Assembly: GCA_965225945.1 (NCBI GenBank) | Contig: CBDDBZ010000037.1 | Coordinates: 256,001-320,000 of the forward strand | Length of the DNA stretch: 64,000 nt | Source: Alphaproteobacteria bacterium | GTDB taxonomy: Bacteria > Pseudomonadota > Alphaproteobacteria > GCA-2731375 | Direction of reading: 5' to 3' | Shown: positions 1 to 64,000 of the stretch, in pieces | Layout: every line of letters starts with the position of its first letter | Numbering within the stretch: position 1 is the stretch's first letter | Position numbers and translations under genes: made by a program | Notes under the pieces: generated by a model | What the model was told of the DNA's origin: nothing | Seen by the model: only the letters and a program-made list of their open reading frames with translations | Databases searched by the model: none

Positions 1-467
1 ATCGCAATCTCGAAGCTCGACGCGTCACTCGCCGACCTCGCTCCGGGTCGTGGCAGGTCGTGGATCAGGACGACGTCCAAGCGCTCGACGCCCAACCTCT
101 CCAGGCTTTCGTCGATCGAGCGAAGCACGGAGTCCCGACGGTAGTCGCGCGCCGAGCGATATCCAGGCCGCGCTTCGCCGCTGTCGTCGGACGCGAGTCG
201 CTGTCCGACCTTTGTCGACAGCACGACATCGTCTCGGTCCCGGCCCGCGAGAGCGTGGGCGAGACGCCGCTCTCCGAGCCCGTCGCCATAGAGGGGCGCG
301 GTGTCGAAATATCGGATGCCCAGATCATATCCCCGGCGGAGCGCGGCGATGGCCGTCGCCTCGGGCACCTTGGCATAAAGCATGCCGACCCGGGAGCCGC
401 CGAAGCCGAGCGCGGTCGGATGGAAGCCGGTTCGTCCCAGCGGTCGTCTCTCGCGCGGGTCGATCAC
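1..467 (-). CDS. Aldo/keto reductase, N-terminal part (runs off left edge)
   Basis: Manual translation from GTG 467 with GGAGA RBS: MIDPRERRPLGRTGFHPTALGFGG...GIRYFDTAPLYGDG...VVLSTKVG...SLERLGVERLDVVLIHD, giving the AKR D-Y-K-H motifs. Not in the ORF track. Confidence 0.9.
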   Translation of the reverse strand, partial: MIDPRERRPLGRTGFHPTALGFGGSRVGMLYAKVPEATAIAALRRGYDLGIRYFDTAPLYGDGLGERRLAHALAGRDRDDVVLSTKVGQRLASDDSGEARPGYRSARDYRRDSVLRSIDESLERLGVERLDVVLIHDLPRPGARSASDASSFEIA

Positions 468-562
468 GTTGTCTCCCAGGTCGTCCGTGGCGACCATTTA
501 ATACCGGTGACCCCATGATATGACTCTGGGGGAATCCTCGAGGCGGATTTTGTGATTTTGTC

Positions 563-1785
563 CATGGTACACGACGGCATTTACGTAGGACGTTGAAAAG
601 GTTGTAGGATTCCCGATTCACTCCACGACGAGTCAAGAGGGAAATCATGCGAGACAACCCGATCAACGCCCTGCGTGAGACGCTACGATGCGGCTTCGCC
701 TTTCGCAAGAGCCGTCTGGAGAGCCTTTGCGTCTTGGTCTTCGGCGTGTTCGTCGCCCGGACGGTGAACCTCTCTCACTTGGCCTGCCACTTTCCGGGGC
801 GCGCGCGATCCAGCTCCAACTATCGGCGCCTGCAACGGTTTTTCGAGCAAGTCGATTTCGATTACGATCGCCTCGCCGAGTTCCTGGTCGCGATGATGGG
901 GCTCCAGGCGGGGCCGTGGCGGCTGACCATGGACCGGACCAACTGGCGGCTGGGTCGCCGCGACGTCAACATCTTGATGATCGGCATCGTCAACCGCGCC
1001 ATCGCCATTCCCGTGTGCTGGCGGGTGCTCGACAAGGCGGGCAATTCCAATACCAAGGAGCGGATCGCGATCCTCGAACACGTCCTCCGGCTCTTCGGGG
1101 TCGACAAGATCGCCAGCCTCCTGGCCGACCGGGAATTCATCGGCGACGCCTGGCTGGCATGGTTGCAGGAAAAGGCCATCCCCTTTCACATCCGCATCCG
1201 ATCCAACATCAAGATCGCCAACACGCGTGGTCGCATGGTCAAGGCGAGGGAGCTGTTTCGCGACCTCAAACCCGGGGAAAGCCGCATCCTCTCCAACGCC
1301 AGGCGCCTCTCGGAGGCCAGAAAACCCAAGGCCAGGCCCGTCTTCGTCGCCGCGCTCCATCTCAAGACCGGCGAACTGTTGATCGTCGTGACCAACGACG
1401 CGCCCGAGGAGGCCTTGGCCATCTACGCCCAGCGCTGGCAAATCGAGACCCTCTTCGCCGCCTTGAAAACCCGTGGCTTCAACCTCGAAGACACCCACAT
1501 GACCGACCCGGAGCGCATCTCCAAGCTCACCGCCGTCCTTTCCATCACCTTCTGCTGGGCGCACAAAGTCGGCGATTGGCTCCACGAGGCCGAGCCGATC
1601 CGTCTCAAAACCCACAAAAGGATGGCAAAATCCATCTTCCGATACGGTTTCGAGTGGATAAGGCGACAGCTCGTCAATCCTATCGACAGGCGTCAAGCCA
1701 TTGAGCTGATTCGTTTCCTCGTCCCCGGAAAACCACCAGTCCAGGTGCCCAGGCCAAAGCCAGCATGAACGAGTCGTGTACTGTG
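563..1785 (+). mobile_element. IS4-family (IS10/ISAba1-like) insertion sequence
   Basis: Imperfect TIRs CATGGTACACGAC / GTCGTGTACTGTG; 9-bp target duplication GATTTTGTC at 554-562 and 1786-1794. Confidence 0.9.
647..1768 (+). CDS. IS4-family DDE transposase
   Basis: MDRTNW, LADREF and YAQRWQIETLFAALKTRGF (YREK-type) motifs. Confidence 0.93.
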   Translation: MRDNPINALRETLRCGFAFRKSRLESLCVLVFGVFVARTVNLSHLACHFPGRARSSSNYRRLQRFFEQVDFDYDRLAEFLVAMMGLQAGPWRLTMDRTNWRLGRRDVNILMIGIVNRAIAIPVCWRVLDKAGNSNTKERIAILEHVLRLFGVDKIASLLADREFIGDAWLAWLQEKAIPFHIRIRSNIKIANTRGRMVKARELFRDLKPGESRILSNARRLSEARKPKARPVFVAALHLKTGELLIVVTNDAPEEALAIYAQRWQIETLFAALKTRGFNLEDTHMTDPERISKLTAVLSITFCWAHKVGDWLHEAEPIRLKTHKRMAKSIFRYGFEWIRRQLVNPIDRRQAIELIRFLVPGKPPVQVPRPKPA

Positions 1786-1819
1786 GATTTTGTCACCTTA
1801 CACAATTATGTGGTGGGGT

Positions 1820-1875
1820 TGAGATGGCTGCGCTCAAGATACGGGATGATATGACGACGAATGAGCTTCGGCGGG
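1820..1875 (+). pseudogene. Short N-terminal fragment of an IS630-like transposase
   Basis: MAALKIRDDMTTNELRR resembles MGAAIKLREDYDADELRR of the IS630 at 7134. Confidence 0.45.
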
Positions 1876-1899
1876 GCAAAGTCGACCTGTTCGGTGGCA

Positions 1900-2471
1900 C
1901 GCTGTCGTGCGTCGTCGAGCTGAAGGTTGCCGGCATCGCCGCCGAGGCGGCGGAGCAGCACGGTCGCCTGGCCGGCCGGCTCTCGTGGTCGCCGAGCCCG
2001 AGGGCTACTGGGCCGGGACCCTCCCCCACCGGAGGGCCGGAAGGTGGCTCTCCGGGCTCCGGAGCGTGGCCGAGGGCCTGTCCGTGGAGGTGCACCTGAT
2101 CGCGCCGCGCGGCGGCGGCCAGCCCGACCGACTCACGGGCGACCAGCTTTCTGTCCGGCGGGGGCCGTTGGCCGGCTCCATGACCAGACATTCGATGCCG
2201 CGTTGTTCGAGCAACCGCACCAGCCAGAAGCCGTCGTAGCCTGCCTCGTCGCAGAGGACCACCTTTGGCACCTGACCCGAGACGTTGGCCAGGCGGTCCC
2301 GCACCGCATCGAGCTTGGCGATCAGGCCGTCGGCGTCGCCGCCCCTGATTGGATGCAAGCTCGGATTGTCCCGGCCCGGAGACTGGAGCGCCAAAAGCCA
2401 ACTGTTCTTGCCCAGCTCAAGGGCAGCATGGAGAGTTTGTTCGCCGCACGTGGTCGTAGGGGGCGTCATCA
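1900..2471 (-). pseudogene. Degraded IS110-family transposase (different from the 2705 element)
   Basis: HAALELGKNSWLLA...VVLCDEAGYDGFWLVRLLEQRGIECLVMEPA (DEDD domain start), then the frame breaks down. Confidence 0.8.
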
Positions 2472-2704
2472 TAGCATCTCGCTCCTTCTGATAGCGGTTG
2501 AACCAATCGAAGGAGCTTGAAGCCGCATCCCTCGGCCTCATAGCATCTGGGGTATAATCCCCGTGCTGGCGAATCGGTTGGTTAGGGGACTTGTAGACCC
2601 TATGTCCGTTGAGGTTTCGACGCCGGGACCAGGTGTCCGCCTCAGCATGTAGTTTCGAGGGTTGCACGCGTTTGCGTGCCTATCCTCATACATGGGAGAC
2701 GGAC

Positions 2705-5245
2705 ATGACGGACGATATCACCTTTGTTGGCTTGGATGTTTCGAAGGAGACGATTTCGGTCGGGATCGCGCCGGGTGATCCGCGAGAGGCGGTTCATTAT
2801 TTCGGCACCATCGTGTACCGACCGACGGCGCTCTATTCGCTCTGCAAGAAGCTGTCGCGGGACGGCGCGCGTCTTCACTTCTGCTATGAGGCTGGCCCGT
2901 TCGGCTATTCCCTGCATCGCCGGCTTTTGGACTGGGGCCACACCTGCGATGTGGTGGCGCCCTCGCTGATCCCCAAGCGGCCCGGTGACCGGGTCAAGAC
3001 GGACCGGCGGGACGCGCTGAGCCTGGCTTCGTTGTTGCGTGCCGGACAGTTGACCGCGGTCAAGTCCGGATTCTGCTGGGAATTTTCTCCGGGGTTGCCT
3101 CCGTCGAGGCCTGTTCTGGTAGTTCCAGCTGGGCTTGGTATTCCTGATCGAGTTCCTTCCTGACGGCGTCCATCTGGCGCCGCTCGAAGACGGTGACCTT
3201 GACTGCTTTCCATCGCTCGGCGGCGCGGCTCATGGCACCGAACATGAGCTTCAGTACCGCCTTTTCGCCGAAGGCGTTGGGGATGATCTTCAAGCGCCGG
3301 CGCTCCTCCCCGAACAATCTCTCCAGCAGGTTGGTGGTGCGGATCGCCCGGCGGTGATTGACCGGCATGCGCAGGTGCGCGATGCAGGCCTCGAAATCAT
3401 CCAGGAAACAGGCCACCGCCGAGGGCAGCTCGCGCTCCCAGTCACGCACCACGCCCTCGGCCAGATCGCGGGCGATGGCGCGCGAGGGGGCCTGGTAGGC
3501 CGCTTGGGCGCGGGCCTTGAACTCCGGCCAGAGATCCTCGGGCACCTTCGCCGCCAAGTTCCTCATCCGGTGCGCGAGGCAGCGTTGGCGCGCGCTCCTG
3601 GGAAAACAAATCTCGATCGCCTTGATAATGCCAGGCGCGCCGTCGGAGGCGATCAGGAGAGGATCGCCCAGGCCTCGGCTGCGCATGTCCTGGAAGAACG
3701 CGGAGACGGTCTCGTTGTCCTCCTTCGAGCCCGCCATCAGATGCAGGAGAACCTTCTTGCCCTCGAGCGTGAAGCCCCAGGCCGCCAGCACCGGCTCTCG
3801 CCTCTGCCCGGCCCGCAGCCGCTCGGCGATGCCGTCGACGAAGAGGTAGGCGATCTCGAACTCGCTAAGGTCGCGCTTGGCGAAGCCGAGGTAGTCCGCC
3901 CAGAGCCGCTCCCCCATCTCCGAGACCGCCGTGCGCGACAGCAGCAAGCGCCCACTTTCTTCCCTGAAGGCATCTTCGATGTCGCGCACCGAGAGACCGC
4001 GCGCCAGCATCTCCACGGCTAAATCCTCCAGGCCCTCGGAATGACCCTTCAGCTGCGCTCGCAGATCCGAACGGAACGGTTCGTCCGTCCCGGCGACCTG
4101 CGGCGCCGCATACCTGATCCGCCCCTCGGCCGTCTTCAGATGACCTTCGCGCGAACCGTTCCGGTAACCTCGGCCAGGCTCGGAACCGTGCTCGTAATAG
4201 TCCCGGCCCAGGGCGTCGCGCACCTCGGCCTCCAAGCCTTCCTCGATGATTAACCGCGTCGCCAACCGCACCAATTCACTCTTCGCGTCGACCACGCGGG
4301 CGCGCCCTTCGATCAGGTCGTTCAAGGCTTCACGCGTGCGCTCGCTTCCGGGTAGTCTCTTCGTCATGGAGGTGCCTCCTGTGCTGGGCTGGCGCGCAGC
4401 CATGCCCGGGTGGGAATCGACACCTCGAAGGATGCACCTCCTACCAAATTCCCAGCAAGTCTAGGACTTCACCGTTGACCGCGGTCTGGGTGCCCGACGC
4501 GAGCCACGAGGCGGTTCGCGCGCTGGTGCGCCTGCGCCACCTGGCGGCGGGCGACGTGCGCCGGGCCAAGCAGCAGATCCTGGGCTTCTGCCTGATGCAT
4601 GATCGGGTGTATCGGGCGGGTACGACGCATTGGACGAAGACCCACCGGAACTGGCTGGTGGATCAGAAGTTCGAGCACGGCGCTCTGGCGCTGACCTATT
4701 CGGAATTGCTTGGCCGTCTCGAACGGGCGGAAGAGATGCTGGCGCGAGCGCGCCTGGAGTTGCGGGAACACCTTGGCGGCTGGGCCTTGTATCCGGTCAT
4801 GGACGCCCTTCAGGCGTTACGCGGCTTCGATTGGGAGAATGCCGCCATGGTCGCGGCGGAGATCGGCGACTTCCAGCGCTTCCCCACGGCGGGCCATCTG
4901 ATGGCCTACGTCGGCTTGGTGCCGTCGGAATATTCCAGCGGTGATCGACGCAAGCGGGGCAAGATCACCAAGTCGGGCAACGCCATGGTTCGCCGTGTCC
5001 TGGTGGAGGCAGCCTGGACCTATCGTCACCCGGCGCGCCAGTCGAGCCCGATCCGCGCCCGTTCAGCCCATCTGCCGGAGCCGATCCGCGACAAGGCCTG
5101 GCAGGCGCAGATACGATTGTGTCGTCGCATGCGCGATCTGCGCGGGCGCGGCAAACACCAGAACACCGTGCTGACCGCGGTGGCCCGGGAGCTGGCGGGG
5201 CACGTCTGGGCCATCGCCCGCATGGTGCCCCCGCCGATGGCATAA
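2705..5245 (+). pseudogene. IS110 DEDD recombinase split by IS256 insertion
   Basis: GLDVSK, CYEAG, KTDRRDA and EYSSG motifs; the frame LRAGQLTAV|WVPD resumes after the IS256. Confidence 0.92.
3058..4473 (-). mobile_element. IS256-family element type A, copy 1 (transposase 3060-4403)
   Basis: IRs GGTGAAGTCC..GCTGGGAATTT / GGTCAAGTCC..GCTGGGAATTT; 9-bp TSD GTTGACCGC; FVDG, ASDG, QRC and TTNLLER motifs; 1416 bp. Confidence 0.96.
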
Positions 5246-5275
5246 ATCGCCGCGCGCCGAGCGGCGAATACCAAC

Positions 5276-5478
5276 ACGCCCGCTTGCGTGGGCAGCGGCG
5301 GTGGCGGCCACTTGGGGAACTCCCGTTCCTTGGCTATGGGCAGGATTGCATCCGATGCCCGTCTGTAGAGTCAGGACAGCCCCATCGGACATAGGGACAT
5401 GCGGTAGTCGATCCGCGGATAAGAGCTTGATGGACCGTCGATCAAAGCCGTCCCGCCGCTGCCTTCCAAAGCGGGCGT
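5276..5478 (+). ncRNA. Putative IS110 bridge RNA
   Basis: Outer stems 5276-5285/5469-5478 and 5291-5301/5453-5463 enclose two internal loops whose strands match target flanks and element ends (see findings). Confidence 0.72.
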
Positions 5479-5606
5479 CAGATACCCAGCACCCGGTGAC
5501 GAGCCGGGTGAAAGGCCGCGTTCGTGCTTGACAGGGGAGAGGACATAAGAGCCAAGAATCGTCGGTAAGAGCTTTCTAATATATGAGAGGTTCAGAGCCG
5601 CTGACT

Positions 5607-5686
5607 GGCTACTCCGGCACTCCGTCGGCTTCGCCAGACTTCGTGCATGTCTGAGAGCACGCAGCGCAAACTGGCAGCGATCATCC
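5607..5686 (+). pseudogene. 5' stub (40-nt leader + MSESTQRKLAAII) of a class III cyclase/TPR gene
   Basis: RKLAAI N-terminal signature; leader homologous to 56435-56474 and 51584-51623. Confidence 0.75.
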
Positions 5687-5785
5687 TCGACGGTTTGAGA
5701 GAGCTACCGTTTCGCATCAGGCTCCGGATTGCCATCGAGAGCCCGAATGGCTACTCTGATGGCCGGAAACTGCGGAGGCGAGGGC

Positions 5786-6787
5786 ATGGTCGAGACCACG
5801 GTCGGCGTCGATCTGAGCCGAGGCGACGCACCCCCCGCGACACCGATCGTCGAGCCGCCAGTCTTCGTCTGGCCGCCCCGACCGGTCGCAATGTTCAAGT
5901 TCCTGTTCGCCATACCGGGCTACTTCCTGCCCTTCAACATCATCTACATGGGCCTCGCCGTCCTGACCTGGTTCGCCCTCACGCCCGAGCTCTCGCGCAT
6001 GACGACGTTCCAGTGGGACTGGATCGCCATCGTCTACGGCCGGAACCTCGGCCTAACTTTCCTGGTCTTCGGCGGCCTGCACCTTCGTTTCTACATGCTG
6101 AAATCGCAAGGTACCCGCTACATGCTGAACCGGCGGGAGCCGACGGCCGCGCATCGCCGCTTCCTGTTTGGCAACCAGGTCCGCGAGAACGTCTTTTGGA
6201 CCGCGGTGAGCGGCGTCGGCGTCTGGACCGCCTACGAGGTCGTGACGCTCTGGGCTTTCGCCAACGGCTATATCCCGATGCTGAGCTGGGAGGCGCATCC
6301 GATTTACTTCGTGCTGCTGTTCTGCGCCATTCCAATAATCCGCGACGCCTACTCTTATTTCGTGCATCGCCTGCTGCACTACCGCTTCCTCTACAAGTCG
6401 GTGCACGCGCTGCACCACAAGAACGTCGACATCGGTCCCTGGTCGGGCATGTCGATGCACCCGGTCGAGCACGTCCTCTACTTTGGCGGTGTGCTACCGC
6501 ACTGGATCCTGCTGTCCCATCCGCTGCATGCGATCTTCCACGTACAGCAGGCCGGCCTGGCGCCGGCGCTGGGCCACTTGGGCTTCCACAGGCTGCTGAC
6601 GAAGGGCGAGAACGAGTACTCGATCGGTCAGCGCTATTTCCACTATCTGCATCACCGTTATTTCGAGTGTAACTACGGCGGTGACGGCACGGTGCCACTC
6701 GACAAGTGGTTCGGCAGCTGGCACGACGGCACGCCGGAAAGCCACGAAATCATGCGCGCCCGGCGCAAGAAGGCCCACGGCATCTGA
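5786..6787 (+). CDS. Sterol desaturase / fatty acid hydroxylase family protein
   Basis: His boxes HRLLH, HALHH and HYLHH; hydrophobic segments; GGAGG RBS. Confidence 0.9.
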   Translation: MVETTVGVDLSRGDAPPATPIVEPPVFVWPPRPVAMFKFLFAIPGYFLPFNIIYMGLAVLTWFALTPELSRMTTFQWDWIAIVYGRNLGLTFLVFGGLHLRFYMLKSQGTRYMLNRREPTAAHRRFLFGNQVRENVFWTAVSGVGVWTAYEVVTLWAFANGYIPMLSWEAHPIYFVLLFCAIPIIRDAYSYFVHRLLHYRFLYKSVHALHHKNVDIGPWSGMSMHPVEHVLYFGGVLPHWILLSHPLHAIFHVQQAGLAPALGHLGFHRLLTKGENEYSIGQRYFHYLHHRYFECNYGGDGTVPLDKWFGSWHDGTPESHEIMRARRKKAHGI

Positions 6788-7036
6788 GTCCACCCACGCG
6801 GGCCCGGCATCGCCGAACTGCAAACGCCGAGCAATGTCGGATCACCACGCGTTGCGCCGGCAGGTAGCGATCCGCCCTCTGCCGCCTGCCAGCCTATCGC
6901 CCGCTGACGGGGCTCCTGCGGCGATTGAGCGCAACCTAAACGCACCCTTCAACCCTATCGAGCGTTCGAAGCCGAGGCATTCCGCGGCTTTCCCATCGAT
7001 TGCATGTCGCGCGGCCAGAACTCGATCGCCGAATTA

Positions 7037-8211
7037 TACCAACTGACGCTGACGGAGACTCACATTTGGGATTTCCCTGACGGTTGATTTCTGACTCAAT
7101 TCTGGTGATTCGGGATTGAGGAGGAGATTGACGATGGGCGCGGCGATCAAGCTTCGGGAGGACTATGACGCGGACGAACTTCGTCGACTTGCGCGGCTTT
7201 CGAAAGACGCGGATCAGAGCCGTCGTCTGTTGTCGCTGGCGGTGATCCATGAGGGCGGTCGTCGGCGGGATGCGGCGCGGACCGGCGGCGTCGGCCTTCA
7301 GGTGATCCGGGACTGGGTGTTGCGCTTCAATGCGGCGGGCCCGGATGGCCTGATCGATCGCAAGGCCCCCGGGCCGACGTCGAAACTCGACGATGCACGA
7401 CGCAAGGCACTGGCGGCGCGCGTCGATGCCGGACCGGATCCGAGAACGGACGGCGTGGTGCGCTGGCGTCTGAAGGATCTGGCGCGCTGGATCCAGGACG
7501 AGTTCCAGATCTCGCTCGGTGAGAGGACGGTGAGCCGGGAATTGAAGACGATGGGCTCCACCAAGCTGACGGCGCGCCCGCGCCACCATGCCCAGGAGGC
7601 GGGCGTCATCGACGACTTCAAAAAAAATTCCCCGAGCTGGTCTCGCAAGTCCGCGAAAGCCTGCCCGACGGCGCGGACATAGAAATCTGGTGGCAGGACG
7701 AGGCCCGCGTCGGCCAGAAGAACAAGATCACCCGGCGCTGGGCCCGACGCGGCAGCCGTCCCCGCGCGCCGCATGACCAGCGCACCAAGTCGGCCTACAT
7801 CTTCGGCGCCATCTGTCCCGAACGTGGAACCGGCGCAGCCCTCGTGCTCCCGCGCTGCAACACCGAGGCCATGCAGCGCCATCTGGAGGAAATCTCCTCC
7901 CAGGTCCACACCAGCGCTCATGCCCTCCTGCTTCTCGATCAGGCCGGGTGGCACATCACCGACGATCTGACCATTCCAGACAACATCACCCTCGTCCCGA
8001 TACCGCCACGCTCACCGGAACTCAATCCGGTCGAAAACATCTGGCAATACATGCGAGACAACTGGCTCTCCAACATCGTATTCCAATCCGAGGAAGAGAT
8101 CGTCGACTGCTGCTGCGAAGCCTGGAACAAACTCATCAATAAACCGGGCAAAATCAAATCCATCGGCAAGCGTCAATGGGCCCATGGGTTTTGATCAATG
8201 TCGGTTGGTAT
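7037..8211 (+). mobile_element. IS630-family element type A (orfA 7134-7682, orfB to 8194, -1 frameshift)
   Basis: IRs TACCAACTGAC / GTCGGTTGGTA with TA flanks; slippery A-run near 7620-7628; WQDEARVG, LDQAGWH and SPELNPVE motifs. Confidence 0.93.
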
Positions 8212-8541
8212 TAGTTGCTCAGACGGGCGCGCAAAAACAGTGGGGGCAGAGCGATCCCGAAGGATTAGATTGTCAAGGTCGAGTTCTTAGCGCAGATTCT
8301 GCTCGGCGACCGGCCGCGGCGGCCACCGACGCCGCTCGACTGACTTCGAGGCCATGCCTACCTCTTCCCGCACACTCCGGCCATCCGTAAAGGCAACGCT
8401 ATTGATGCTTGGGGCGATGGCTTTCCGCGCCAAGAAAGTTTGTGTCTGAATTCATCGAGATCCCCGGCAAACCGTTACCATGTTGCCATCGCGCTGACAG
8501 AATCTCGGTGCGACACATAGATGATGGTGCGCTATCCCAGG

Positions 8542-8593
8542 TTTTGAAGAGCTTGCTCGATAGCCTACGGAAGGCGGGCGTGCCGGAATAGCG
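8542..8593 (+). pseudogene. 3' stub (LKSLLDSLRKAGVPE*) of a cyclase/TPR gene
   Basis: About 50 nt nearly identical, with mostly synonymous changes, to the gene end at 61535-61585. Confidence 0.8.
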
Positions 8594-8659
8594 TCGGTGA
8601 CACGGGACTTCCGCTGTGGGTCTTGGGTGTGTGGAAACCATTCGGTGGGTCATTCAGGC

Positions 8660-8871
8660 GCACGATCAGTTCAATCCCAACCCCGTTCTCGCGCGAACTG
8701 GTGGAGGATGAGCGGACCTTTCGCTACCAGCCGGAGACCGGCGAGGCCTGGATCTTCAATACTCGCAACCCGCGCGAGGTGAGCGCCATCGGCGCCTCCG
8801 AGTGCGACCGGCGGGCGGTGGCCTGTTTCGTCGGGCGCATGCCGGCAGGTCGCTTGGCCCCGTGGTCGTAA
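8660..8871 (+). pseudogene. C-terminal fragment of a possible 2OG-Fe(II) oxygenase-like protein
   Basis: YQPETGEAWIFNTRNPREV...RRAVACFVG resembles a jelly-roll C-terminus; no start codon or RBS. Confidence 0.3.
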
Positions 8872-8971
8872 GGGTTCGCTCACCAACTCGATTGCGCGGC
8901 GGCTCCCGCGACGCGAACGGCGCGATCGATCGTCGATCGGACAGGCCGGATCCGCGGCGGGTCGGGCCTGT

Positions 8972-10264
8972 TCATTTCACCGGCATCACGAGATTGGGCA
9001 GCCAGGTCGTCAGGGGTGGGTACAGCGTGACCAGCAGCAGCATGCAGAGCATGGCGAGGAAGATCGGCCACATATATCGCCAGAATTCGTGCAGCTGCAC
9101 CCCGGCGATGCGGCAGAGCAGATACATCGTCAGACCGTAGGGCGGCGTCACCAGACCGAGAAGCAGGTTGAACACGGTGATTACGCCGAAATGCACCGTG
9201 TCGATCCCCAAGGCCTCGACCGTCGGCATCAGCAGCGGCACGAAAACGAGCAAGAGCGGCACGGTGTCGATCATGCTGCCGAGCAGCAGGTAGACGACGT
9301 TGACCGCGATCAGGAACACCACCGGATTGTCGGTGATGCCGGTGAGCCATTGTTCCAACGCGTCGGCGGCGCCATAGAGCGTGAGGATCCGGCCGAACGC
9401 GGCGGCGGCGGCGATGATGAAGAACACCGAACCCACCGTCTTGACCGAGGCGACCACCTGCCGGCCGAAGATCGCCAGTGTCAAATCGCGGTAGATCAGG
9501 CCGCCGAGCAGGATCACCGCGAGCACACCGAGCACGGCCGCCTCGGTCGGCGTGGCGATGCCGCTCAGAATGCTGCCGAGCACCAGCACCGGCAGCAGCA
9601 GAACCGGAAACCCGACGAAGGTTGCCGTGGCGCGCTCGCGGTAGGTCGCCTTGACCTCGCGCGGGTAGCCGTGCCGGCGCGCCACCACATAGGCCTGCAC
9701 CATCAACAAGATGCCGAGCATTAGGCCCGGAACCGCCCCGCCCAGGAACAACCTGCCGACCGAGGACTCGGTCGCGGCCGCGAAAATAATGAAGGCGATG
9801 CTCGGCGGGATCAGTGGCCCAATTGTCGCCGATCCGCCGATGATCGAGGCGGCGTAGCCCAGCGGATATCCGACCCGCTGCATCGCCGGGATCAGCAGCT
9901 TACCGGTCGCCGCGGCGTCGGCGAGATCGGACCCGGACATGCCCGCCATGATGATATTGACCAGGACGCTGACATGGGCGAGGCCGCCGGAGATGTGCCC
10001 GACGAAAGCCTTGGCCAGCGTGACGAGCCGTTGCGTCACGCCGCTGGCGAGCGCGAGATCGCCCATCAGTATGAAGAACGGGATCGCCATCAGCACGAAA
10101 TGATTGATGCCCTGCCACATGGCCGTCGGCAGCGTCGACAAGGGTATCGGATCCGGCGCCAACACCAGCCCGACGATCGTGGAGGCCAGCAGGACGATGC
10201 CGATCGGGATCCGCAATACGAATAGGACGATGAAAACGGCCAGAACGACCCACAACGGGGCCAT
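8972..10264 (-). CDS. dctM: TRAP transporter large permease
   Basis: AIPFFIL, GMSGSDLADAA, GPLIPPSI and GLVTPPYG motifs; many TM segments. Confidence 0.95.
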   Translation of the reverse strand: MAPLWVVLAVFIVLFVLRIPIGIVLLASTIVGLVLAPDPIPLSTLPTAMWQGINHFVLMAIPFFILMGDLALASGVTQRLVTLAKAFVGHISGGLAHVSVLVNIIMAGMSGSDLADAAATGKLLIPAMQRVGYPLGYAASIIGGSATIGPLIPPSIAFIIFAAATESSVGRLFLGGAVPGLMLGILLMVQAYVVARRHGYPREVKATYRERATATFVGFPVLLLPVLVLGSILSGIATPTEAAVLGVLAVILLGGLIYRDLTLAIFGRQVVASVKTVGSVFFIIAAAAAFGRILTLYGAADALEQWLTGITDNPVVFLIAVNVVYLLLGSMIDTVPLLLVFVPLLMPTVEALGIDTVHFGVITVFNLLLGLVTPPYGLTMYLLCRIAGVQLHEFWRYMWPIFLAMLCMLLLVTLYPPLTTWLPNLVMPVK

Positions 10265-10267
10265 GTT

Positions 10268-10867
10268 TCAGACCCCCAGCTCGAGACTCGACCGTATCGG
10301 CTCGTTGCGTAAGCGTCGATACATCAACATCACGCTGTGCACGATCATCAGCGTTCCCGCGACCGGGATCGGATAGGCGAACACCGAGAGCGGAACACCG
10401 AGCGCAATCGTGTACATGACGTCGAGCGAGACCGCCGTCTTCCAGCCGTACCACACCACCGGAATCAGCACGAGAATGGTGACGACGTCGCCGAACAACC
10501 GGATCCAGCGCTGCCAACGATCGCCGATCATGTCGAACAGGATGGTCATGGAGATGTGGTCGTCGCTGCGCTGAATCGACGCCGCACCGAGCAACGCCAA
10601 CCATACCATGACCAAGCGCGCGAATTCCTCGGTCCAGGGAGCCGTCACGTAGTCCGACAGTGCATAGCGGATGCCGATCTGCAGGGTCAAGGAGATCAGC
10701 ATTCCGAGCAACAGGCAATACGAGACGGTGTCCTCGAATAGCTTCCAATAGTCGAGCCGTCCGCCCTCGGGCCACCAATCGCGGCGAAGGACTCGCGTTA
10801 TCACCAGTGCCCCCAGGACCATCAGTACGAAAAGTCCGATCAGCTCCCGGGGGATTGGCATGTTCAT
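10268..10867 (-). CDS. dctQ: TRAP transporter small permease
   Basis: WTEEFAR...HISM motif; GGAGA RBS before ATG 10867; extra N-terminal TM segment. Confidence 0.9.
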   Translation of the reverse strand: MNMPIPRELIGLFVLMVLGALVITRVLRRDWWPEGGRLDYWKLFEDTVSYCLLLGMLISLTLQIGIRYALSDYVTAPWTEEFARLVMVWLALLGAASIQRSDDHISMTILFDMIGDRWQRWIRLFGDVVTILVLIPVVWYGWKTAVSLDVMYTIALGVPLSVFAYPIPVAGTLMIVHSVMLMYRRLRNEPIRSSLELGV

Positions 10868-10907
10868 GTCGCTCTCTCCGAAGTTCCGTTGGGCGATGCG
10901 GGAGGCG

Positions 10908-11747
10908 TCAGCCCTGCCACGAGCCCCACCGGCCGGCGCCCACGGCCGCGAGGAAGGTCCCGACATGCAGATTGAAAAAATCCGGCTCCTCTGAATTGAG
11001 GGTGTGGCCACACATCGCCAGGACCACCATGCCGGCGTGCGGCGCGTGTTGGCAGATGAAACGACATGCGGCGAAGGCCGGTTCGTCCTGGTCGCCGACC
11101 ATCACCAGCGTCGGCACGTTCATCGCTCCGAGCTCCGCCTCGAGGTCGAAGATCGGCTTTCGGTTCATGAGCGCATTTCGCATCATATGGGCACAGCCGA
11201 GCGGTGAGAAATCGTCCATACCGGCGATGAATTCCTGCCATCCGCGCGGATCCTTGACGCGGAATACGATCCGCTGCGGCGCGTTCTCGACGTTGGCGAC
11301 GATCCCGGCGGTGCCGTCGCGTTCGATGTCATCGGCGAAGGTCTTGGCCGCGGCCAGCCAATTGTCGCGGTCCACGGTGCCGGCACCGGCTCCGGCGACG
11401 ACCAGTGCCCGGGCCAGACCCGGATGTCGAATGCCGAAATTCAGGGCCACGTTGCCGCCGGTCGCCAGGCCGGCGATATATGCCCGCTCGATATCGAGGA
11501 ACCGCAGGAGCTGGTGCAAATCCTCGATCAGGTCGTCATGGCCGTAAGACGCCGCGTCGGCGGGCACCTGCGAGGGCGGATAGCCGCGCTGGTTGTAAGT
11601 GATCACGCGATATCGGCGAGCGAAGTATCGGACCTGCGGCTCCCAGGCCCGCATGTCTCCCGCGAACTCGTGCACGAAGACGAGCGGGAAGCCGCTGCCC
11701 GTCTCTTCGTAATAGAGCTCGACACCGTTTACGATCGCTAACGCCAT
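10908..11747 (-). CDS. Alpha/beta hydrolase-fold protein
   Basis: LVFVHEF, YNQRGY, GLATGG elbow, VGDQD and GH motifs. Confidence 0.9.
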   Translation of the reverse strand: MALAIVNGVELYYEETGSGFPLVFVHEFAGDMRAWEPQVRYFARRYRVITYNQRGYPPSQVPADAASYGHDDLIEDLHQLLRFLDIERAYIAGLATGGNVALNFGIRHPGLARALVVAGAGAGTVDRDNWLAAAKTFADDIERDGTAGIVANVENAPQRIVFRVKDPRGWQEFIAGMDDFSPLGCAHMMRNALMNRKPIFDLEAELGAMNVPTLVMVGDQDEPAFAACRFICQHAPHAGMVVLAMCGHTLNSEEPDFFNLHVGTFLAAVGAGRWGSWQG

Positions 11748-11791
11748 GGCGGTCTTCCCCTGGATCACGTCGGTGGACAGACGGGGAGAGC

Positions 11792-11814
11792 GCGGGCGGC
11801 CACCGGCCGCCCGC
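11792..11814 (-). terminator. Intergenic hairpin after dctP (mRNA stabiliser or attenuator)
   Basis: GCGGGCGGCC-acc-GGCCGCCCGC perfect 10-bp stem; no U-tract. Confidence 0.55.
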
Positions 11815-11831
11815 TCCTCGAAAGAGTACGA

Positions 11832-12821
11832 CTATTGCTGAGCCGCCTTGACTTCCTTCAGCAGCTGGGGACCCACCAGGACGGAGAAGCGATCGTGAAC
11901 TTTCTGGGCCTTGGCGGCGAATGCCGCGCGGTCCGGTTCGATCACGTTGATGCCGTTCCGCTTCATTGTCGCGATGGCATCCTCGTTCGCTTTCTGGGCG
12001 CCGTCGCGCATCGTCTCGCCTGCCGCCTTGGCCGCCTGCAGGATGATTTCCTGATGTTTCTTCGACAGCGAGCCGAACTTGTCCATGTTCATCAGGTAGA
12101 CGGTCGCGGTGAAGATGTGGTTGGTCAGCGCGAGGTCGGTGGCAACCTCGTATAACTTGGCATCACCCATGCCGTGATAGTTGGTCTCGACACCGTCGAT
12201 CGCCTTCTGCTGCAAGCCGGAATAGACCTCGGGCCACGCCATCGGCACCGGGTTGCCGCCGAAGGCTTTGATCGTCTGGACGTACAGCGGATTCTCGACG
12301 ATCCGCATCTTGCGACCCTTCATGCTGTCGGGCGACTTGATCGGGAAGCCGTTGGTAAGAAAGCCGCGGAAGCCCCAGACACCCCAGCCGAGACCCTTGA
12401 TCCCCTTGGGCTCCATCAGCGCGAGGATCTTCCGGCCGATTGGACCGGAGAGCACCTTCCAGGCCGACTCCCGGCTCTTCCAGATAAACGGCAGCTCGGT
12501 GATGCTGAAAGTCGGCTCTATGTTCGCCGCCAGCCCCGAGCCGACCATGGCAATGTCGAGGGTGCCCAAACGCACCTGCGCGACCATCTCGAGTTCACCG
12601 CCGAGCTGTCCGTTCGGAAAGATCGTGATCTTGATCTCGCCGTTCGACAACTCTTCCACCACTTGTTTGAATTTCGTCGAACCCTTCCCGGCGATCGCCT
12701 TTATCGTGGTGACGTGGCCGATCCGCAATTTCACTTCGGCCAGCGCCGCGTTGCCGCCGAAGGCGACGATAGCGACGGCGACGATCGCCGCCGTCGAAAC
12801 GGTGGTAAATCGTTGCAACAT
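11832..12821 (-). CDS. dctP: TRAP substrate-binding protein
   Basis: Signal peptide; FPNGQLGGE, GFR, KMR and EVYSGLQQKAIDG motifs; GGAGGAG RBS. Confidence 0.95.
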   Translation of the reverse strand: MLQRFTTVSTAAIVAVAIVAFGGNAALAEVKLRIGHVTTIKAIAGKGSTKFKQVVEELSNGEIKITIFPNGQLGGELEMVAQVRLGTLDIAMVGSGLAANIEPTFSITELPFIWKSRESAWKVLSGPIGRKILALMEPKGIKGLGWGVWGFRGFLTNGFPIKSPDSMKGRKMRIVENPLYVQTIKAFGGNPVPMAWPEVYSGLQQKAIDGVETNYHGMGDAKLYEVATDLALTNHIFTATVYLMNMDKFGSLSKKHQEIILQAAKAAGETMRDGAQKANEDAIATMKRNGINVIEPDRAAFAAKAQKVHDRFSVLVGPQLLKEVKAAQQ

Positions 12822-13256
12822 GTGTGATTCTCCTCCCAATCTGCGGGGTGGGCGTGATGGACGGAGCCTCGAGTTCTCGCACGACGCGCCGCCAGCCGCA
12901 TTTCACCGCCACTAATCCTCGCACGATCCGAGCGGGCCTGACAATACGACATGCGTCCGGCTTGAATTCACGCTGGACACATGTCGTCAAATCGTCACCA
13001 AGCACCCGCCGACAAGCTGTCGCGAGGCCTCCGGAACATACCGCCGACGCTTTTCGCGGCGGCCCTCCGGTTTACGCTCGTCGCATTGTCCCGATGGCTA
13101 TTTCCGGCTAATTGTGAAAGGCATGAGCGGGCGACGGGCGTGACGAGGGCCGCCATGGCCCGTCATGGGGATCGAAGGCCGACGACGGCATGCCGCTGGT
13201 ACCGGAAAGCCGTGCGCTCCCGAAACCCACGGCGGCTTTCGAGGGGAGGATCGGAG

Positions 13257-14540
13257 ATGTCGAACAGTCTCAACGAACTCAGCGCCACCGAGGCCGCCGC
13301 CCGGATCGCGGACGGCGACATTTCGTCGGAGGCGCTGGTGCGCGCCTGTCTGGAACGAATCGAAGCGCGCGAGCCGGACGTCGCGGCATGGATCTATCTC
13401 GATCCAAGTCACGCCCTCGCGCAGGCGCGGCGGCGTGACAGCGAGGCCGCCACCGGGCCCCTGCATGGCATCCCGGTCGGCTTCAAGGACATCGTCGACA
13501 CCGCCGACATGCCCACCGCCTACGGCTCGCCGATCTACCGCGACTGTCGGCCCACGACCGACGCGGTTTGCGTTGCCAATACGCGCGCCGCCGGCGGCAT
13601 CGTGATGGGCAAGACGGTCAGCACCGAGTTCGCGTTCCGCTATCCCGGCAGGACCGCCAACCCGCACAACCGCCTGTATTCACCGGGCGGCTCGTCCAGC
13701 GGCTCGGCCGCCGCCGTCGCCGACCGCATGGTGCCGCTCGCGGTGGGGACGCAGACCGGCGGCTCCGTCATTCGTCCCGCCGCCTATTGCGGCGTTTACG
13801 GCTACAAGGCGACCTACAACCTGCTGAGCTTCGCCGGCGTGCGCCATCTCGCCGAGGCATTCGATAATCTCGGCTGCATGGCGCGCACGCTCGACGACAT
13901 CGCGCTGTTCCGCGGCGTGCTCATGGCAATCCCGCCGCGGCCGATCGGCGCGGGGATGGAAACGCCGCCCCGCATCGCCTTCTGTCGCACCCCGTTCTGG
14001 CAGGAGGCGCAGGACGCCACGCGCGAGCTCATCGAGGACGCGGCCGGGCGCCTCGCCGGCAGCGGCGCCGAGGTCGCGGACTTCGAGCTACCACCGTCGT
14101 TCGACGGCATCCTGGATCTCACCTGGCAGGTTACGCATTTCGAATGCGCCCGTTGCTTCGCCTACGACTACGCAGAGCATGCCGACACCATTTCCAGCGC
14201 GGTCCGTGACGCCGTCGAGGCGGGGCGCGCGGTCCCCTATGAGCGCTATATCGAGAATCTGAGGACGCTGGAGTCGCTGCGTGGCGAGATTCACGCCGCG
14301 CTCGACGGATTCGACGCGATCCTGACGCCGAGCGCCGTGGGCGAGGCGCCGCTCGGGCTTGGCGACACTGGCCCCATCACTTTCAATTTTCTATGGACGG
14401 TGCTGCATATGCCGGCCATCACGCTGCCGCTGTTCACCGGCCCGAACGGCTTGCCGATCGGCGCCCAGCTCGTCGCGCGACGCCACGACGACGACCGCCT
14501 GCTGGCGATTGCGCGTTGGGTCGAGCGCCACATCGGCTGA
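13257..14540 (+). CDS. Amidase signature family enzyme
   Basis: GFKD, PGGSSSGSAAAV and GTQTGGSVIRPA (Lys-Ser-Ser triad). Confidence 0.95.
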   Translation: MSNSLNELSATEAAARIADGDISSEALVRACLERIEAREPDVAAWIYLDPSHALAQARRRDSEAATGPLHGIPVGFKDIVDTADMPTAYGSPIYRDCRPTTDAVCVANTRAAGGIVMGKTVSTEFAFRYPGRTANPHNRLYSPGGSSSGSAAAVADRMVPLAVGTQTGGSVIRPAAYCGVYGYKATYNLLSFAGVRHLAEAFDNLGCMARTLDDIALFRGVLMAIPPRPIGAGMETPPRIAFCRTPFWQEAQDATRELIEDAAGRLAGSGAEVADFELPPSFDGILDLTWQVTHFECARCFAYDYAEHADTISSAVRDAVEAGRAVPYERYIENLRTLESLRGEIHAALDGFDAILTPSAVGEAPLGLGDTGPITFNFLWTVLHMPAITLPLFTGPNGLPIGAQLVARRHDDDRLLAIARWVERHIG

Positions 14541-14547
14541 GCGAGGG

Positions 14548-15168
14548 CTATCCTCTGGCTCGCGCCAGGGCGCGCTCGAGCAGGTCGAGCCGATCCTGGC
14601 CCCAGAAGGGCTCGTCCGCGAAGATGTAGAACGGCATGCCGAACACGCCTTGGGTGATCGCGCGGTCCGTCTGTTCCGTGTAGAGGCGCTCGATCTCGGG
14701 CAGCGCTGCTGCGGCGAGCAGCGTTGAGCCATCGAAGCCCTCGGCCGCGGCGATCCCGAACAGCTCCTCGGGGCCAAACGGAAAGCGTTCCTCGGTCCAG
14801 AGCACCCGCGAGATCGCATGGGCGAGCCGCAGCGAGTCGAGGCCGGCGCGTTTCGCCGCGGTCACCATCAGGGCAGCCTGGCGCTCATCGGGCTCCTCGA
14901 CCTCGCCGCGATAAAAGCGCGGTTCCGGGTTGAGCGGGACGCCACGCACCTCGCTCCAGCGCTTGAGCTCGATCAACCGATAGGCTTTACGCAGCGGCGG
15001 CCGTTTCGGTAGCGGCACGGTGCCGGCGGCGTCGAACATGCGGTCGTAATCGATGATGATCGGATCGATCGTTACGTCGTGGCGTGCGGCGATCTCCCGC
15101 AGCCGATCGTTCCCCAGATACGACCAGGGCGAGGCAAGCGCGTAGTAATACTTTATCTGCCGCTCCAT
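14548..15168 (-). CDS. 2-hydroxychromene-2-carboxylate isomerase / kappa GST (DsbA-like)
   Basis: SPWSYLG, GVFGMP and FWGQDRL motifs. Confidence 0.92.
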   Translation of the reverse strand: MERQIKYYYALASPWSYLGNDRLREIAARHDVTIDPIIIDYDRMFDAAGTVPLPKRPPLRKAYRLIELKRWSEVRGVPLNPEPRFYRGEVEEPDERQAALMVTAAKRAGLDSLRLAHAISRVLWTEERFPFGPEELFGIAAAEGFDGSTLLAAAALPEIERLYTEQTDRAITQGVFGMPFYIFADEPFWGQDRLDLLERALARARG

Positions 15169-15453
15169 ACCGCGATCCCCGCCTATCGAACGCGCCCGCC
15201 GATTGGTGCGCCCCCAGCAAGGTATTGCCGTGCCTTCTGCTTGACAACACCGGCTTTTGGCAACTGATCGGTCCGATCGCGATCTTTGCGACAACGCCCT
15301 CGGCGCGCGACATACTCGCCGGCCGTCTTGCCGCGTGACGCCACGCCGCGGGTCGACTTCTCACGGCTCCGCTCCCTGAATTGACGACGAGGTCGTATGA
15401 GTTCGAGCGCGCAGGGCTTGAGGCGACCGCACCGATGGTAGAAGATTGTCTCG

Positions 15454-16638
15454 CTAGTGTCCCGATTCCGAAGTTCGCATGATTTTCGCCTGCTGTTCAG
15501 CTATTTCGATTGTTCGGAGGCAGAAGCGCTGGATGGCGCCGAGGATGTCATCGGCGGATTTGGTCCATTTGAAGGGTTTGGGGTTCTGGTTTGTCGTGTC
15601 GATGTAGTCGAGGATGGTGCGCTCCAACTCCTTGGTGGAGCGATGGACGCCGCGCCTGATCTGCTTGTCGGTCAGCAGCCCGAACCAGCGCTCGACCTGG
15701 TTGAGCCAGGAGGCGCTGGTGGGTGTGAAATGGGCCTGCCAGCGCGGCCGTTTGGCGAACCAGTCGCGGATCGCCTTGGTCTTGTGGGTCCCGTAGTTGT
15801 CCATGACGATGTGGATGTCGAGATCACCAGGGACGTTCGCCTCGACGAGGTCGAGGAATTTGCGGAACTCTCGGGCCCGATGGCGCGGGAAACATTTGCC
15901 GATGATCTCTCCCGTGGCGATGTCGAGGGCCGCGAAGAGAGAGGTCGTGCCGTGGCGCTTGTAGTCGTGGCTGCGCCGCTCCGCCTGCCCGGGGCGCATC
16001 GGCAAGAGGGGCTGGGAACGGTCCAAGGCCTGGATCTGGCTCTTTTCGTCGACACAGAGAACCAGGGCACGATCCGGCGGCGCCAAATACAGACCGACGA
16101 TGTCGCGGACCTTCTCCACGAAGAAGGGATCGCTCGACAGCTTGAAGGTCTCCGAGCGATGCGGCTGCAAGCCGAAGGCCCGCCAGATGCGATGAATGGT
16201 CGAGGGCGCGTGGCCGCTCGCCCGCGCCATCGAGCGAAGGCTCCAATGGGTCGCGTCCGGCGGCGTCTCTTCCAGCGTCAGCCGGACCGCTTCCGCGATG
16301 GCGTCATCGCCGATTTGACGCGGCGCGCCGGGGCGGGGTTCGTCGTACAGACCGTCGAGGCCCTCCGCCGCATAGCGGCGACGCCACTTGCCCACGGTGT
16401 CCGCGCTCGCCTCGAGACGAACGGCGATCTCCTTGTTCTCCAACCCTTCCGCCGCCGCCAAGACGATCCGAGCCCGCCGCGCAAGCCCCTGCGACGTCTT
16501 GCGACGACGAGACAGCGCCTCCAATTCGGCGCGCTCGTCATCGCTCAAAGAGATCGTCACCGCCACTCTCGCCATCAATCGCGCCTCCTGAAAACAAATA
16601 GAGACATAATCATATCAATTTATCGATCAGGACACTAG
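15454..16638 (-). mobile_element. IS630-family element type B (transposase 15454-16578)
   Basis: Ends CTAGTGTCCCGAT / ATCAGGACACTAG with CTAG at both sides; CVDEKS, MDNY and WLNQVE motifs. Confidence 0.95.
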
Positions 16639-17377
16639 ACCTCAACCGACATTCCCCAGATGCCATCCAAATTCGTGGAATTCGTACCACCGTCCCACGC
16701 CAAAGGAACTGCATCCCTGCCGTAGCCATCTGATGGTCTGATTTTGGAGATCGGCCCTCGTTTGAAAGGCATTCGCTCAGATTTCCCACCATTCAGACCC
16801 ACCCCTCCTGTCGTCTTCACCTGGCCCCCCTCCCCCCGCCGACCCCCACCCTGAGGCGCCGGCACGACGAGCCCCCGAGGCACCGCCGGCGAGCCCGTGG
16901 ACAAGCAAAGAAACCGCACGGCGGAAATCCAGCGAGAGAGAGCAAAGTCAATTAGACAGCAACTCGATTAGACAACAAAACCCCGTTTTCACCCCGCCTC
17001 GACCCGGGCAAAGGGGCCACCATTTGATGCAGGGCGGACCACGGTCGGCGCGGAAGGAATCACTTTCCCGCCGCCGAAGAGGCTCGAGACCGACCCTCCC
17101 GGCACTGCGGGAAAGCCATCGCCTAGGACGTCATTTTTGCCCCGAGAGAAGCGAAAGCATTCATTTCCGGAGCACGTTTGAATACCCGATGAGGACGCCT
17201 TGTCACCGCCGCGGCGCCCCTCGGCCCCTCCGGGGAGAAAAAATCGGGGGCAGTCGCGACCTATTTTGGGTCTGCCACCGCCCCCGGAATGTCGTGGCCG
17301 GTGGCGCCGGGAGGGAGAATGACGCCGTACGGGACCACGACCACACCGAAGGGAGGGCAAAGCGTGGGAGGAAGTGC

Positions 17378-18961
17378 TCAGCCGGCCTCCGCTCGATTTG
17401 GCGTTTTCTCGCGCCCGCCGCCGCGCCGGCTCAACAACAGGTCGATGTCGACCGCGTCTCGCAATTCCGCCGGCATATGGGTCTCGGCGTATTCCCGCCA
17501 GACCCGGGAATCGAGGAAGAGAGCGAAGATATCGGCGTCGATCTCCACCGCATCGCGCATCCTGGCCATGATGGAGAGCGCCTCGCTCAAGGTCTTGCCG
17601 CGCTTGTAGGGCCGGTCGCCCGCGGTCAGCGCCTCGAAGATGTCGGCGATTACCAGCATCCTGGACGGGATCGAGAGCTCCTCGCCCGTGAGGCCTTTGG
17701 GATAGCCGGTGCCGTTGATCTTCTCGTGATGCGCGCCGGCGATCTCCGTCACCCGGGCGAGCTCGGCGGGGAAGGGCAGTTCGCGCAGCATCTCGATGGA
17801 GACCTCGACGTGGCGGTTGATGATCTGGCGCTCCGCCGGGTTCAGCGTGCCGATCCGGATCGACAGGTTGGCGATCTCGTCCTCGCTCAGCAGCGGGCGC
17901 GTGAAGCCTTCGTGGTCGCGCCACGCGCGGGCGGCGATGGCCTCGACCCGCGCCAGCATCTCGTCGGTCATGAAGGTCTCGCCGTGGTTGGCGTGGACGA
18001 GGAAGGCGAGGTCGTCGTCCAGCCGGCCGATCTCGGCGTACATTTGGGCGCGGCGTTGCTCGCCCTGCTCGGGGTGGCGAAGGATGTGCTTCAGGCAATC
18101 GATCTCGACCTCGCGCTTGGTGATCTCGAAGCGCGCGGAAATCTCGTGAATCCGGTCGTGCACGGTCTCCAGCCGCGTCGCCTTGTCGACCACGTGCTCC
18201 GGCGTCGCGAGCTTGCCGCAGTCGTGTAGCCAGGCGGCGAGCGACAGTTCCTCGAGCCCGTCCTCGTCCAGCTCGAAATCTTCGAAGGGGCCTCGGTCGC
18301 TGGCGCAGGCGGCCCGTGCCAGGAGCTCGTAGATCACCGGCACGCGCCGGCAATGGGCGCCGGTATAGGGCGACATTGCGTCGATCGCGGCGGTCATCAT
18401 CCGAACCAGGGCGCGGAAGAACGCTCGGCTTTCCGCCTTCCGGCGATGCGTGCGCTGCGCGCTGCGCGCGCTCGCCGCCAGGGCCGCCACGCGCTCGCGC
18501 GCCCTGTCGTCGAAGCGCCGGATTTCGACCTCGCCGGTCTCGCGGTAGAGCGAGAGCACGGCGATCGTCTCGCCGTCCTCGTCGGGAATCGGAATTGCGA
18601 GGGCCGCGCTCACCCGCGAGCCGAGAGCGGCGAGGAAGCCCGTGGTGCGATCGAAGGGCGCGAGCGCGTCCGGCCCGTCGAGGTGGATGCTCCGGCCTTC
18701 GAGCGCCGCGTGACAGGCGAGGTCGGCCACATCGGCCTCGCCGCTCTCCGCACACCTGAGGGGTCGGGCGGGGAAGGGGCTCGGCGCGGCGTCGCCGCCA
18801 TAGGCGATGCCGGCGCGGGCGAGGCGCAGGAGGTGCGGGCGGGCGCTGCTGTCCTCGATCAGGTGGATCAGGCCGGCCTCGGCGTCTGCTTGGCGCATGG
18901 CGCCCTCCAACAGCCGTTGCCAGGACGCCTCGAGCGTCGGTGCGTCGGCGATCTCGGCCAT
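17378..18961 (-). CDS. GAF + HD-GYP phosphodiesterase (true start possibly 19110, frameshifted)
   Basis: YTGAHC, WLHDCGK, HHEKINGTGYP and ADIFEALT motifs. Confidence 0.92.
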   Translation of the reverse strand: MAEIADAPTLEASWQRLLEGAMRQADAEAGLIHLIEDSSARPHLLRLARAGIAYGGDAAPSPFPARPLRCAESGEADVADLACHAALEGRSIHLDGPDALAPFDRTTGFLAALGSRVSAALAIPIPDEDGETIAVLSLYRETGEVEIRRFDDRARERVAALAASARSAQRTHRRKAESRAFFRALVRMMTAAIDAMSPYTGAHCRRVPVIYELLARAACASDRGPFEDFELDEDGLEELSLAAWLHDCGKLATPEHVVDKATRLETVHDRIHEISARFEITKREVEIDCLKHILRHPEQGEQRRAQMYAEIGRLDDDLAFLVHANHGETFMTDEMLARVEAIAARAWRDHEGFTRPLLSEDEIANLSIRIGTLNPAERQIINRHVEVSIEMLRELPFPAELARVTEIAGAHHEKINGTGYPKGLTGEELSIPSRMLVIADIFEALTAGDRPYKRGKTLSEALSIMARMRDAVEIDADIFALFLDSRVWREYAETHMPAELRDAVDIDLLLSRRGGGREKTPNRAEAG

Positions 18962-19000
18962 GCAGGTGGCGAGTGTCTCGGGTGCCGGCGGGTTCGCCGG

Positions 19001-19054
19001 CGCCCGGGCCTCTGCCGCCGCCCGGGCCTCTGCCGCCGCCCGGGCCTCTGCCTC
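19001..19054. repeat. 3 x 18-bp tandem repeat
   Basis: CGCCCGGGCCTCTGCCGC twice plus one near-copy. Confidence 0.9.
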
Positions 19055-19168
19055 GCCGCCGCCCGCTCGGCGTGCAGGTAGGTGACCTTGGCCTCGATCG
19101 TTGGCGTCATGACGATTTTCCCCCTCGCCGAGCCCGCGCCGCTCGATTGTCGTCGGCCCGGCGCCTCA

Positions 19169-20740
19169 TCAGGCCGTCGCCGTGCTCGCGCCGTCGCGGA
19201 CATCGGCGATTTCGGTAACGATCATGTCCGGGTAGCGCGACCGCGTGTCCGCGTTCCGCGCCGCCTCGTCGATCAGGTGGCTGACCGGCGCGTAGAGCGA
19301 GGGCACCAGCGCCCGGCCGCCACCGGCATGGGCGTGGCGAATGCCGTGGCGAACCCGCGCCCGCTCGGCCTCGGAGAGCCCAGCGATCATGTCCTTCGTC
19401 GCCCAGATCGCGCCGCCCGGCGCCAGATCCGACAGCGCCCGGGCGCGGGCGAGCGTGTCGCCCAGCACCGAGAATTCGAGATTGGTTGGCGAATGCAGGC
19501 AACCGAACCACTCCTGCCCCTCGGCGAGACCCATGGTGAGCACCAACTCGTCCACGCCGCCGTGCCGCCCGCTCCATTCCCGGCTGATCCGGCGCATGGT
19601 TTCGCGCAGCTCGGTCGCGCACAGAAGCGCGTTCATGACGTAATTGCAGTCGGGCTGGGGGAAGAAATAGTACACCAGGCCATCGCTCAGGTGCTTGCCG
19701 TGGGTGCCGTAATAGCGGCGGAACACCGCCTCCATGGCATGCCAGACGTCGTTCACCAGGGCGAAATAGTCCTCGGGCGCCAGCATGGCGCGAAGCGCGT
19801 CGGAATTCTCCAAGTCGGCGACCAGCACCGCCAAGTGGGTCAGCGACGGCAGGCGCTGCTTCAGCAGGTCGCGCACGACCTGCTCGCGCCTGGCCAGCAG
19901 CTCGAGCAGGGATTCGATCTCGTCCTCGGCCGGCACATAGGCGAACAGCACGCCCTCGCGGAAGAAGGTCGCGTGCAGATCGTAGGCGACGGATACACCG
20001 AGTTCGTCGGACAGCTCCGCCGCGACACGGACGATGTGGCGCATGCCGACGGAAGGCGTCTCGCGATGCAGGCGGACCAGGAGCTCGGCGCCCTCGGTGC
20101 CGATGTGGGGCGCGAGGGCGGCCAGCGCCTCCGCGGGCACCCGGTTTCGCGCCACGCCGACGTGGAGCCTGAGCGCTTCCAGCCAATCCCGCTCGCTCGG
20201 CGGCTCATGGGCTTCCAGCAGCAGGCGAAAGACGTTGCGCGCCTCGATCTCGGCCTCGAGCCCCTGGCGGCGGTGGAAGATCTCCTGCGCCGCCTGGTGA
20301 TTCCACCATTCGAGCTCGAAATAGTTGTTCACCATGTAGGCCGGATGCGGCAGGTCGTCGATGGAGAGCCGTAGCGGGCGGCCCGGCTGCACCACGCGCG
20401 GGGGGCCGGGCGAGCGCCGGATCACCGCCGCGACCGCCGCTGTGTCGTCCACGTCGTTGGTGGCTTCGCGCGCGAGCGGAACCGCGCGCGCCTCGCCGTC
20501 CTCGTCCACGGCGAACCGTTCGGCGATCTCCGCCATCGAAAGGCCCTGTTTCTTGTAGACCTGGACCTGCTCGATCCGCTCGATCGCGTTGTCGTCGAAA
20601 TAGCCGATGCGGCGCGCGCCGCCGCTGCTCGGTCCGGCGAGGCCGACGATCGGGCGCCCCAGGATGCCCAGCGCGATGTAGTTGTTGAGCGTGGCGCGGG
20701 AAATGCCGGTGCGCTCCATGACCTCGTGGCTGGTCAACAC
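19169..20740 (-). CDS. MerR-like HTH + class III cyclase-homology domain protein
   Basis: LTSHEVMERTGISRATLNNYIALG HTH; VLVADLENS, KHLSDG and VLGDT cyclase-fold motifs; start GTG/TTG 20740/20737 inferred. Confidence 0.82.
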   Translation of the reverse strand: MLTSHEVMERTGISRATLNNYIALGILGRPIVGLAGPSSGGARRIGYFDDNAIERIEQVQVYKKQGLSMAEIAERFAVDEDGEARAVPLAREATNDVDDTAAVAAVIRRSPGPPRVVQPGRPLRLSIDDLPHPAYMVNNYFELEWWNHQAAQEIFHRRQGLEAEIEARNVFRLLLEAHEPPSERDWLEALRLHVGVARNRVPAEALAALAPHIGTEGAELLVRLHRETPSVGMRHIVRVAAELSDELGVSVAYDLHATFFREGVLFAYVPAEDEIESLLELLARREQVVRDLLKQRLPSLTHLAVLVADLENSDALRAMLAPEDYFALVNDVWHAMEAVFRRYYGTHGKHLSDGLVYYFFPQPDCNYVMNALLCATELRETMRRISREWSGRHGGVDELVLTMGLAEGQEWFGCLHSPTNLEFSVLGDTLARARALSDLAPGGAIWATKDMIAGLSEAERARVRHGIRHAHAGGGRALVPSLYAPVSHLIDEAARNADTRSRYPDMIVTEIADVRDGASTATA

Positions 20741-20888
20741 AGCGCTGGTGCCGAAAGGGAGAAAAAAATGGGTGAACCATCCGTCGCCCCTCCGCCGGGA
20801 CCGGGGAGGAGGGAGGAGAGGGAGAAAATCCCCGGTCCTTGGATGCAAGCGGCGAGGTCAGGGAGGAGGGACCGCGCCCCATCCGGGC

Positions 20889-22304
20889 GGTGAAGTCCTA
20901 GACTTGCTGGGAATTTGGTAGGAGGTGCATCCTTCGAGGTGTCGATTCCCACCCGGGCATGGCTGCGCGCCAGCCCAGCACAGGAGGCACCTCCATGACG
21001 AAGAGACTACCCGGAAGCGAGCGCACGCGTGAAGCCTTGAACGACCTGATCGAAGGGCGCGCCCGCGTGGTCGACGCGAAGAGTGAATTGGTGCGGTTGG
21101 CGACGCGGTTGATCATCGAGGAAGGCTTGGAGGCCGAGGTGCGCGACGCCCTGGGCCGGGACTATTACGAGCACGGTTCCGAGCCTGGCCGAGGTTACCG
21201 GAACGGTTCGCGCGAAGGTCATCTGAAGACGGCCGAGGGGCGGATCAGGTATGCGGCGCCGCAGGTCGCCGGGACGGACGAACCGTTCCGTTCGGATCTG
21301 CGAGCGCAGCTGAAGGGTCATTCCGAGGGCCTGGAGGATTTAGCCGTGGAGATGCTGGCGCGCGGTCTCTCGGTGCGCGACATCGAAGATGCCTTCAGGG
21401 AAGAAAGTGGGCGCTTGCTGCTGTCGCGCACGGCGGTCTCGGAGATGGGGGAGCGGCTCTGGGCGGACTACCTCGGCTTCGCCAAGCGCGACCTTAGCGA
21501 GTTCGAGATCGCCTACCTCTTCGTCGACGGCATCGCCGAGCGGCTGCGGGCCGGGCAGAGGCGAGAGCCGGTGCTGGCGGCCTGGGGCTTCACGCTCGAG
21601 GGCAAGAAGGTTCTCCTGCATCTGATGGCGGGCTCGAAGGAGGACAACGAGACCGTCTCCGCGTTCTTCCAGGACATGCGCAGCCGAGGCCTGGGCGATC
21701 CTCTCCTGATCGCCTCCGACGGCGCGCCTGGCATTATCAAGGCGATCGAGATTTGTTTTCCCAGGAGCGCGCGCCAACGCTGCCTCGCGCACCGGATGAG
21801 GAACTTGGCGGCGAAGGTGCCCGAGGATCTCTGGCCGGAGTTCAAGGCCCGCGCCCAAGCGGCCTACCAGGCCCCCTCGCGCGCCATCGCCCGCGATCTG
21901 GCCGAGGGCGTGGTGCGTGACTGGGAGCGCGAGCTGCCCTCGGCGGTGGCCTGTTTCCTGGATGATTTCGAGGCCTGCATCGCGCACCTGCGCATGCCGG
22001 TCAATCACCGCCGGGCGATCCGCACCACCAACCTGCTGGAGAGATTGTTCGGGGAGGAGCGCCGGCGCTTGAAGATCATCCCCAACGCCTTCGGCGAAAA
22101 GGCGGTACTGAAGCTCATGTTCGGTGCCATGAGCCGCGCCGCCGAGCGATGGAAAGCAGTCAAGGTCACCGTCTTCGAGCGGCGCCAGATGGACGCCGTC
22201 AGGAAGGAACTCGATCAGGAATACCAAGCCCAGCTGGAACTACCAGAACAGGCCTCGACGGAGGCAACCCCGGAGAAAATTCCCAGCAGAATCCGGACTT
22301 GACC
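20889..22304 (+). mobile_element. IS256 type A, copy 2 (transposase 20959-22302)
   Basis: Near-identical to copy 1; 9-bp TSD CATCCGGGC. Confidence 0.96.
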
Positions 22305-22744
22305 CATCCGGGCGGAGGGTTGACAGACTGCTACGCATCGGTTCACCCATAACAATGGACAACAACGTATCTGAGGATGTTGGACTGTGCAAATGAAATT
22401 TTAACCTTCGATCATTTGGTCTGTCCATTTTGATTAATTTTGCAACAGTCCCGCAGGAGAGATCAAAGTCATTCGCTGATTCGAGCGTGGATTTTCTTTT
22501 ATCCTATTGTTTTAACAGAATAAAACAAAAGCAAGGGTATGCTGGGTGGACACGTTCCCTGCCGGCGGCGAAAGCGCTTGGAAATAAACGTCCAGGCGAA
22601 AATAAACACAGTCAAGCGATGATCGGAAATTTTTTGCCTGGACTGTAGAATCTCTGTCCGATCTGGACAGATAAGGACGATCGACCCTATATTGTGGCTG
22701 AAGACTCGTGACCGTCCAGATGCTGTGAGGGTGTCGGAAGGTGG

Positions 22745-23257
22745 CTATGAATCGGCGCCATCGTCGGCGCGGCGCGCGGCCAAGGCCTGATCCTCGATAG
22801 CGATGCGATGGGCCAGCAGCGCCGCGTTCATCACGCTGAACACCAGCGCCACGCCCCAGGCCCCGAAGGCGAGCGGCAGGACGGCGATTTCCGCCGCGAC
22901 CACCAGGTAGTTGGGGTGGCGAAGCCAGCGATAGGGTCCATGGCGCACCAGCGGCGCGTCGGGGAGCGTGACGATCCGCGTCGTCCAATAGGCGCCGAGG
23001 CTGGCGATGACCCACACGCGCAGCCCCTGGAGGAGGCCGAAGACGCCCAGTAGGTACGCCGCGTTCGGCTCCCCCGCGCCCCGAAGTGCCAGTGCCACCA
23101 GCCATGCCGCGTGCAGGGCGAGGAGCAGCGGGTAGTGTCCGGCGCCGACCTCGCGACCACCCCGCGCCAACAGGCGGCGGACGTTGCGGGCCGACAGCGC
23201 GAGCTCGGCCACGCGTAGCGCCACCACGGCCGCCAGGATCAAATGGAGTGTCGACAT
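22745..23257 (-). CDS. Isoprenylcysteine carboxyl methyltransferase family protein (BpsB/SrsB-like)
   Basis: LGAYWTTRI and GPYRWLRHPNYLVV motifs; overlaps the PKS stop. Confidence 0.92.
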   Translation of the reverse strand: MSTLHLILAAVVALRVAELALSARNVRRLLARGGREVGAGHYPLLLALHAAWLVALALRGAGEPNAAYLLGVFGLLQGLRVWVIASLGAYWTTRIVTLPDAPLVRHGPYRWLRHPNYLVVAAEIAVLPLAFGAWGVALVFSVMNAALLAHRIAIEDQALAARRADDGADS

Positions 23258-24315
23258 GTCCCCGGCGCCGCCTCCAGGATCGCGAAGGCCACCGTGAAGC
23301 CGGGCCCGAGGCTGCTCACGAGGTAGCGCTTGGCCCTGGCGTCGGCCACATCGAGCGCGCGCTGGGCGACGAACAGCACCGTCGCGGCGCTCATGTTGCC
23401 GAAGCGGCGCAGGATGTCGCGGGAATAAGCGAGCGCGCCCGGCTCGAGCTCGAGCACCGCCTCCAAGGCCTCCACCACCTTGGCGCCGCCCGGATGGACC
23501 AGGAAGTCGTCGATGTCGGCGCGGCAAAGTCCATGGCGGGCGAGAAATTCGTCGATCGCCGTGCCCATGGAAGCGCGAACGATGTTCGGGATATCGCGCG
23601 AGAAGACCACGGCGAGACCGTCCTCGCGGACCTTCCAGCCCATGACGTCGAGCGTCGCGGGCCAGGTATGCTCGCCCCAGTGGGTGAGCGCGGGACCGTC
23701 GAGCCCGGTGCCGATCACCGCGGCGGCGGCGCCGTCGCCAAAGAGCGCGGTGGCGATGACATTGCTCTTCGAGCGATCGTTCCAGCGGAAGGTGAGGCCG
23801 CAAAGCTCGACCACCAGCAGCAGGACCCTCGTTCCCGGCTCGGCCCGCGCCAGGCTCGCGGCGCGGCCGAGGCCGAGGGTGCCGCCCGCGCAACCGAGGC
23901 CGAAGACGGGGAGCCGCGTCACGTCGCGGCGGAACGCCATCCGCTCCATCAGCCGCACGTCGAGCGTCGGCGTGGCGATCCCGGACGAGGAGATCGTGAC
24001 GATGGCGTCGATCTCCCCCGCCCTCAGGCCCGCACTCGCGATGGCGCGACCCGCCGCCTGTTCCAACAGCTCGACGGCGTTCTCGACATAGAGGCGGTTG
24101 CGTTCCTCGAAGCCGTGCGGGCGCAGATACCACTCGAGCGGAACGCAGGAATACCGGGTCTCGATTTCGGCGTTGGCGTAGACCGGCGCCAATCTCGCGA
24201 AGTCGGAAAAATCGCCGCCGAAGAGCTCCCCCGCCGAGCGCGCGACCTCGGACTGGCGCAAGATGTGCCGAGGCGTCGCGGTGGCGATCGCCGCGATGCG
24301 GGGCAACATTGACAT
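23239..24315 (-). CDS. Type III polyketide synthase
   Basis: Cys-His-Asn triad GLGCAGG, HPGG, GNMS; GPGF loop; GGAGA RBS. Confidence 0.95.
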   Translation of the reverse strand: MSMLPRIAAIATATPRHILRQSEVARSAGELFGGDFSDFARLAPVYANAEIETRYSCVPLEWYLRPHGFEERNRLYVENAVELLEQAAGRAIASAGLRAGEIDAIVTISSSGIATPTLDVRLMERMAFRRDVTRLPVFGLGCAGGTLGLGRAASLARAEPGTRVLLLVVELCGLTFRWNDRSKSNVIATALFGDGAAAAVIGTGLDGPALTHWGEHTWPATLDVMGWKVREDGLAVVFSRDIPNIVRASMGTAIDEFLARHGLCRADIDDFLVHPGGAKVVEALEAVLELEPGALAYSRDILRRFGNMSAATVLFVAQRALDVADARAKRYLVSSLGPGFTVAFAILEAAPGTCRHSI

Positions 24316-24533
24316 CACCCGGTCTCCCGTGATCCATGGGGCTTCGATGGCCGGAACCCTCGCCGGCTCGTCTCGAAATCGACACGGGCCCGCCCTCGGC
24401 GCAAGGTACGTTCCCGAGAGTCGTGTCACCGCCCGTGAACTTCGGGGCCGGCCGGGGGGTGGCAATGCGCGTGCCAATCATCACATAGGTGGCGTGGGCG
24501 GTACCGACCCGCGAGAGAAAGAGCCTCACGGAG

Positions 24534-25334
24534 ATGGATGAGAACGAAACCGAGCCAGCGGACGACGACCTCCCTCCGAGCCTGATCCCCACGCAAGTGA
24601 TCGCGCCGGCGAGCAAGGCCAGCCTGCTGTCGCGACTGCGGACCTATCTCATCGCCGGCATCATCGTGACCGCGCCGATCGCGATCACGGTCTATCTGAC
24701 CGTGATCATCGTGCAGTTCGTCGACGCCCAGATCGTGCCGCTGATCCCGCCGATCTACAATCCCGAGACCTACCTGCCTTTCTCCATTCCCGGCCTCGGC
24801 ATCCTGGTGGTGCTGATCGTATTGATATTCATCGGCTTCGTCGCGGCGAACTTCTTCGGCCGCTACCTGATCCGCACGGGCGAGCGCATCATCGATCGCA
24901 TGCCGGTGGTGCGCAGCGTCTACAACGCGCTGAAACAGATCGCCGAAACCGTGGCGCGGCAGTCGTCGAACGCCTTCCGCCAGGTCGTGCTGGTCGAATA
25001 TCCGAGAAAGGGCGTGTGGGCGCTCGCCTTCCTCACCAGCGAGGCGAAGGGCGAGGTCCGGCGCCGAGCGGAGCGGGATTTGATCAGCGTCTTCCTGCCG
25101 ACGACGCCCAACCCCACGTCCGGCTTTCTGCTCCTGGTGCCGCGCGAGGATCTGATCATGCTGGAGATGACGGTCGAGGAGGCGGCGAAGATGATCATCT
25201 CGGCCGGCGTGGTCATTCCGCCCGATCGGGGCGCGGCGCCCATGGTGGCGCCGATCCAGCTCTCCTCGCACTTCGCCGAGCGCCAGCCCGAGGTCTCGGC
25301 GGACTCGGAGCAACGGCGCGACGGTGCCGAATAG
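24534..25334 (+). CDS. DUF502 domain membrane protein
   Basis: VLVEYPRKG and FLPTTPNPTSGF motifs; usual neighbour of recG in Alphaproteobacteria. Confidence 0.92.
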   Translation: MDENETEPADDDLPPSLIPTQVIAPASKASLLSRLRTYLIAGIIVTAPIAITVYLTVIIVQFVDAQIVPLIPPIYNPETYLPFSIPGLGILVVLIVLIFIGFVAANFFGRYLIRTGERIIDRMPVVRSVYNALKQIAETVARQSSNAFRQVVLVEYPRKGVWALAFLTSEAKGEVRRRAERDLISVFLPTTPNPTSGFLLLVPREDLIMLEMTVEEAAKMIISAGVVIPPDRGAAPMVAPIQLSSHFAERQPEVSADSEQRRDGAE

Positions 25335-25630
25335 CGCATGATCCGCTCATGCGATTCGGAGAAAAGGAAAAGGGGTCATTCTACTTTTTAGTCCGTTCTG
25401 CCGAATAAAGTACAATGACCCCTTTTTCTTTTCAGCTCTCCTCGCACTTCGCCGAGCGCCAGCCCGAGGTCTCGGCGGATTCGGAAAAAGGGGTCATTCT
25501 GCTTTTTGGTCCGTTCCGCCGAATAAAGTACAATGACCCTTTTCTCCTTTTCTCCGAGCGGCGGCCCGAGGTCTCGGCGGACTCGGAGCAACGGTGCGAC
25601 GGTGCCGAATAGCGCATGATCCGCTCATGC
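25257..25630. repeat. Two ~70-bp palindromic elements interleaved with three partial copies of the DUF502 3' end
   Basis: AAAAGGGGTCATT...AATGACCC(C)TTTT at 25361-25433 and 25484-25552; duplicated blocks 25257-25352, 25433-25485 and 25554-25630. Confidence 0.9.
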
Positions 25631-25638
25631 TCTAGCCT

Positions 25639-27720
25639 TCAACCCGAGCCCAGATAGGCGATCGCGGCGTCGCGCTCGAAGAGATAGAGCAGGACGCGAA
25701 GCGCGCGCCCTCGAGTCGAGGCCAGCGTCGGGTCGGTCTCCATCACCAGGCGCGCGTCGTCCCGGGCGATCGCCATCAGGTCCTGATGAAAGGCGATGTC
25801 GGCCAGGCGAAAGGCGGGAAGGCCGCTCTGCCGCGTGCCGAGCAGTTCGCCCGCGCCACGCAGCCTCAGATCTTCCTCCGAGATGCGGAAGCCGTCGTCG
25901 CTCTCGCGCAGAATCGCGATGCGCGCCCGCGCCGTCTCCCCCAGCGGCTCGGCGTAGAGCAGGAGGCAGGTCCCGGGCCGCTCGCCCCGCCCGACCCGGC
26001 CTCGAAGCTGGTGCATCTGCGCCAGGCCGAAACGCTCGGCGTGCTCCAGCACCATGATCGTCGCATCCCTGACGTCGACGCCGACCTCGATGACCGTCGT
26101 CGCCACCAGCACGTCGATCTCGCCGGCGCGGAAGGCTTCCATCACCCGGTCCCTCTCGGGCCCGCGCATGCGACCGTGGACCAGGCCGACCCCCTCGCCG
26201 AGCGTGGCCACGAGGGCGGCGTGGCGCTCTTCGGCCGCGGCCACGTCGAGAGCCTCCGATTCCGCCACCAGCGGGCACACCCAATAGACCCGATCACCCC
26301 GGGCCCGGGCCCGGGTGAGGCCGGCGACGACCTCCTCGAGGCGCGAGAGGGGGAGCGCGCGGGTGTCGATCGCCGCGCGGCCCGGCGGCTTCTCGTCCAG
26401 ACGCGAGACGTCCATGTCGCCGTAGGCGGTCATGGTGAGGGTTCTGGGAATCGGCGTCGCGGTCATTACCAGGACGTCGGCATTGGCACCCTTTTCGCCC
26501 AGCAGAAGCCGTTGATGGACGCCGAAACGATGCTGCTCGTCGATCACGACGAAGCCGAGGTCGCGGAAGGCGACATCATCTTGGAACAGCGCGTGGGTGC
26601 CGATGGCGATTTGCCCGGCGCCGCTCGCGAGCCGGCCCAGGGTCCCGCTTCGCGCCTTGCCCTTGTCGCGGCCGGTCAGCAGCTCGGCCCGGAGGTCCAG
26701 GCCGGCGAGGAGAGGCGCGATGACGCCGTGGTGCTGGCGCGCCAGGATCTCCGTCGGCGCCATGATCGCGGCCTGGGCGCCGGCCTCCACCGCGGTCAGC
26801 ATCGCGGCGAGCGCGACCACGGTCTTGCCGCTGCCGACGTCGCCCTGCAGCAGGCGCAGCATCCGGTCCGGCCCCCGCATATCGGCCAGAATCTCGGCGA
26901 TCGCACGTTCCTGCGCCCCGGTCATGACGTAGGGCAGGGTCTCGCGCAGGCGGGCGAGGAGGGCGCCGTCGCCGGCCAAAACCCGGCCCTTGCGCCGCCG
27001 CGCCGCCGCGCGGACCAGCATCAGGGCCAGCTGGTTGGCGAGTAGCTCGTCATAGGCCAGGCGCTGGCGAACCGGCGCCTCGGGCGCCAACTGGGCGAGC
27101 TCGTCGGGCGCGTGGGCGGCGAGCAGCGCTTGCTTCCAGCCGACCCAGCCGCGCCGCGTCTTGAACTCGGAGTCGAGCCATTCCGGCAGTTCCGGTAGCT
27201 CCGCCAGCGCGCCTTGCACCGCGCGTGCCAGGGGCCGCGGAGTCAGGCCCGTGGTCGAGGCATAGACCGGCTCGACCAGCGGCAGGTCCGCCGCTTCCTC
27301 TGGTCGGACGATGTGGTCGGGATGGGCCATCTGTGGCGTCCCCTGGAACATCTGCACCGTGCCGCTGACGACGCGGGTTTGGCCCTCCGGTAGGGTACGG
27401 GCCAGGTAATCGCCCTTGGCGTGGAAGAAGACGAGGGTGATGACGCCGCTTTGGTCGCGACAGAGCACGCGATGGGGCAGCCGGGCGTTCCGAGAGGGGC
27501 GGTGTTCCACCACCTCGAGGGTGAGCGTGGCGATGACGCCTTCGCGCGCCTCGGCGACCGTCGGGCGGTAGCGTCGATCGACGATGCCTTTCGGGAGCTG
27601 CCAGCAGAGGTCGACCAAGCGCCCGCCGGCGGCGGTTTCGATCAGTTTGGCCGTCCGCTGGCCCACGCCCTTCAGCGAGATCACCGGCCGGAACAGGGGA
27701 AACAGGATGTCGGGGCGCAT
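25639..27720 (-). CDS. recG: ATP-dependent DNA helicase RecG
   Basis: MRPDILFPLF start; QGDVGSGKT, DEQHRFG, MTATPIPRTL and HQLRGRVGRG motifs. Confidence 0.98.
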   Translation of the reverse strand: MRPDILFPLFRPVISLKGVGQRTAKLIETAAGGRLVDLCWQLPKGIVDRRYRPTVAEAREGVIATLTLEVVEHRPSRNARLPHRVLCRDQSGVITLVFFHAKGDYLARTLPEGQTRVVSGTVQMFQGTPQMAHPDHIVRPEEAADLPLVEPVYASTTGLTPRPLARAVQGALAELPELPEWLDSEFKTRRGWVGWKQALLAAHAPDELAQLAPEAPVRQRLAYDELLANQLALMLVRAAARRRKGRVLAGDGALLARLRETLPYVMTGAQERAIAEILADMRGPDRMLRLLQGDVGSGKTVVALAAMLTAVEAGAQAAIMAPTEILARQHHGVIAPLLAGLDLRAELLTGRDKGKARSGTLGRLASGAGQIAIGTHALFQDDVAFRDLGFVVIDEQHRFGVHQRLLLGEKGANADVLVMTATPIPRTLTMTAYGDMDVSRLDEKPPGRAAIDTRALPLSRLEEVVAGLTRARARGDRVYWVCPLVAESEALDVAAAEERHAALVATLGEGVGLVHGRMRGPERDRVMEAFRAGEIDVLVATTVIEVGVDVRDATIMVLEHAERFGLAQMHQLRGRVGRGERPGTCLLLYAEPLGETARARIAILRESDDGFRISEEDLRLRGAGELLGTRQSGLPAFRLADIAFHQDLMAIARDDARLVMETDPTLASTRGRALRVLLYLFERDAAIAYLGSG

Positions 27721-27834
27721 CGGCTGCCCAGTGCGGCTGCCCAGTTCGAGGCGACGATTTCGGCGGCGTGTCGGCCCGACGGCTGACAGCCCGCCGACCA
27801 AAGGCTATACCCCGTTCACCCGGCGGAGGGAAGG

Positions 27835-28125
27835 ATGGGCGAGGATTTGGAGCTCAGGCGCAGGCGGCTCGCGTACCGCAGCAAGCATCGCGGCACCAAA
27901 GAGCTGGATCTGCTGCTCGGCGTCTTCGCGGAGCGCCAGCTCGAGCTCATGAGCGGGCGCGAACTGGAGCTCTACGAGGCGATCCTGGAAGCCGACGAGG
28001 TGGAGATCTACGCCTGGCTGATCGGGCGCGAGGCCGTGCCGCCGGCCCACGACAACGACGTGATGCGCCGTCTGCTCAGCTTCGATTTCCCCCGGGCGCT
28101 GTTGAAACGGATCGGCTCGCTTTAG
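27835..28125 (+). CDS. sdhE: Succinate dehydrogenase assembly factor 2
   Basis: RSKHRGTKELDLLL (RGxxE) motif; divergent from recG. Confidence 0.93.
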   Translation: MGEDLELRRRRLAYRSKHRGTKELDLLLGVFAERQLELMSGRELELYEAILEADEVEIYAWLIGREAVPPAHDNDVMRRLLSFDFPRALLKRIGSL

Positions 28126-28952
28126 TGATTTCTAGCTTGCTCGATGTTGGTCACTTGCCTTCCAGATAGATTGAAGGTCAAGGACGCCCAGTGGCTCGAC
28201 CAGACCACGGGTTGGTTTTCGACGGGCAACAGGAGAACCGCGTTCAGGAGATAGTCGCCGTCACCCAATATGGCTATGACGGCTCTGCCATCTGCGTCGG
28301 TTTTCACGCTGGTCCGCGTCACGCCGCCATCGTCGCGAAAGATATTGATTTGTCGCCCGGCCATCGGAGCGCCTCGCCAGATCAGCCTGACCGGTAAGGC
28401 TTCGATGTTCGGGTCGTAGGGGTTCGCGTCGGCCACGAGTTCCAGCCGCATGCCGACCACCGCATCGCGGTCGTCCTCCCGAATGTCGCCGACCTGTACC
28501 AGCGCCTTGGCATATCTCGTATAGCGTTCCGCGAACCCCGTTTCCGGCAGGCCGCGTTCGCGATGACGCGCGGCCAAATGATCGAGCCCCTCTTCGGAAA
28601 GGTACCTCCGGAAGAGCGACCAGTCGTCATAAACGACGCGGAACGCGATCGTGTGATGGCTGATGACGTGCAATCCAGACCCGATCGGCGCTTGCGCCAG
28701 GGCGGGAAGATCGCCCTCGTTCCCCACCACCCGTTGTTCCTTGCCATGGAGGCCGATGGTGAATTTTCGGAACCGCTTCGAGAGATAGGGATGGGACACC
28801 CCCTCGAGCATGCGACCGACCTTGAGGTCCGCCCTGATCTCTTCGCCCGGGCCGACCCTGCCCCGCTCCAGACTCATCCAGAATTCATGGGCGAGGGCCG
28901 GCGAGCCGACCGCGAAGGCGGCCACGAGTACGACGATATTTGCCATTATCAT
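28122..28952 (-). CDS. DUF4198 domain exported protein
   Basis: Signal peptide ending ALA-HEFW; ERYTRYAKAL, TDADG and SHWASLTF motifs; start uncertain. Confidence 0.85.
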   Translation of the reverse strand: MIMANIVVLVAAFAVGSPALAHEFWMSLERGRVGPGEEIRADLKVGRMLEGVSHPYLSKRFRKFTIGLHGKEQRVVGNEGDLPALAQAPIGSGLHVISHHTIAFRVVYDDWSLFRRYLSEEGLDHLAARHRERGLPETGFAERYTRYAKALVQVGDIREDDRDAVVGMRLELVADANPYDPNIEALPVRLIWRGAPMAGRQINIFRDDGGVTRTSVKTDADGRAVIAILGDGDYLLNAVLLLPVENQPVVWSSHWASLTFNLSGRQVTNIEQARNH

Positions 28953-29304
28953 GCGAGACGGTGCCACGGCAATTTCTCCGAGTTTGATCGACTCCTTCAT
29001 GGATACGAAACCGAGCGCCGTTTCGGATGCATTTGAAATAACCGGCGATATCAAAATAATGTGACCGATCCTTTTTTCGAATATGAAACCAGAGTTGGAT
29101 GGCCTGCGTTGTTCTGGTTGTATGACGCACAATGAGGTGGATCCTGGTTTATCCGAATCAATTCAGCACGCCGATCTCGAATAGCGCTTCGTTCTATACA
29201 CGAGCGTTTCCGTTGGGAGCAGTCGTCGGCCGGCTCGTTTGTTTCACCAAGCCAACGCTCCATCTGCGGTATATCGATCAACCCTAACGGAGAAGGAGAC
29301 CATC

Positions 29305-29571
29305 ATGCGTTTCGACATCAAGTTGCCCGTCGCGGCCGTGACCATCGTTCTGGCCCTCGGCGCCTCCTCGACGGCCTTCGCCAAGGCGCACGACCAGGGC
29401 GTCGCCGACGGCACTTTCCCCACGAGCACGTCCGGGGAAATTCAGGCCATCGGAGGGCAGGGCGTGTCGTCGGTCGTGAACGACGGGACGTTCAGCGACG
29501 CCAAGTCGGCGGCCGGTGGCGACAACGCCGTCGAGCCGGTCGTGGGGAATGGCGCCAACGAGCCCGACTAA
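29305..29571 (+). CDS. Small secreted hypothetical protein
   Basis: AAGGAG RBS; signal peptide ending AFA; followed by a hairpin. Confidence 0.75.
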   Translation: MRFDIKLPVAAVTIVLALGASSTAFAKAHDQGVADGTFPTSTSGEIQAIGGQGVSSVVNDGTFSDAKSAAGGDNAVEPVVGNGANEPD

Positions 29572-29621
29572 TCGGGTTCGCTCCGCCGGCGACGTCATTC
29601 CGGCGGCCACCTCACAGACGA

Positions 29622-29653
29622 GAAAGGCCGGGCGCCGAGCGCGTCCGGCCTTT
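29622..29653 (+). terminator. Intrinsic terminator-like hairpin
   Basis: AAAGGCCGGGCGC-cga-GCGCGTCCGGCCTTT. Confidence 0.6.
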
Positions 29654-30595
29654 CGCTGCGTGTTTGCCGATCCTATGAGCGATCATCCCAGACTCGACAC
29701 CTCAATCGTGGCAATAGAGCTGGTGCATCGACGTTTGAGCTTTCTTATTATCGACAAACGTCATAAAACCAGGATTGCTGAAATCATCTCGATCTAGGCG
29801 GCGGCGCTTATCAACAACAGGCAGCCGTCTCGACTCGACGCGGTCGGATGATCGGAACGGGGCAGGCCGACATGGTAGTCTCCCGCCCGCAGCTCATGGC
29901 GGCCGAACGACAAACCTTCCGGTAGCGTAACGATCCGGGCAGACGAGAGCAACATCGGCGCTTGCGGTGACGTCGTGACTCATGGGGTCATGCGGATCCT
30001 ACGAACGCTTCCTGCTAGTCGCTTCGAAGCGCCGTCGCGGGAAGTAATCCGGCCGCTCTTCGCGCCGGGTAAAAGCCGAAAACGAGCCCGATCACGGTGG
30101 AAAAGGCCAGCGCGGCGGCGACCGTCGAGGGGTCGATCAGGACCGGCCAGTCGGTGATCCCGGAGATCAGCCAGGAGGCGCCGCCTCCCGCCGCGACGCC
30201 GATCAGCCCGCCCACGACACAGATCAGCAGCGCCTCGGTCAAGAACAGCCGACTGATATGCCCGCGCGTCGCGCCCAGAGCCAGCCGGAGGCCGATCTCA
30301 CGGGTTTGCTCAGCGACGGACACCAGCATGATGTTCATGATGCTGATGCCGCCGACCACCAAGGAAATCGAGGCGATGGCGGCCAGAAGCCAGCCGATCG
30401 TGCGGCTGGAGCGTCGCTGGGCGGCCATCGCCGCCGCCGGATCGCTCACCCGAAAGCCCGCGGGCGCTCCGGCGGGAACGTGATGACGCGCGCGAAGCAG
30501 GCTCTCCACGCGGTCTCTCGCATGAGTGACGAGATCGCCCGATCCGGCCTTGGCGAGAATGTAGGACACGGAATCGGGTGTGATGCCTCGGCTCG

Positions 30596-32901
30596 GGTGA
30601 AGTCCTAGACTTGCTGGGAATTTGGTAGGAGGTGCATCCTTCGAGGTGTCGATTCCCACCCGGGCATGGCTGCGCGCCAGCCCAGCACAGGAGGCACCTC
30701 CATGACGAAGAGACTACCCGGAAGCGAGCGCACGCGTGAAGCCTTGAACGACCTGATCGAAGGGCGCGCCCGCGTGGTCGACGCGAAGAGTGAATTGGTG
30801 CGGTTGGCGACGCGGTTGATCATCGAGGAAGGCTTGGAGGCCGAGGTGCGCGACGCCCTGGGCCGGGACTATTACGAGCACGGTTCCGAGCCTGGCCGAG
30901 GTTACCGGAACGGTTCGCGCGAAGGTCATCTGAAGACGGCCGAGGGGCGGATCAGGTATGCGGCGCCGCAGGTCGCCGGGACGGACGAACCGTTCCGTTC
31001 GGATCTGCGAGCGCAGCTGAAGGGTCATTCCGAGGGCCTGGAGGATTTAGCCGTGGAGATGCTGGCGCGCGGTCTCTCGGTGCGCGACATCGAAGATGCC
31101 TTCAGGGAAGAAAGTGGGCGCTTGCTGCTGTCGCGCACGGCGGTCTCGGAGATGGGGGAGCGGCTCTGGGCGGACTACCTCGGCTTCGCCAAGCGCGACC
31201 TTAGCGAGTTCGAGATCGCCTACCTCTTCGTCGACGGCATCGCCGAGCGGCTGCGGGCCGGGCAGAGGCGAGAGCCGGTGCTGGCGGCCTGGGGCTTCAC
31301 GCTCGAGGGCAAGAAGGTTCTCCTGCATCTGATGGCGGGCTCGAAGGAGGACAACGAGACCGTCTCCGCGTTCTTCCAGGACATGCGCAGCCGAGGCCTG
31401 GGCGATCCTCTCCTGATCGCCTCCGACGGCGCGCCTGGCATTATCAAGGCGATCGAGATTTGTTTTCCCAGGAGCGCGCGCCAACGCTGCCTCGCGCACC
31501 GGATGAGGAACTTGGCGGCGAAGGTGCCCGAGGATCTCTGGCCGGAGTTCAAGGCCCGCGCCCAAGCGGCCTACCAGGCCCCCTCGCGCGCCATCGCCCG
31601 CGATCTGGCCGAGGGCGTGGTGCGTGACTGGGAGCGCGAGCTGCCCTCGGCGGTGGCCTGTTTCCTGGATGATTTCGAGGCCTGCATCGCGCACCTGCGC
31701 ATGCCGGTCAATCACCGCCGGGCGATCCGCACCACCAACCTGCTGGAGAGATTGTTCGGGGAGGAGCGCCGGCGCTTGAAGATCATCCCCAACGCCTTCG
31801 GCGAAAAGCCGCCCGATGTACGTGAAGCTCCATGGTTGATCGATGAGCTTGTTCCAGGCTTCGCAGCAGGAGGTGATGATCTGCTCGTCGGATTGGAGAC
31901 CAAGATGGACAGCCAGCATGAACTGCCAGATGTTTTCGGTCGGATTGAGCTCCGGCGAGCGTGGTGGCAGGGGCAGGAGGGTAACGTTGGCGGGGATCTT
32001 CAGCTTGTCCGTGATGTGCCAACCCGCCTGATCGAGGAGCAGGAGGGCATGCGCGCGCGCGCCTACCCGGGAGGAGATCTCCTCCAGATGCGCTGCATCG
32101 CAGTGGGGGAGCACGAGGGCGGCGCCGACGCCGCGTTCGGGACAGATGGCGCCGAAGATATAGGCTGATTTGGTGCGCTGGTCATGCGGTGCGCGGGGCC
32201 GGGTTCCGCGCCGCGCCCAGCGCCGAGTGATCTTGTTCTTCTGGCCGACACGGGCTTCGTCCTGCCACCAGATTTCTATCTCGGTGCCGGCGGGCAGGCG
32301 CCGGCCCGGCGGGGAATTTTTTTTAAAATCCTCGATGGCCCTCCTCCTGGGCATGGTGGCGCGGACGCGCCGTCATCCGTGAAGCCCATCGCCTTCAATT
32401 CCCGGACCGTGGTCTCGTCGAGCGAGAGGAACATATCCCGGATCCAGCCCGCCAGATCCTTCAGCCGCCAGCGCACCACGCCGTCGACCGCCGGGTTCGG
32501 CCCCGCATCGACGCGTGCCCCCAGCGCCTGGCGGTGCATCGTCGAGCTTCGCCACCGCACCCGCCTTGCGATCGAGCAACACCCAATCTCGGATCACCTG
32601 AATGGCCGGTCCGTGCCGCATCCGTCCGCCGCCCACCGTCATTGTTCGGGGAGGAGCGCCGGCGCTTGAAGATCATCCCCAACGCCTTCGGCGAAAAGGC
32701 GGTACTGAAGCTCATGTTCGGTGCCATGAGCCGCGCCGCCGAGCGATGGAAAGCAGTCAAGGTCACCGTCTTCGAGCGGCGCCAGATGGACGCCGTCAGG
32801 AAGGAACTCGATCAGGAATACCAAGCCCAGCTGGAACTACCAGAACAGGCCTCGACGGAGGCAACCCCGGAGAAAATTCCCAGCAGAATCCGGACTTGAC
32901 C
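30596..32901 (+). mobile_element. IS256 type A, copy 3, containing an 830-bp IS630-like insert
   Basis: Both IRs present; 8-bp TSD TCGGCTCG; insert at 31809-32640. Confidence 0.92.
31809..32640 (-). pseudogene. Indel-riddled internal fragment of IS630 type A
   Basis: Colinear with ~60300-61225 but with many short deletions; no IS630 ends. Confidence 0.85.
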
Positions 32902-33563
32902 TCGGCTCGAAGCACCGAGGCGACGTTTTGCCGTTCTATAGGGCACGAACACGATATCGTCCTGGTCCCTGCCGGATCCCGACTGTCCCTTGGGTGAAAG
33001 GAGACCGATCACCTTCACCGGCGTGTTGAGAATACGCACCTCGCGACCGATGGGATCGGCACCGGCGAACAGGCGTTCGGCGACCGTCGCGCCGATCAAC
33101 GCGACCTTGCGGGCACCGGTCTCGTCGCGCCGGGAAAAGCCACGACCCGAGGCGAGCGGCCAGTCCCGGATGAAGAAATAGCCCGCCGTCGTTCCGTTGA
33201 TGCGGCTGGGCCAGTTCCGGTTGCCGTGGATCACGCGGGCGCGCAGTTGGAGCGAGGGCGCGGCCGCGATCACCGCGGGGAGGGTCGCGGCCACGACCTC
33301 GGCGTCCGCGACCGTCAGGGTCACCGGCCGCGCGCGTTCGCCCCCTGGCCCGAGCGCACCGCGTTCCGCGCCGGGCAGGATCATCAAGACGTTGGCGCCG
33401 AGCGATCGGATCTGTTCCGCGATTCGTGCCTGGGCGCCGGCGCCGACCGAGAGCATCGTGATCAGCGCGCCGACGCCGATGACGATGCTCAGCACGGCCA
33501 GGAGACTTCTGAGCCGGTTCGCGCGAATCGAGCGGACGGCATCGTGCAGGTTCTGCCAAGTCC

Positions 33564-34271
33564 TCACGCCACCGCCTCCAACCGACCGTCGGAGGTGATG
33601 GTGCCGTCGCTGAGTCGGATCACGCGGTCGGCCCAAGCGGCAACGCTCGGATCATGCGTTACCACTAGGACGGTACGGCCCTTGGCGCATTCCCCCCTCA
33701 GCAGACCCAGTATCTGGCCGCTCGTCGCGGTGTCCAACGCACCCGTCGGCTCGTCGGCGACGATCAGCTGGGGATCTCCGATCAGGGCCCTCGCGATGGC
33801 CACGCGTTGCTGCTCGCCGCCGGACAATTCGTTCGGGTATGCCTCGGCCCGCGACGACAGCCCCACGGCGGCGAGGGCGGCCTCGGCCCGACAACGGCGT
33901 TCCTTGCGCCGGACGCCGCGATAAATCAGCGGCAACTCCACGTTCCCGAGCCCGCTCCGGCGCGCCATGAGATGATAGGCCTGGAAGACGAAACCGATGT
34001 GATGGTTGCGCAATCTCGCCTGGGAATCGGCGGAAAGGGACGATGTGTCTCTACCCCGGAAGTAAAGGCTACCGCTGCTCGGGCGATCGAGCAGTCCGAT
34101 CAGATTCATCAGGCTGGTCTTGCCCGACCCCGAAGGCCCCATGACGGCGACGAACTCGCCGCCGGAGATCGTGAGAGAGGTTTCGCGAAGCGCGGTGACG
34201 GCGCCCTTGCCCTCGCCATAGCGCTTGGTTATGCCGATCGCCTCGATCGGCGCGTGGGAAAGGCGGGCCAT
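33564..34271 (-). CDS. ABC transporter ATP-binding protein (MacB/LolD-like)
   Basis: GPSGSGKT, LSGGEQQRV and ADEPTGALD motifs. Confidence 0.96.
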   Translation of the reverse strand: MARLSHAPIEAIGITKRYGEGKGAVTALRETSLTISGGEFVAVMGPSGSGKTSLMNLIGLLDRPSSGSLYFRGRDTSSLSADSQARLRNHHIGFVFQAYHLMARRSGLGNVELPLIYRGVRRKERRCRAEAALAAVGLSSRAEAYPNELSGGEQQRVAIARALIGDPQLIVADEPTGALDTATSGQILGLLRGECAKGRTVLVVTHDPSVAAWADRVIRLSDGTITSDGRLEAVA

Positions 34272-35650
34272 CAGAAGCGAATTCCAAACAGACGCGACCC
34301 CCTCGCGGCCGGGAGCTCGCCGGTAATCACCTTTTCGCCTTCCGCCAGTTGCTCGTCGAGCACCGCCACGTCGCGCCCGTTGTCCGGCCCGAGACGCACA
34401 CGGCGCGGCTCCGGCCGGCCGTCACCGAGAACCCAGACGGTATGCTCGGCCTCGCCATCGGCGATGGATGGCTTGCGGTCCTCGATCGTCGTGCGGGCCG
34501 AAGGAGTGAAGCCGAGAGCCGCGAGGGGAATGATCGGCGCGGCATCGCTCTCCTGGATCGCGATGCGGACCGTCGCGGTCATGCCGGGGAGAAGCAGACC
34601 CTTCGGGTTCGACGCCTCCAGCACGACCGTATAGGCGACGACACCCGGAACGGTCACGGCCGCCTTGCGAATGTCGCCGACGCGAGCGGCAAAAGCGCGG
34701 CCGGCGAAGGCGTCCACGGAAAACGCCGCGCTCTGCCCGGTCGCGATCTTCGCGATGTCCGTCTCGTCGACGCTGGCGTGGATCACCAATTTCGATAGAT
34801 CCCCGGCAATGGTGAACAGCACGGGCGCATCGAGGCTCGCGGCGACCGTCTGGCCCTGCTCGACGTTTCGGCCGACCACGACCCCGTCGATCGGCGCGCG
34901 GATCGTGCTTCGCTCAACGTCGAGACGGGCAAGCGTCACGGCCGCCCGGCGCAGCGGCAGGGCGGCCTCGGCGTTCGCCAATTCGGCCTCCGCCTCGCGC
35001 CGACCGGCCCGAGTGGCGGCGATGACGTGCTCATGGGCCTCGGCGGTGGCCTTGGCCTCCCGCACCTCGGCACCCGCCGCGTCGCGGTCGGCACGTGTCT
35101 CCTCGAGCGTGGACTTCGAGGTCGTACCGCGCTTCGAGAGCTCGTCGATCCTCGCGTGCTTGTTGCTGGCGGCTTGCGAGCGAACGCGGGCTCGATCCAG
35201 TCGGGCGGCGAAAATTCGCCGCCGCACGAGGGATTCCTGCGCGACGCCCCGGGCCCTATCGAGCTTGGCCTCCAAGAGCGCCACGTTTTCACGCGCCATC
35301 GCCACCTCGGCCTCGGCCTGAACGAGGCGCGCGCGAAAACCTCTCTGGTCGAGTTCCGCCAGGGCCTGGCCGCTGGCGACGACGTCGTTGAAGTCCGCGT
35401 GCAGCCGGGCGACCTGTCCGGAGAGCTGCGAGCTCACCTCGACGGTGACGACGGCGCGGAGCGACCCCGTGGCGGTGATGGTCTGTCGGATCCACCCGGT
35501 CGTGACCGTCGCGGTTCGGTAGAGCTCGACCGGCTTCGACTCGAGCGCGTCCTCGACCGCGGCCACGACCCACGCGAACTCGTTGCCGCTCCACGCGCCG
35601 GCGCCGAATAGGGTCGTCGAGAACACCGCGATGAACACGAAGAGCTTCAT
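34271..35650 (-). CDS. Efflux periplasmic adaptor (MacA-like)
   Basis: VEVSSQLSGQV, IRAPIDGVV, VDETDI and LLPGMTA motifs. Confidence 0.93.
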   Translation of the reverse strand: MKLFVFIAVFSTTLFGAGAWSGNEFAWVVAAVEDALESKPVELYRTATVTTGWIRQTITATGSLRAVVTVEVSSQLSGQVARLHADFNDVVASGQALAELDQRGFRARLVQAEAEVAMARENVALLEAKLDRARGVAQESLVRRRIFAARLDRARVRSQAASNKHARIDELSKRGTTSKSTLEETRADRDAAGAEVREAKATAEAHEHVIAATRAGRREAEAELANAEAALPLRRAAVTLARLDVERSTIRAPIDGVVVGRNVEQGQTVAASLDAPVLFTIAGDLSKLVIHASVDETDIAKIATGQSAAFSVDAFAGRAFAARVGDIRKAAVTVPGVVAYTVVLEASNPKGLLLPGMTATVRIAIQESDAAPIIPLAALGFTPSARTTIEDRKPSIADGEAEHTVWVLGDGRPEPRRVRLGPDNGRDVAVLDEQLAEGEKVITGELPAARGSRLFGIRF

Positions 35651-35701
35651 GGCCGGGCCTTCCAGGACATGGTGCGCGCGGCGGGGCCGCGATTGCGTCA
35701 T

Positions 35702-36253
35702 TCAGGCATGGATCAGAGCCAGGCACCCGGTCGGGCTGGTGATCTTCCCGTGCCTGCTGCCAGCTGGCGAAAACTGGTAATCGCCGGCCTTTACCACCGT
35801 GTTGCCCACCACATATTCGCCCTCGATGACGAACGCATGCTCGTCTCGCGCATGTTTGTGGGCAGGGATCACGGCGCCCGGCTCGCACCGCAGCAGATAG
35901 ACGCTTTCGCCCGTCCGGTCGTCGCCGTACAGGATTTTCATCCAAACCTTGCCGCCAAACAGCACCTTCTTGACGACATTGTCGGCCAATTTAACCCACT
36001 CGCCCTCTTCCGCGCGAAGCGTGTCGATGGGCTCGCACGGCAGTTCGCCGATCCGCGCCTCGATGGAATCGAGCAAGCTTTCCGGCGGGTCGACCGGCGG
36101 CAGAAGAGTTGCGAGCGCCGACAGCACTTCGTCATCGCTTGGCGCGCCGTCGGCGAGATCGGGTCGCGTACCCGGCACATTGGGCGCCGGCGCTTCTTCG
36201 CGGCGGAACAGTCGTTCCAGATTGGATCGGGTGGTGGGGCGGGCGTCGGTCAT
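35702..36253 (-). CDS. ChrR-like cupin anti-sigma factor
   Basis: PPESLLDSIEARI anti-sigma helix; PAHKH..EH.FVIEG..GD..H cupin; coupled to the sigma stop codon. Confidence 0.85.
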   Translation of the reverse strand: MTDARPTTRSNLERLFRREEAPAPNVPGTRPDLADGAPSDDEVLSALATLLPPVDPPESLLDSIEARIGELPCEPIDTLRAEEGEWVKLADNVVKKVLFGGKVWMKILYGDDRTGESVYLLRCEPGAVIPAHKHARDEHAFVIEGEYVVGNTVVKAGDYQFSPAGSRHGKITSPTGCLALIHA

Positions 36254-36852
36254 TCCAGCGCCTCCTTCAAGGCGGCCAGACCACGTCGCACCCAACTCTT
36301 GGCGGTTCCGACGGGTATGTCCAAAACACAGGCGAGCTCCGAATGGGTGTAGCCGTGAAAATAAGTCAACATGAGGGCGCGCCTGAAATCGGGTCTGAGC
36401 TCGGCGAGCACGCGGCGCACCGCAATCGCCTCGGGAAGGGCATCGGCCACGTTCGACTCGTCGGCGATATCGGGAACCTCATCGGTGAAGGTGATGAAAC
36501 CGCGCGCCCGCTCGACCCTGAGGCGATCGATGGCGCGATTGCGCGCGATCGCCGCCATCCAGGCGAGCGGGTTGCCTTTCTCGGAATCGAAGGCATTCGC
36601 GTTCTTCCAAATCGAGATATAGACCTCCTGCGCCACTTCCTCCGCCATCTCCCGGTCCCGCAGAATCGCCATGACGACGCCGAACACGAAGCGCGCGCTC
36701 AGGTCGTAGAGCCGGCGAAACGCCGTCCGGTCGCCATTCGCGGAGGCCTCGATCAGTTCCGCGGAACGCCGCCGCTGTTCCGGTTCTCCCGTCCGGATGT
36801 CATCGCCTCCGTCACGTTCCGCACTCGGCGCCAGATGGTTCACGACAGTCAC
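36250..36852 (-). CDS. ECF sigma-70 factor
   Basis: AEEVAQEVY..W, WMAAIARNRAID and PVGTAKSWVRRGL motifs. Confidence 0.95.
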   Translation of the reverse strand: MTVVNHLAPSAERDGGDDIRTGEPEQRRRSAELIEASANGDRTAFRRLYDLSARFVFGVVMAILRDREMAEEVAQEVYISIWKNANAFDSEKGNPLAWMAAIARNRAIDRLRVERARGFITFTDEVPDIADESNVADALPEAIAVRRVLAELRPDFRRALMLTYFHGYTHSELACVLDIPVGTAKSWVRRGLAALKEALE

Positions 36853-36994
36853 GGATGTTTGCCCCGGCTAAATCGATTTCGCCCATTCACCAGCAATTAC
36901 GGCACGCGGCGGGAAACGGATGCAAGCTTCGGAAAATAATCATCGTGCCCCGACGTCGGCCACGACACGGTCCGGTTAGGGCCGTATCGATCGA

Positions 36995-37654
36995 TCATGA
37001 GCCGTCGCCGCCCACGGTCCCTCGCAAGACTACGGGGCCGGAGGGAACCTTCAAGATCGAGCCGCCCCGGGGCTCCTCGCTGAGCATCAACTCGTCACCC
37101 GCCCGCAGGGCTTGCGCGAGCGGCAGGATGGTCGTCCCACCCTTTGCGCTCAGTAGCCCCAGCGATCTCGGGACGGCCTCGTCTTCGGCCAGCAGCCACA
37201 ACTCGAGATCTCGATCCGCTCTCGCCGTGGGGCCACCATATTGCAGCCTGAGATATCGCCCGCCCTCCGATTTCCGCACGTGGAGCAGACGGGTCTCATC
37301 GGTTCCGGCCAGGATCGCCATCGCCGCCATCTCGCCGCTCTCCGGGGTGATCGGAAGCGCCATCGTCATCAAGAAGACGGACGCGGCTATCGCGGCTCCG
37401 AGAAGTCCGCCAAGCACCATTCGCCAACCCGCCCCAGCTCGGCCATGCGCCGTTCCCTCGGCGCGTCTGGCCTGTTCGATCTGATCGATAGAAGCCTCGA
37501 TCCCGGCAAGCAATCCCACCGGCGGCATGGCGCGCGGTAGGCCTTCGAGCAGGGGCACGAGGGGACCGAGATCGGGTGTGGCACGCCCCGACGCGCGCCC
37601 GAACGGGATGCGGTGCAAGCAGTCAAAGAGTCGGGTTTCACACCTGGAGTTCAT
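36995..37654 (-). CDS. RskA-like anti-sigma factor domain protein
   Basis: TM segment, DLELWLL, PRSLGLL and SEEPRGGS..PSGPVV motifs; start uncertain. Confidence 0.8.
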   Translation of the reverse strand: MNSRCETRLFDCLHRIPFGRASGRATPDLGPLVPLLEGLPRAMPPVGLLAGIEASIDQIEQARRAEGTAHGRAGAGWRMVLGGLLGAAIAASVFLMTMALPITPESGEMAAMAILAGTDETRLLHVRKSEGGRYLRLQYGGPTARADRDLELWLLAEDEAVPRSLGLLSAKGGTTILPLAQALRAGDELMLSEEPRGGSILKVPSGPVVLRGTVGGDGS

Positions 37655-37907
37655 CCCTAGGCTCCATGTACCAGGCATCGTCGGAGCAGAAGAATTTTCG
37701 GTTGGTTGGTCATGTAATTGTCTACGCATTGCGGCTTCGAAGAGTTGCAGCCCGACAACTGGTTTCCATTTCTCGTCCACGGCCCCAAGCATGCATCGAC
37801 GCCACGGTCCCACCGCGCGTCTCGTTCCGCGCCGGCACGCGGGGTACTGCATCCGATCATCCGACCGCGACGTAGCGTCAATGAGAACGAAGGGACGGGA
37901 GGCAAGC

Positions 37908-39071
37908 GTGGCTCATTTCATCGCGATCATCGATCGAGGCGCGCGACTGTCGTTGGTCGCGGCGATTCTGTCGTTGGTCGTCCCCTTGGTTCCCGTCGGC
38001 GGCGCCGAGGCACATGAGCTGCGCCCGGCGATCTTTTCCGTGACCATCGAGGAGGCGGGAAACGTCCGGCTGCGCGCCTCGATCAATCTGGAGGCGCAAA
38101 TCGCCGGCATCGGTTCGGAGCATTCCAACACCCGGGACTCGGACAGGGCCCCCATTTATGATCGATTGCGCGCCACCACCCCGGAGGCACTCCGCGAGGC
38201 ATTCCTGCCCCTGGCGCCGGGCCTGATCGCGGGCCTGAACCTGTCGTTCGACGACGAGCGGGTCGAGCTCGCGATCGAGCGGATCGACATCCCGGCGATC
38301 GGTGATCCCTCGATGGTACGCACGTCTCTTTTGACGCTGCGGGCGCGCGCGCCCTCGGGTGCCACGACGATGCGCTGGGCGGCCGATGCCCGCTTCGGCG
38401 CCAACGTCATACGCGCCGAGAAGGACGGCTCGGCCGAGCCGTCCTTCTCGGCTTTCCTGCGCCCCGGCGAAACCAGCGAGGCGATCCCGCTCGACGGCGC
38501 CGTGGCTGAAGCCAAGGGGACCGACTTCTTCCAGTACCTCTCGATCGGCTTCGAGCACATCGTGCCGAAGGGCCTCGACCACATCTTGTTCGTCGTCGGT
38601 CTGTTTCTCCTCAGTTCGCGTCCGCGGCCGCTGCTTTGGCAGGTGACGAGCTTCACCCTGGCGCACACGGTGAGTTTGGCGTTCGGCGTCTACGGTCTGA
38701 TCGCTATTCCCTCGGCGATCGTCGAGCCCCTGATCGCGGCATCGATCGCCTTCATCGCGGTCGAGAAACTCTTCACCGATCGGCTCCGGCGTTGGCGTCC
38801 GGCCGTCGTCTTCGCCTTCGGCCTGCTGCACGGACTGGGTTTCGCCGGGGTCTTGGCGGAGATCGGGCTGCCGCGCGATCAGTTTCTGGCCTCGCTCCTC
38901 GCCTTCAATCTCGGCGTCGAATTGGGCCAGATCGCCGTGCTCGCAACCTGCTTCCTGGCCGTCGGCCTATGGTTTCGACAACGCCACTGGTATCGCCGCG
39001 CGATCACGATGCCGGCCTCGATCATGATCGCCGTCGTCGCGTCGTTTTGGTTCGTCGAACGGATGGTCTGA
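37908..39071 (+). CDS. HupE/UreJ family protein with N-terminal periplasmic domain
   Basis: AEAHE, GFEHIVPKGLDHILF, FTLAHTVSL, FGLLHGLGFA and FNLGVELGQ motifs; GGAGG RBS. Confidence 0.92.
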   Translation: MAHFIAIIDRGARLSLVAAILSLVVPLVPVGGAEAHELRPAIFSVTIEEAGNVRLRASINLEAQIAGIGSEHSNTRDSDRAPIYDRLRATTPEALREAFLPLAPGLIAGLNLSFDDERVELAIERIDIPAIGDPSMVRTSLLTLRARAPSGATTMRWAADARFGANVIRAEKDGSAEPSFSAFLRPGETSEAIPLDGAVAEAKGTDFFQYLSIGFEHIVPKGLDHILFVVGLFLLSSRPRPLLWQVTSFTLAHTVSLAFGVYGLIAIPSAIVEPLIAASIAFIAVEKLFTDRLRRWRPAVVFAFGLLHGLGFAGVLAEIGLPRDQFLASLLAFNLGVELGQIAVLATCFLAVGLWFRQRHWYRRAITMPASIMIAVVASFWFVERMV

Positions 39072-39189
39072 TCGCATTCGAATTTCGCCGAAGTTCGGCG
39101 CGCGCCCGGTGGCATGCATCGCAACCGGCGTTTGAAGGCTCGAGGCTTCGTGCTTCGAGTCCCTGGCACGAATTGAGCAGGAGGTTTCG

Positions 39190-41193
39190 ATGTCGACGAA
39201 GCGTCATGACGCCAAGCGGCGTGGGTTCCCGACCGGCGCGATTTCCGTCCTCGCCATTGTGCTCTCATCGGGGTCATGGACGTCGATGTCGATCGCCGGA
39301 CCGCATCCGCTCGACCCGCTGTCGAGCCGAGAGATATCTGAGACCGTCGGCGTCATTGCGGCGACCGGCGACGTCGATCGCACCACTCGAGCCGCGATCA
39401 TCACGCTGAAGCAGCCGAACAAGGCGGACGTGCTCCGTTGGCGAGAAGGAGAGCGAGTGTCGCGCAAGGCTTTCGCCGTTCTCCGCGTCAAGGGAAAGAC
39501 CATCGAGACCGTCGTCGATCTGGCGACCAAGACACTCGAAAGCTGGTCCGTGATCGAAAACGCGCAGCCGCCGATCCTGAGCAGCGAATGGGCGCGGGCC
39601 CAAGCTCTGGTCAAGCAGGATGCGCGTTGGCGCGACGCCATGCGGGCGCGGGGCTATCAAAATTTCGACGATCTGTTTTGCGATTCCCTGTCGGCCGGGT
39701 ACTTCGGCTCGGCCGAAGAGCAGGGCCGGCGTCTGCTCAAGATGCCCTGCTACGACGTCTCGGGCGCCCGTACCAACATCTATGCCCGACCGATCGAAGG
39801 CGTCATCACGACGGTCGATCTCGACGCGGGGAGCGTCGTGCGCGTCGAGGACGAAGGCGTGGTGCCGGTCGGCGAGAGGCTGCACGAGTTCGGCGACCAG
39901 GCCGCCCGAGGGCTTTCCCCATCGCCCGACCACGTGGTGAGCCCGCCACCCGACGATTGGGCCCTGAGGCTCGACGGGCGCATCGTCTCCTGGCGGGACT
40001 GGTCGTTTCACCTGGGCTTCGACCAGCGCTTCGGCCCGATGCTTTCGCTGGTCAGACATCACCAGGGCGGCGAGGCGCGTTCCGTTCTCTATCAGGCCCA
40101 CGTCTCGGAAATATTCGTGCCCTACATGGAACCGTCCCCGGCCTGGTCCTTTCGGACTTACATGGACGCGGGCGAGTACGGGCTCGGGACCTTGTCGTCG
40201 AGCTTGAGGCCCGGCATCGACTGCCCGAGGAACGCGGTCTATTGGGACGCGACGCTCGCGACGCCGAGCGGGCGCGCGCGGCGGCGCCATTCCGTGATCT
40301 GCATCTTCGAGCGGAACCGCGACGAACCGCTCTGGCGTCATTCGGAGGCCTTCAACAAGGCCTACGCGGGGCGTCCGGCGAGGGAGTTGATCGTCCGCTC
40401 GATCCCGGCAATCGCCCATTACGACTACGTCATCGACTGGGTGTTCCAGCAAAGCGGTACGATCGAGATACGGATCGGCGCGACCGGCATCGACGCCGTG
40501 AAGGCGGCCACCGTGGCAAGCATGTCGGAACCCGGCGCGGCGGAAAATGCCATGCACGGATCGCTGGTCGCGCCGGGTCTCCTCGCCATCAGCCACGATC
40601 ACTATTTCTCGATCCGCCTCGATTTCGACATCGACGGCCCAGTCAATCGCTTCGCGCGGCAACGGCTGGCGCGAGTGACGCTGCCCCGCGATAACCCTCG
40701 GCGCAGCATTTGGCGCCTCCAGGACGACCCCATGCGGATCGAGGGGGCCGTTCCCAATGGGCGTGGGCCACAGGTTTGGCGCATCGAGAATCCGTCCGTC
40801 ACGACGAAACTCGGTCACCACCCGAGCTATCAGATCCAGGGGCAGGGTCCGACCTCGCTACTGGCGCCAAGCGACTGGCCGCAGAGGCGCGCCGCCTTTT
40901 CCGCCAGCAATCTCTGGATCACCGCGCGTCGGGAGGGTGAACTTCATGCGGCCGGTCCTTACCCGAACCAATCGCTGGGTGGCGAAGGTTTGCCGTCCTA
41001 TGCGAATGGGGAGTCCATCGAGGAGACCGATCTGGTGGCCTGGTACACGATGGGTTTCCACCATGTAACGAGGCCCGAGGATTGGCCGGTCCTCTCGACA
41101 GTCTGGCGGACCGTAACGCTGAGACCATTTGGTTTCTTCACGAGGAATCCGAGCCTGGACATTTCGGCGCGACCCCGACGTGACCCGAGCTGA
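39190..41193 (+). CDS. Copper-containing primary amine oxidase (TynA-like)
   Basis: Signal peptide; HPLDPL, catalytic YMDAGEYG, HYDY cofactor site, HDH and GFHH..RPEDWP motifs. Confidence 0.93.
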   Translation: MSTKRHDAKRRGFPTGAISVLAIVLSSGSWTSMSIAGPHPLDPLSSREISETVGVIAATGDVDRTTRAAIITLKQPNKADVLRWREGERVSRKAFAVLRVKGKTIETVVDLATKTLESWSVIENAQPPILSSEWARAQALVKQDARWRDAMRARGYQNFDDLFCDSLSAGYFGSAEEQGRRLLKMPCYDVSGARTNIYARPIEGVITTVDLDAGSVVRVEDEGVVPVGERLHEFGDQAARGLSPSPDHVVSPPPDDWALRLDGRIVSWRDWSFHLGFDQRFGPMLSLVRHHQGGEARSVLYQAHVSEIFVPYMEPSPAWSFRTYMDAGEYGLGTLSSSLRPGIDCPRNAVYWDATLATPSGRARRRHSVICIFERNRDEPLWRHSEAFNKAYAGRPARELIVRSIPAIAHYDYVIDWVFQQSGTIEIRIGATGIDAVKAATVASMSEPGAAENAMHGSLVAPGLLAISHDHYFSIRLDFDIDGPVNRFARQRLARVTLPRDNPRRSIWRLQDDPMRIEGAVPNGRGPQVWRIENPSVTTKLGHHPSYQIQGQGPTSLLAPSDWPQRRAAFSASNLWITARREGELHAAGPYPNQSLGGEGLPSYANGESIEETDLVAWYTMGFHHVTRPEDWPVLSTVWRTVTLRPFGFFTRNPSLDISARPRRDPS

Positions 41194-41545
41194 CGCCACT
41201 CTCCTATTGGCTTTGGAAGATGGGGCGCCGAGAGGCGCCACGGATGCCATGCTGGTACGGTTCTGGGGAACACGCGGCTCCATCGCCAAGGCCGGCGAGG
41301 CGGCCGGGGCCACGGACTGGCTCACGCGGCCCTTCAGTCTTCAATACGCGCGCACCCGCATCCGAGCCTGGTTGCTGCGCGCGCGGTGCCGCTGGAAGAA
41401 GCCGCCTATCTCGGCCAACGATGCAAGCCGGATCGAGGCGCCATCCGCACTCGACGTCCTCGATAGCGAGGCGGAGGACCGATTCGATCGCCACACGCGC
41501 ATCGCGGCCATGGCATTGGAGGCGCCGTTCGCCCTGGTCGGCTGA
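41190..41545 (+). pseudogene. Mosaic remnant of an MBL-fold / receiver / GAF signalling gene
   Basis: MLVRFWGTRGSIAK joined to AGATDWLTRPFS and LDSEAEDRFDRHTRIAA. Confidence 0.65.
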
Positions 41546-41611
41546 TCGACCATGATCGCCAATAGCATGGTACACGCCGGGTCGAGCTATAGCCGAATCT
41601 TGGCGACGGGG

Positions 41612-43047
41612 TGATGCAGACGCGGCCTTCGACTTCTTCATCCAGGCCTACGGCCTGGCTTGTGTAGCGTGAGGTCTGGAAATTTGGCTTCGCCCCGCGC
41701 CGGGGTATACCCCGGCGCGGGGCGATCCGTCATTTTGGTTATCCATGAAAGCGTCCAAACAAACATGGAGAACCAGTATGCGGAAAGACCAGGATAGCGC
41801 TGTCGAGGCTTTGGTGGAACAATTGATCGAAGGCGGTAGCGAGAACATGGCGACGGTCTTCGCCGGCCTTTTCAATCTCGCCATGCGGATCGAGCGGGAG
41901 AGGTTCTTGGGCGCCGGCCACTATGAGCGCACGCCCGAGCGGCGGGGATACGCCAACGGCACCAGACCCAAGAAGATCGACACCCCGGCCGGTACGGTGA
42001 GGCTCGAGGTTCCCAAGACCGCCGGTCATGAGGCGCCTTTTTACCCCCAAGCCCTGGAGCGCGGACGGCGCTCCTGCCGCGCTGTCATGCTGGCCGTGGC
42101 GGAGATGTATATCAAAGGCGTCTCCACCCGTGACGCCGAGGCGGTGATGCGCGAGTTCGGCCTGGAGAGCCTGTCGTCGAGCCAGGTCAGCCGCGCCGCC
42201 AAGCTCTTGGATGGGGAGCTGGATGGCTGGCGCAACCGGCCGCTGGGCGAGATCCGCTACCTGCTCCTCGACGCGCGCTATGAGAAAGTCCGAGAGGGTG
42301 GCGTGGTGCGCGACGCCGCCGTGCTCTCGGTGATCGGCATCGGCCCCGACCAGCGCCGCCGGGTGCTCGGTGTTTCCTGTGCGCTCTCCGAGGCCGAAGT
42401 GCACTGGCGCGCCTTCCTGGAGACCCTGGTTGCCCGTGGCATGCGCGGTGTCGCCTATATCGTTTCCGATGATCATCCAGGCCTCGGCGCCGCGCGCAAG
42501 GCCGTCCTCGGCGGCGCCGTCTGGCAGCGCTGTCAGTACCATCTGGCTCAAAACGCCATCCATCACGCCCCCAACCTCGCCATCCGAAAGGCCATCGGCA
42601 AGGAGCTGCGCCGGGTCTGGAATGCCGCCGACGGCAAGGCCGCCGAGGCCGAGCTGGGCCACCTGGTGGCGGCCTACCGCGATAGCGCCCCCAAGCTCGC
42701 CGATTGGCTGGAGGCGGCGATCCCCGAGGGCCTCGCCGTCTTCGCCCTGCCCGAGCGCCACCAAAAGCGCATGCGAACCTCGAACCCCATGGAGCGATCC
42801 ATCCAGCAGGAGATCAAGCGCCGCACCGTAAAGGTCAGGGTCTTTCCCAACGAGGCCTCGCTCGAACGCCTGGTCACCGTCATCCTCGTCGAAATCGACG
42901 AGAAATGGGAAACCACCGAAAAACCCTACATCACTTGGAAAGCAGAGGATGACTGATCAACGGCGTTCCGAATTTCCACACATCAGGTTGCTCAATCTAC
43001 GGCCTGAGTATGACAAGGCGGTCGCCTGCCTGGCCAAGGACCGAGAT
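41612..43047 (+). pseudogene. Short remnant of a third IS256-like transposase split by IS256 type B
   Basis: DADAAFDFFIQAYG | YDKAVACLAKDRD on either side of the insertion. Confidence 0.6.
41657..42997 (+). mobile_element. IS256-family element type B, copy 1 (transposase 41778-42956)
   Basis: 8-bp TSD TACGGCCT; LLDARYEK, VSDDH, WQRC and TSNPMER motifs; 34-bp perfect palindrome at 41691-41724. Confidence 0.95.
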
Positions 43048-43182
43048 CGCGGTCCTGCCGGTTCGAATTCTCGAAGCTGCAGGTATCATGTCTTGGGAGA
43101 CCCCAGGGGTCGACACGTTGCTTACTAAACGCTTATTACGACACCATGCAAGTCGCCTCGGATCATCTAACCCATTGATTTA

Positions 43183-44205
43183 GGCTCAATTCGTGAATTG
43201 TATGCGTCACCTTGTTACGGCGGCGGCGAGGCAGGCTCGGTCATTGGCGCCGGGGGCGAGGCCGACGAGGTGGAACCAGCTCAGGTAGTTGTCCAGATAG
43301 CGGGTGGCGATGCCGCGGCGGGGACGCAGGAAGTCCTTCAACCGGCTGTGGCGGGTTCACCGTCTGCACATGCAGATCGCCCCGAACCCGTTCCCCCATC
43401 GAGCGGTTGAGTGCTTCGTGGCTCACCCCGAGCGCGGCGGCGCACGGTGGGTAGCTCGCGCCGCCGTCGGAGACCAGCAGGGCGTCCTTCGCGACCACCG
43501 GGTCGAGGGCAGCCGTGAGCGCCGCCGCATCGACCCTGGGCAGCACCGCGCTGACCGTCGTTCCGCTCCGGTCCGCCGCCATGAGAACCGGGACCTGCTC
43601 GCGCGAGAGGCCGCGCTTCTTCGCCTTGCCGCCCCGCCGCCGTGCCTTGCGCCCCAGCCCGCGCGCGCCCTTCCGGCTCTCCAGGACGTAGGTCTCGTCC
43701 GCTTCCACGATCCCCTTGAGCACCTCCGAATCGCTCCGCGCCGCCGCCAGAAACCGGTGACGCCAGCGGAACGCCGTGCTCACCGCCACGTCGCAGCGCG
43801 CCGCCGAGGCCTTCACCGTCTCCCCCTTCGCCAGCGACGCCCCGAACGACAGCCAGCGTTCCTTGTGGTGCAAGCCCGACAGCGGCGTACCGCTCAGCGC
43901 GTTGAAGGTCCTGCCGCAGCCCTTGCACTGGTAGCGCCGCAGACCCCGCGCCATACCGCGCGAAACCGCCCCTTCGCTCGCGCAGTGCGGACAGCGCCGG
44001 GCCTCGTCCACACCAAGCTCGATCGCGGCCTTCGATGCCTCGCCCTCGCTCCGGCCCGACAGCACCGCGAGCGCCTCGCGCCGCTGCGCGCGCGTCAGCC
44101 CGCGCGCCGCCGAAAGCCACACCTGGAAACCCTTGCCGTCCATAACCCAACCTCCTGACGTTCCAGGCACTCTATCACTAATGCATACAATTCACGAATT
44201 GAGCC
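43183..44205 (-). mobile_element. IS1595-family element; transposase frameshifted near 43355
   Basis: 23-bp perfect TIR GGCTCAATTCGTGAATTGTATGC; 8-bp TSD TTGATTTA; zinc ribbon, EADETY and SDG motifs; RHSRLK..RGIATRYL lies in another frame. Confidence 0.95.
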
Positions 44206-44215
44206 TTGATTTAAA

Positions 44216-44259
44216 TGGTAGCGGGGGAGGGACTTGAACCCCCGACACGCGGATTACGA
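44216..44259 (-). other. 3' half of tRNA-Met-like gene (att-site duplication)
   Basis: TCGTAATCCGCGTGTCGGGGGTTCAAGTCCCTCCCCCGCTACCA: T-arm and CCA present, 5' half absent; adjacent to an integrase. Confidence 0.85.
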
Positions 44260-44311
44260 CGCTGCGACAATCTCCTTCTAAACCGCAGTTTTCTGCGAAT
44301 TACAACGTGTC

Positions 44312-45538
44312 ATGTCGCAAATTAGGCCCTCTATGTCGCAAAGAGCTTGCCGGCGATGTTGCTGGCCCGCGTCGTCTCCCGCGTCTGCTGGTCTTCGTCC
44401 TTGAACAGGTGGCCGTAGAGGTCGTAGGTCATCGCGATGTTGGCGTGGCCCATCTCGGCCATGACTTCCTTCGGATTCGCGTCCTGGGCGATCAGCATCG
44501 AGGCGTGGAAGTGGCGCAGCGCGTGGAACTTCATCGGCGGCAGGCCGCAGGCCCGCAGGATCGGCTTCCAGGCCCGACTATGGATGTTCGCCATGTTCTC
44601 GACGTTGCCGCTCCGGTTCGGGAATACGAGATCGCCCTTCGGACATTCGAGCTTCCAGGCCCGCAGCATCGAAACCAACTGCGCCGGAATTGCGATGGTG
44701 CGGTGAGCGGATTCCGACTTTGGGTCGCCAATGATGCCGTTCTCGTCGGCCCGCTGGTCGACCTCAATGCGCTGGCCGTCGAGATCGACGCGCGACCAAT
44801 AGAGCCCGCGAAGCTCGCTCGCCCTCATGCCGGTGAGCGCGGCCGTGGCAATGAACGCCCGATACCGACGCCAGCGCTTCGCTTGGTGCTGGACGGATGT
44901 CGCTGATAGCTCGTCGAGCTTGGCGAAGACGGCCTGCATATCGGCCGGCGCCGGGATCTCGACCTTCTGTTGTGCTCGCTTGTCGGCGCCGATCTTGACG
45001 GCCTTCCCCACGTTCTGCGCCACAAGCCCGCGCGCTTGCGCCTCGTTGAGGATGCTCTTGAAGCTGGACAGCACCTTGCGCGCCATCGGCCGGGACAGTT
45101 TTCCGAGAAGCTCGTCGCGGAACGTGCCGACGGCGGGCGCGGTCAGCTTGTTGAGCTTCACGCTGCCGACACGCGGAACGATGTGATGGTCGATGTGGCT
45201 CCGGTAGCTACGAAGCGTATGCGGCTCGACCGGCGGGCGACCGTCACGGCCCAGACGGCAAGCCTCGTACCAGACCTCGGCGGCTTCTCCGACGGTGACG
45301 GTTTCGCTGTCGGGTGTGTGCGTCCCCGCCTTCACCTCGGACTCGGCGTCCCGAAGCCAGCCCCTCGCCTCGTTCTTGAGCCCGAAGGTCTTGATATGGC
45401 GATCGCCCTTGCCGTCGCGATAATCCGCGACCCATGCCGTTTTCGTCTCGCCGCCGCTGGTGGTCCAGGTGCGTTTGCGTATGCTCGACATATCCGTTTC
45501 CCTCCGGTTGGCTACGGGTAACTACGATATGTCGCAAA
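44312..45538 (+). repeat. Three ATGTCGCAAA direct repeats (putative integrase arm sites)
   Basis: Copies at 44312, 44333 and 45529. Confidence 0.6.
44331..45491 (-). CDS. Tyrosine recombinase / phage-type integrase
   Basis: TGMRASE, K, FHALRHFHAS and MGHANIAMTYDLYGH catalytic set. Confidence 0.96.
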   Translation of the reverse strand: MSSIRKRTWTTSGGETKTAWVADYRDGKGDRHIKTFGLKNEARGWLRDAESEVKAGTHTPDSETVTVGEAAEVWYEACRLGRDGRPPVEPHTLRSYRSHIDHHIVPRVGSVKLNKLTAPAVGTFRDELLGKLSRPMARKVLSSFKSILNEAQARGLVAQNVGKAVKIGADKRAQQKVEIPAPADMQAVFAKLDELSATSVQHQAKRWRRYRAFIATAALTGMRASELRGLYWSRVDLDGQRIEVDQRADENGIIGDPKSESAHRTIAIPAQLVSMLRAWKLECPKGDLVFPNRSGNVENMANIHSRAWKPILRACGLPPMKFHALRHFHASMLIAQDANPKEVMAEMGHANIAMTYDLYGHLFKDEDQQTRETTRASNIAGKLFAT

Positions 45539-45638
45539 CAGTCCGCAGGTCAAGACGCCGGTCGGGATATTGTCTGGCCAGACGGTTCCGGGATGGCCGT
45601 TTCCCGCGCCAGGGAGGCCGCTGGACGGCGATACCGGG

Positions 45639-45679
45639 CGTTCGGGTAGGGCCCCCCCGTTCGGGTAGGCCCCCCCCGT
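45639..45679. repeat. 2 x 20-bp tandem repeat
   Basis: CGTTCGGGTAGG(G/C)CCCCCC twice. Confidence 0.8.
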
Positions 45680-45833
45680 CGCCCCCGCCACGCTCACGGC
45701 GTGTCCGGCTTTAGCGGGCGCCGTGAAGTGCCTACACTGGCGATGCGCGACGAGAGGGGGCGCCAGACCCCACATCGCGCGGCTCCCGCCGTCGGTCCAG
45801 CAGGCTCCGGCGGCGGGGGTTCTCGACGTCATC

Positions 45834-45963
45834 TCAACTCGGCTTGACCGAACCGTCGCCCCGCGCGCGGGGCCCTCCCGTGGACTACGTGGACAAGCTC
45901 CCCAGCCGTCCGTGGTGGATTTTTACGACGCCCAAGTGGCGCATTTTGACTCCGCCGTTGACA
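45834..45963 (+). mobile_element. Isolated IS21-like end
   Basis: GTGG.(A)TTTT..C.CCGCC subterminal repeats ending GTTGACA. Confidence 0.65.
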
Positions 45964-46084
45964 CGCTGTGGGCAATCTGTGGGTCTTTGTGCCCCATAAG
46001 GCGCTCCAGGAGAGGCGACACAAGACTGCGGAACCGTCGGGAGGACGCGCGTCTGATGGGATTGGTGAAGAAGGTCGAGCCAAT

Positions 46085-48462
46085 TGTCAATCGGCGTTGA
46101 ACATTGACCCCCTATCGGCGTGCAATGTTGACCCCTTTGGGGATGCACGGCGGAGGTCGTACAGGTAGTCCATAGGAGGGGCCCGCGCGCGGGCCGACGC
46201 GCCCACCACGCGGCTGGCGGCGGACCGCGCGTGGGAGGTTCCTGTGGGCCCACCTGGGCGACCGGGCGGCAGGTGGATCGGTTGCCTTTAGGACCGATTC
46301 TTGAAGCGCCAGGAGTCGTTTCCGGTCTCGATGATCTCGCAGTGGTGCGTCAGACGATCGAGGAGCGCGGTGGTCATCTTGGCGTCGCCGAAGACGGACG
46401 GCCATTCGCCGAAGGTCAGGTTGGTGGTGACGATGATCGAGGTGCGCTCGTAGAGCCGGCTGACGAGGTGGAACAGCAGCTGGCCTCCGGTTTGGGCGAA
46501 GGGCAGGTAGCCGAGCTCGTCGAGGATGACGAGGTCGCGCCGGGCCAGCTGATCGGCGAGCCGGCCCTGGCGGCCGGCGCGGGCTTCGGCCTCGAGCCGG
46601 TTGACCAGGTCGACGACGTTGAAGAAGCGGCCCCGGGCGCCATCGCGGATGCAGGCCCGCGCGATGGCGACGGCGAGATGGCTCTTGCCGGTGCCGGTGC
46701 CGCCGATCAGCACGGCGTTGCGCTGGTTGGCCAGGAAGCCGCCGACCGCCAACTCGCGGACCAGCGGCTCGTTGACCGGGGTGTCGGTGAAGTCGAAGTC
46801 GGCCAGCTCCTTGGCCAGCGGCAGCTTGGCGCCACTCATCTGGTACTTGATGGATCGCGCCTGCTTGTCGGCGATCTCGGCCTTCAACAGCTCGCCGATG
46901 ATTCGCTGCATCGGATGCTGGCGCTTGAGGCCGTCGGCGAGCACCTCGTCGAACGCGTCGCGCATGCCGGCGAGCTTGAGTGCGGCCATCATCTCCAGGA
47001 CCTCATGGCGCTCCATGGCCGACCCCCCTCAAGCGGTCGTAGCGGGTGCAATCGGCCACCGGCTCAAAGCGAAGACGCAGGTTCGCGGGCGTCGGGATCG
47101 GCGCCGTCTCGGACGGCTGGCGCCGACGATTGAGGATGTTGAGCACGACGTCGGCGCTGCACACGCCGCCAGCGAGCGCCTCGGCACAGGCGGCCTCCAC
47201 CGCCGCCAGCCCATCCGCCAGCACGGCGGTGAGGATCTCGACCATCTGCCTGTCGCCGTCGTCGTGGCCGGCGAGCCGGACGCGCACGCGACCCAGGGCG
47301 CCGGGCAGCGCCCAGTCCTTGAACGGCGCGCCGTTACGAAGCGCACCGGGCTTCCTCGCCAGCACGGGCACGTAGTGCCACGGGTCATAGACGGTCTGGT
47401 CGCGGCCGAAGCGCCGGGCATGCTCGGCGACGATCTCGCCGTCCTGGCGGATGACGATGCGATCGGCGTAGGCATGGACCTCGACCGGACGGCCGACGGC
47501 GCGCGCCGCCACGCTGTACTTGTTGCTGTCGAAGCGCACCAGGCAGGTCTTCGACACCGACGCCGGGACCGCGTGGAAGCCGTCGAACGGCCCGCGATAG
47601 CCGACCAGGGACGGACGCTCGTCCTCGAACACCTGCCAGACAGTCCTGTCCTTGAACACCGGGTGGGGATGACGCCGGGCGTAGGCGACGCACTGGTCCA
47701 AGAGCCAGGCGTTGAGCTCGTCGTAGGTCTTGAAGCGCAGCCGCGGGGTGAAGAACCGACCGCGGATGATCCCGACCTGGTTCTCGACCTGCCCCTTCTC
47801 CCATCCCGCTCCCGGCGTGCATGCTGTCGGTTCGACCAGGTAGTGGCCACACATCTGCACGAAGCGCCGGTTGAACGCGCGCTCCTTGCCGATGAGGACG
47901 GTCTGCACCGCCGTCTTCATGTTGTCGTAGATGCCTCGCCGGCAGGCACCCTGGAACAGCCGGAATGCCCGGTCGTGGGCGTCGAACACCATCTCCTGGC
48001 TCTCGCGCGGATAAGCGCGGACGAAGAACATTCGGCTGTGGCACAGCCGGACGTGCGCGACCTTGACCTTGGTCGTCACCCCCGCCAGCACCACGTACTC
48101 GTGGCTCCAGTCGAACTGATAGGCCTCGCCCGGCGAGAACACCAACGGCACATAGGTCTGCGCCGTCGATGCCGAACGGCGCCACCGCCACGCCTTGGCG
48201 TAGCGCCGCACCGCGTCGTAGCCGCCGCCATAGCCCAGACCCTCGAGGGCTTCGGAGATCCGTAGCAGCGTCAGCCGCTCCCGCTTCGACTTGGTCTCGT
48301 TGGCCTCCAGCATCCGCTCCAGCTCGGCCATCCACGGCCCCAGCTTCGGCATCGGCTGGACCCGCCGGTCGTAGGTGAACGCCGTCGCCTGCGAACGGAT
48401 CACCTTGCGCACCGTGTTGCCCGAGACCTTCACGTCCCGCACGATCTCCTTGATCGGCTTCC
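46085..48462 (-). mobile_element. IS21-family element, copy 1; istA 47003-48462 is 5'-truncated
   Basis: TGTCAATCGGCG end with ATTGACCCC repeats; QFDWS, YDNMKT and EKGQVE motifs. Confidence 0.93.
46288..47016 (-). CDS. istB: IS21 helper ATPase
   Basis: [19 protein letters not shown] and LLDRLTHH motifs. Confidence 0.96.
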
Positions 48463-49665
48463 GAGGCCTCGTTGGGAAAGACCCTGACCTTTACGGTGCG
48501 GCGCTTGATCTCCTGCTGGATGGATCGCTCCATGGGGTTCGAGGTTCGCATGCGCTTTTGGTGGCGCTCGGGCAGGGCGAAGACGGCGAGGCCCTCGGGG
48601 ATCGCCGTCTCCAGCCAATCGGCGAGCTTGGGGGCGCTGTCGCGGTAGGCCGCCACCAGATGGCCCAGCTCGGCCTCGGCGGCCTTGCCGTCGGCGGCGT
48701 TCCAGACCCGGCGCAGCTCCTTGCCGATGGCCTTTCGGATGGCGAGGTTGGGGGCGTGATGGATGGCGTTTTGAGCCAGATGGTACTGACAGCGCTGCCA
48801 GACGGCGCCGCCGAGGACGGCCTTGCGCGCGGCGCCGAGGCCTGGATGATCATCGGAAACGATATAGGCGACACCGCGCATGCCACGGGCAACCAGGGTC
48901 TCCAGGAAGGCGCGCCAGTGCACTTCGGCCTCGGAGAGCGCACAGGAAACACCGAGCACCCGGCGGCGCTGGTCGGGGCCGATGCCGATCACCGAGAGCA
49001 CGGCGGCGTCGCGCACCACGCCACCCTCTCGGACTTTCTCATAGCGCGCGTCGAGGAGCAGGTAGCGGATCTCGCCCAGCGGCCGGTTGCGCCAGGCATC
49101 CAGCTCCCCATCCAAGAGCTTGGCGGCGCGGCTGACCTGGCTCGACGACAGGCTCTCCAGGCCGAACTCGCGCATCACCGCCTCGGCGTCACGGGTGGAG
49201 ACGCCTTTGATATACATCTCCGCCACGGCCAGCATGACAGCGCGGCAGGAGCGCCGTCCGCGCTCCAGGGCTTGGGGGTAAAAAGGCGCCTCATGACCGG
49301 CGGTCTTGGGAACCTCGAGCCTCACCGTACCGGCCGGGGTGTCGATCTTCTTGGGTCTGGTGCCGTTGGCGTATCCCCGCCGCTCGGGCGTGCGCTCATA
49401 GTGGCCGGCGCCCAAGAACCTCTCCCGCTCGATCCGCATGGCGAGATTGAAAAGGCCGGCGAAGACCGTCGCCATGTTCTCGCTACCGCCTTCGATCAAT
49501 TGTTCCACCAAAGCCTCGACAGCGCTATCCTGGTCTTTCCGCATACTGGTTCTCCATGTTTGTTTGGACGCTTTCATGGATAACCAAAATGACGGATCGC
49601 CCCGCGCCGGGGTATACCCCGGCGCGGGGCGAAGCCAAATTTCCAGACCTCACGCTACACAAGCC
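48463..49665 (-). mobile_element. IS256 type B, copy 2, 3'-truncated and fused to IS21
   Basis: Matches 41657-42860; breaks after FPNEAS. Confidence 0.93.
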
Positions 49666-50538
49666 TTGGCTCGGCTGTTCTACACGTACTGGAACAGCTA
49701 CGACTGGATGTTCTACGCGTACTGGAACAACATCGACTGGACCGAAGACGAGCCGGGGGTCGTTTACGTGCTTCTCGTCCTGGTCGTGATCCCATTGCTT
49801 TCCGTCCTCGCGCTGTACGGCCTCCTCAGCTTCTGGGTCGGCGCCGGGGTCGCGGCACATCAGGAATCGCTAAGAGAGGTCATCGTTGCCGCCGTCTGCC
49901 GGTTCTTCGACGGCCTCAAGTACACGCGCGTTCCGGGCGCGCGCTTTGATCACAAGCGGTTCTTCAAACTCGGTGTCGTTCCCGGGGGCTCTGAGGTGCC
50001 GCTCAAGGACATGTTCATCGGCCGCCATCGCGACACCGCGTTCAGGATGGTCGACGCCGAGGTCACGCAGGTTGACGATAAGCACACACACACCGTTTTC
50101 GACGGGCGGCTGATCGAGATCGACATCCCCGCAGAGGTCTCGGGGCGCGTGCTCATCGGCGACAAGGAAAAGATCGACAAGGTGCTAAAGGGCTTATTCT
50201 TCAGCAAGTGGACGCGCGTCCAGTTCGATCACCCCGACTTCGAGGACCGCTACGCCGTCTACGCGAGCGATGCCGACGAGGCGCGGCGCTTGGTCAGTCC
50301 AGGGTTCTGCGACAACATGTTAACTCTCGCCGACGCCTACGGCACACTCGGCGCCGCCGTTGTCGACGGCGTGTTCCTGCTCGCCGTCCCGGTCCCCGGC
50401 GACCTGTTCGAGCCGGGCTCGATCAATCGCTCGGTCTACGACTGTGAAGGCAATATTCACGAGTTTCTCAAACAGCTCACGATCGCCCACCGCTTTATCG
50501 ACTGCTTGCACGGCGACCGCCCCGAACGACCGGCTTAA
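49666..50538 (+). pseudogene. DUF3137-like membrane protein, 5' end removed by IS256
   Basis: TM helix; TVFDG and DFEDRYAVYASD..EARRLVSP motifs; 33-bp tandem duplication at 49675-49740. Confidence 0.75.
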
Positions 50539-50824
50539 GCTCACCGTATAGGTGGCCAAGGAAGAGGGCTGCCAACGGCGCCACGAGAGCCAGCACGATA
50601 TAAACGATGAAGTTGCTGATGGTGACACGGCTGGTGCTCTCACTCATTCCAGCTTCGACCAGAACGATCGGGGCTGCGAGCGATCCTCGATCTGGCTGCG
50701 TGTTACCACTCGCCAAGGAAGTATACCCCGTTAGGATTTTTCCCCGACGAGCTTATGTTTTAAAGGGGTTTTGTGAAGTCACGAAAACCACCGTTTTTGC
50801 GCGCCTACCGGGACGGGAACATCG

Positions 50825-51583
50825 TCACTCTACGTCAAAAATCCCATCAAGAATCTTGACCAAGATCCCGGCCGCGATAAGAAGGGCGATCACCCAAGGG
50901 GTAGAGCCGGCAGGCTGTCCGGACTCGGAGCCGGGTAGCTGCGCCGTCGGGACCGGCTTGGGATTGACGACCTCAATAATACTTTTGCTTCTTTCGCGCG
51001 CAGCGCTGGTCGGTAACCAACGCCAGACCCGGAGCGGAGTGACGATGTTCTTCAATTCGTGGGCGCCGTCGTCAGCAAATGAGACATCCAGTTTGTCATG
51101 AACTTGGCCGCGCACGATATCGGAGATGGCAATGCCGCCCGGCTCCGCGATTTCCTGCATCCCCGCAGCGACGTTCACGCCGTCGCCGTAAATGTCGTCG
51201 CCATCGACGATGACCTCGCCGATGTTGATTCCGACGCGAAGCAGCATCCGGCGATCATCGGGTAGAGTGGCGTTACGACGAAGCAGGGGTAGAGCGGTGT
51301 CTCGATCGACCATGCCGGACTGAACGGCGACACTGGCTTCCACTGCCGCGACGGCGCTCGCGAACTCCACCAGAATACTATCGCCTGCGCCACCGACCAC
51401 TCGACCGCCCAACCGTTCTATCGTTGGAGTCCATAGCTCTTCTATCGTTGGAGTCCATAGTTCGCGACGAAGCATCTTCATGGCCGCGAGTGTGCCGGTT
51501 TCGCCCTCCCCCATGAAACGCGAATATCTGACCATGTCGGCGGATACGATCGCCGCCAATCTTCGTCGTGGACGTGACGACAT
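50825..51583 (-). CDS. Class III adenylate/guanylate cyclase domain + C-terminal TM helix (degenerate)
   Basis: RRLAAIVSADMVRYSRFM, AGDS, RVGINIGEV, DIYGDGVNVAA and LKNI motifs. Confidence 0.88.
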   Translation of the reverse strand: MSSRPRRRLAAIVSADMVRYSRFMGEGETGTLAAMKMLRRELWTPTIEELWTPTIERLGGRVVGGAGDSILVEFASAVAAVEASVAVQSGMVDRDTALPLLRRNATLPDDRRMLLRVGINIGEVIVDGDDIYGDGVNVAAGMQEIAEPGGIAISDIVRGQVHDKLDVSFADDGAHELKNIVTPLRVWRWLPTSAARERSKSIIEVVNPKPVPTAQLPGSESGQPAGSTPWVIALLIAAGILVKILDGIFDVE

Positions 51584-51680
51584 GGTTCAAGTCTACCGGA
51601 ACTCGCGAGCAGTAGGAACAGCAATCTCAGTTCTTCGAGACGCGTGAATGCATTAGGGACAGCTAAACGGCAACTCTTGG

Positions 51681-52895
51681 CTCTTATGTCCTCTCCCCTG
51701 TCAAGCACGAACGCGGCCTTTCACCCGGCTCGTCACCGGGTGCTGGGTATCTGACGCCCGCTTTGGAAGGCAGCGGCGGGACGGCTTTGATCGACGGTCC
51801 ATCAAGCTCTTATCCGCGGATCGACTACCGCATGTCCCTATGTCCGATGGGGCTGTCCTGACTCTACAGACGGGCATCGGATGCAATCCTGCCCATAGCC
51901 AAGGAACGGGAGTTCCCCAAGTGGCCGCCACCGCCGCTGCCCACGCAAGCGGGCGTGTTGGTATTCGCCGCTCGGCGCGCGGCGATTTATGCCATCGGCG
52001 GGGGCACCATGCGGGCGATGGCCCAGACGTGCCCCGCCAGCTCCCGGGCCACCGCGGTCAGCACGGTGTTCTGGTGTTTGCCGCGCCCGCGCAGATCGCG
52101 CATGCGACGACACAATCGTATCTGCGCCTGCCAGGCCTTGTCGCGGATCGGCTCCGGCAGATGGGCTGAACGGGCGCGGATCGGGCTCGACTGGCGCGCC
52201 GGGTGACGATAGGTCCAGGCTGCCTCCACCAGGACACGGCGAACCATGGCGTTGCCCGACTTGGTGATCTTGCCCCGCTTGCGTCGATCACCGCTGGAAT
52301 ATTCCGACGGCACCAAGCCGACGTAGGCCATCAGATGGCCCGCCGTGGGGAAGCGCTGGAAGTCGCCGATCTCCGCCGCGACCATGGCGGCATTCTCCCA
52401 ATCGAAGCCGCGTAACGCCTGAAGGGCGTCCATGACCGGATACAAGGCCCAGCCGCCAAGGTGTTCCCGCAACTCCAGGCGCGCTCGCGCCAGCATCTCT
52501 TCCGCCCGTTCGAGACGGCCAAGCAATTCCGAATAGGTCAGCGCCAGAGCGCCGTGCTCGAACTTCTGATCCACCAGCCAGTTCCGGTGGGTCTTCGTCC
52601 AATGCGTCGTACCCGCCCGATACACCCGATCATGCATCAGGCAGAAGCCCAGGATCTGCTGCTTGGCCCGGCGCACGTCGCCCGCCGCCAGGTGGCGCAG
52701 GCGCACCAGCGCGCGAACCGCCTCGTGGCTCGCGTCGGGCACCCAGACCGCGGTCAACTGTCCGGCACGCAACAACGAAGCCAGGCTCAGCGCGTCCCGC
52801 CGGTCCGTCTTGACCCGGTCACCGGGCCGCTTGGGGATCAGCGAGGGCGCCACCACATCGCAGGTGTGGCCCCAGTCCAAAAGCCGGCGATGCAG
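51681..52895 (-). mobile_element. IS110-family element, copy 2, 5'-truncated (partial recombinase to 51987; bridge-RNA region ~51754-51956)
   Basis: Reverse complement of copy 1 without the IS256; CC core at 51679-51680. Confidence 0.93.
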
Positions 52896-54696
52896 GGAGC
52901 GCGCGTTCAACCGGCGCTTCGTGCAGATGTGTGGCCACTACCTGGTCGAACCGACAGCATGCACGCCGGGAGCGGGATGGGAGAAGGGGCAGGTCGAGAA
53001 CCAGGTCGGGATCATCCGCGGTCGGTTCTTCACCCCGCGGCTGCGCTTCAAGACCTACGACGAGCTCAACGCCTGGCTCTTGGACCAGTGCGTCGCCTAC
53101 GCCCGGCGTCATCCCCACCCGGTGTTCAAGGACAGGACTGTCTGGCAGGTGTTCGAGGACGAGCGTCCGTCCCTGGTCGGCTATCGCGGGCCGTTCGACG
53201 GCTTCCACGCGGTCCCGGCGTCGGTGTCGAAGACCTGCCTGGTGCGCTTCGACAGCAACAAGTACAGCGTGGCGGCGCGCGCCGTCGGCCGTCCGGTCGA
53301 GGTCCATGCCTACGCCGATCGCATCGTCATCCGCCAGGACGGCGAGATCGTCGCCGAGCATGCCCGGCGCTTCGGCCGCGACCAGACCGTCTATGACCCG
53401 TGGCACTACGTGCCCGTGCTGGCGAGGAAGCCCGGTGCGCTTCGTAACGGCGCGCCGTTCAAGGACTGGGCGCTGCCCGGCGCCCTGGGTCGCGTGCGCG
53501 TCCGGCTCGCCGGCCACGACGACGGCGACAGGCAGATGGTCGAGATCCTCACCGCCGTGCTGGCGGATGGGCTGGCGGCGGTGGAGGCCGCCTGTGCCGA
53601 GGCGCTCGCTGGCGGCGTGTGCAGCGCCGACGTCGTGCTCAACATCCTCAATCGTCGGCGCCAGCCGTCCGAGACGGCGCCGATCCCGACGCCCGCGAAC
53701 CTGCGTCTTCGCTTTGAGCCGGTGGCCGATTGCACCCGCTACGACCGCTTGAGGGGGGTCGGCCATGGAGCGCCATGAGGTCCTGGAGATGATGGCCGCA
53801 CTCAAGCTCGCCGGCATGCGCGACGCGTTCGACGAGGTGCTCGCCGACGGCCTCAAGCGCCAGCATCCGATGCAGCGAATCATCGGCGAGCTGTTGAAGG
53901 CCGAGATCGCCGACAAGCAGGCGCGATCCATCAAGTACCAGATGAGTGGCGCCAAGCTGCCGCTGGCCAAGGAGCTGGCCGACTTCGACTTCACCGACAC
54001 CCCGGTCAACGAGCCGCTGGTCCGCGAGTTGGCGGTCGGCGGCTTCCTGGCCAACCAGCGCAACGCCGTGCTGATCGGCGGCACCGGCACCGGCAAGAGC
54101 CATCTCGCCGTCGCCATCGCGCGGGCCTGCATCCGCGATGGCGCCCGGGGCCGCTTCTTCAACGTCGTCGACCTGGTCAACCGGCTCGAGGCCGAAGCCC
54201 GCGCCGGCCGCCAGGGCCGGCTCGCCGATCAGCTGGCCCGGCGCGACCTCGTCATCCTCGACGAGCTCGGCTACCTGCCCTTCGCCCAAACCGGAGGCCA
54301 GCTGCTGTTCCACCTCGTCAGCCGGCTCTACGAGCGCACCTCGATCATCGTCACCACCAACCTGACCTTCGGCGAATGGCCGTCCGTCTTCGGCGACGCC
54401 AAGATGACCACCGCGCTCCTCGATCGTCTGACGCACCACTGCGAGATCATCGAGACCGGAAACGACTCCTGGCGCTTCAAGAATCGGTCCTAAAGGCAAC
54501 CGATCCACCTGCCGCCCGGTCGCCCAGGTGGGCCCACAGGAACCTCCCACGCGCGGTCCGCCGCCAGCCGCGTGGTGGGCGCGTCGGCCCGCGCGCGGGC
54601 CCCTCCTATGGACTACCTGTACGACCTCCGCCGTGCATCCCCAAAGGGGTCAACATTGCACGCCGATAGGGGGTCAATGTTCAACGCCGATTGACA
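52896..54696 (+). mobile_element. IS21-family element, copy 2; istA 5'-truncated (to 53778)
   Basis: Reverse complement of 46085-47885; ends ATTGACA. Confidence 0.93.
53765..54493 (+). CDS. istB: IS21 helper ATPase
   Basis: Same protein as 46288-47016. Confidence 0.96.
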
Positions 54697-54817
54697 GACC
54701 GGGACTACCTCGGCGACCGCCTCGGGGTCCCCGATGCCCCGCCTATCGCCTACCTCCCCGATCTGATCAGGCAGCGCGCCGCCTCAGCCTGAGTGCCCGG
54801 GGTTCTGCCCCTATTAC
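54697..54817 (+). mobile_element. Right-end remnant of an IS66-like element
   Basis: RDYLGDRLGVPDAPPIAYLPDLIRQRAASA* followed by an end reading ...CCCTATTAC (GTAA terminus). Confidence 0.6.
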
Positions 54818-55194
54818 TGAACCGAGTGTCCGAAGCTCGGATTTCCGGATGACTCCGGTCGCGGGTGGTCGACACCTGGTTTGTCGTGTTATGACCCATT
54901 TTCACCGTCCGCAACCGCTTAAGGCTCTGGTTCAGAGGCCGTCATCGAGCATCATTTGGATTATGGGCGCCAAAGCGGCCGGCTCGTTGAGAGTGCGATT
55001 CCGACCGGAGGTTACTTCGGCACCGTCCTCCATCCCGTCGCCGTCATCGAGGCGGTCGCCAATTCAGCTTGCCGGCCGAACACGCCCTTCTCGGAGCCAG
55101 CTGGCCTGTCGACGAACTGGCGGAGGAGATGGCCTGCTGGCAGGTTGGGCACAGGGATGGCAGACTTTCCCAATACTTGCCCAAGGAAAAGCAG

Positions 55195-56397
55195 ATGTCT
55201 GCCAAGCTCCTCTCGCCCTTCGTTCTTCGCGGGGTCACCTTGCCCAACCGGATGGTCGTCTCGCCGATGCAGATGTACATGACCGGACCGGACGGACGTT
55301 ACACCGACTGGCACATGGTCCATCTGGGGAAGTACGCCATCGCACGTTTTGGCACCGTCTTCACGGAGGTGTTATGCGTGGAGCCGCGCGGCCGCAGCAC
55401 CTATTCCGACGCTGGCATCTGGTCCGACGATCATATCCTGCCCTTGAAGCGCGTCGCCGACTTCATCCGGGCACAGGGCTCGGTGCCCGCCGCACAGATC
55501 GGGCATTGCGGGCCCAAGGCGTCGCGCCAGCGCCCCTTCGAGGGGTTGCAGCCGCTTGGCCCCACGGATAACGCGCGTGGTGAGCCGCCGTGGCAAGCGG
55601 TAAGCGCCACCGCCGAGGCCTCGGCGCCGGGCTATCAGACTCCACATGCTCTGACCATTCCCGAAATCGAAGCGCTTGTGGCGGCCTTCGGCGAGGCCGC
55701 GCGACGCTGCGACGAGGCCGGTTTCGATGTGCTCGACGTGCACGCGGCGCACGGCTATCTCATCCATTCCTTTCTTTCGCCGATCGGCAACAGGCGCACC
55801 GATGCCTATGGCGAGGACCGCGCTGGGCGCAACCGGTTCGCGCTCGAGATCGCCGAAGCGCTGCGCCGTAACTGGCCGGAGGACAAGCCGATCCTGTTCC
55901 GTCTCTCCTGTATCGATCGGGTGGAAGGCGGGCTAGAGATCGAAGATACGGTGGCGTTGGCCCGAGAACTGCAGTCGCGCGGCATCGATGCCATCGACTG
56001 CTCGTCGGGCGGCATCAAGGGCCCGAATTCGCTCTTCAGCCTTGCCGCCAAGGGGCCGCCCTCGCCGGGTTTCCAGGTTCCGCTGGCCTATGCGGTCAGG
56101 CAAGGCACCGAAATGCCGACCATGGCGATCGGTATGATTGTGGACCCGCACCATGCTGAAAAGATCTTGCGGGACGGAAAGGCGGATCTCATCGCCATCG
56201 CTCGCGAGGCGCTCTTCAATCCGCACTGGGCCCTGCATGCGGCCCACGTGCTCAGCGAGGAGCTGACCTTCGATGCTTGGCCACCCAACATGGGCTGGTG
56301 GTTGGAGGTTCGCCAACGCATGTTGACATCAAGCGACCCGAAGGACTGGCGGATCGGTCCAGCGGCCGCAAACGCGCCCATACGAGCGACCGATTGA
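55195..56397 (+). CDS. NADH:flavin oxidoreductase (old yellow enzyme, YqjM-like)
   Basis: NRMVVSPM, QIGHCG.KAS, HAAHGYLIHSFLSP..NRRTDAYG motifs; AAGGA RBS. Confidence 0.95.
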   Translation: MSAKLLSPFVLRGVTLPNRMVVSPMQMYMTGPDGRYTDWHMVHLGKYAIARFGTVFTEVLCVEPRGRSTYSDAGIWSDDHILPLKRVADFIRAQGSVPAAQIGHCGPKASRQRPFEGLQPLGPTDNARGEPPWQAVSATAEASAPGYQTPHALTIPEIEALVAAFGEAARRCDEAGFDVLDVHAAHGYLIHSFLSPIGNRRTDAYGEDRAGRNRFALEIAEALRRNWPEDKPILFRLSCIDRVEGGLEIEDTVALARELQSRGIDAIDCSSGGIKGPNSLFSLAAKGPPSPGFQVPLAYAVRQGTEMPTMAIGMIVDPHHAEKILRDGKADLIAIAREALFNPHWALHAAHVLSEELTFDAWPPNMGWWLEVRQRMLTSSDPKDWRIGPAAANAPIRATD

Positions 56398-56410
56398 GGT
56401 CGTGGTCACA

Positions 56411-56474
56411 TCTGCGCTGTGTGACCTCGGACATGGTTGAAGTCTAGCGAAGCCGGTGAGGTGCAGGAATAGCC
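56411..56474 (-). pseudogene. 5' stub (40-nt leader + MSEVTQRR) of a cyclase/TPR gene
   Basis: Gap-free alignment with 5607-5668. Confidence 0.75.
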
Positions 56475-57349
56475 TGTGGCTCGTCAGAACCCCATCTGCC
56501 GCAGAAATCATAGCGTTTCCGGCCACTGCCGACTACCGTCGTCGGCATGCAAGCGACCATCATGATTCTCTCCACCACGCTGCGCGAGACCTTCCTCAGC
56601 CGCGCGTCGCTACACCTGCAAAACCTCGCCCTCCGCCAGCAGGTGGCAATCCTGAAGCGGGAAAGGCGACGGCCGCGGCTCCAGACGCTCGACCGCTTGT
56701 TCTGGGTCATCCTTTCCCGCCTTTGGCCGCGCTGGCGCGAGGTGCTGGTGATCGTAAGGCCGGAAACCGTCATCGGCTGGCACCGGAGGGGATTTCGTGC
56801 ATTCTGGACCTGGAAATCCAGGCGCGGCAAACCAGGACGGCCTCCGGTGCCCAAGGATGTCCGCGAACTCATCCGTCGAATGTGTCGGGAGAACCCCTTG
56901 TGGGGCGCTCCTCGCATCCACGGCGAACTCATGAAGCTGGGAATCGAGGCATCGGGGGCGACGGTATCGAGGTACATGGCGCGGCATCGAAAGCCACCGT
57001 CGCAGACGTGGCGGACGTTCCTCGACAACCACGTCGGCTGCCTCGTCTCGGCCGATTTCTCTGTGGTGCCGACGGCCACGTTCGCCGTTCTGTTCGTCTT
57101 CATCGTGCTGCGCCACGAACGGCGGCGCATCGAGCACGTCGGTGTTACAGCACACCCGACCACGGCGTGGGTGGCGCAGCAGATCCGCGAGGTCTTTCCG
57201 TGGGACACGGCACCACGGTATATCATGCGTGATCGGGACGGGGCGTACGGTCAGAAGTTTCGGGAGCGGTTGAAGGCGATGGGCATCGAGGAGGTTGTGA
57301 CGGCGCCGCGAAGCCCATGGCAAAATCCGTTCGTCGAAAGGGCAATCGG

Positions 57350-59855
57350 TGTATCGCACCCGGTTCCTTGGACACAAGTTTGCGTCCCTATCCGGTTAAG
57401 GCAGGCAGCGCTCCCTGCGATTGTATACCGTCGACCAGTTCCCTGTAGGTGATGGTCGGTCGGGTCATGGCGCGGTGCAACACGAAATCGGCAAGGTCGA
57501 AGATGCGTTTGCGCCGGTTGAAGCGGTAGTTCCATTCCCGGACGTAGCGCGGCAAATGCTTGGCGCTCACCCCGTGGTAGGTTCCGTTGAGCCACGTCTT
57601 CACGTTGGAAAACAGGACATGGACGACCGGCATGAGCTGCTCGGCGTTCTTGCCTTGGCCTTGAACGACGGGCTGGTGGCGATAAGTATCGCCAAGCTTG
57701 GCGTAACTCTTGAAAGCGTCGCTGTCGAGGCGGCTTCCCGGCTTCACCGAGGCGCGCACGAAGTCGCCCAACTCACGGGCGGTGGCCTCGGGCAGGATGG
57801 CGAGCCGCGCGGCGCCGGCGGCGAAGCCGCTCCCCTTGATGCCCTTGCCCGACCCGACCGGCCACTTCTCGACCGCCATCACCAACAGGCTCTTGTTCGG
57901 GTTGGAAAGCCCGCGCCCCCGGCTCTCCGGCTTGCCCCGCCCGCCGTAATAGCTCTCGTCGACCTCGACCAAGCCCTCCAGCGGGAACTCCGGGCGCTCC
58001 GTCAGGGCATGGCGCAGCTTGTGGGCCATCAGCCAGGCGGTGTCGTAGCGCAGGCTCAACTCTCGCGACAGAAACAGCGCCGAGACCCCGCGCTTGTCGC
58101 GCCCCATCCACCACGCCGCCAGGAACCATTTGCGCAACGGTGTGCGGGTGCGGTGGAAGACCGTGCCCGCGGTCACCGATTCCTGATGGCCGCAACCGGC
58201 GCATTCGAAGACCCGCGGCCGCGTCTTCAATTGGTAGTTCCGCCTCTCGCCGCAACGCGCGCAGACGTAGCCTTGCGGCCAGCGCAGCCGAGCCAGCGCC
58301 TCGATGCAGTCCGCCTCCGATCCATGGCGTTCGAGGAACTCCAATATCCCGCTCATCGAATAGTCCTCCAAAAGCTCCAGCCGATGCGATCAGCCTACAC
58401 CTCTATGGAGAACATATCAAGAACATTCGGAGCCCATCCTGCTTTAACCAGATAGGGACGCAAGTTTGTCTCATGCGGCGGGCCTGAGTGACATCGCGGT
58501 GTGCCACGCCTGACGAGCTTGAGCGGGGCTCAGGTAGCCGTTCTTCTCCACGATCCACTGGGCATTGTACTGTTCGACGAACCCGCGGACGGCGTTCCGC
58601 AGCTCCGCGATGTTGCGGTAGATGCGGCCATGGATGATCTGTTCCTTGAGCGTGCGATTGAACCTCTCGGCGACGCCGTTGGTCTGGGGCTGTTCGACGA
58701 AGGCGTAGGACGGCTGGATGCCCCAGAACTTGATCTGGTTGGTGAAGTGGTCCGACAGATACTGGGAGCCGTGATCCATCCGCAAGGCCAGCCCCCGCGC
58801 CGCACCGGCGGAGGTCGAGGCATACAGCCTCGCAAGCCCCATGGAGATCGGCTGAAGGGCGGCGAAGCGGTCGCCTCGCTTGCACACATGCCAGCCGACG
58901 CACTCGGCGTTCCAATGCTCGATGGCGGTGAATATCCAGCCCCAGCCGTCGTCCACCGTGAACACCCGAACGCCGTCCGTGCCCCACATGAGGTTGGGGG
59001 CATGGGTGATGATCTCACCGACATGGGGATTTCCGCCACGGCGGCGGCAGCGATGGGGCGAGAGCAGGTTGTTCTCGCGCATCACCCGGAGCACCCGCTT
59101 GCGGGAAACACGGATGCCACGACAGACCCGAAGCCGAGCCCAGACCTTGCGGTGTCCCTCGCCCTCCCAGGGGGATGCCTCCAGGTCGGCCTCGATGGCC
59201 ACCAGCAGAGCCTCGTCCGAGATCGAGGGCTTCGGTCCCCGGCGCTTTGCTGGTGGGCGCTCAGCGGTGGCCTGCTGCCGGGATTTCATGGCGTAGAACG
59301 AGGAACGGGCAAAACCCCAGGCCGCACAGACCCGCTGGAGGCCGTAGGCCAAACCCGTGCCGGGAGAGGTGGCGGCACTCATCGCCGCGACCTCCGCCGC
59401 CCCAAAGGGCCGGACGTCTCCGTCTTGGCCTCCAGCAGTTCCACCTGCATGATCAACTCCCCGATCCGCTTCATGGCGATGTCCAGTTCCGCCTTTACCG
59501 GATCGCCCTTGCGTTCCTTGAGCGAGGCATCGATCCCGGCGATCGCCTTCTCACGCCACTGCTCGAGCCGGAAAATCTCCACGCCCAACTGCCGCGACAA
59601 AAGTTCCACCGGCTCGCCACGCAAAAGCCGCAGGGCAACCTCACGCTTGCGCGTCACCGTCCACCGCTGGCCAAGTCCCAGCGGGCCTGCCGGCGAAACC
59701 TGGCCCGGGGAAAACGTGGACGAGCCAAGCTCGCCCTCGTTTACCACAGGCCCATCAACAGCAACTTTGTTCTCAAAATTGTCGGTCATGTTCCGGTCCT
59801 CCTTGGACACTTCGATTAAACCAATTCTGTGTCCAAGGAAATCGGGTCCGACTCA
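57350..59855 (-). mobile_element. IS3-like element (orfA 59379-59789, orfB 58471-59382)
   Basis: TG..CA ends with IR core TTCCTTGGACAC; WGTD, MDHGSQY and NGVAERF motifs; 14-bp flanking direct repeat. Confidence 0.9.
57383..58460 (-). mobile_element. IS1595-family element type 2 (transposase 57388-58371)
   Basis: TIR CGTCCCTATC.GGTTAA.GCAGG; 8-bp TSD CAAGTTTG; VEVDESY, SD and TYHGVS.KHL motifs. Confidence 0.95.
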
Positions 59856-60094
59856 GAAAGGGCAATCGGCTCGATCAGGCGAGATTGTCTGGACCACGTC
59901 ATTGTTCTCAACGAGCGCCATCTCCGACAGATTCTTTGTTCCTACCTCGCCTACTACCACGGGTCTCGCACGCACTTGGCGCTCGGGAAGGATACGCCCG
60001 ACGGACGGTCCGTCCAGTCGGCCGACGGCGGAAGGGTGGTTGCGTTTCCTCGAGTTGGAGGACTTCATCACCGGTACGAGCGCCTCGCGGCCTA

Positions 60095-61266
60095 ATACCA
60101 ATCGGCCTTGAGGGAGACTCACTTTGAGGATTCCCATGGTGGATGATTTCTGACTCAATTCCGGTGATTCGGAGTTGAGGAGGTTCACCATGGGAGCGGC
60201 GATCGGGTTACGAGAGGATTTCGATGCGGCGGAGCTGCGTCGCTTGGCGAAGCTTTCCAAGGATGCCGGCCAGAGCCGCCGGCTCTTGGCTCTCGCGGTG
60301 ATCTATGACGGTGGGCGGCGGACGGATGCGGCACGGACCGGCCACGTGGGGCTTCAGGTGATCCGAGATTGGGTGTTGCATTTCAACGCCGAGGGCCCGG
60401 ACGGCTTGATCGATCGCAAGGCGCCCGGTGCGGTGGCGAAGCTCGACGATGCACAACGCCAGGCGCTGGGGGCACGCGTCGATGCGGGGTCGAACCCGGC
60501 GGTCGACGGCGTGGTGCGCTGGCGGCTGAAGGATCTGGCGGGCTGGATCCGGGATATGTTCGCGATCTCGCTCGACGAGACCACGGTGAGCCGGGAATTG
60601 AAGGCGATGGGCTTCACGAAGATGACGGCGCGTCCGCGCCACCATGCCCAGGAGGAGGGCGTCATCGAGGATTTTAAAAAAAATTCCCCGAGCTGGTGGC
60701 GCAAGCTCGCCGGCGCCTGCCCGACGGCACCGAGATAGAAATCTGGTGGCAGGACGAAGCCCGTGTCGGCCAGAAGAACAAGATCACTCGGCGCTGGGCG
60801 CGGCGCGGAACCCGGCCCCGCGCACCGCATGACCAGCGCACCAAATCAGCCTATATCTTCGGCGCCATCTGTCCCGAACGCGGCGTCGGCGCCGCCCTCG
60901 TGCTCCCCCACTGCGACACCCAGGCCATGCAGCTGCATCTGGAGGAGATCTCCTCCCGGGTAGGCGCGCGCGCGCATGCCCTCCTGCTCCTCGATCAGGC
61001 GGGTTGGCACACCACGGACAAGCTGAAGATCCCCGCCAACGTTACCCTCCTGCCCCTGCCACCACGCTCGCCGGAGCTCAATCCGACCGAAAACATCTGG
61101 CAGTTCATGCGCGACAACTGGCTGTCCAACTTGGTCTTCCAATCCGACGAGCAGATCATCACCTCCTGCTGCGAAGCCTGGAACAAGCTCATCGATCAAC
61201 CATGGAACATCACGTCCATCGGGCGGCGTAAATGGGCGCATGAGTTCTGATTAATGCCGATTGGTA
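60095..61266 (+). mobile_element. IS630 type A relative (orfA 60190-60738, orfB to 61250, -1 frameshift)
   Basis: IR TACCAATCGGC / GCCGATTGGTA with TA flanks; TTTTAAAAAAAATT slippery site. Confidence 0.94.
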
Positions 61267-61536
61267 TAAGGACCGACAACGGCATTTGCCCCAGGAGGTG
61301 CTGCTAGAAGCGAGCGGCCCGTCTCCGCTGCGCCGACACCGTTGAGAAAAAGAACACAGCGCCAACATTCAGCTTGTGCATATCGGCCGATGCGACCGTT
61401 GCAATCTTTCCGCCGGGTCCAACGACCGACACTGTCGCCCGGGTCGTTCGTCTCGGATCCGGCCGCGCCGCAGAATAGGATTTGAGGAACGACAATCGTT
61501 TTGGATCGTCTCCAAGCGCGCGATATTGATCTATCG

Positions 61537-62588
61537 CTATTCCGGCAATCCTGCTTTGCGCAGGCTATCGAGCAAGCTCTTCAAAGTCGTTTCATGCATG
61601 CCGACAAAGCGGTCGCGTAGGACTCCGATCGAGAGAGTCGGTTGGAGCTGCAAGGCTTTTTCAATCGCCCTCTTTGCCTCACTAGCTTGCCCAGCTTCCA
61701 CCAATGCCGCTGCGAGATGCATGTAGGGCCAGTAGCCGGAGTCGGGGAACTGACAGGCTTGCCGACAAATTGCGATGGCCTCATCGTGGCGACCGAGAGC
61801 GCGTAGCGCCAATCCTTTGAGCACGAGTGTCGCCCAGCGCAAAGGATCGCGCGGGCTGAGCCGAAACGCGGTATCGAAATGTGGGAGGGCTTGCTCCGCT
61901 TGGCCGGCACCATAGTGGGCAGCAAAGCCGAGGCCATGATGGCCCCAGACGAAATTGGGATTGATCGCAAGCGCGTTCTGCATTTCGCCAATCGCCATTT
62001 CGACTTCACCGGTGAAGACATGCACCCGTCCTAAGACGAAATGCGCCACCGGTTCGTTCGGATCGAGAGATACCGCCTGTTCGGCCTCCGCTCGCGCAGC
62101 TGCCGCAGCTTTTGCCGTATCCTCAGCGTAGCCGTAAAACACCGAGGTCCAGAGAGCATAAGCGAGGTAAGCATGGGCAGCCGCGAATCCCGGGTCCAGG
62201 GCGGTCGCCTCCCGGAATAGGCGTATGGCCTCGGCGTGATCGGTCTTGTTGACGCGATCGAAATGCGACTGGCCGCGTTGCACAAGCTCCCAGGCATCGA
62301 GACTTTCCGGCGGCTTGCGTCGGGCGCTTTCGCGCTCGCGTGCCCCGATCTCCGGCTCGACCGCGCCCACGATCTGTTCGGTGATCTGGTCCTGCAGATC
62401 GAAGACGTCATCCAGACTGCCGTCGAAGCGATCCGCCCAGAGGTGGTTACCGCTGGTCGCATCGATCAGCTGCGCACTTATACGCACGCGGTTACCCGCC
62501 TTGCGGACGCTGCCTTCGACGACATAGCGCACACCCAGTTCGCGCGCTACCTGAGTGATATCGACGGCACGGCCTTTGTAGGTGAATG
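61537..62588 (-). pseudogene. TolB-like + TPR C-terminal part of an adenylate cyclase-type gene, interrupted by IS66
   Basis: FTYKGRAVD..ELGVRYVVEGSVRKAGNRVRISAQLIDA..HLWADRFD, TPR repeats and LRKAGLPE* end. Confidence 0.9.
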
Positions 62589-64000
62589 GTAACTGCCCAG
62601 GTAGCTGATTTCGATGAGGCTGCGGATTGGGTCTCTGGGGGCAGATTTTGTGGGTTTGGGGCGCTGACGGCCTAGATTTCGTTTGACATAGGGTGGTTGG
62701 TCGATTCTAAGGATTCGATGGATAGGGATGTTCTTGCCTTTTTGTCGAAAGACGAGCTGATCGATGTGGTGCTGGCCCAAGGGTCGCGGCTCGCCGAGTT
62801 CGAACTCCGGCTTGGTGAACTCGAGCGCCGGCTTGGCCTGAACAGCACGAACAGCGGCAAGCCACCGTCGAGCGATGGATTGAACAAGCCACCGGCGGGT
62901 AAAAAGAAGCGCACCAGGAGCCTCCGTAAGAAATCGGCCCGCAAGCCGGGCGGGCAAAAGGGCCACAAGGGCGAGACCCTGCGCCAAGTCGCCGATCCCG
63001 ACGCCACCGTCGACCATTATCCCGAGACGTGCCAGTGGTGTGGTTCGGGATTGACGCCGGATATGGCTACCGGCCATGGGGCCCGCCAGGTTTTCGATCT
63101 ACCCGAGCCCCGGCCCCTGGTGGTCACGGAGCATCGGGCGCATCGCTGCCGTTGCGGGCATTGCGGCACGTACACTCGGGCTTCTTTTCCCGTCGCCATC
63201 ACCGGCCCGGTTCAATACGGCGCTCGGATCGGAGCCATGGTGGTCTACCTGTCGCACTACCAACTCCTGCCCGAGGACCGCCTGGCTGAATTGATGAAGG
63301 ATCTGTTCGGGGCGGAACTGTCTCCGGCGAGCCTCGCGCGGAGGGGCGGGAACAGCGCCGAGTCCGTCCAAGGCGTCGTCGATGTGATCCGCGAACTGGT
63401 GAAATCGGCGCCGGTCAAGCACATGGACGAGACCGGCTTGCGGATCGCCGGGCGGACCCAATGGTTGCACGTCGCCTCGACCGCGCGGTTGACCTTCTAT
63501 CGGGTCTCGGAGCGACGCGGCAGCCTGCTCGGCGGAGTCGGCGGCATCGTCGTCCATGACCACTGGAAGCCGTACTTTACGATGGAGGGCGTACGGCACG
63601 CGCTGTGCAACGCCCATCACCTGCGCGAGTTGCAAGCCCTGATCGAGATCGAGAAGGAGGGCTGGGCACGCAAGATGCAGAGACTATTGCGCCGCGCCTG
63701 CCACGCGGTAAATCTCGCCCGGGAGCGGGGCGTGGCGCTGAAACCAGGCCTCGTCGAGCGCTTCCGAGGGTGTTACGACGCGATCACGGCCGAGGGCATC
63801 GCCTTTCACGAGGCACAACCTCCTCTTGCGCCCAGATCGAGCAAGGCCAAGCGCCGGGGAAGCAAGCCGCGCCGCACCGGGCACAACCTTCTCCGGCGCC
63901 TTCAGACACACAAGGAAGACGCGCTGCGCTTCCTCATCAATTTCGCCGTGCCGTTCACCAACAATCAGGCCGAGCAGGACGGGCGCATGATGAAGGTCAA
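62589..64000 (+). mobile_element. IS66-family element, single-ORF type (transposase from 62718, runs off edge)
   Basis: GTAA terminus; LNSTNSGKPPSSD, GGQKGHKG, HMDETG, VHD, CNAHHLREL and FTNNQAEQD motifs (manual translation). Confidence 0.93.

What the first reader, a model, noticed from the sequence alone, without database searches (positions are those of the whole stretch)
2575..5647. Both IS110 copies target a conserved site ~95 nt upstream of cyclase-type genes
Seen: the copy 1 core ends 93 nt before the ATG of MSESTQRKLAAII (5647); the copy 2 core lies 95 nt before the ATG of MSSRPRRRLAAIV (51583). The spacers are diverged but alignable (AAGA.T.G.CG.T.AG...CTAAT..AT...CTGA), so these look like independent insertions into paralogous sites. 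The rebuilt empty site is loosely palindromic (TTAGGGGAC...GTCCCTAA when the two loci are combined). Known: IS1111-type elements often target ends or recombination sites of other mobile units (attC, Tn21 IRs, REPs). Inference: the target marks a repeated, unrecognised site belonging to the cyclase module.
Basis: partly seen in the sequence, partly recalled or inferred. Interest (0 to 1): 0.72.

Follow-up and report, generated by a model that had tools for sequence, protein, structure and literature searches.

The report
RNA-guided IS targets a genomic repeat
Two copies of one jumping gene sit about 95 bases upstream of cyclase-type gene starts because its own guide RNA steers it into a short repeated sequence that often, but far from always, lies in front of one family of cyclase genes.

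Summary
Both elements are copies of one 1.53-kb IS1111-type (IS110-family) insertion sequence. Copy 1 is split by an IS256-like element. Copy 2 is cut short at its 5' end. The genome holds seven copies or fragments. All six readable left junctions fall at the same position of an interspersed repeat of about 100 nt, between TAG and CCA, and all in one orientation. This repeat has 53 hits in the genome and was found only in this genus. Empty sites exist, including an 85%-identical paralogue of the copy 2 site. The long 3' non-coding end has the bridge/seekRNA layout. One segment is antisense to TAG|CCAAGG and another matches the left flank. In 47 relatives the homologous segments covary with their own flanks. 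The cyclase link is partial. Three of four readable right flanks lead to an MSExTQRRLAAIV-type start at 95, 97 and 238 nt, but two of those starts are short remnants. The copy 1 "cyclase" is 13 codons long, and the real downstream gene is a fatty-acid hydroxylase. The repeat lies upstream of 9 of 19 loci with this cyclase leader, but only about 5 of 53 repeat copies adjoin a cyclase start. IS91-type elements use the same spot. This is a new member of a known kind.

The parts
2545..2596 (+). Left half of the target repeat at copy 1. It ends with the left target plus the core, TGTAG (2592-2596).
   Evidence: an HMM built only from 12 natural uninterrupted repeat copies hits C37:258545-258596 (E 4.9e-5). 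The hit ends at HMM position 68, as do the other five IS left flanks. Sequence.
2597..5551 (+). IS1111-type IS110-family element, copy 1. It comprises IS part 1 (2597-3061), a foreign IS256-like insertion, and IS part 2 (4474-5551).
   Evidence: exact prefix of 469 nt and exact suffix of 1078 nt of the intact copy, with a 13-nt overlap; the intact ORF carries PF01548 and PF02371.
2705..3061 (+). 5' part of the recombinase gene (starts MTDDITF). It continues at 4475-5245.
3062..4473 (-). IS256-like element inserted into copy 1 (transposase ORF 3060-4403). It is not part of the IS110 element.
   Evidence: PF00872, 206.8 bits; about 10 near-identical copies elsewhere in the genome; insertion boundaries.
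5246..5551 (+). 306-nt right non-coding end that encodes the predicted bridge/seek RNA.
   Evidence: The layout is conserved in relatives, and their guide segments covary with their flanks.
5328..5336 (+). Right target guide CCTTGGCTA. It is antisense to the top strand TAG|CCAAGG of the target.
   Evidence: One search gives the position, a 9-nt antisense match to a natural empty site, and 16 of 2000 shuffles reaching 9 nt. One search shows covariation at the homologous position in relatives.
5361..5368 (+). Left target guide GTCTGTAG. It has the same sense as the left flank plus the core (..TGTAG at copy 1).
5387..5396 (+). Donor guide GGACATAGGG. It is antisense to the IS left end CCCTATGTCC (2598-2607).
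   Evidence: the reverse complement is found at 2598..
5399..5425 (+). Conserved hairpin ATGCGGTA..CCGCG, followed by the donor guide GATAAGAG, which matches the IS right terminus ..ATAAGAG.
   Evidence: in 50 of 53 hairpins found, the 7-mer after the hairpin recurs as a candidate IS terminus. It changes together with the terminus across groups (ATAAGAG, ATCAGAG, ATATCAG).
5552..5646 (+). Right half of the target repeat (CCAAGA...TTCTAAT), followed by the conserved cyclase-type leader (..CCAGACTTCGTGC before the ATG).
5647..5685 (+). 13-codon remnant of an MSExTQRRLAAIV-type cyclase start.
   Evidence: (no Pfam family for the long ORF).
5729..6787 (+). Fatty-acid hydroxylase family gene, the real gene downstream of copy 1.
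   Evidence: PF04116, 70.2 bits.
51681..52898 (-). IS copy 2. It lacks its first ~316 nt and is joined directly to the interior of an IS21 istA gene. Its guide segments are at 51896-51904, 51864-51871, 51836-51845 and 51807-51814.
51584..51680 (-). Right half of the target repeat plus the cyclase leader at copy 2 (97 nt).
   Evidence: It is 85/98 identical to the unoccupied paralogue C31:62686-62589.
50825..51583 (-). Short cyclase-type ORF (252 aa, starts MSSRPRRRLAAIV) with an internal tandem ELWTPTIE duplication.
   Evidence: PF00211, 26.9 bits.

Best explanation
Both elements are copies of one IS1111-group (IS110-family) insertion sequence of about 1.53 kb. It has a DEDD recombinase gene, a 108-nt left end and a 306-nt right end. 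The right end encodes a bridge/seek RNA. One loop of that RNA carries a segment antisense to the target top strand (5'-CCUUGGCUA, read against TAG|CCAAGG) and a segment identical to the left flank plus the core (..UGUAG). A second loop carries segments that match the two ends of the IS itself. The recombinase-RNA complex therefore inserts the excised IS, in one orientation, between TAG and CCA. That sequence is a conserved spot in an interspersed repeat of about 100 nt, found only in this genus among the genomes searched. The cyclase proximity is secondary. A variant of this repeat lies about 95 nt upstream of the start codon of a paralogous family of class III cyclase genes (MSExTQRRLAAIV) that share a leader. 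Some of the many possible landing sites therefore precede cyclase genes or their truncated remnants. Shown here: copy identity, junctions, repeat family, empty sites, guide complementarity, and guide-flank covariation in relatives. Inferred: that the RNA is made and guides insertion in this organism, and why insertion is confined to the repeat.
For: Family. The intact ORF has PF01548 and PF02371. The left end is short and the right end long (108 against 306 nt), which is the IS1111 arrangement (passages of PMC11208160 and of PMC11187229).

One site. There are 7 copies or fragments. All 6 readable left junctions end at the same HMM position (68) of a repeat model built from 12 uninterrupted copies that are not IS flanks (E from 1.4e-13 to 4.9e-5). 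All 4 readable right junctions begin with CCA. The orientation is the same in all.

Empty sites read ..GATAGCCAAGAG... An unoccupied paralogue of the copy 2 site is 85/98 identical to it.

Guides. There is a 9-nt antisense match across the insertion point; 16 of 2000 shuffles reach 9 nt. The donor-guide segments match both IS ends.

Relatives. In 47 distinct relatives, the 6 nt at the homologous guide position match the right flank at 210 of 282 positions, against a permuted mean of 91.6 (0 of 5000 permutations as high). In 33 relatives the left guide matches the left flank at 101 of 198 positions, against 63.4 (0 of 5000). The donor guide changes together with the IS terminus. The consensus fold of 20 sequences has 25 pairs, 14 of them with compensatory changes.

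Order of segments. [quoted passage not shown]

Sister species. A 77%-identical IS has its right junction ..GATAAGAG|CCAAGACACGACATTCC..CTAATG in the same repeat type.
Against: The natural sites fit the guides only partly. Scoring the flanks by hand against the guides, the right flank matches at 3 to 5 of 6 positions and the left flank at 2 to 3 of 6 beyond the core; itself scored only the copy at C37:331457 (3/6 and 2/6). About 100 other [AG]TAGCCAA sites in the genome, most of them outside the repeat, carry no copy. Pairing alone therefore does not explain why all insertions lie in the repeat. No Rfam family matches the right end. No direct evidence of the RNA exists: RNA-library contigs from one study cover 5278-5462 and 5303-5485, but the tool warns that such libraries can hold DNA. 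The subterminal inverted repeat is only 6-7 bp, against the usual 11-13. The relatives used for covariation are related to one another, so the permutation figures overstate independence. The guide positions in the relatives were set by regular expressions of my own; the first version was wrong and was corrected.
Confidence: 0.8

Rival explanations
1. One reading: the target is a site that belongs to a cyclase gene module, so the IS is in effect specific for cyclase upstream regions.
For: Three of 4 readable right flanks lead to an MSExTQRRLAAIV-type start at 95, 97 and 238 nt. The repeat is upstream of 9 of 19 leader-family loci. From a density of 53 copies in 6.27 Mb I expect about 0.5. The sister-species copy also has the leader downstream. 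The left guide ..UGUAG fits the xGTAG variants seen at cyclase-linked sites better than the GATAG of the canonical repeat.
Against: About 48 of 53 repeat hits have no cyclase-type start downstream. Of 33 first-pass sites, 29 are more than 3 kb from any PF00211 match or on a contig without one. The left-end fragments at C34 and at C19/C33 sit in the canonical repeat, which at C34 directly follows a resolvase-gene 3' end. The copy at C37:331457 lies 3' of a cyclase and upstream of an acyl-CoA-dehydrogenase-like gene. Ten of the 19 leader-family loci show no repeat hit; one of these is copy 2, whose left flank is lost.
Confidence: 0.1
2. The repeat is the terminus or attachment site of another mobile element. 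[quoted passage not shown]
For: At least four repeat copies directly follow the 3' end of a serine-recombinase (resolvase) gene (PF00239 and PF02796 for the one tested). Two IS91-type elements abut the same TAGCCA: type (ii) in 6 of 22 copies, type (iv) in 3 of 4. The end of type (iv) reads GCCAAGGCAC, which resembles the site. The repeat starts with GGGG and some variants end in ..CTTAGG about 38 nt on, which from memory resembles Tn3-family inverted repeats.
Against: The one inverted pair of repeat copies that I examined (8.3 kb apart) encloses no Tn3-type transposase. Repeat copies differ from one another by roughly 5-25% (77-99% identity among the hits), while the neighbouring ISs are near-identical, so the repeat is not part of the units that moved recently. 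Most copies stand alone between ordinary genes.
Confidence: 0.12
3. The two loci descend from one old segmental duplication that already carried the IS.
For: Both have the same order (IS, spacer, RRLAAI-type start) and spacers that can be aligned.
Against: The IS copies are 100% identical over 1218 nt, while the adjoining spacers are 57% identical. The copy 2 spacer is 85/98 identical to an unoccupied site on another contig. Contigs of another public run show the same IS end joined to three different flanks.
Confidence: 0.02

Closest known systems
IS1111-family insertion sequences with a seekRNA, such as ISEc11 and ISXne4 (Siddiquee et al. 2024, PMC11187229; abstract and passages read)
   Same: A DEDD transposase with a PF02371 C-terminal domain. 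The long non-coding region lies downstream of the gene. A short RNA segment complementary to the target top strand precedes a segment that matches the bottom strand. Specific sites are used in one orientation. Relatives are naturally redirected by changes in the guide segments.
   Different: The protein is at most 56% identical to any relative found. No DNA match above 80% identity was found among plasmid records. The subterminal inverted repeat is only 6-7 bp. The target is a genus-restricted interspersed repeat. Nothing has been tested experimentally. ISfinder could not be consulted.
IS621 and the bridge RNA of the IS110 group (Durrant et al. 2024, PMC11208160; passages read)
   Same: There are two loops, one for the target and one for the donor. 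Each has one guide for each strand, and the guides overlap at a core dinucleotide. Here the core is AG.
   Different: In IS621 the RNA lies in the left end and the bottom-strand guide comes first. Here the RNA lies in the right end and the order is reversed, as in the IS1111 group.
ISPpu9 of Pseudomonas putida KT2440 (PMC12288879; only the abstract in the search listing was seen)
   Same: An IS110-family element whose copies lie in a repeated extragenic sequence, with a small-RNA gene downstream of the transposase gene.
   Different: Its target is a palindromic REP. The repeat here shows no excess folding (z = 0.10) and is often joined to a cyclase gene leader.
[quoted passage not shown]
   Same: IS1111-family elements that insert at one fixed position of a repeated sequence, in one orientation.
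   Different: No transposon bounded by the repeat was found here.

Membership tests
IS110 family, IS1111 group | DEDD (RuvC-like) N-terminal domain plus the PF02371 C-terminal domain | tested here: met
   PF01548 at 46.5 bits and PF02371 at 77.2 bits, on the intact 403-aa ORF (L001:2017-3228).
IS110 family, IS1111 group | The long non-coding region lies downstream of the transposase gene, and the left end is short | tested here: met
   the left end is 108 nt (2597-2704) and the right end 306 nt (5246-5551). The rule is from passages.
IS110 family, IS1111 group | Subterminal inverted repeats, usually 11-13 bp, with extensions of 7 bp on the left and 3 bp on the right | tested here: inconclusive
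   By eye. With the core AG counted on the left, the 7/3 spacing gives ATGTCC/GGACAT, which is only 6 bp (7 bp with another register). Relatives at 43-56% identity have GGTCAATACAT, 11 bp, with the 7/3 spacing.
IS110 family, IS1111 group | The RNA in the non-coding region has a top-strand complement followed by a bottom-strand match to the target, overlapping at the insertion point | tested here: met
   CCTTGGCTA at 5328 comes before GTCTGTAG at 5361, and both include the core AG; covariation in 47 relatives (right flank) and 33 relatives (left flank). One search gives the rule.
IS110 family, IS1111 group | Site-specific and orientation-specific insertion without a target duplication beyond the shared core | tested here: met
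   6 of 6 left junctions are at the same repeat position, 4 of 4 right junctions begin with CCA, and only AG is shared by the target and the IS end.
IS110 family, IS1111 group | The RNA is made, binds the transposase and is needed for movement; a circular intermediate exists | not testable with these tools
   The only hint is that RNA-library contigs from one study cover 5278-5462 and 5303-5485. The tool warns that this does not show transcription.
REP/BIME-type repetitive extragenic palindromes | Short, extragenic and present in many copies | tested here: met
   53 hits at E <= 0.01; they lie between genes; found in 3 of 41 genomes searched, all of one genus.
REP/BIME-type repetitive extragenic palindromes | An imperfect palindrome able to form a stable stem-loop | tested here: not met
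   a canonical copy folds at -14.1 kcal/mol against a shuffle mean of -14.35 (z = 0.10). The apparent GGCTATC/GATAGCC pairing is not kept in other copies (by eye).
Terminal inverted repeat of a Tn3/Tn21-type transposon (the target class of IS4321/IS5075) | Pairs of inverted copies that bound a transposase-bearing element | tested here: not met
   the one inverted pair examined (C38:258461 and C38:266762) encloses IS4-like and IS630-like genes, an amidase and other genes. These names are my reading of the translations and were not tested. No Tn3-type transposase was recognised. Only this pair was examined.
Class III adenylate/guanylate cyclase (the genes downstream of the two copies) | PF00211 catalytic domain | tested here: inconclusive
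   the copy 2 ORF has a partial match (26.9 bits, profile positions 96-169). The copy 1 ORF at 5647-6672 has none and keeps only 13 cyclase-like codons.

The most novel reading that the evidence does not exclude
The repeat, the ~60-nt leader (GTTCC..N..CTAGACT, 6-7 nt before the ATG, which looks like a promoter for a leaderless mRNA) and the first codons of the MSExTQRRLAAIV cyclases together form a 5' module that gets copied. It now stands in front of at least 19 loci. About ten of these are stumps cut within the first 8-35 codons, and three or four stumps lie just upstream of unrelated genes in the same orientation (fatty-acid hydroxylase at copy 1, a GFA-like gene, an SDR-like gene). On this reading the module spreads a promoter. 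Its TAGCCA spot serves as a shared safe landing pad, used by two unrelated kinds of element: the bridge-RNA IS and IS91-type elements with a tyrosine recombinase.
Probability: 0.15. Interest if true: 0.6.

Novelty: new member of a known kind. Interest (0 to 1): 0.4.

Why it matters
It gives a worked natural example of how an IS1111-type guide RNA explains a puzzling pattern of insertion sites. The apparent preference for cyclase genes reduces to a roughly 10-nt guide match inside a genus-specific repeat. The covariation set (47 relatives with their flanks) documents natural retargeting in this branch of the family. Two questions stay open and can be tested. First, why does the IS occupy only repeat copies when about 100 other matching sites exist? 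The answer could be selection against insertions in genes, or some property of the repeat. Second, why does one cyclase paralogue family carry this repeat and leave so many short 5' stumps? For annotators there are two practical points: the ORF at 5647 is not a cyclase, and IS insertions here may cut cyclase genes off from upstream signals.

Tried and rejected
An exact search with the last 25 nt of the IS found only the two window copies, because the other two right ends differ slightly. I then used coordinates from blastn instead.

Rfam, searched with permissive E-values, gave nothing for the IS or for three loci that hold the repeat (the one hit, mir-627 at E 0.07, is chance).

The idea that the repeat is a Tn3-like inverted repeat is unsupported. 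The one inverted pair examined encloses no such transposase.

The idea that it is a REP-like palindrome is unsupported (z = 0.10).

A tRNA-like stretch next to CTAATG at C39:83551 is not a tRNA gene by ARAGORN.

The left end of the sister-species copy could not be found. That copy is truncated at its 5' end and frameshifted, so its changed guides (CCUUGGCCA, UUUUAG) could not be checked against a left flank.

My first regular expression for the right target guide picked the wrong place. It was replaced. One sequence (L012) got no anchor and was left out. Left junctions were found for only 33 of 48 distinct relatives.

The group II intron at TAGCCA at first looked like a further independent user of the site. 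In fact it sits at the end of IS91-type element (ii) wherever that element lies, so I do not count it.

Is C19/C33 the lost left half of copy 2? The fragments end at IS position ~325 and copy 2 starts at ~317, with a shared CCCTGCA. But the adjoining sequences differ: a 1.34-kb IS on one side and the interior of istA on the other. This is plausible but not shown.

From read laying: run X14 gave no contig over window 5558-5712, and the RNA-library contigs do not reach past 5485. Lack of cover proves nothing either way.

The plasmid search found only 60-80% identical pieces (202 records, none covering 80% of the query), so no named IS can be assigned.

Supplementary files of the papers were not opened. 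Supplementary tables of PMC11208160 and PMC11187229 may list related IS elements and their targets.

Searches for prior description were only. I did not search the literature for this repeat or for a link between cyclase leaders and IS elements, so I make no claim that it is not in print.
Full report
WHAT IS THERE. The window is C37:256001-320000 of a 6.27-Mb, 39-contig genome of about 66% G+C. Blastn of window 2400-5800 against the genome finds one IS110-family element at seven places:
- Copy 1, window 2597-5551 (+).
- Copy 2, window 51681-52898 (-).
- Two intact copies, at C29:109784-111314 and at C37:331457-332996. The second lies 11 kb beyond the window.
- Three left-end fragments, at C19:8371-8697, C33:199207-199533 and C34:6820-8754. 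C19 and C33 have the same flanks and probably record one event.

The intact unit is 1534 nt from GTAG to AAGAG. Copy 1 is its exact first 469 nt plus its exact last 1078 nt. The two parts are separated by an IS256-like element (PF00872) and overlap by 13 nt. Copy 2 is 1218 nt, identical throughout, and is joined at IS position ~317 to the interior of an IS21 istA gene. The intact ORF has PF01548 (DEDD_Tnp_IS110) and PF02371. The left non-coding end is 108 nt and the right one 306 nt.

THE OBSERVATION. The IS ends 95 nt (copy 1) and 97 nt (copy 2) before ATG codons that open MSESTQRKLAAII and MSSRPRRRLAAIV. The two spacers align with 58 identities in 101 columns (z = 3.7; 2 of 2000 shuffles as good). 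Identical IS copies in flanks that are 57% identical mean separate insertions. The copy 2 spacer is 85/98 identical to an unoccupied site upstream of another cyclase gene, C31:62588. That site reads TCG|CCA rather than TAG|CCA. However, the copy 1 ORF is a cyclase for only 13 codons. It matches no Pfam family, and the real gene is a fatty-acid hydroxylase at 5729-6787. The copy 2 ORF is a 252-aa weak PF00211 match.

THE TARGET. The flanks of all copies resemble one another on both sides. A first model seeded with the IS flanks found 33 sites at E < 0.01. To avoid circularity I built a second model from 12 natural uninterrupted copies only. It gives 53 hits at E <= 0.01. It hits all six IS left flanks, and each of those hits ends at model position 68. 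Uninterrupted copies read ..CCAATGTCGGC TATCGGGGGTAGACTCCCCGTCGGGCCGGGGTGGCCGATTCGGTCATT GATAGCCAAGAG nTGACATTcc..CTAATG. The IS lies between TAG and CCA. AG is shared by the target and the IS right end, so it is the core. The orientation is always the same.

The repeat matches nothing in Rfam. It folds no better than shuffles (z = 0.10). It was found in 3 of 41 genomes searched, all of one genus. A 77%-identical, truncated IS in a sister species has the right junction ..GATAAGAG|CCAAGACACGACATTCC..CTAATG, which is the same type of site. Contigs of a coded public run show this IS end running into the flanks of C37:331457, C29 and copy 2. Another run shows a slightly different copy running into CCA|TAAGCAG...

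THE MECHANISM. The right end holds, in this order:
- CCTTGGCTA (5328-5336), antisense to TAG|CCAAGG.
- A hairpin.
- GTCTGTAG (5361-5368), the same sense as the left flank plus the core.
- GGACATAGGG (5387-5396), antisense to the IS left end CCCTATGTCC.
- A conserved hairpin ATGCGGTA..CCGCG.
- GATAAGAG (5418-5425), equal to the IS right terminus.

A 9-nt antisense match to a natural empty site occurs in 16 of 2000 shuffles of the right end.

The stronger test is comparative. A scan of public genomes gave 80 loci with relatives of the recombinase, 42-56% identical. The conserved hairpin occurs 53 times in the loci examined. In 50 of these the 7-mer after it recurs downstream as a candidate IS terminus, and it changes with the terminus between groups: ATAAGAG, ATCAGAG, ATATCAG. 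In 47 distinct relatives, the six bases at the position homologous to CCTTGG are the reverse complement of the first six flank bases at 210 of 282 positions. The permuted mean is 91.6, and 0 of 5000 permutations reach 210. In 33 relatives, the six bases before the AG of the left guide equal the left flank at 101 of 198 positions, against 63.4 (0 of 5000). These relatives are related to one another, so the figures are generous. The guide positions rest on my own anchors, which I corrected once. A consensus fold of 20 sequences keeps an outer stem and two loop-closing stems; 14 of 25 pairs show compensatory changes.

The layout agrees with published statements. IS1111 elements have long right ends that encode the RNA (PMC11208160, passages). 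[quoted passage not shown]

WHAT PAIRING DOES NOT EXPLAIN. There are 109 [AG]TAGCCAA sites in the genome. Four of them are the guide itself inside IS copies. About a dozen lie in the repeat: nine by my pattern and a few more by eye. Yet all six independent insertions are in the repeat, and the natural sites match the guides only partly. Either insertions elsewhere are lost because most other sites lie in genes, or the repeat contributes more than the ~10 nt core. I cannot tell which.

THE CYCLASE LINK. The genome has 63 PF00211 matches and 31 RRLAAI-type starts. A subset shares a conserved leader and start. A model from 11 of them finds 19 loci at E < 1e-7, of which 8 are not seeds. Nine of the 19 have a repeat hit within 3.5 kb upstream on the same strand. 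Four of these are strong hits (E <= 0.01): copy 1, C29:111569, C38:245853 and C31:136654. Three of these four are separated from the start by an inserted element. Copy 2 is not counted because its left flank is lost. From the repeat's density I expect about 0.5.

Seen from the other side, only about 5 of 53 repeat hits have a cyclase-type start downstream. Of the 33 first-pass sites, 4 lie within 3 kb of a PF00211 match. Other copies follow resolvase gene ends or precede unrelated genes. Of the four IS copies with a right flank, three precede a cyclase-type start (95, 97 and 238 nt), and two of those starts are stumps. The fourth lies about 2 kb downstream of the start of a frameshifted cyclase gene and upstream of an acyl-CoA-dehydrogenase-like gene.

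The link is therefore real but partial. A variant of the repeat belongs to the 5' region of one cyclase paralogue family, and the left guide ..UGUAG fits the xGTAG variants found there. About ten of the 19 leader loci are stumps cut within the first 8-35 codons. One of them is simply interrupted by another IS, and three or four precede unrelated genes in the same orientation. I have no tested explanation for this pattern. It is the basis of the novel reading.

OTHER USERS OF THE SITE. Two IS91-type elements (tyrosine recombinase plus Y2_Tnp/Zn_Tnp_IS91) abut TAGCCA: type (ii) in 6 of 22 copies and type (iv) in 3 of 4. A group II intron (RVT_1 and GIIM) also appears there, but it sits at the end of type (ii) wherever that element lies, so it is not an independent user.

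VERDICT. This is a new member of the IS1111 group with a repeat as its target. Its site choice is explained by its own guide RNA.

Noticed in passing
window 3062-4473: An IS256-like element (Mutator-family transposase, 3060-4403 on the minus strand) splits IS copy 1. The IS sequence overlaps by 13 nt across the insertion (GTTGACCGCGGTC). About ten near-identical copies lie elsewhere in the genome.
   Followed up: partly
window 52898-52910; C19:8371; C33:199533: Copy 2 begins at IS position ~317, joined to the interior of an IS21 istA gene. The left-end fragments on C19 and C33 stop at IS position ~325, next to a 1.34-kb multi-copy IS, and share CCCTGCA with copy 2. They may be the lost left half of copy 2 after rearrangement.
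   Followed up: partly
window 56410-56475 (-): A further stump of the cyclase leader and start lies here (ATG at 56434, MSEVTQRR, then unrelated sequence). It is convergent with the flavin-oxidoreductase-like ORF at 55069-56397.
   Followed up: partly
C38:115389, C37:246053, C36:361118, C38:200287, C39:106040, C39:106168 and others: An IS91-type element (integrase plus Y2 transposase, ~22 copies) begins GAACGAAACC. It abuts TAGCCA of the repeat in 6 of 22 copies and GGGTCA-like sites in several others. Its other end lies ~100 nt upstream of three further cyclase genes (C34:78524, C36:264893, C26:88348).
   Followed up: partly
C9:30131, C38:209779, C36:320111, C39:98774: A group II intron (reverse transcriptase plus maturase) is inserted on the opposite strand, exactly at the left end of that IS91-type element. 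It therefore seems to home to the IS end.
   Followed up: partly
C29:111298-111331 (L001): The intact copy on C29 has a tandem duplication of the last ~17 nt of the IS, which gives two candidate right termini.
   Followed up: no
C37:329399-329433 and C37:331365-331399 (L002): A 35-nt direct repeat (34/35 identical) brackets a ~1.97-kb segment that holds a leader plus a frameshifted cyclase gene. The second copy is followed at once by the target repeat and an intact IS. This suggests duplication or cassette-like movement of the cyclase segment.
   Followed up: partly
upstream of ~19 loci, e.g. window 5600-5646 and 51584-51640: The conserved leader has GTTCC, then ~20 nt, then CTAGACT, ending 6-7 nt before the ATG. 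It looks like a promoter that would give a leaderless mRNA.
   Followed up: no
window 5714-5760: A ~40-nt motif (..TGCCATCGAGAGCCCGAATGG..) just upstream of the fatty-acid hydroxylase start recurs at more than ten other loci at 80-95% identity. Some of these lie ~80-100 nt downstream of a repeat copy.
   Followed up: no
window 51400-51450 (-): The copy 2 cyclase-type ORF has a tandem duplication (ELWTPTIE twice) and is 252 aa long, where full paralogues have ~590 aa. It may be decaying.
   Followed up: no
contigs C19 and C33: Long stretches of C19 and C33 are near-identical in opposite orientation, including the IS fragment and a cyclase stump. This is either a real duplication or a second strain in the assembly (contamination estimate 5.58%).
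   Followed up: no
upstream of repeat copies at C29:102790, C24:61914, C33:276285, C31:17591 and C24:116042: A second repeat unit (..TCTCCGGTTAGCGCCTTCTAATGGA..GGGGGCACTCCTGACGTCGATTCGGCGAAACCCGACATTCGGC..) often precedes the target repeat. The units therefore form mosaic arrays.
   Followed up: no

What the first reader, a model, noticed from the sequence alone, without database searches (positions are those of the whole stretch)
5276..5478. IS110 bridge RNA whose target and donor guides can be read directly
Seen: two long outer stems enclose two internal loops, each with an inner hairpin (GGGCA/TGCCC 5338-5360; GCGG/CCGC 5401-5416). In loop 1, CTTGG (5329-5333) is antisense to CC+AAG right of both insertions, and TGTAGA (5364-5369) equals the left flank at 2592-2597. 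In loop 2, CGGACATAGGG (5386-5396) is an 11/11 antisense match to core plus left end CCCTATGTCCG, and ATAAGAGC (5419-5426) equals the right end plus core. Known: IS110 recombinases use a bispecific RNA with target- and donor-binding loops. Inference: donor ATAAGAG-CC-CTATGTCCG and target TGTAGA-CC-AAG define a candidate programmable recombinase with a CC core; an intact enzyme can be rebuilt by removing the IS256.
Basis: partly seen in the sequence, partly recalled or inferred. Interest (0 to 1): 0.75.

Follow-up and report, generated by a model that had tools for sequence, protein, structure and literature searches.

The report
IS1111-type bridge RNA, AG core

Summary
Window 5276-5478 lies in the 304-nt non-coding end downstream of an IS110-family transposase gene, so the element is IS1111-type.

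A covariance model built from 12 relatives found a full-length RNA on the transposase strand in 52 of 53 loci. The consensus has 93.3% of cells paired and 30 of 39 pairs with compensatory change, exceeded by 0 of 500 shuffles.

Loop 1 guides covary with the flanks of each element (0 of 2000 permutations). Loop 2 guides track the element ends. The bridge-RNA reading is therefore supported.

The core and the target and donor strings are one base out of register. About 30 uninterrupted copies of an ~80-nt genomic repeat read ..TAG|CCAAG.., whereas occupied copies read ..TAG|ACCCTATGTCC. The core is therefore AG, the target is xxT-AG-CCAAG and the donor junction is ATAAG-AG-ACCCTATGTCCG.

Two intact copies of the element exist elsewhere in the genome, so nothing needs rebuilding.

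This is a new member of a known kind and is of moderate interest.

The parts
2592..2594 (+). Left target half (TGT) of window copy 1. It lies at the right edge of a diverged copy of an ~80-nt genomic repeat (about 2537-2596).
   Evidence: Flanks; repeat family.
2595..2596 (+). Crossover core AG, left junction.
   Evidence: Empty sites read TAG|CC and occupied sites read TAG|ACCC.
2597..2704 (+). Left end of the IS (starts ACCCTATGTCCG), 108 nt and non-coding. It holds the subterminal inverted repeat TATGTCC at 2601-2607.
2705..3057 (+). N-terminal part of the IS110-family transposase gene (DEDD/RuvC-like domain). It is cut by an IS256-type insertion.
   Evidence: Pfam PF01548, E = 8e-07, 29.4 bits against a cutoff of 29. 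The intact paralogue P0001 scores 235.7 bits on NF033542.
3058..4473 (-). IS256-family (Mutator-type) insertion sequence that interrupts the transposase gene. It is flanked by a 9-bp direct repeat, GTTGACCGC, at 3049-3057 and 4474-4482.
   Evidence: Pfam PF00872, E = 6.1e-61. Identical copy at 20888-22304. The direct repeat was read.
4474..5245 (+). C-terminal part of the transposase gene (Transposase_20 domain with the GLVPSEYSSG serine motif). The stop codon is at 5243-5245.
   Evidence: Pfam PF02371, E = 5.3e-22; motif position.
5276..5478 (+). Bridge (seek) RNA.
- A two-part outer helix: 5276-5285 with 5469-5478, and about 5291-5303 with 5451-5463.
- This helix carries a three-way junction with a target arm (5314-5383) and a donor arm (5384-5442).
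   Evidence: Fold; covariance model and alignment; pair counts; coordinates.
5325..5335 (+). Target loop, 5' strand: GUUCCUUGG-CU.
- It is antisense to AG-CCAAGGAAC, that is, the core plus the right target half.
   Evidence: Positional homology with 36 relatives whose guide ends in CU and pairs with AG plus their own right flank.
5338..5360 (+). Inner hairpin of the target loop (GGGCA...TGCCC). Relatives have a hairpin of variable length at the same place.
5364..5369 (+). Target loop, 3' strand: UGU-AG-A.
- It has the same sense as the left target half plus the core.
- The final A equals the first base of the IS left end, a handshake-like match to the non-cognate partner.
   Evidence: L051 has G at this position and an LE that starts with G.
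5386..5398 (+). Donor loop, 5' strand: CGGACAUAGGG-A-C.
- It is antisense to G-(A)-CCCTATGTCCG, the second core base plus the left end. That is 12 of 13 positions, with 11 contiguous.
- Its first two bases can also close helix 4 (5384-5387 with 5439-5442).
   Evidence: (0 of 3000 shuffles reach 11 nt).
5401..5416 (+). Inner hairpin of the donor loop (GCGG/CCGC). It is nearly invariant across the 52 homologues.
   Evidence: helix 5: 99.5% of cells paired.
5419..5426 (+). Donor loop, 3' strand: AUAAG-AG-C.
- It has the same sense as the right end plus the core.
- The final C equals the first base of the right target half, again handshake-like.
   Evidence: The 7-mer changes together with the right end in three subfamilies: ATAAGAG, ATCAGAG and ATATCAG.
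5528..5549 (+). Right end of the IS. It holds a conserved TTGACA (5528-5533) and the subterminal inverted repeat GGACATA (5541-5547), and ends at ..ATAAG.
5550..5551 (+). Crossover core AG, right junction.
5552..5560 (+). Right target half, CCAAGAATC. Five contiguous bases are complementary to the guide beyond the core.
51681..52898 (-). Second window copy of the IS.
- It is cut at its 5' side by an IS21-type element (52892-54696).
- It keeps an identical RNA gene at 51754-51956 (minus strand), the core AG at 51682-51681 and the right flank CCAAGAG.
   Evidence: IstB identified.

Best explanation
Window 5276-5478 encodes the bridge (seek) RNA of an IS1111-group member of the IS110 family. The RNA is read from the same strand as the transposase gene, in the long right-hand non-coding end.

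**Architecture.** It folds into a long outer helix bearing two arms.
- The target arm has an internal loop. Its 5' strand (GUUCCUUGG-CU, 5325-5335) pairs with the top strand of the target over the core AG and the bases to its right. Its 3' strand (UGU-AG, 5364-5368) pairs with the bottom strand over the bases to the left of the core and the core itself.
- The donor arm does the same for the joined ends of the excised circle. Its 5' strand is CGGACAUAGGGAC, which pairs with the left end. Its 3' strand is AUAAG-AG, which matches the right end plus the core.
- One further base after each sense guide (A5369, C5426) matches the other DNA partner. This is what IS621's handshake guides do.

**Recombination.** The DEDD/serine recombinase would exchange strands at the AG core. 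The 1530-bp element (counting one core copy) would be inserted into xxT-AG-CCAAG. In this genome that sequence is the right edge of an ~80-nt repeat present in at least 35 copies.

**Shown here**
- Conserved structure with covariation.
- Guide-to-flank and guide-to-end covariation.
- The AG boundary, from empty sites.
- Family membership of the protein.

**Inferred, not shown**
- That the RNA is made, processed and bound by the enzyme.
- That a circle forms.
- The strand-exchange chemistry.
For: **Protein**
- The two gene fragments hit PF01548 and PF02371.
- The intact paralogue P0001 (371 aa) scores 235.7 bits on NF033542, 'IS110 family RNA-guided transposase', cutoff 140.
- It matches the solved bridge recombinases ISCro4 (E = 4.5e-13) and IS621 (E = 1.5e-12).
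- D11, E62, D100, D103 and S270 align to identical residues of ISCro4.

**Structure**
- The RNAalifold consensus of 12 sequences has 39 pairs, 17 with compensatory change.
- The model found a full-length match on the transposase strand in 61 of 72 sources and in 52 of 53 at E <= 1e-9.
- On those 52, 93.3% of cells are paired, against 36-49% when partners are slid.
- 30 of 39 pairs change on both sides, and 0 of 500 shuffles reach any of the five measures.
- G-U pairs are frequent, and minus-strand scores are far lower (for example L005: 239 against 33 bits). Both point to an RNA of this strand.

**Target guides**
- In 46 distinct guide/flank pairs, the 5' strand pairs contiguously with the right flank for a mean of 3.65 nt beyond AG. 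Permuted pairings give 0.66 +/- 0.15, and 0 of 2000 reach the observed value.
- 29 of 46 pairs have 4 nt or more, and 20 of 46 have 5 nt or more.
- The 3' strand matches the left flank for a mean of 2.54 nt, against 1.17 +/- 0.13 permuted (0 of 2000), n = 41.

**Donor guides**
- The 7-mer of the 3' strand recurs as the right end in 47 of 52 loci. It exists in three co-varying versions.
- In this element the 5' strand has an 11-nt perfect antisense match to the left end (0 of 3000 shuffles).
- There is one compensatory change against L051.

**Core**
- 30 of 35 copies of the target repeat are uninterrupted and read |CC. In 26 of those, AG comes immediately before. None reads AGACC.
- 4 of the 35 are occupied and read AG|ACCCTATG.
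- In L028, removing the element at AG restores a perfect 16-bp palindrome.

**Other**
- Copies are 99-100% identical at four places in the genome.
- The literature places the RNA in the right end of IS1111 elements. Durrant 2024 (PMC11208160, passages read) says so. Siddiquee 2024 (PMC11187229, sections 6, 8, 9, 13 read) agrees and also gives the top-strand match 5' of the bottom-strand match.
Against: - Ten of the 46 guide/flank pairs (the closest relatives, L005-L013 and L060) score 0 in the test. Their guide ends in UU rather than CU. By eye they pair with only 2-5 nt of flank.
- Five loci with enough downstream sequence had no RNA match at E <= 0.01: L022, L032, L078, L079 and L081.
- In relatives the 5' strand of the donor loop pairs with only 3-5 nt at the aligned place. 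A conserved GGnCAUGCGG motif also resembles the left end. Donor recognition on that side is therefore less clear than in this element.
- In this genome the natural targets match only 1-3 nt to the left and 3-5 nt to the right of the core.
- No sigma-70-like promoter was found inside the element.
- Expression evidence is thin. Four short contigs in two metatranscriptome runs of one study, depth 3-5, cover 5010-5485 in pieces. DNA carry-over is not excluded.
- The alignment used for pair counts was fitted to the model, which favours the structure (one search states this).
Confidence: 0.87

Rival explanations
1. One reading: the same RNA, but with a CC core, target TGTAGA-CC-AAG and donor ATAAGAG-CC-CTATGTCCG.
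For: - CC occurs at both junctions of the window copies.
- All four strings match the integrated junctions literally.
Against: - Uninterrupted paralogous sites read GATAG|CCAAG and never GATAGACCAAG: 30 uninterrupted of 35 sites examined.
- In the beta-proteobacterial relatives the bases right after ..ATATCAG vary from locus to locus, so CC cannot be a core there.
- The guide's conserved CU pairs with AG.
Confidence: 0.03
2. Only the target arm acts as a guide, as a short seekRNA of about 70-100 nt processed from the longer transcript. Under this view the ends are recognised by the protein through the subterminal inverted repeats. The 'donor loop' matches would then be sequence shared with those repeats rather than working guides.
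For: - Siddiquee 2024 found a predominant RNA of 82-96 nt carrying the two target matches, alongside a longer form (sections 8 and 9).
- In relatives the donor-loop 5' strand pairs poorly with the left end at the aligned place.
- The motif GGnCAUGCGG is conserved whatever the left end reads.
Against: - The donor-loop 3' strand changes together with the right end in three subfamilies, in 47 of 52 loci.
- The match to the left end here is 11 of 11, with 0 of 3000 shuffles reaching it.
- The whole 200-nt structure, donor arm included, is conserved with covariation.
- RNA-library contigs span 5278-5462 and 5303-5485. That covers both arms, though this is weak evidence.
Confidence: 0.08
3. A structured 3' untranslated region, terminator or DNA-level hairpin set with no guide function. 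Under this view the matches to ends and flanks are by-products of the inverted repeats.
For: - The region is G+C rich and folds stably.
- In this sequence alone the short target matches are not significant.
Against: - Guide and flank covary across 46 and 41 pairs, with 0 of 2000 permutations reaching the observed values.
- G-U pairs and the strand asymmetry of model scores point to an RNA.
- No terminator-like site was found on the plus strand.
Confidence: 0.02

Closest known systems
seekRNA of IS1111-family elements ISEc11, ISPa11, ISKpn4 and ISPst6 (Siddiquee et al. 2024, PMC11187229)
   Same: - The RNA is encoded in the long non-coding region downstream of tnp.
- The match to the target's top strand lies 5' of the match to the bottom strand, and the two overlap at the insertion point.
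- There are subterminal inverted repeats.
- The transposase has a GL-P----SG motif.
- No internal promoter is found.
- Targets are repeated, foldable sequences (REP, attC).
   Different: - The transposase here has 371 aa, against the 330-350 quoted for the family (section 6).
- The inverted repeat is only 7 bp.
- The target is a different repeat.
- I could not compare sequences or cores, because the figures and supplements are not held.
- Whether a short processed form exists here is unknown.
IS621 and ISCro4 bridge RNA-recombinase systems (Durrant et al. 2024, PMC11208160; Hiraizumi et al. 2024, PMC11208158)
   Same: - A bispecific RNA with a target-binding and a donor-binding loop, each with one guide per DNA strand around a 2-nt core.
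- Single bases next to the core match the non-cognate DNA, like handshake guides.
- The recombinase is homologous (E about 1e-13) with the D-E-D-D and Ser residues conserved.
- Read on the strand opposite to tnp, the core AG is CT, the IS621 core. The guide order then equals that of IS621. This last point is my inference from the passages.
   Different: - The RNA lies at the other end of the element, downstream of tnp.
- The guide order is reversed relative to tnp.
- The architecture is a three-way junction on a 22-bp outer helix.
- The subterminal repeats are longer.
- Protein identity is low and confined to the two catalytic domains.
REP-targeting IS110-family elements of Pseudomonas putida, ISPpu9 and ISPpu10 (PMC12288879; bioRxiv 10.64898/2026.03.19.712850). 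I saw only the search listings and abstracts.
   Same: Insertion into one position of a repeated intergenic element present in many copies per genome.
   Different: - The host and the repeat are different.
- I did not read these papers beyond the listed abstracts.

Membership tests
IS110 family, IS1111 group (insertion sequence) | Transposase with an N-terminal DEDD (RuvC-like) domain and a C-terminal Transposase_20 domain | tested here: met
   PF01548 and PF02371 on the two fragments. NF033542 scores 235.7 bits against a cutoff of 140 on the intact paralogue.
IS110 family, IS1111 group (insertion sequence) | Catalytic D, E, D, D and the serine of the G(L)-P----SG motif | tested here: met
   D11, E62, D100, D103 and S270-G271 align to identical residues of ISCro4. 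The catalytic role is taken from IS621 D11/E60/D102/D105/S241 (passage).
IS110 family, IS1111 group (insertion sequence) | The longer non-coding region lies downstream of tnp | tested here: met
   304 nt downstream (5246-5549) against 108 nt upstream (2597-2704). The criterion comes from Siddiquee section 6 and Durrant.
IS110 family, IS1111 group (insertion sequence) | Subterminal inverted repeats of 7-17 bp | tested here: met
   TATGTCC at 2601-2607 and GGACATA at 5541-5547 (7 bp, the lower limit). Relatives have 8-11 bp.
IS110 family, IS1111 group (insertion sequence) | Site-specific insertion without a long target duplication; a short core is present at both junctions | tested here: met
   AG at both junctions. 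There are six left junctions and four right junctions, all at xxT-AG / CCA... Empty sites are shown.
IS110 family, IS1111 group (insertion sequence) | Circular intermediate with abutted ends | not testable with these tools
   No junction reads were available. The contigs laid show no joints.
Bridge RNA / seekRNA | Conserved secondary structure in the non-coding end, supported by covariation | tested here: met
   93.3% of cells paired, 30 of 39 pairs with compensatory change, 0 of 500 shuffles.
Bridge RNA / seekRNA | Target loop with two guides, one per strand, that change with the flanks of each element | tested here: met
   right 3.65 against 0.66 nt, left 2.54 against 1.17 nt, 0 of 2000 permutations each. 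Ten of 46 pairs on the right score 0.
Bridge RNA / seekRNA | Donor loop guide matching the right end | tested here: met
   Three co-varying 7-mers; present again at the right end in 47 of 52 loci.
Bridge RNA / seekRNA | Donor loop guide complementary to the left end | tested here: inconclusive
   Met in this element: 11 of 11 contiguous, 12 of 13 overall, 0 of 3000 shuffles. In most relatives there are only 3-5 nt at the aligned place.
Bridge RNA / seekRNA | The RNA is transcribed | tested here: inconclusive
   Contigs of two RNA libraries from one study cover 5010-5167, 5048-5275, 5278-5462 and 5303-5485 at depth 3-5. DNA carry-over is not excluded.
Bridge RNA / seekRNA | The RNA binds the recombinase, is required for recombination and can be reprogrammed | not testable with these tools
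   Needs bench work.
Rfam families | Match to a curated RNA family | tested here: not met
   No match at gathering score in the window. Only chance-level hits with E > 1 in 5200-5600.

The most novel reading that the evidence does not exclude
Two linked readings go beyond the ordinary one.

**A two-state donor arm.**
- The nearly invariant GGnCAUGCGG motif forms the 5' half of the GCGG/CCGC hairpin.
- The same motif is complementary to the subterminal repeat of the left end: 9 of 10 in the L014, L061 and L051 lineages and 8 of 10 here.
- The hairpin might therefore open to read the left end.

**Footprints at right ends.**
- Short tandem duplications of the right end are seen in two unrelated genomes. 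One is 14 nt in the C29 copy here and the other is 25 nt in L057.
- In each, the first right end-AG is followed by the first one or two bases of the left end.
- These could be footprints of RNA-guided recombination at half-matching pseudo-sites.
Probability: 0.12. Interest if true: 0.55.

Novelty: new member of a known kind. Interest (0 to 1): 0.35.

Why it matters
Bridge and seek RNAs are a recently found way to programme DNA insertion, excision and inversion with a single RNA.

This element adds a well-resolved IS1111-type subfamily. It has 52 aligned members spread over several phyla according to their record titles. For this subfamily the structure, the four guides, the AG core and the natural targets can be read from sequence alone. 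The right-hand target guide covaries over up to 7 contiguous flank bases plus the core.

That makes the intact paralogue a candidate for a reprogramming test. It also shows how a guide code read from integrated junctions can be one base out of register, because handshake-like bases mimic flank or core.

It does not change what is known about the mechanism.

Tried and rejected
**Rfam.** No family matched at gathering score in the whole window. In 5200-5600 there were only chance-level hits. The target repeat gave one chance-level hit, Magnesium-II at E = 0.33, so I could not name it.

**First attempt at left-end guides.** I looked for exact antisense matches of 9 nt or more between the downstream region and the upstream region of each relative. 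Apart from this element's own guide, this mostly recovered the subterminal inverted repeats, so I moved to a structural alignment.

**Cores considered and dropped.** I first read the relatives with a CC core, then with a CG core for the L014 group. I dropped both when the beta-proteobacterial group and the empty sites showed AG.

**Promoter scan.** No sigma-70-like site was found in the intact copy. This says little for an organism whose promoters may differ.

**Junction promoter.**
- By eye in the output, relatives would place the conserved TTGACA 17 nt before CATCAT across the circle junction.
- In this element the spacing is 3 nt longer and I saw no -10-like hexamer.
- I ran no systematic count.

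**Plasmid collection.** The best matches are 68-72% identical and cover the transposase gene only. None of 202 records covers 80% or more of the query, so no named close relative was found.

**RNA libraries.**
- The parts of the stretch without cover (4475-5009 and 5486-5600 in X1 and X2) prove nothing.
- X6 and X7 hold only a 95-99% relative of a conserved part of the gene.

**Closed or unseen material.** Figures and supplements of the two key papers are not held or are closed. Durrant's Extended Data Fig. 10c and Supplementary Table 5, and Siddiquee's target logos, may already show cores and guides of ISfinder relatives of this element. I make no claim that this subfamily is absent from print. 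My two literature searches were general.

**Rows dropped.**
- Before: same-genome duplicates L015-L021, L066, L076, L082 and own copies L002, L003.
- Before: a further 19 sources. These were duplicates, sources with no match, and the two weak or truncated matches L070 and L075.
- In one search: identical guide/flank pairs were counted once, and loci whose end could not be located were left out (6 of 52 on the right, 11 of 52 on the left).

Full report
**What is at the coordinates.** I read window 2400-8400.

An IS110-family transposase gene starts at 2705.
- It is interrupted by an IS256-family element at 3058-4473. That element hits Pfam PF00872 at E = 6.1e-61, has an identical copy at 20888-22304, and is flanked by the 9-bp direct repeat GTTGACCGC.
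- The gene resumes and ends at 5245.
- The two fragments hit PF01548 (E = 8e-07) and PF02371 (E = 5.3e-22).

The finding lies in the non-coding stretch after the stop codon. A second copy sits on the minus strand at 51681-52898. It is cut at its 5' side by an IS21-type element.

The RNA region folds at -101.2 kcal/mol with z = -3.97.

**Other copies in the genome.**
- The 308-nt downstream region occurs four times at 99-100% identity.
- BLAST of the two halves of the element against the laid genome shows two uninterrupted copies, at C37:331462-332992 and on C29, plus three further left-end fragments on C34, C33 and C19.
- The intact gene gives a 371-aa protein, P0001.
- P0001 scores 235.7 bits on NCBIfam NF033542, 'IS110 family RNA-guided transposase'.
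- It matches the solved bridge recombinases ISCro4 and IS621 at E about 1e-13, with the D, E, D, D and Ser positions conserved.
- So nothing needs to be rebuilt.

**Is it a conserved RNA?** A scan of one genome per species returned 80 loci encoding relatives of 42-56% identity.
- The downstream regions of the closest ones align with this one.
- RNAalifold on 12 of them gives 39 pairs, 17 with compensatory change.
- A covariance model built on that alignment found a full-length match on the transposase strand in 61 of 72 sources.
- Of the 11 sources without a match, six have too little sequence after the gene. Five have enough but no match: L022, L032, L078, L079 and L081.
- On a non-redundant set, 52 of 53 sources matched at E <= 1e-9.
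- On these 52 sequences, 93.3% of cells form pairs, against 36-49% when partners are slid by 1-3 columns.
- 30 of 39 pairs show changes on both sides, and 0 of 500 shuffles reach any measure. The alignment was fitted to the model, which favours it.
- The 22-pair outer helix changes on both sides at every pair.
- G-U pairs are common, and scores on the opposite strand are far lower. This points to an RNA of the transposase strand rather than a DNA structure.
- No Rfam family matches.

**Which loop reads what.** In the 52-sequence alignment the 5' strand of loop 1 is hypervariable, while both strands of loop 2 are constant within subfamilies.

The 3' strand of loop 2 carries ATAAGAG, ATCAGAG or ATATCAG. 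The same 7-mer ends the element in the same loci, in 47 of 52.

**The core is AG.**
- In the beta-proteobacterial relatives the left junction reads xCT-AG-ACATCATG.. and the right junction reads ..ATATC-AG-NNNNNN. The N bases differ from locus to locus.
- There the 5' strand of loop 1 is 5'-(antisense of N)-CU-3'. For example, L036 has GAGACUC-CU against AG|GAGTCT.
- Over 46 distinct pairs, the contiguous match beyond AG averages 3.65 nt, against 0.66 +/- 0.15 for permuted flanks (0 of 2000).
- The 3' strand matches the left flank for 2.54 nt, against 1.17 +/- 0.13 permuted (0 of 2000; n = 41).
- Ten pairs score zero. They are all from the closest relatives, whose guide ends in UU instead of CU. 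By eye they pair with only 2-5 nt.

In this genome the question is settled directly. The left flank belongs to an ~80-nt repeat. Of 35 copies found, 30 are uninterrupted and read ..|CC.., 26 of them with AG just before. None reads AGACC. Four are occupied and read AG|ACCCTATGTCC.
- The empty site is therefore ..GAT-AG-CCAAG.. .
- The A after TAG is the first base of the element.
- In L028, removing the element at AG restores a perfect 16-bp palindrome.

**Re-reading this element.**
- Target loop 5' strand: GUUCCUUGG-CU (5325-5335) is antisense to AG-CCAAGGAAC. The four right flanks are CCAAGAAT, CCAAGAGT, CCAATAGT and CCAGAAAC.
- Target loop 3' strand: UGU-AG (5364-5368). The six left flanks end TGT, CGT (twice) and GAT (three times).
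- Donor loop 3' strand: AUAAG-AG (5419-5425).
- Donor loop 5' strand: CGGACAUAGGG-A-C (5386-5398) pairs with G-(A)-CCCTATGTCCG.
A5369 equals the first base of the left end. C5426 equals the first base of the right target half.
- Each therefore matches the non-cognate DNA. This is the property of the handshake guides described for IS621 (passages).
- L051, whose left end starts with G, has G at the corresponding place.
- I infer a handshake role; I did not test it.
- Read on the opposite strand, AG is CT, the IS621 core, and the guide order becomes that of IS621. This agrees with the reversed order reported for IS1111 elements (abstract and section 9 of PMC11187229).

**Weak points.**
- In this sequence alone, only the left-end match is beyond chance.
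- Donor recognition of the left end is short in most relatives. A conserved GGnCAUGCGG motif, half of it inside the invariant hairpin, also resembles the left end.
- No internal promoter was found. This agrees with what Siddiquee et al. report for ISEc11 (section 8), but it leaves open how the RNA is made.
- Two metatranscriptome runs of one study hold short contigs at 5048-5275 and 5278-5462 (X1) and at 5010-5167 and 5303-5485 (X2), at depth 3-5. This is compatible with a transcript over the RNA but is not proof.

**Comparison and verdict.** Bridge RNAs were predicted in the right end of 93% of ISfinder IS1111 elements (Durrant 2024, passage). seekRNAs of four IS1111 members were shown at the bench (Siddiquee 2024).
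- This element meets the tested defining features of both the insertion-sequence group and the RNA.
- It is a new member of a known kind.

Noticed in passing
window about 2537-2596; genome G000, 35 places listed: An ~80-nt repeat with consensus ..ATGTCGGCTATCGGGGGTAnAGTCCCCGTCGGGCCGGGGTGGCCGATTCGGTnATTnnTAG|CCAA.. occurs at least 35 times in the genome and is the natural landing site of the IS. It has two hairpin-like parts and matches no Rfam family. Several copies are followed by other repeated sequences.
   Followed up: partly
G000:C29 about 111300-111333 (L004); L057 about 1900-1950: Short tandem duplications of the right end of the IS occur in two unrelated genomes: 14 nt here and 25 nt in L057. 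In each, the first right end-AG is followed by the first one or two bases of the left end (A, AC).
   Followed up: partly
window 5528-5533 and the right ends of relatives (output): TTGACA is conserved 15-18 nt before the end of the element in all subfamilies. In relatives the circle junction would give TTGACA-17 nt-CATCAT. In this element the spacing is 3 nt longer and I saw no -10-like hexamer. This was read by eye and not counted.
   Followed up: no
window 3058-4473, 20888-22304, 30596-31811, 32641-32905: There are several copies and fragments of one IS256-family element, 100% identical to each other. One of them sits inside the IS110-family transposase gene with a 9-bp target duplication.
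   Followed up: partly
window 46085-47889 and 52892-54696: Two identical 1805-nt pieces of an IS21-type element (IstB at 53765-54490) lie in inverted orientation. One of them truncates the second IS110-family copy.
   Followed up: partly
window 7026-8200; relatives at 60085-61227 and 31808-32536: An IS630-like element has helix-turn-helix domains (7116-7679) and a DDE_3 domain (7844-8191) in different frames, with a run of eight A at about 7620. Copies that are 78-89% alike lie elsewhere in the window.
   Followed up: no
window 41657-42860 and 48462-49665: A 1204-nt perfect inverted repeat whose arms lie 5.6 kb apart. I did not examine it.
   Followed up: no
window 25257-25630: A cluster of 60-81-nt direct repeats, 77-95% alike, spaced 102-278 nt apart. 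I did not examine it.
   Followed up: no
window 5729-6784: The gene just right of the insertion encodes a fatty acid hydroxylase family protein (PF04116). The IS sits about 180 nt upstream of it.
   Followed up: no
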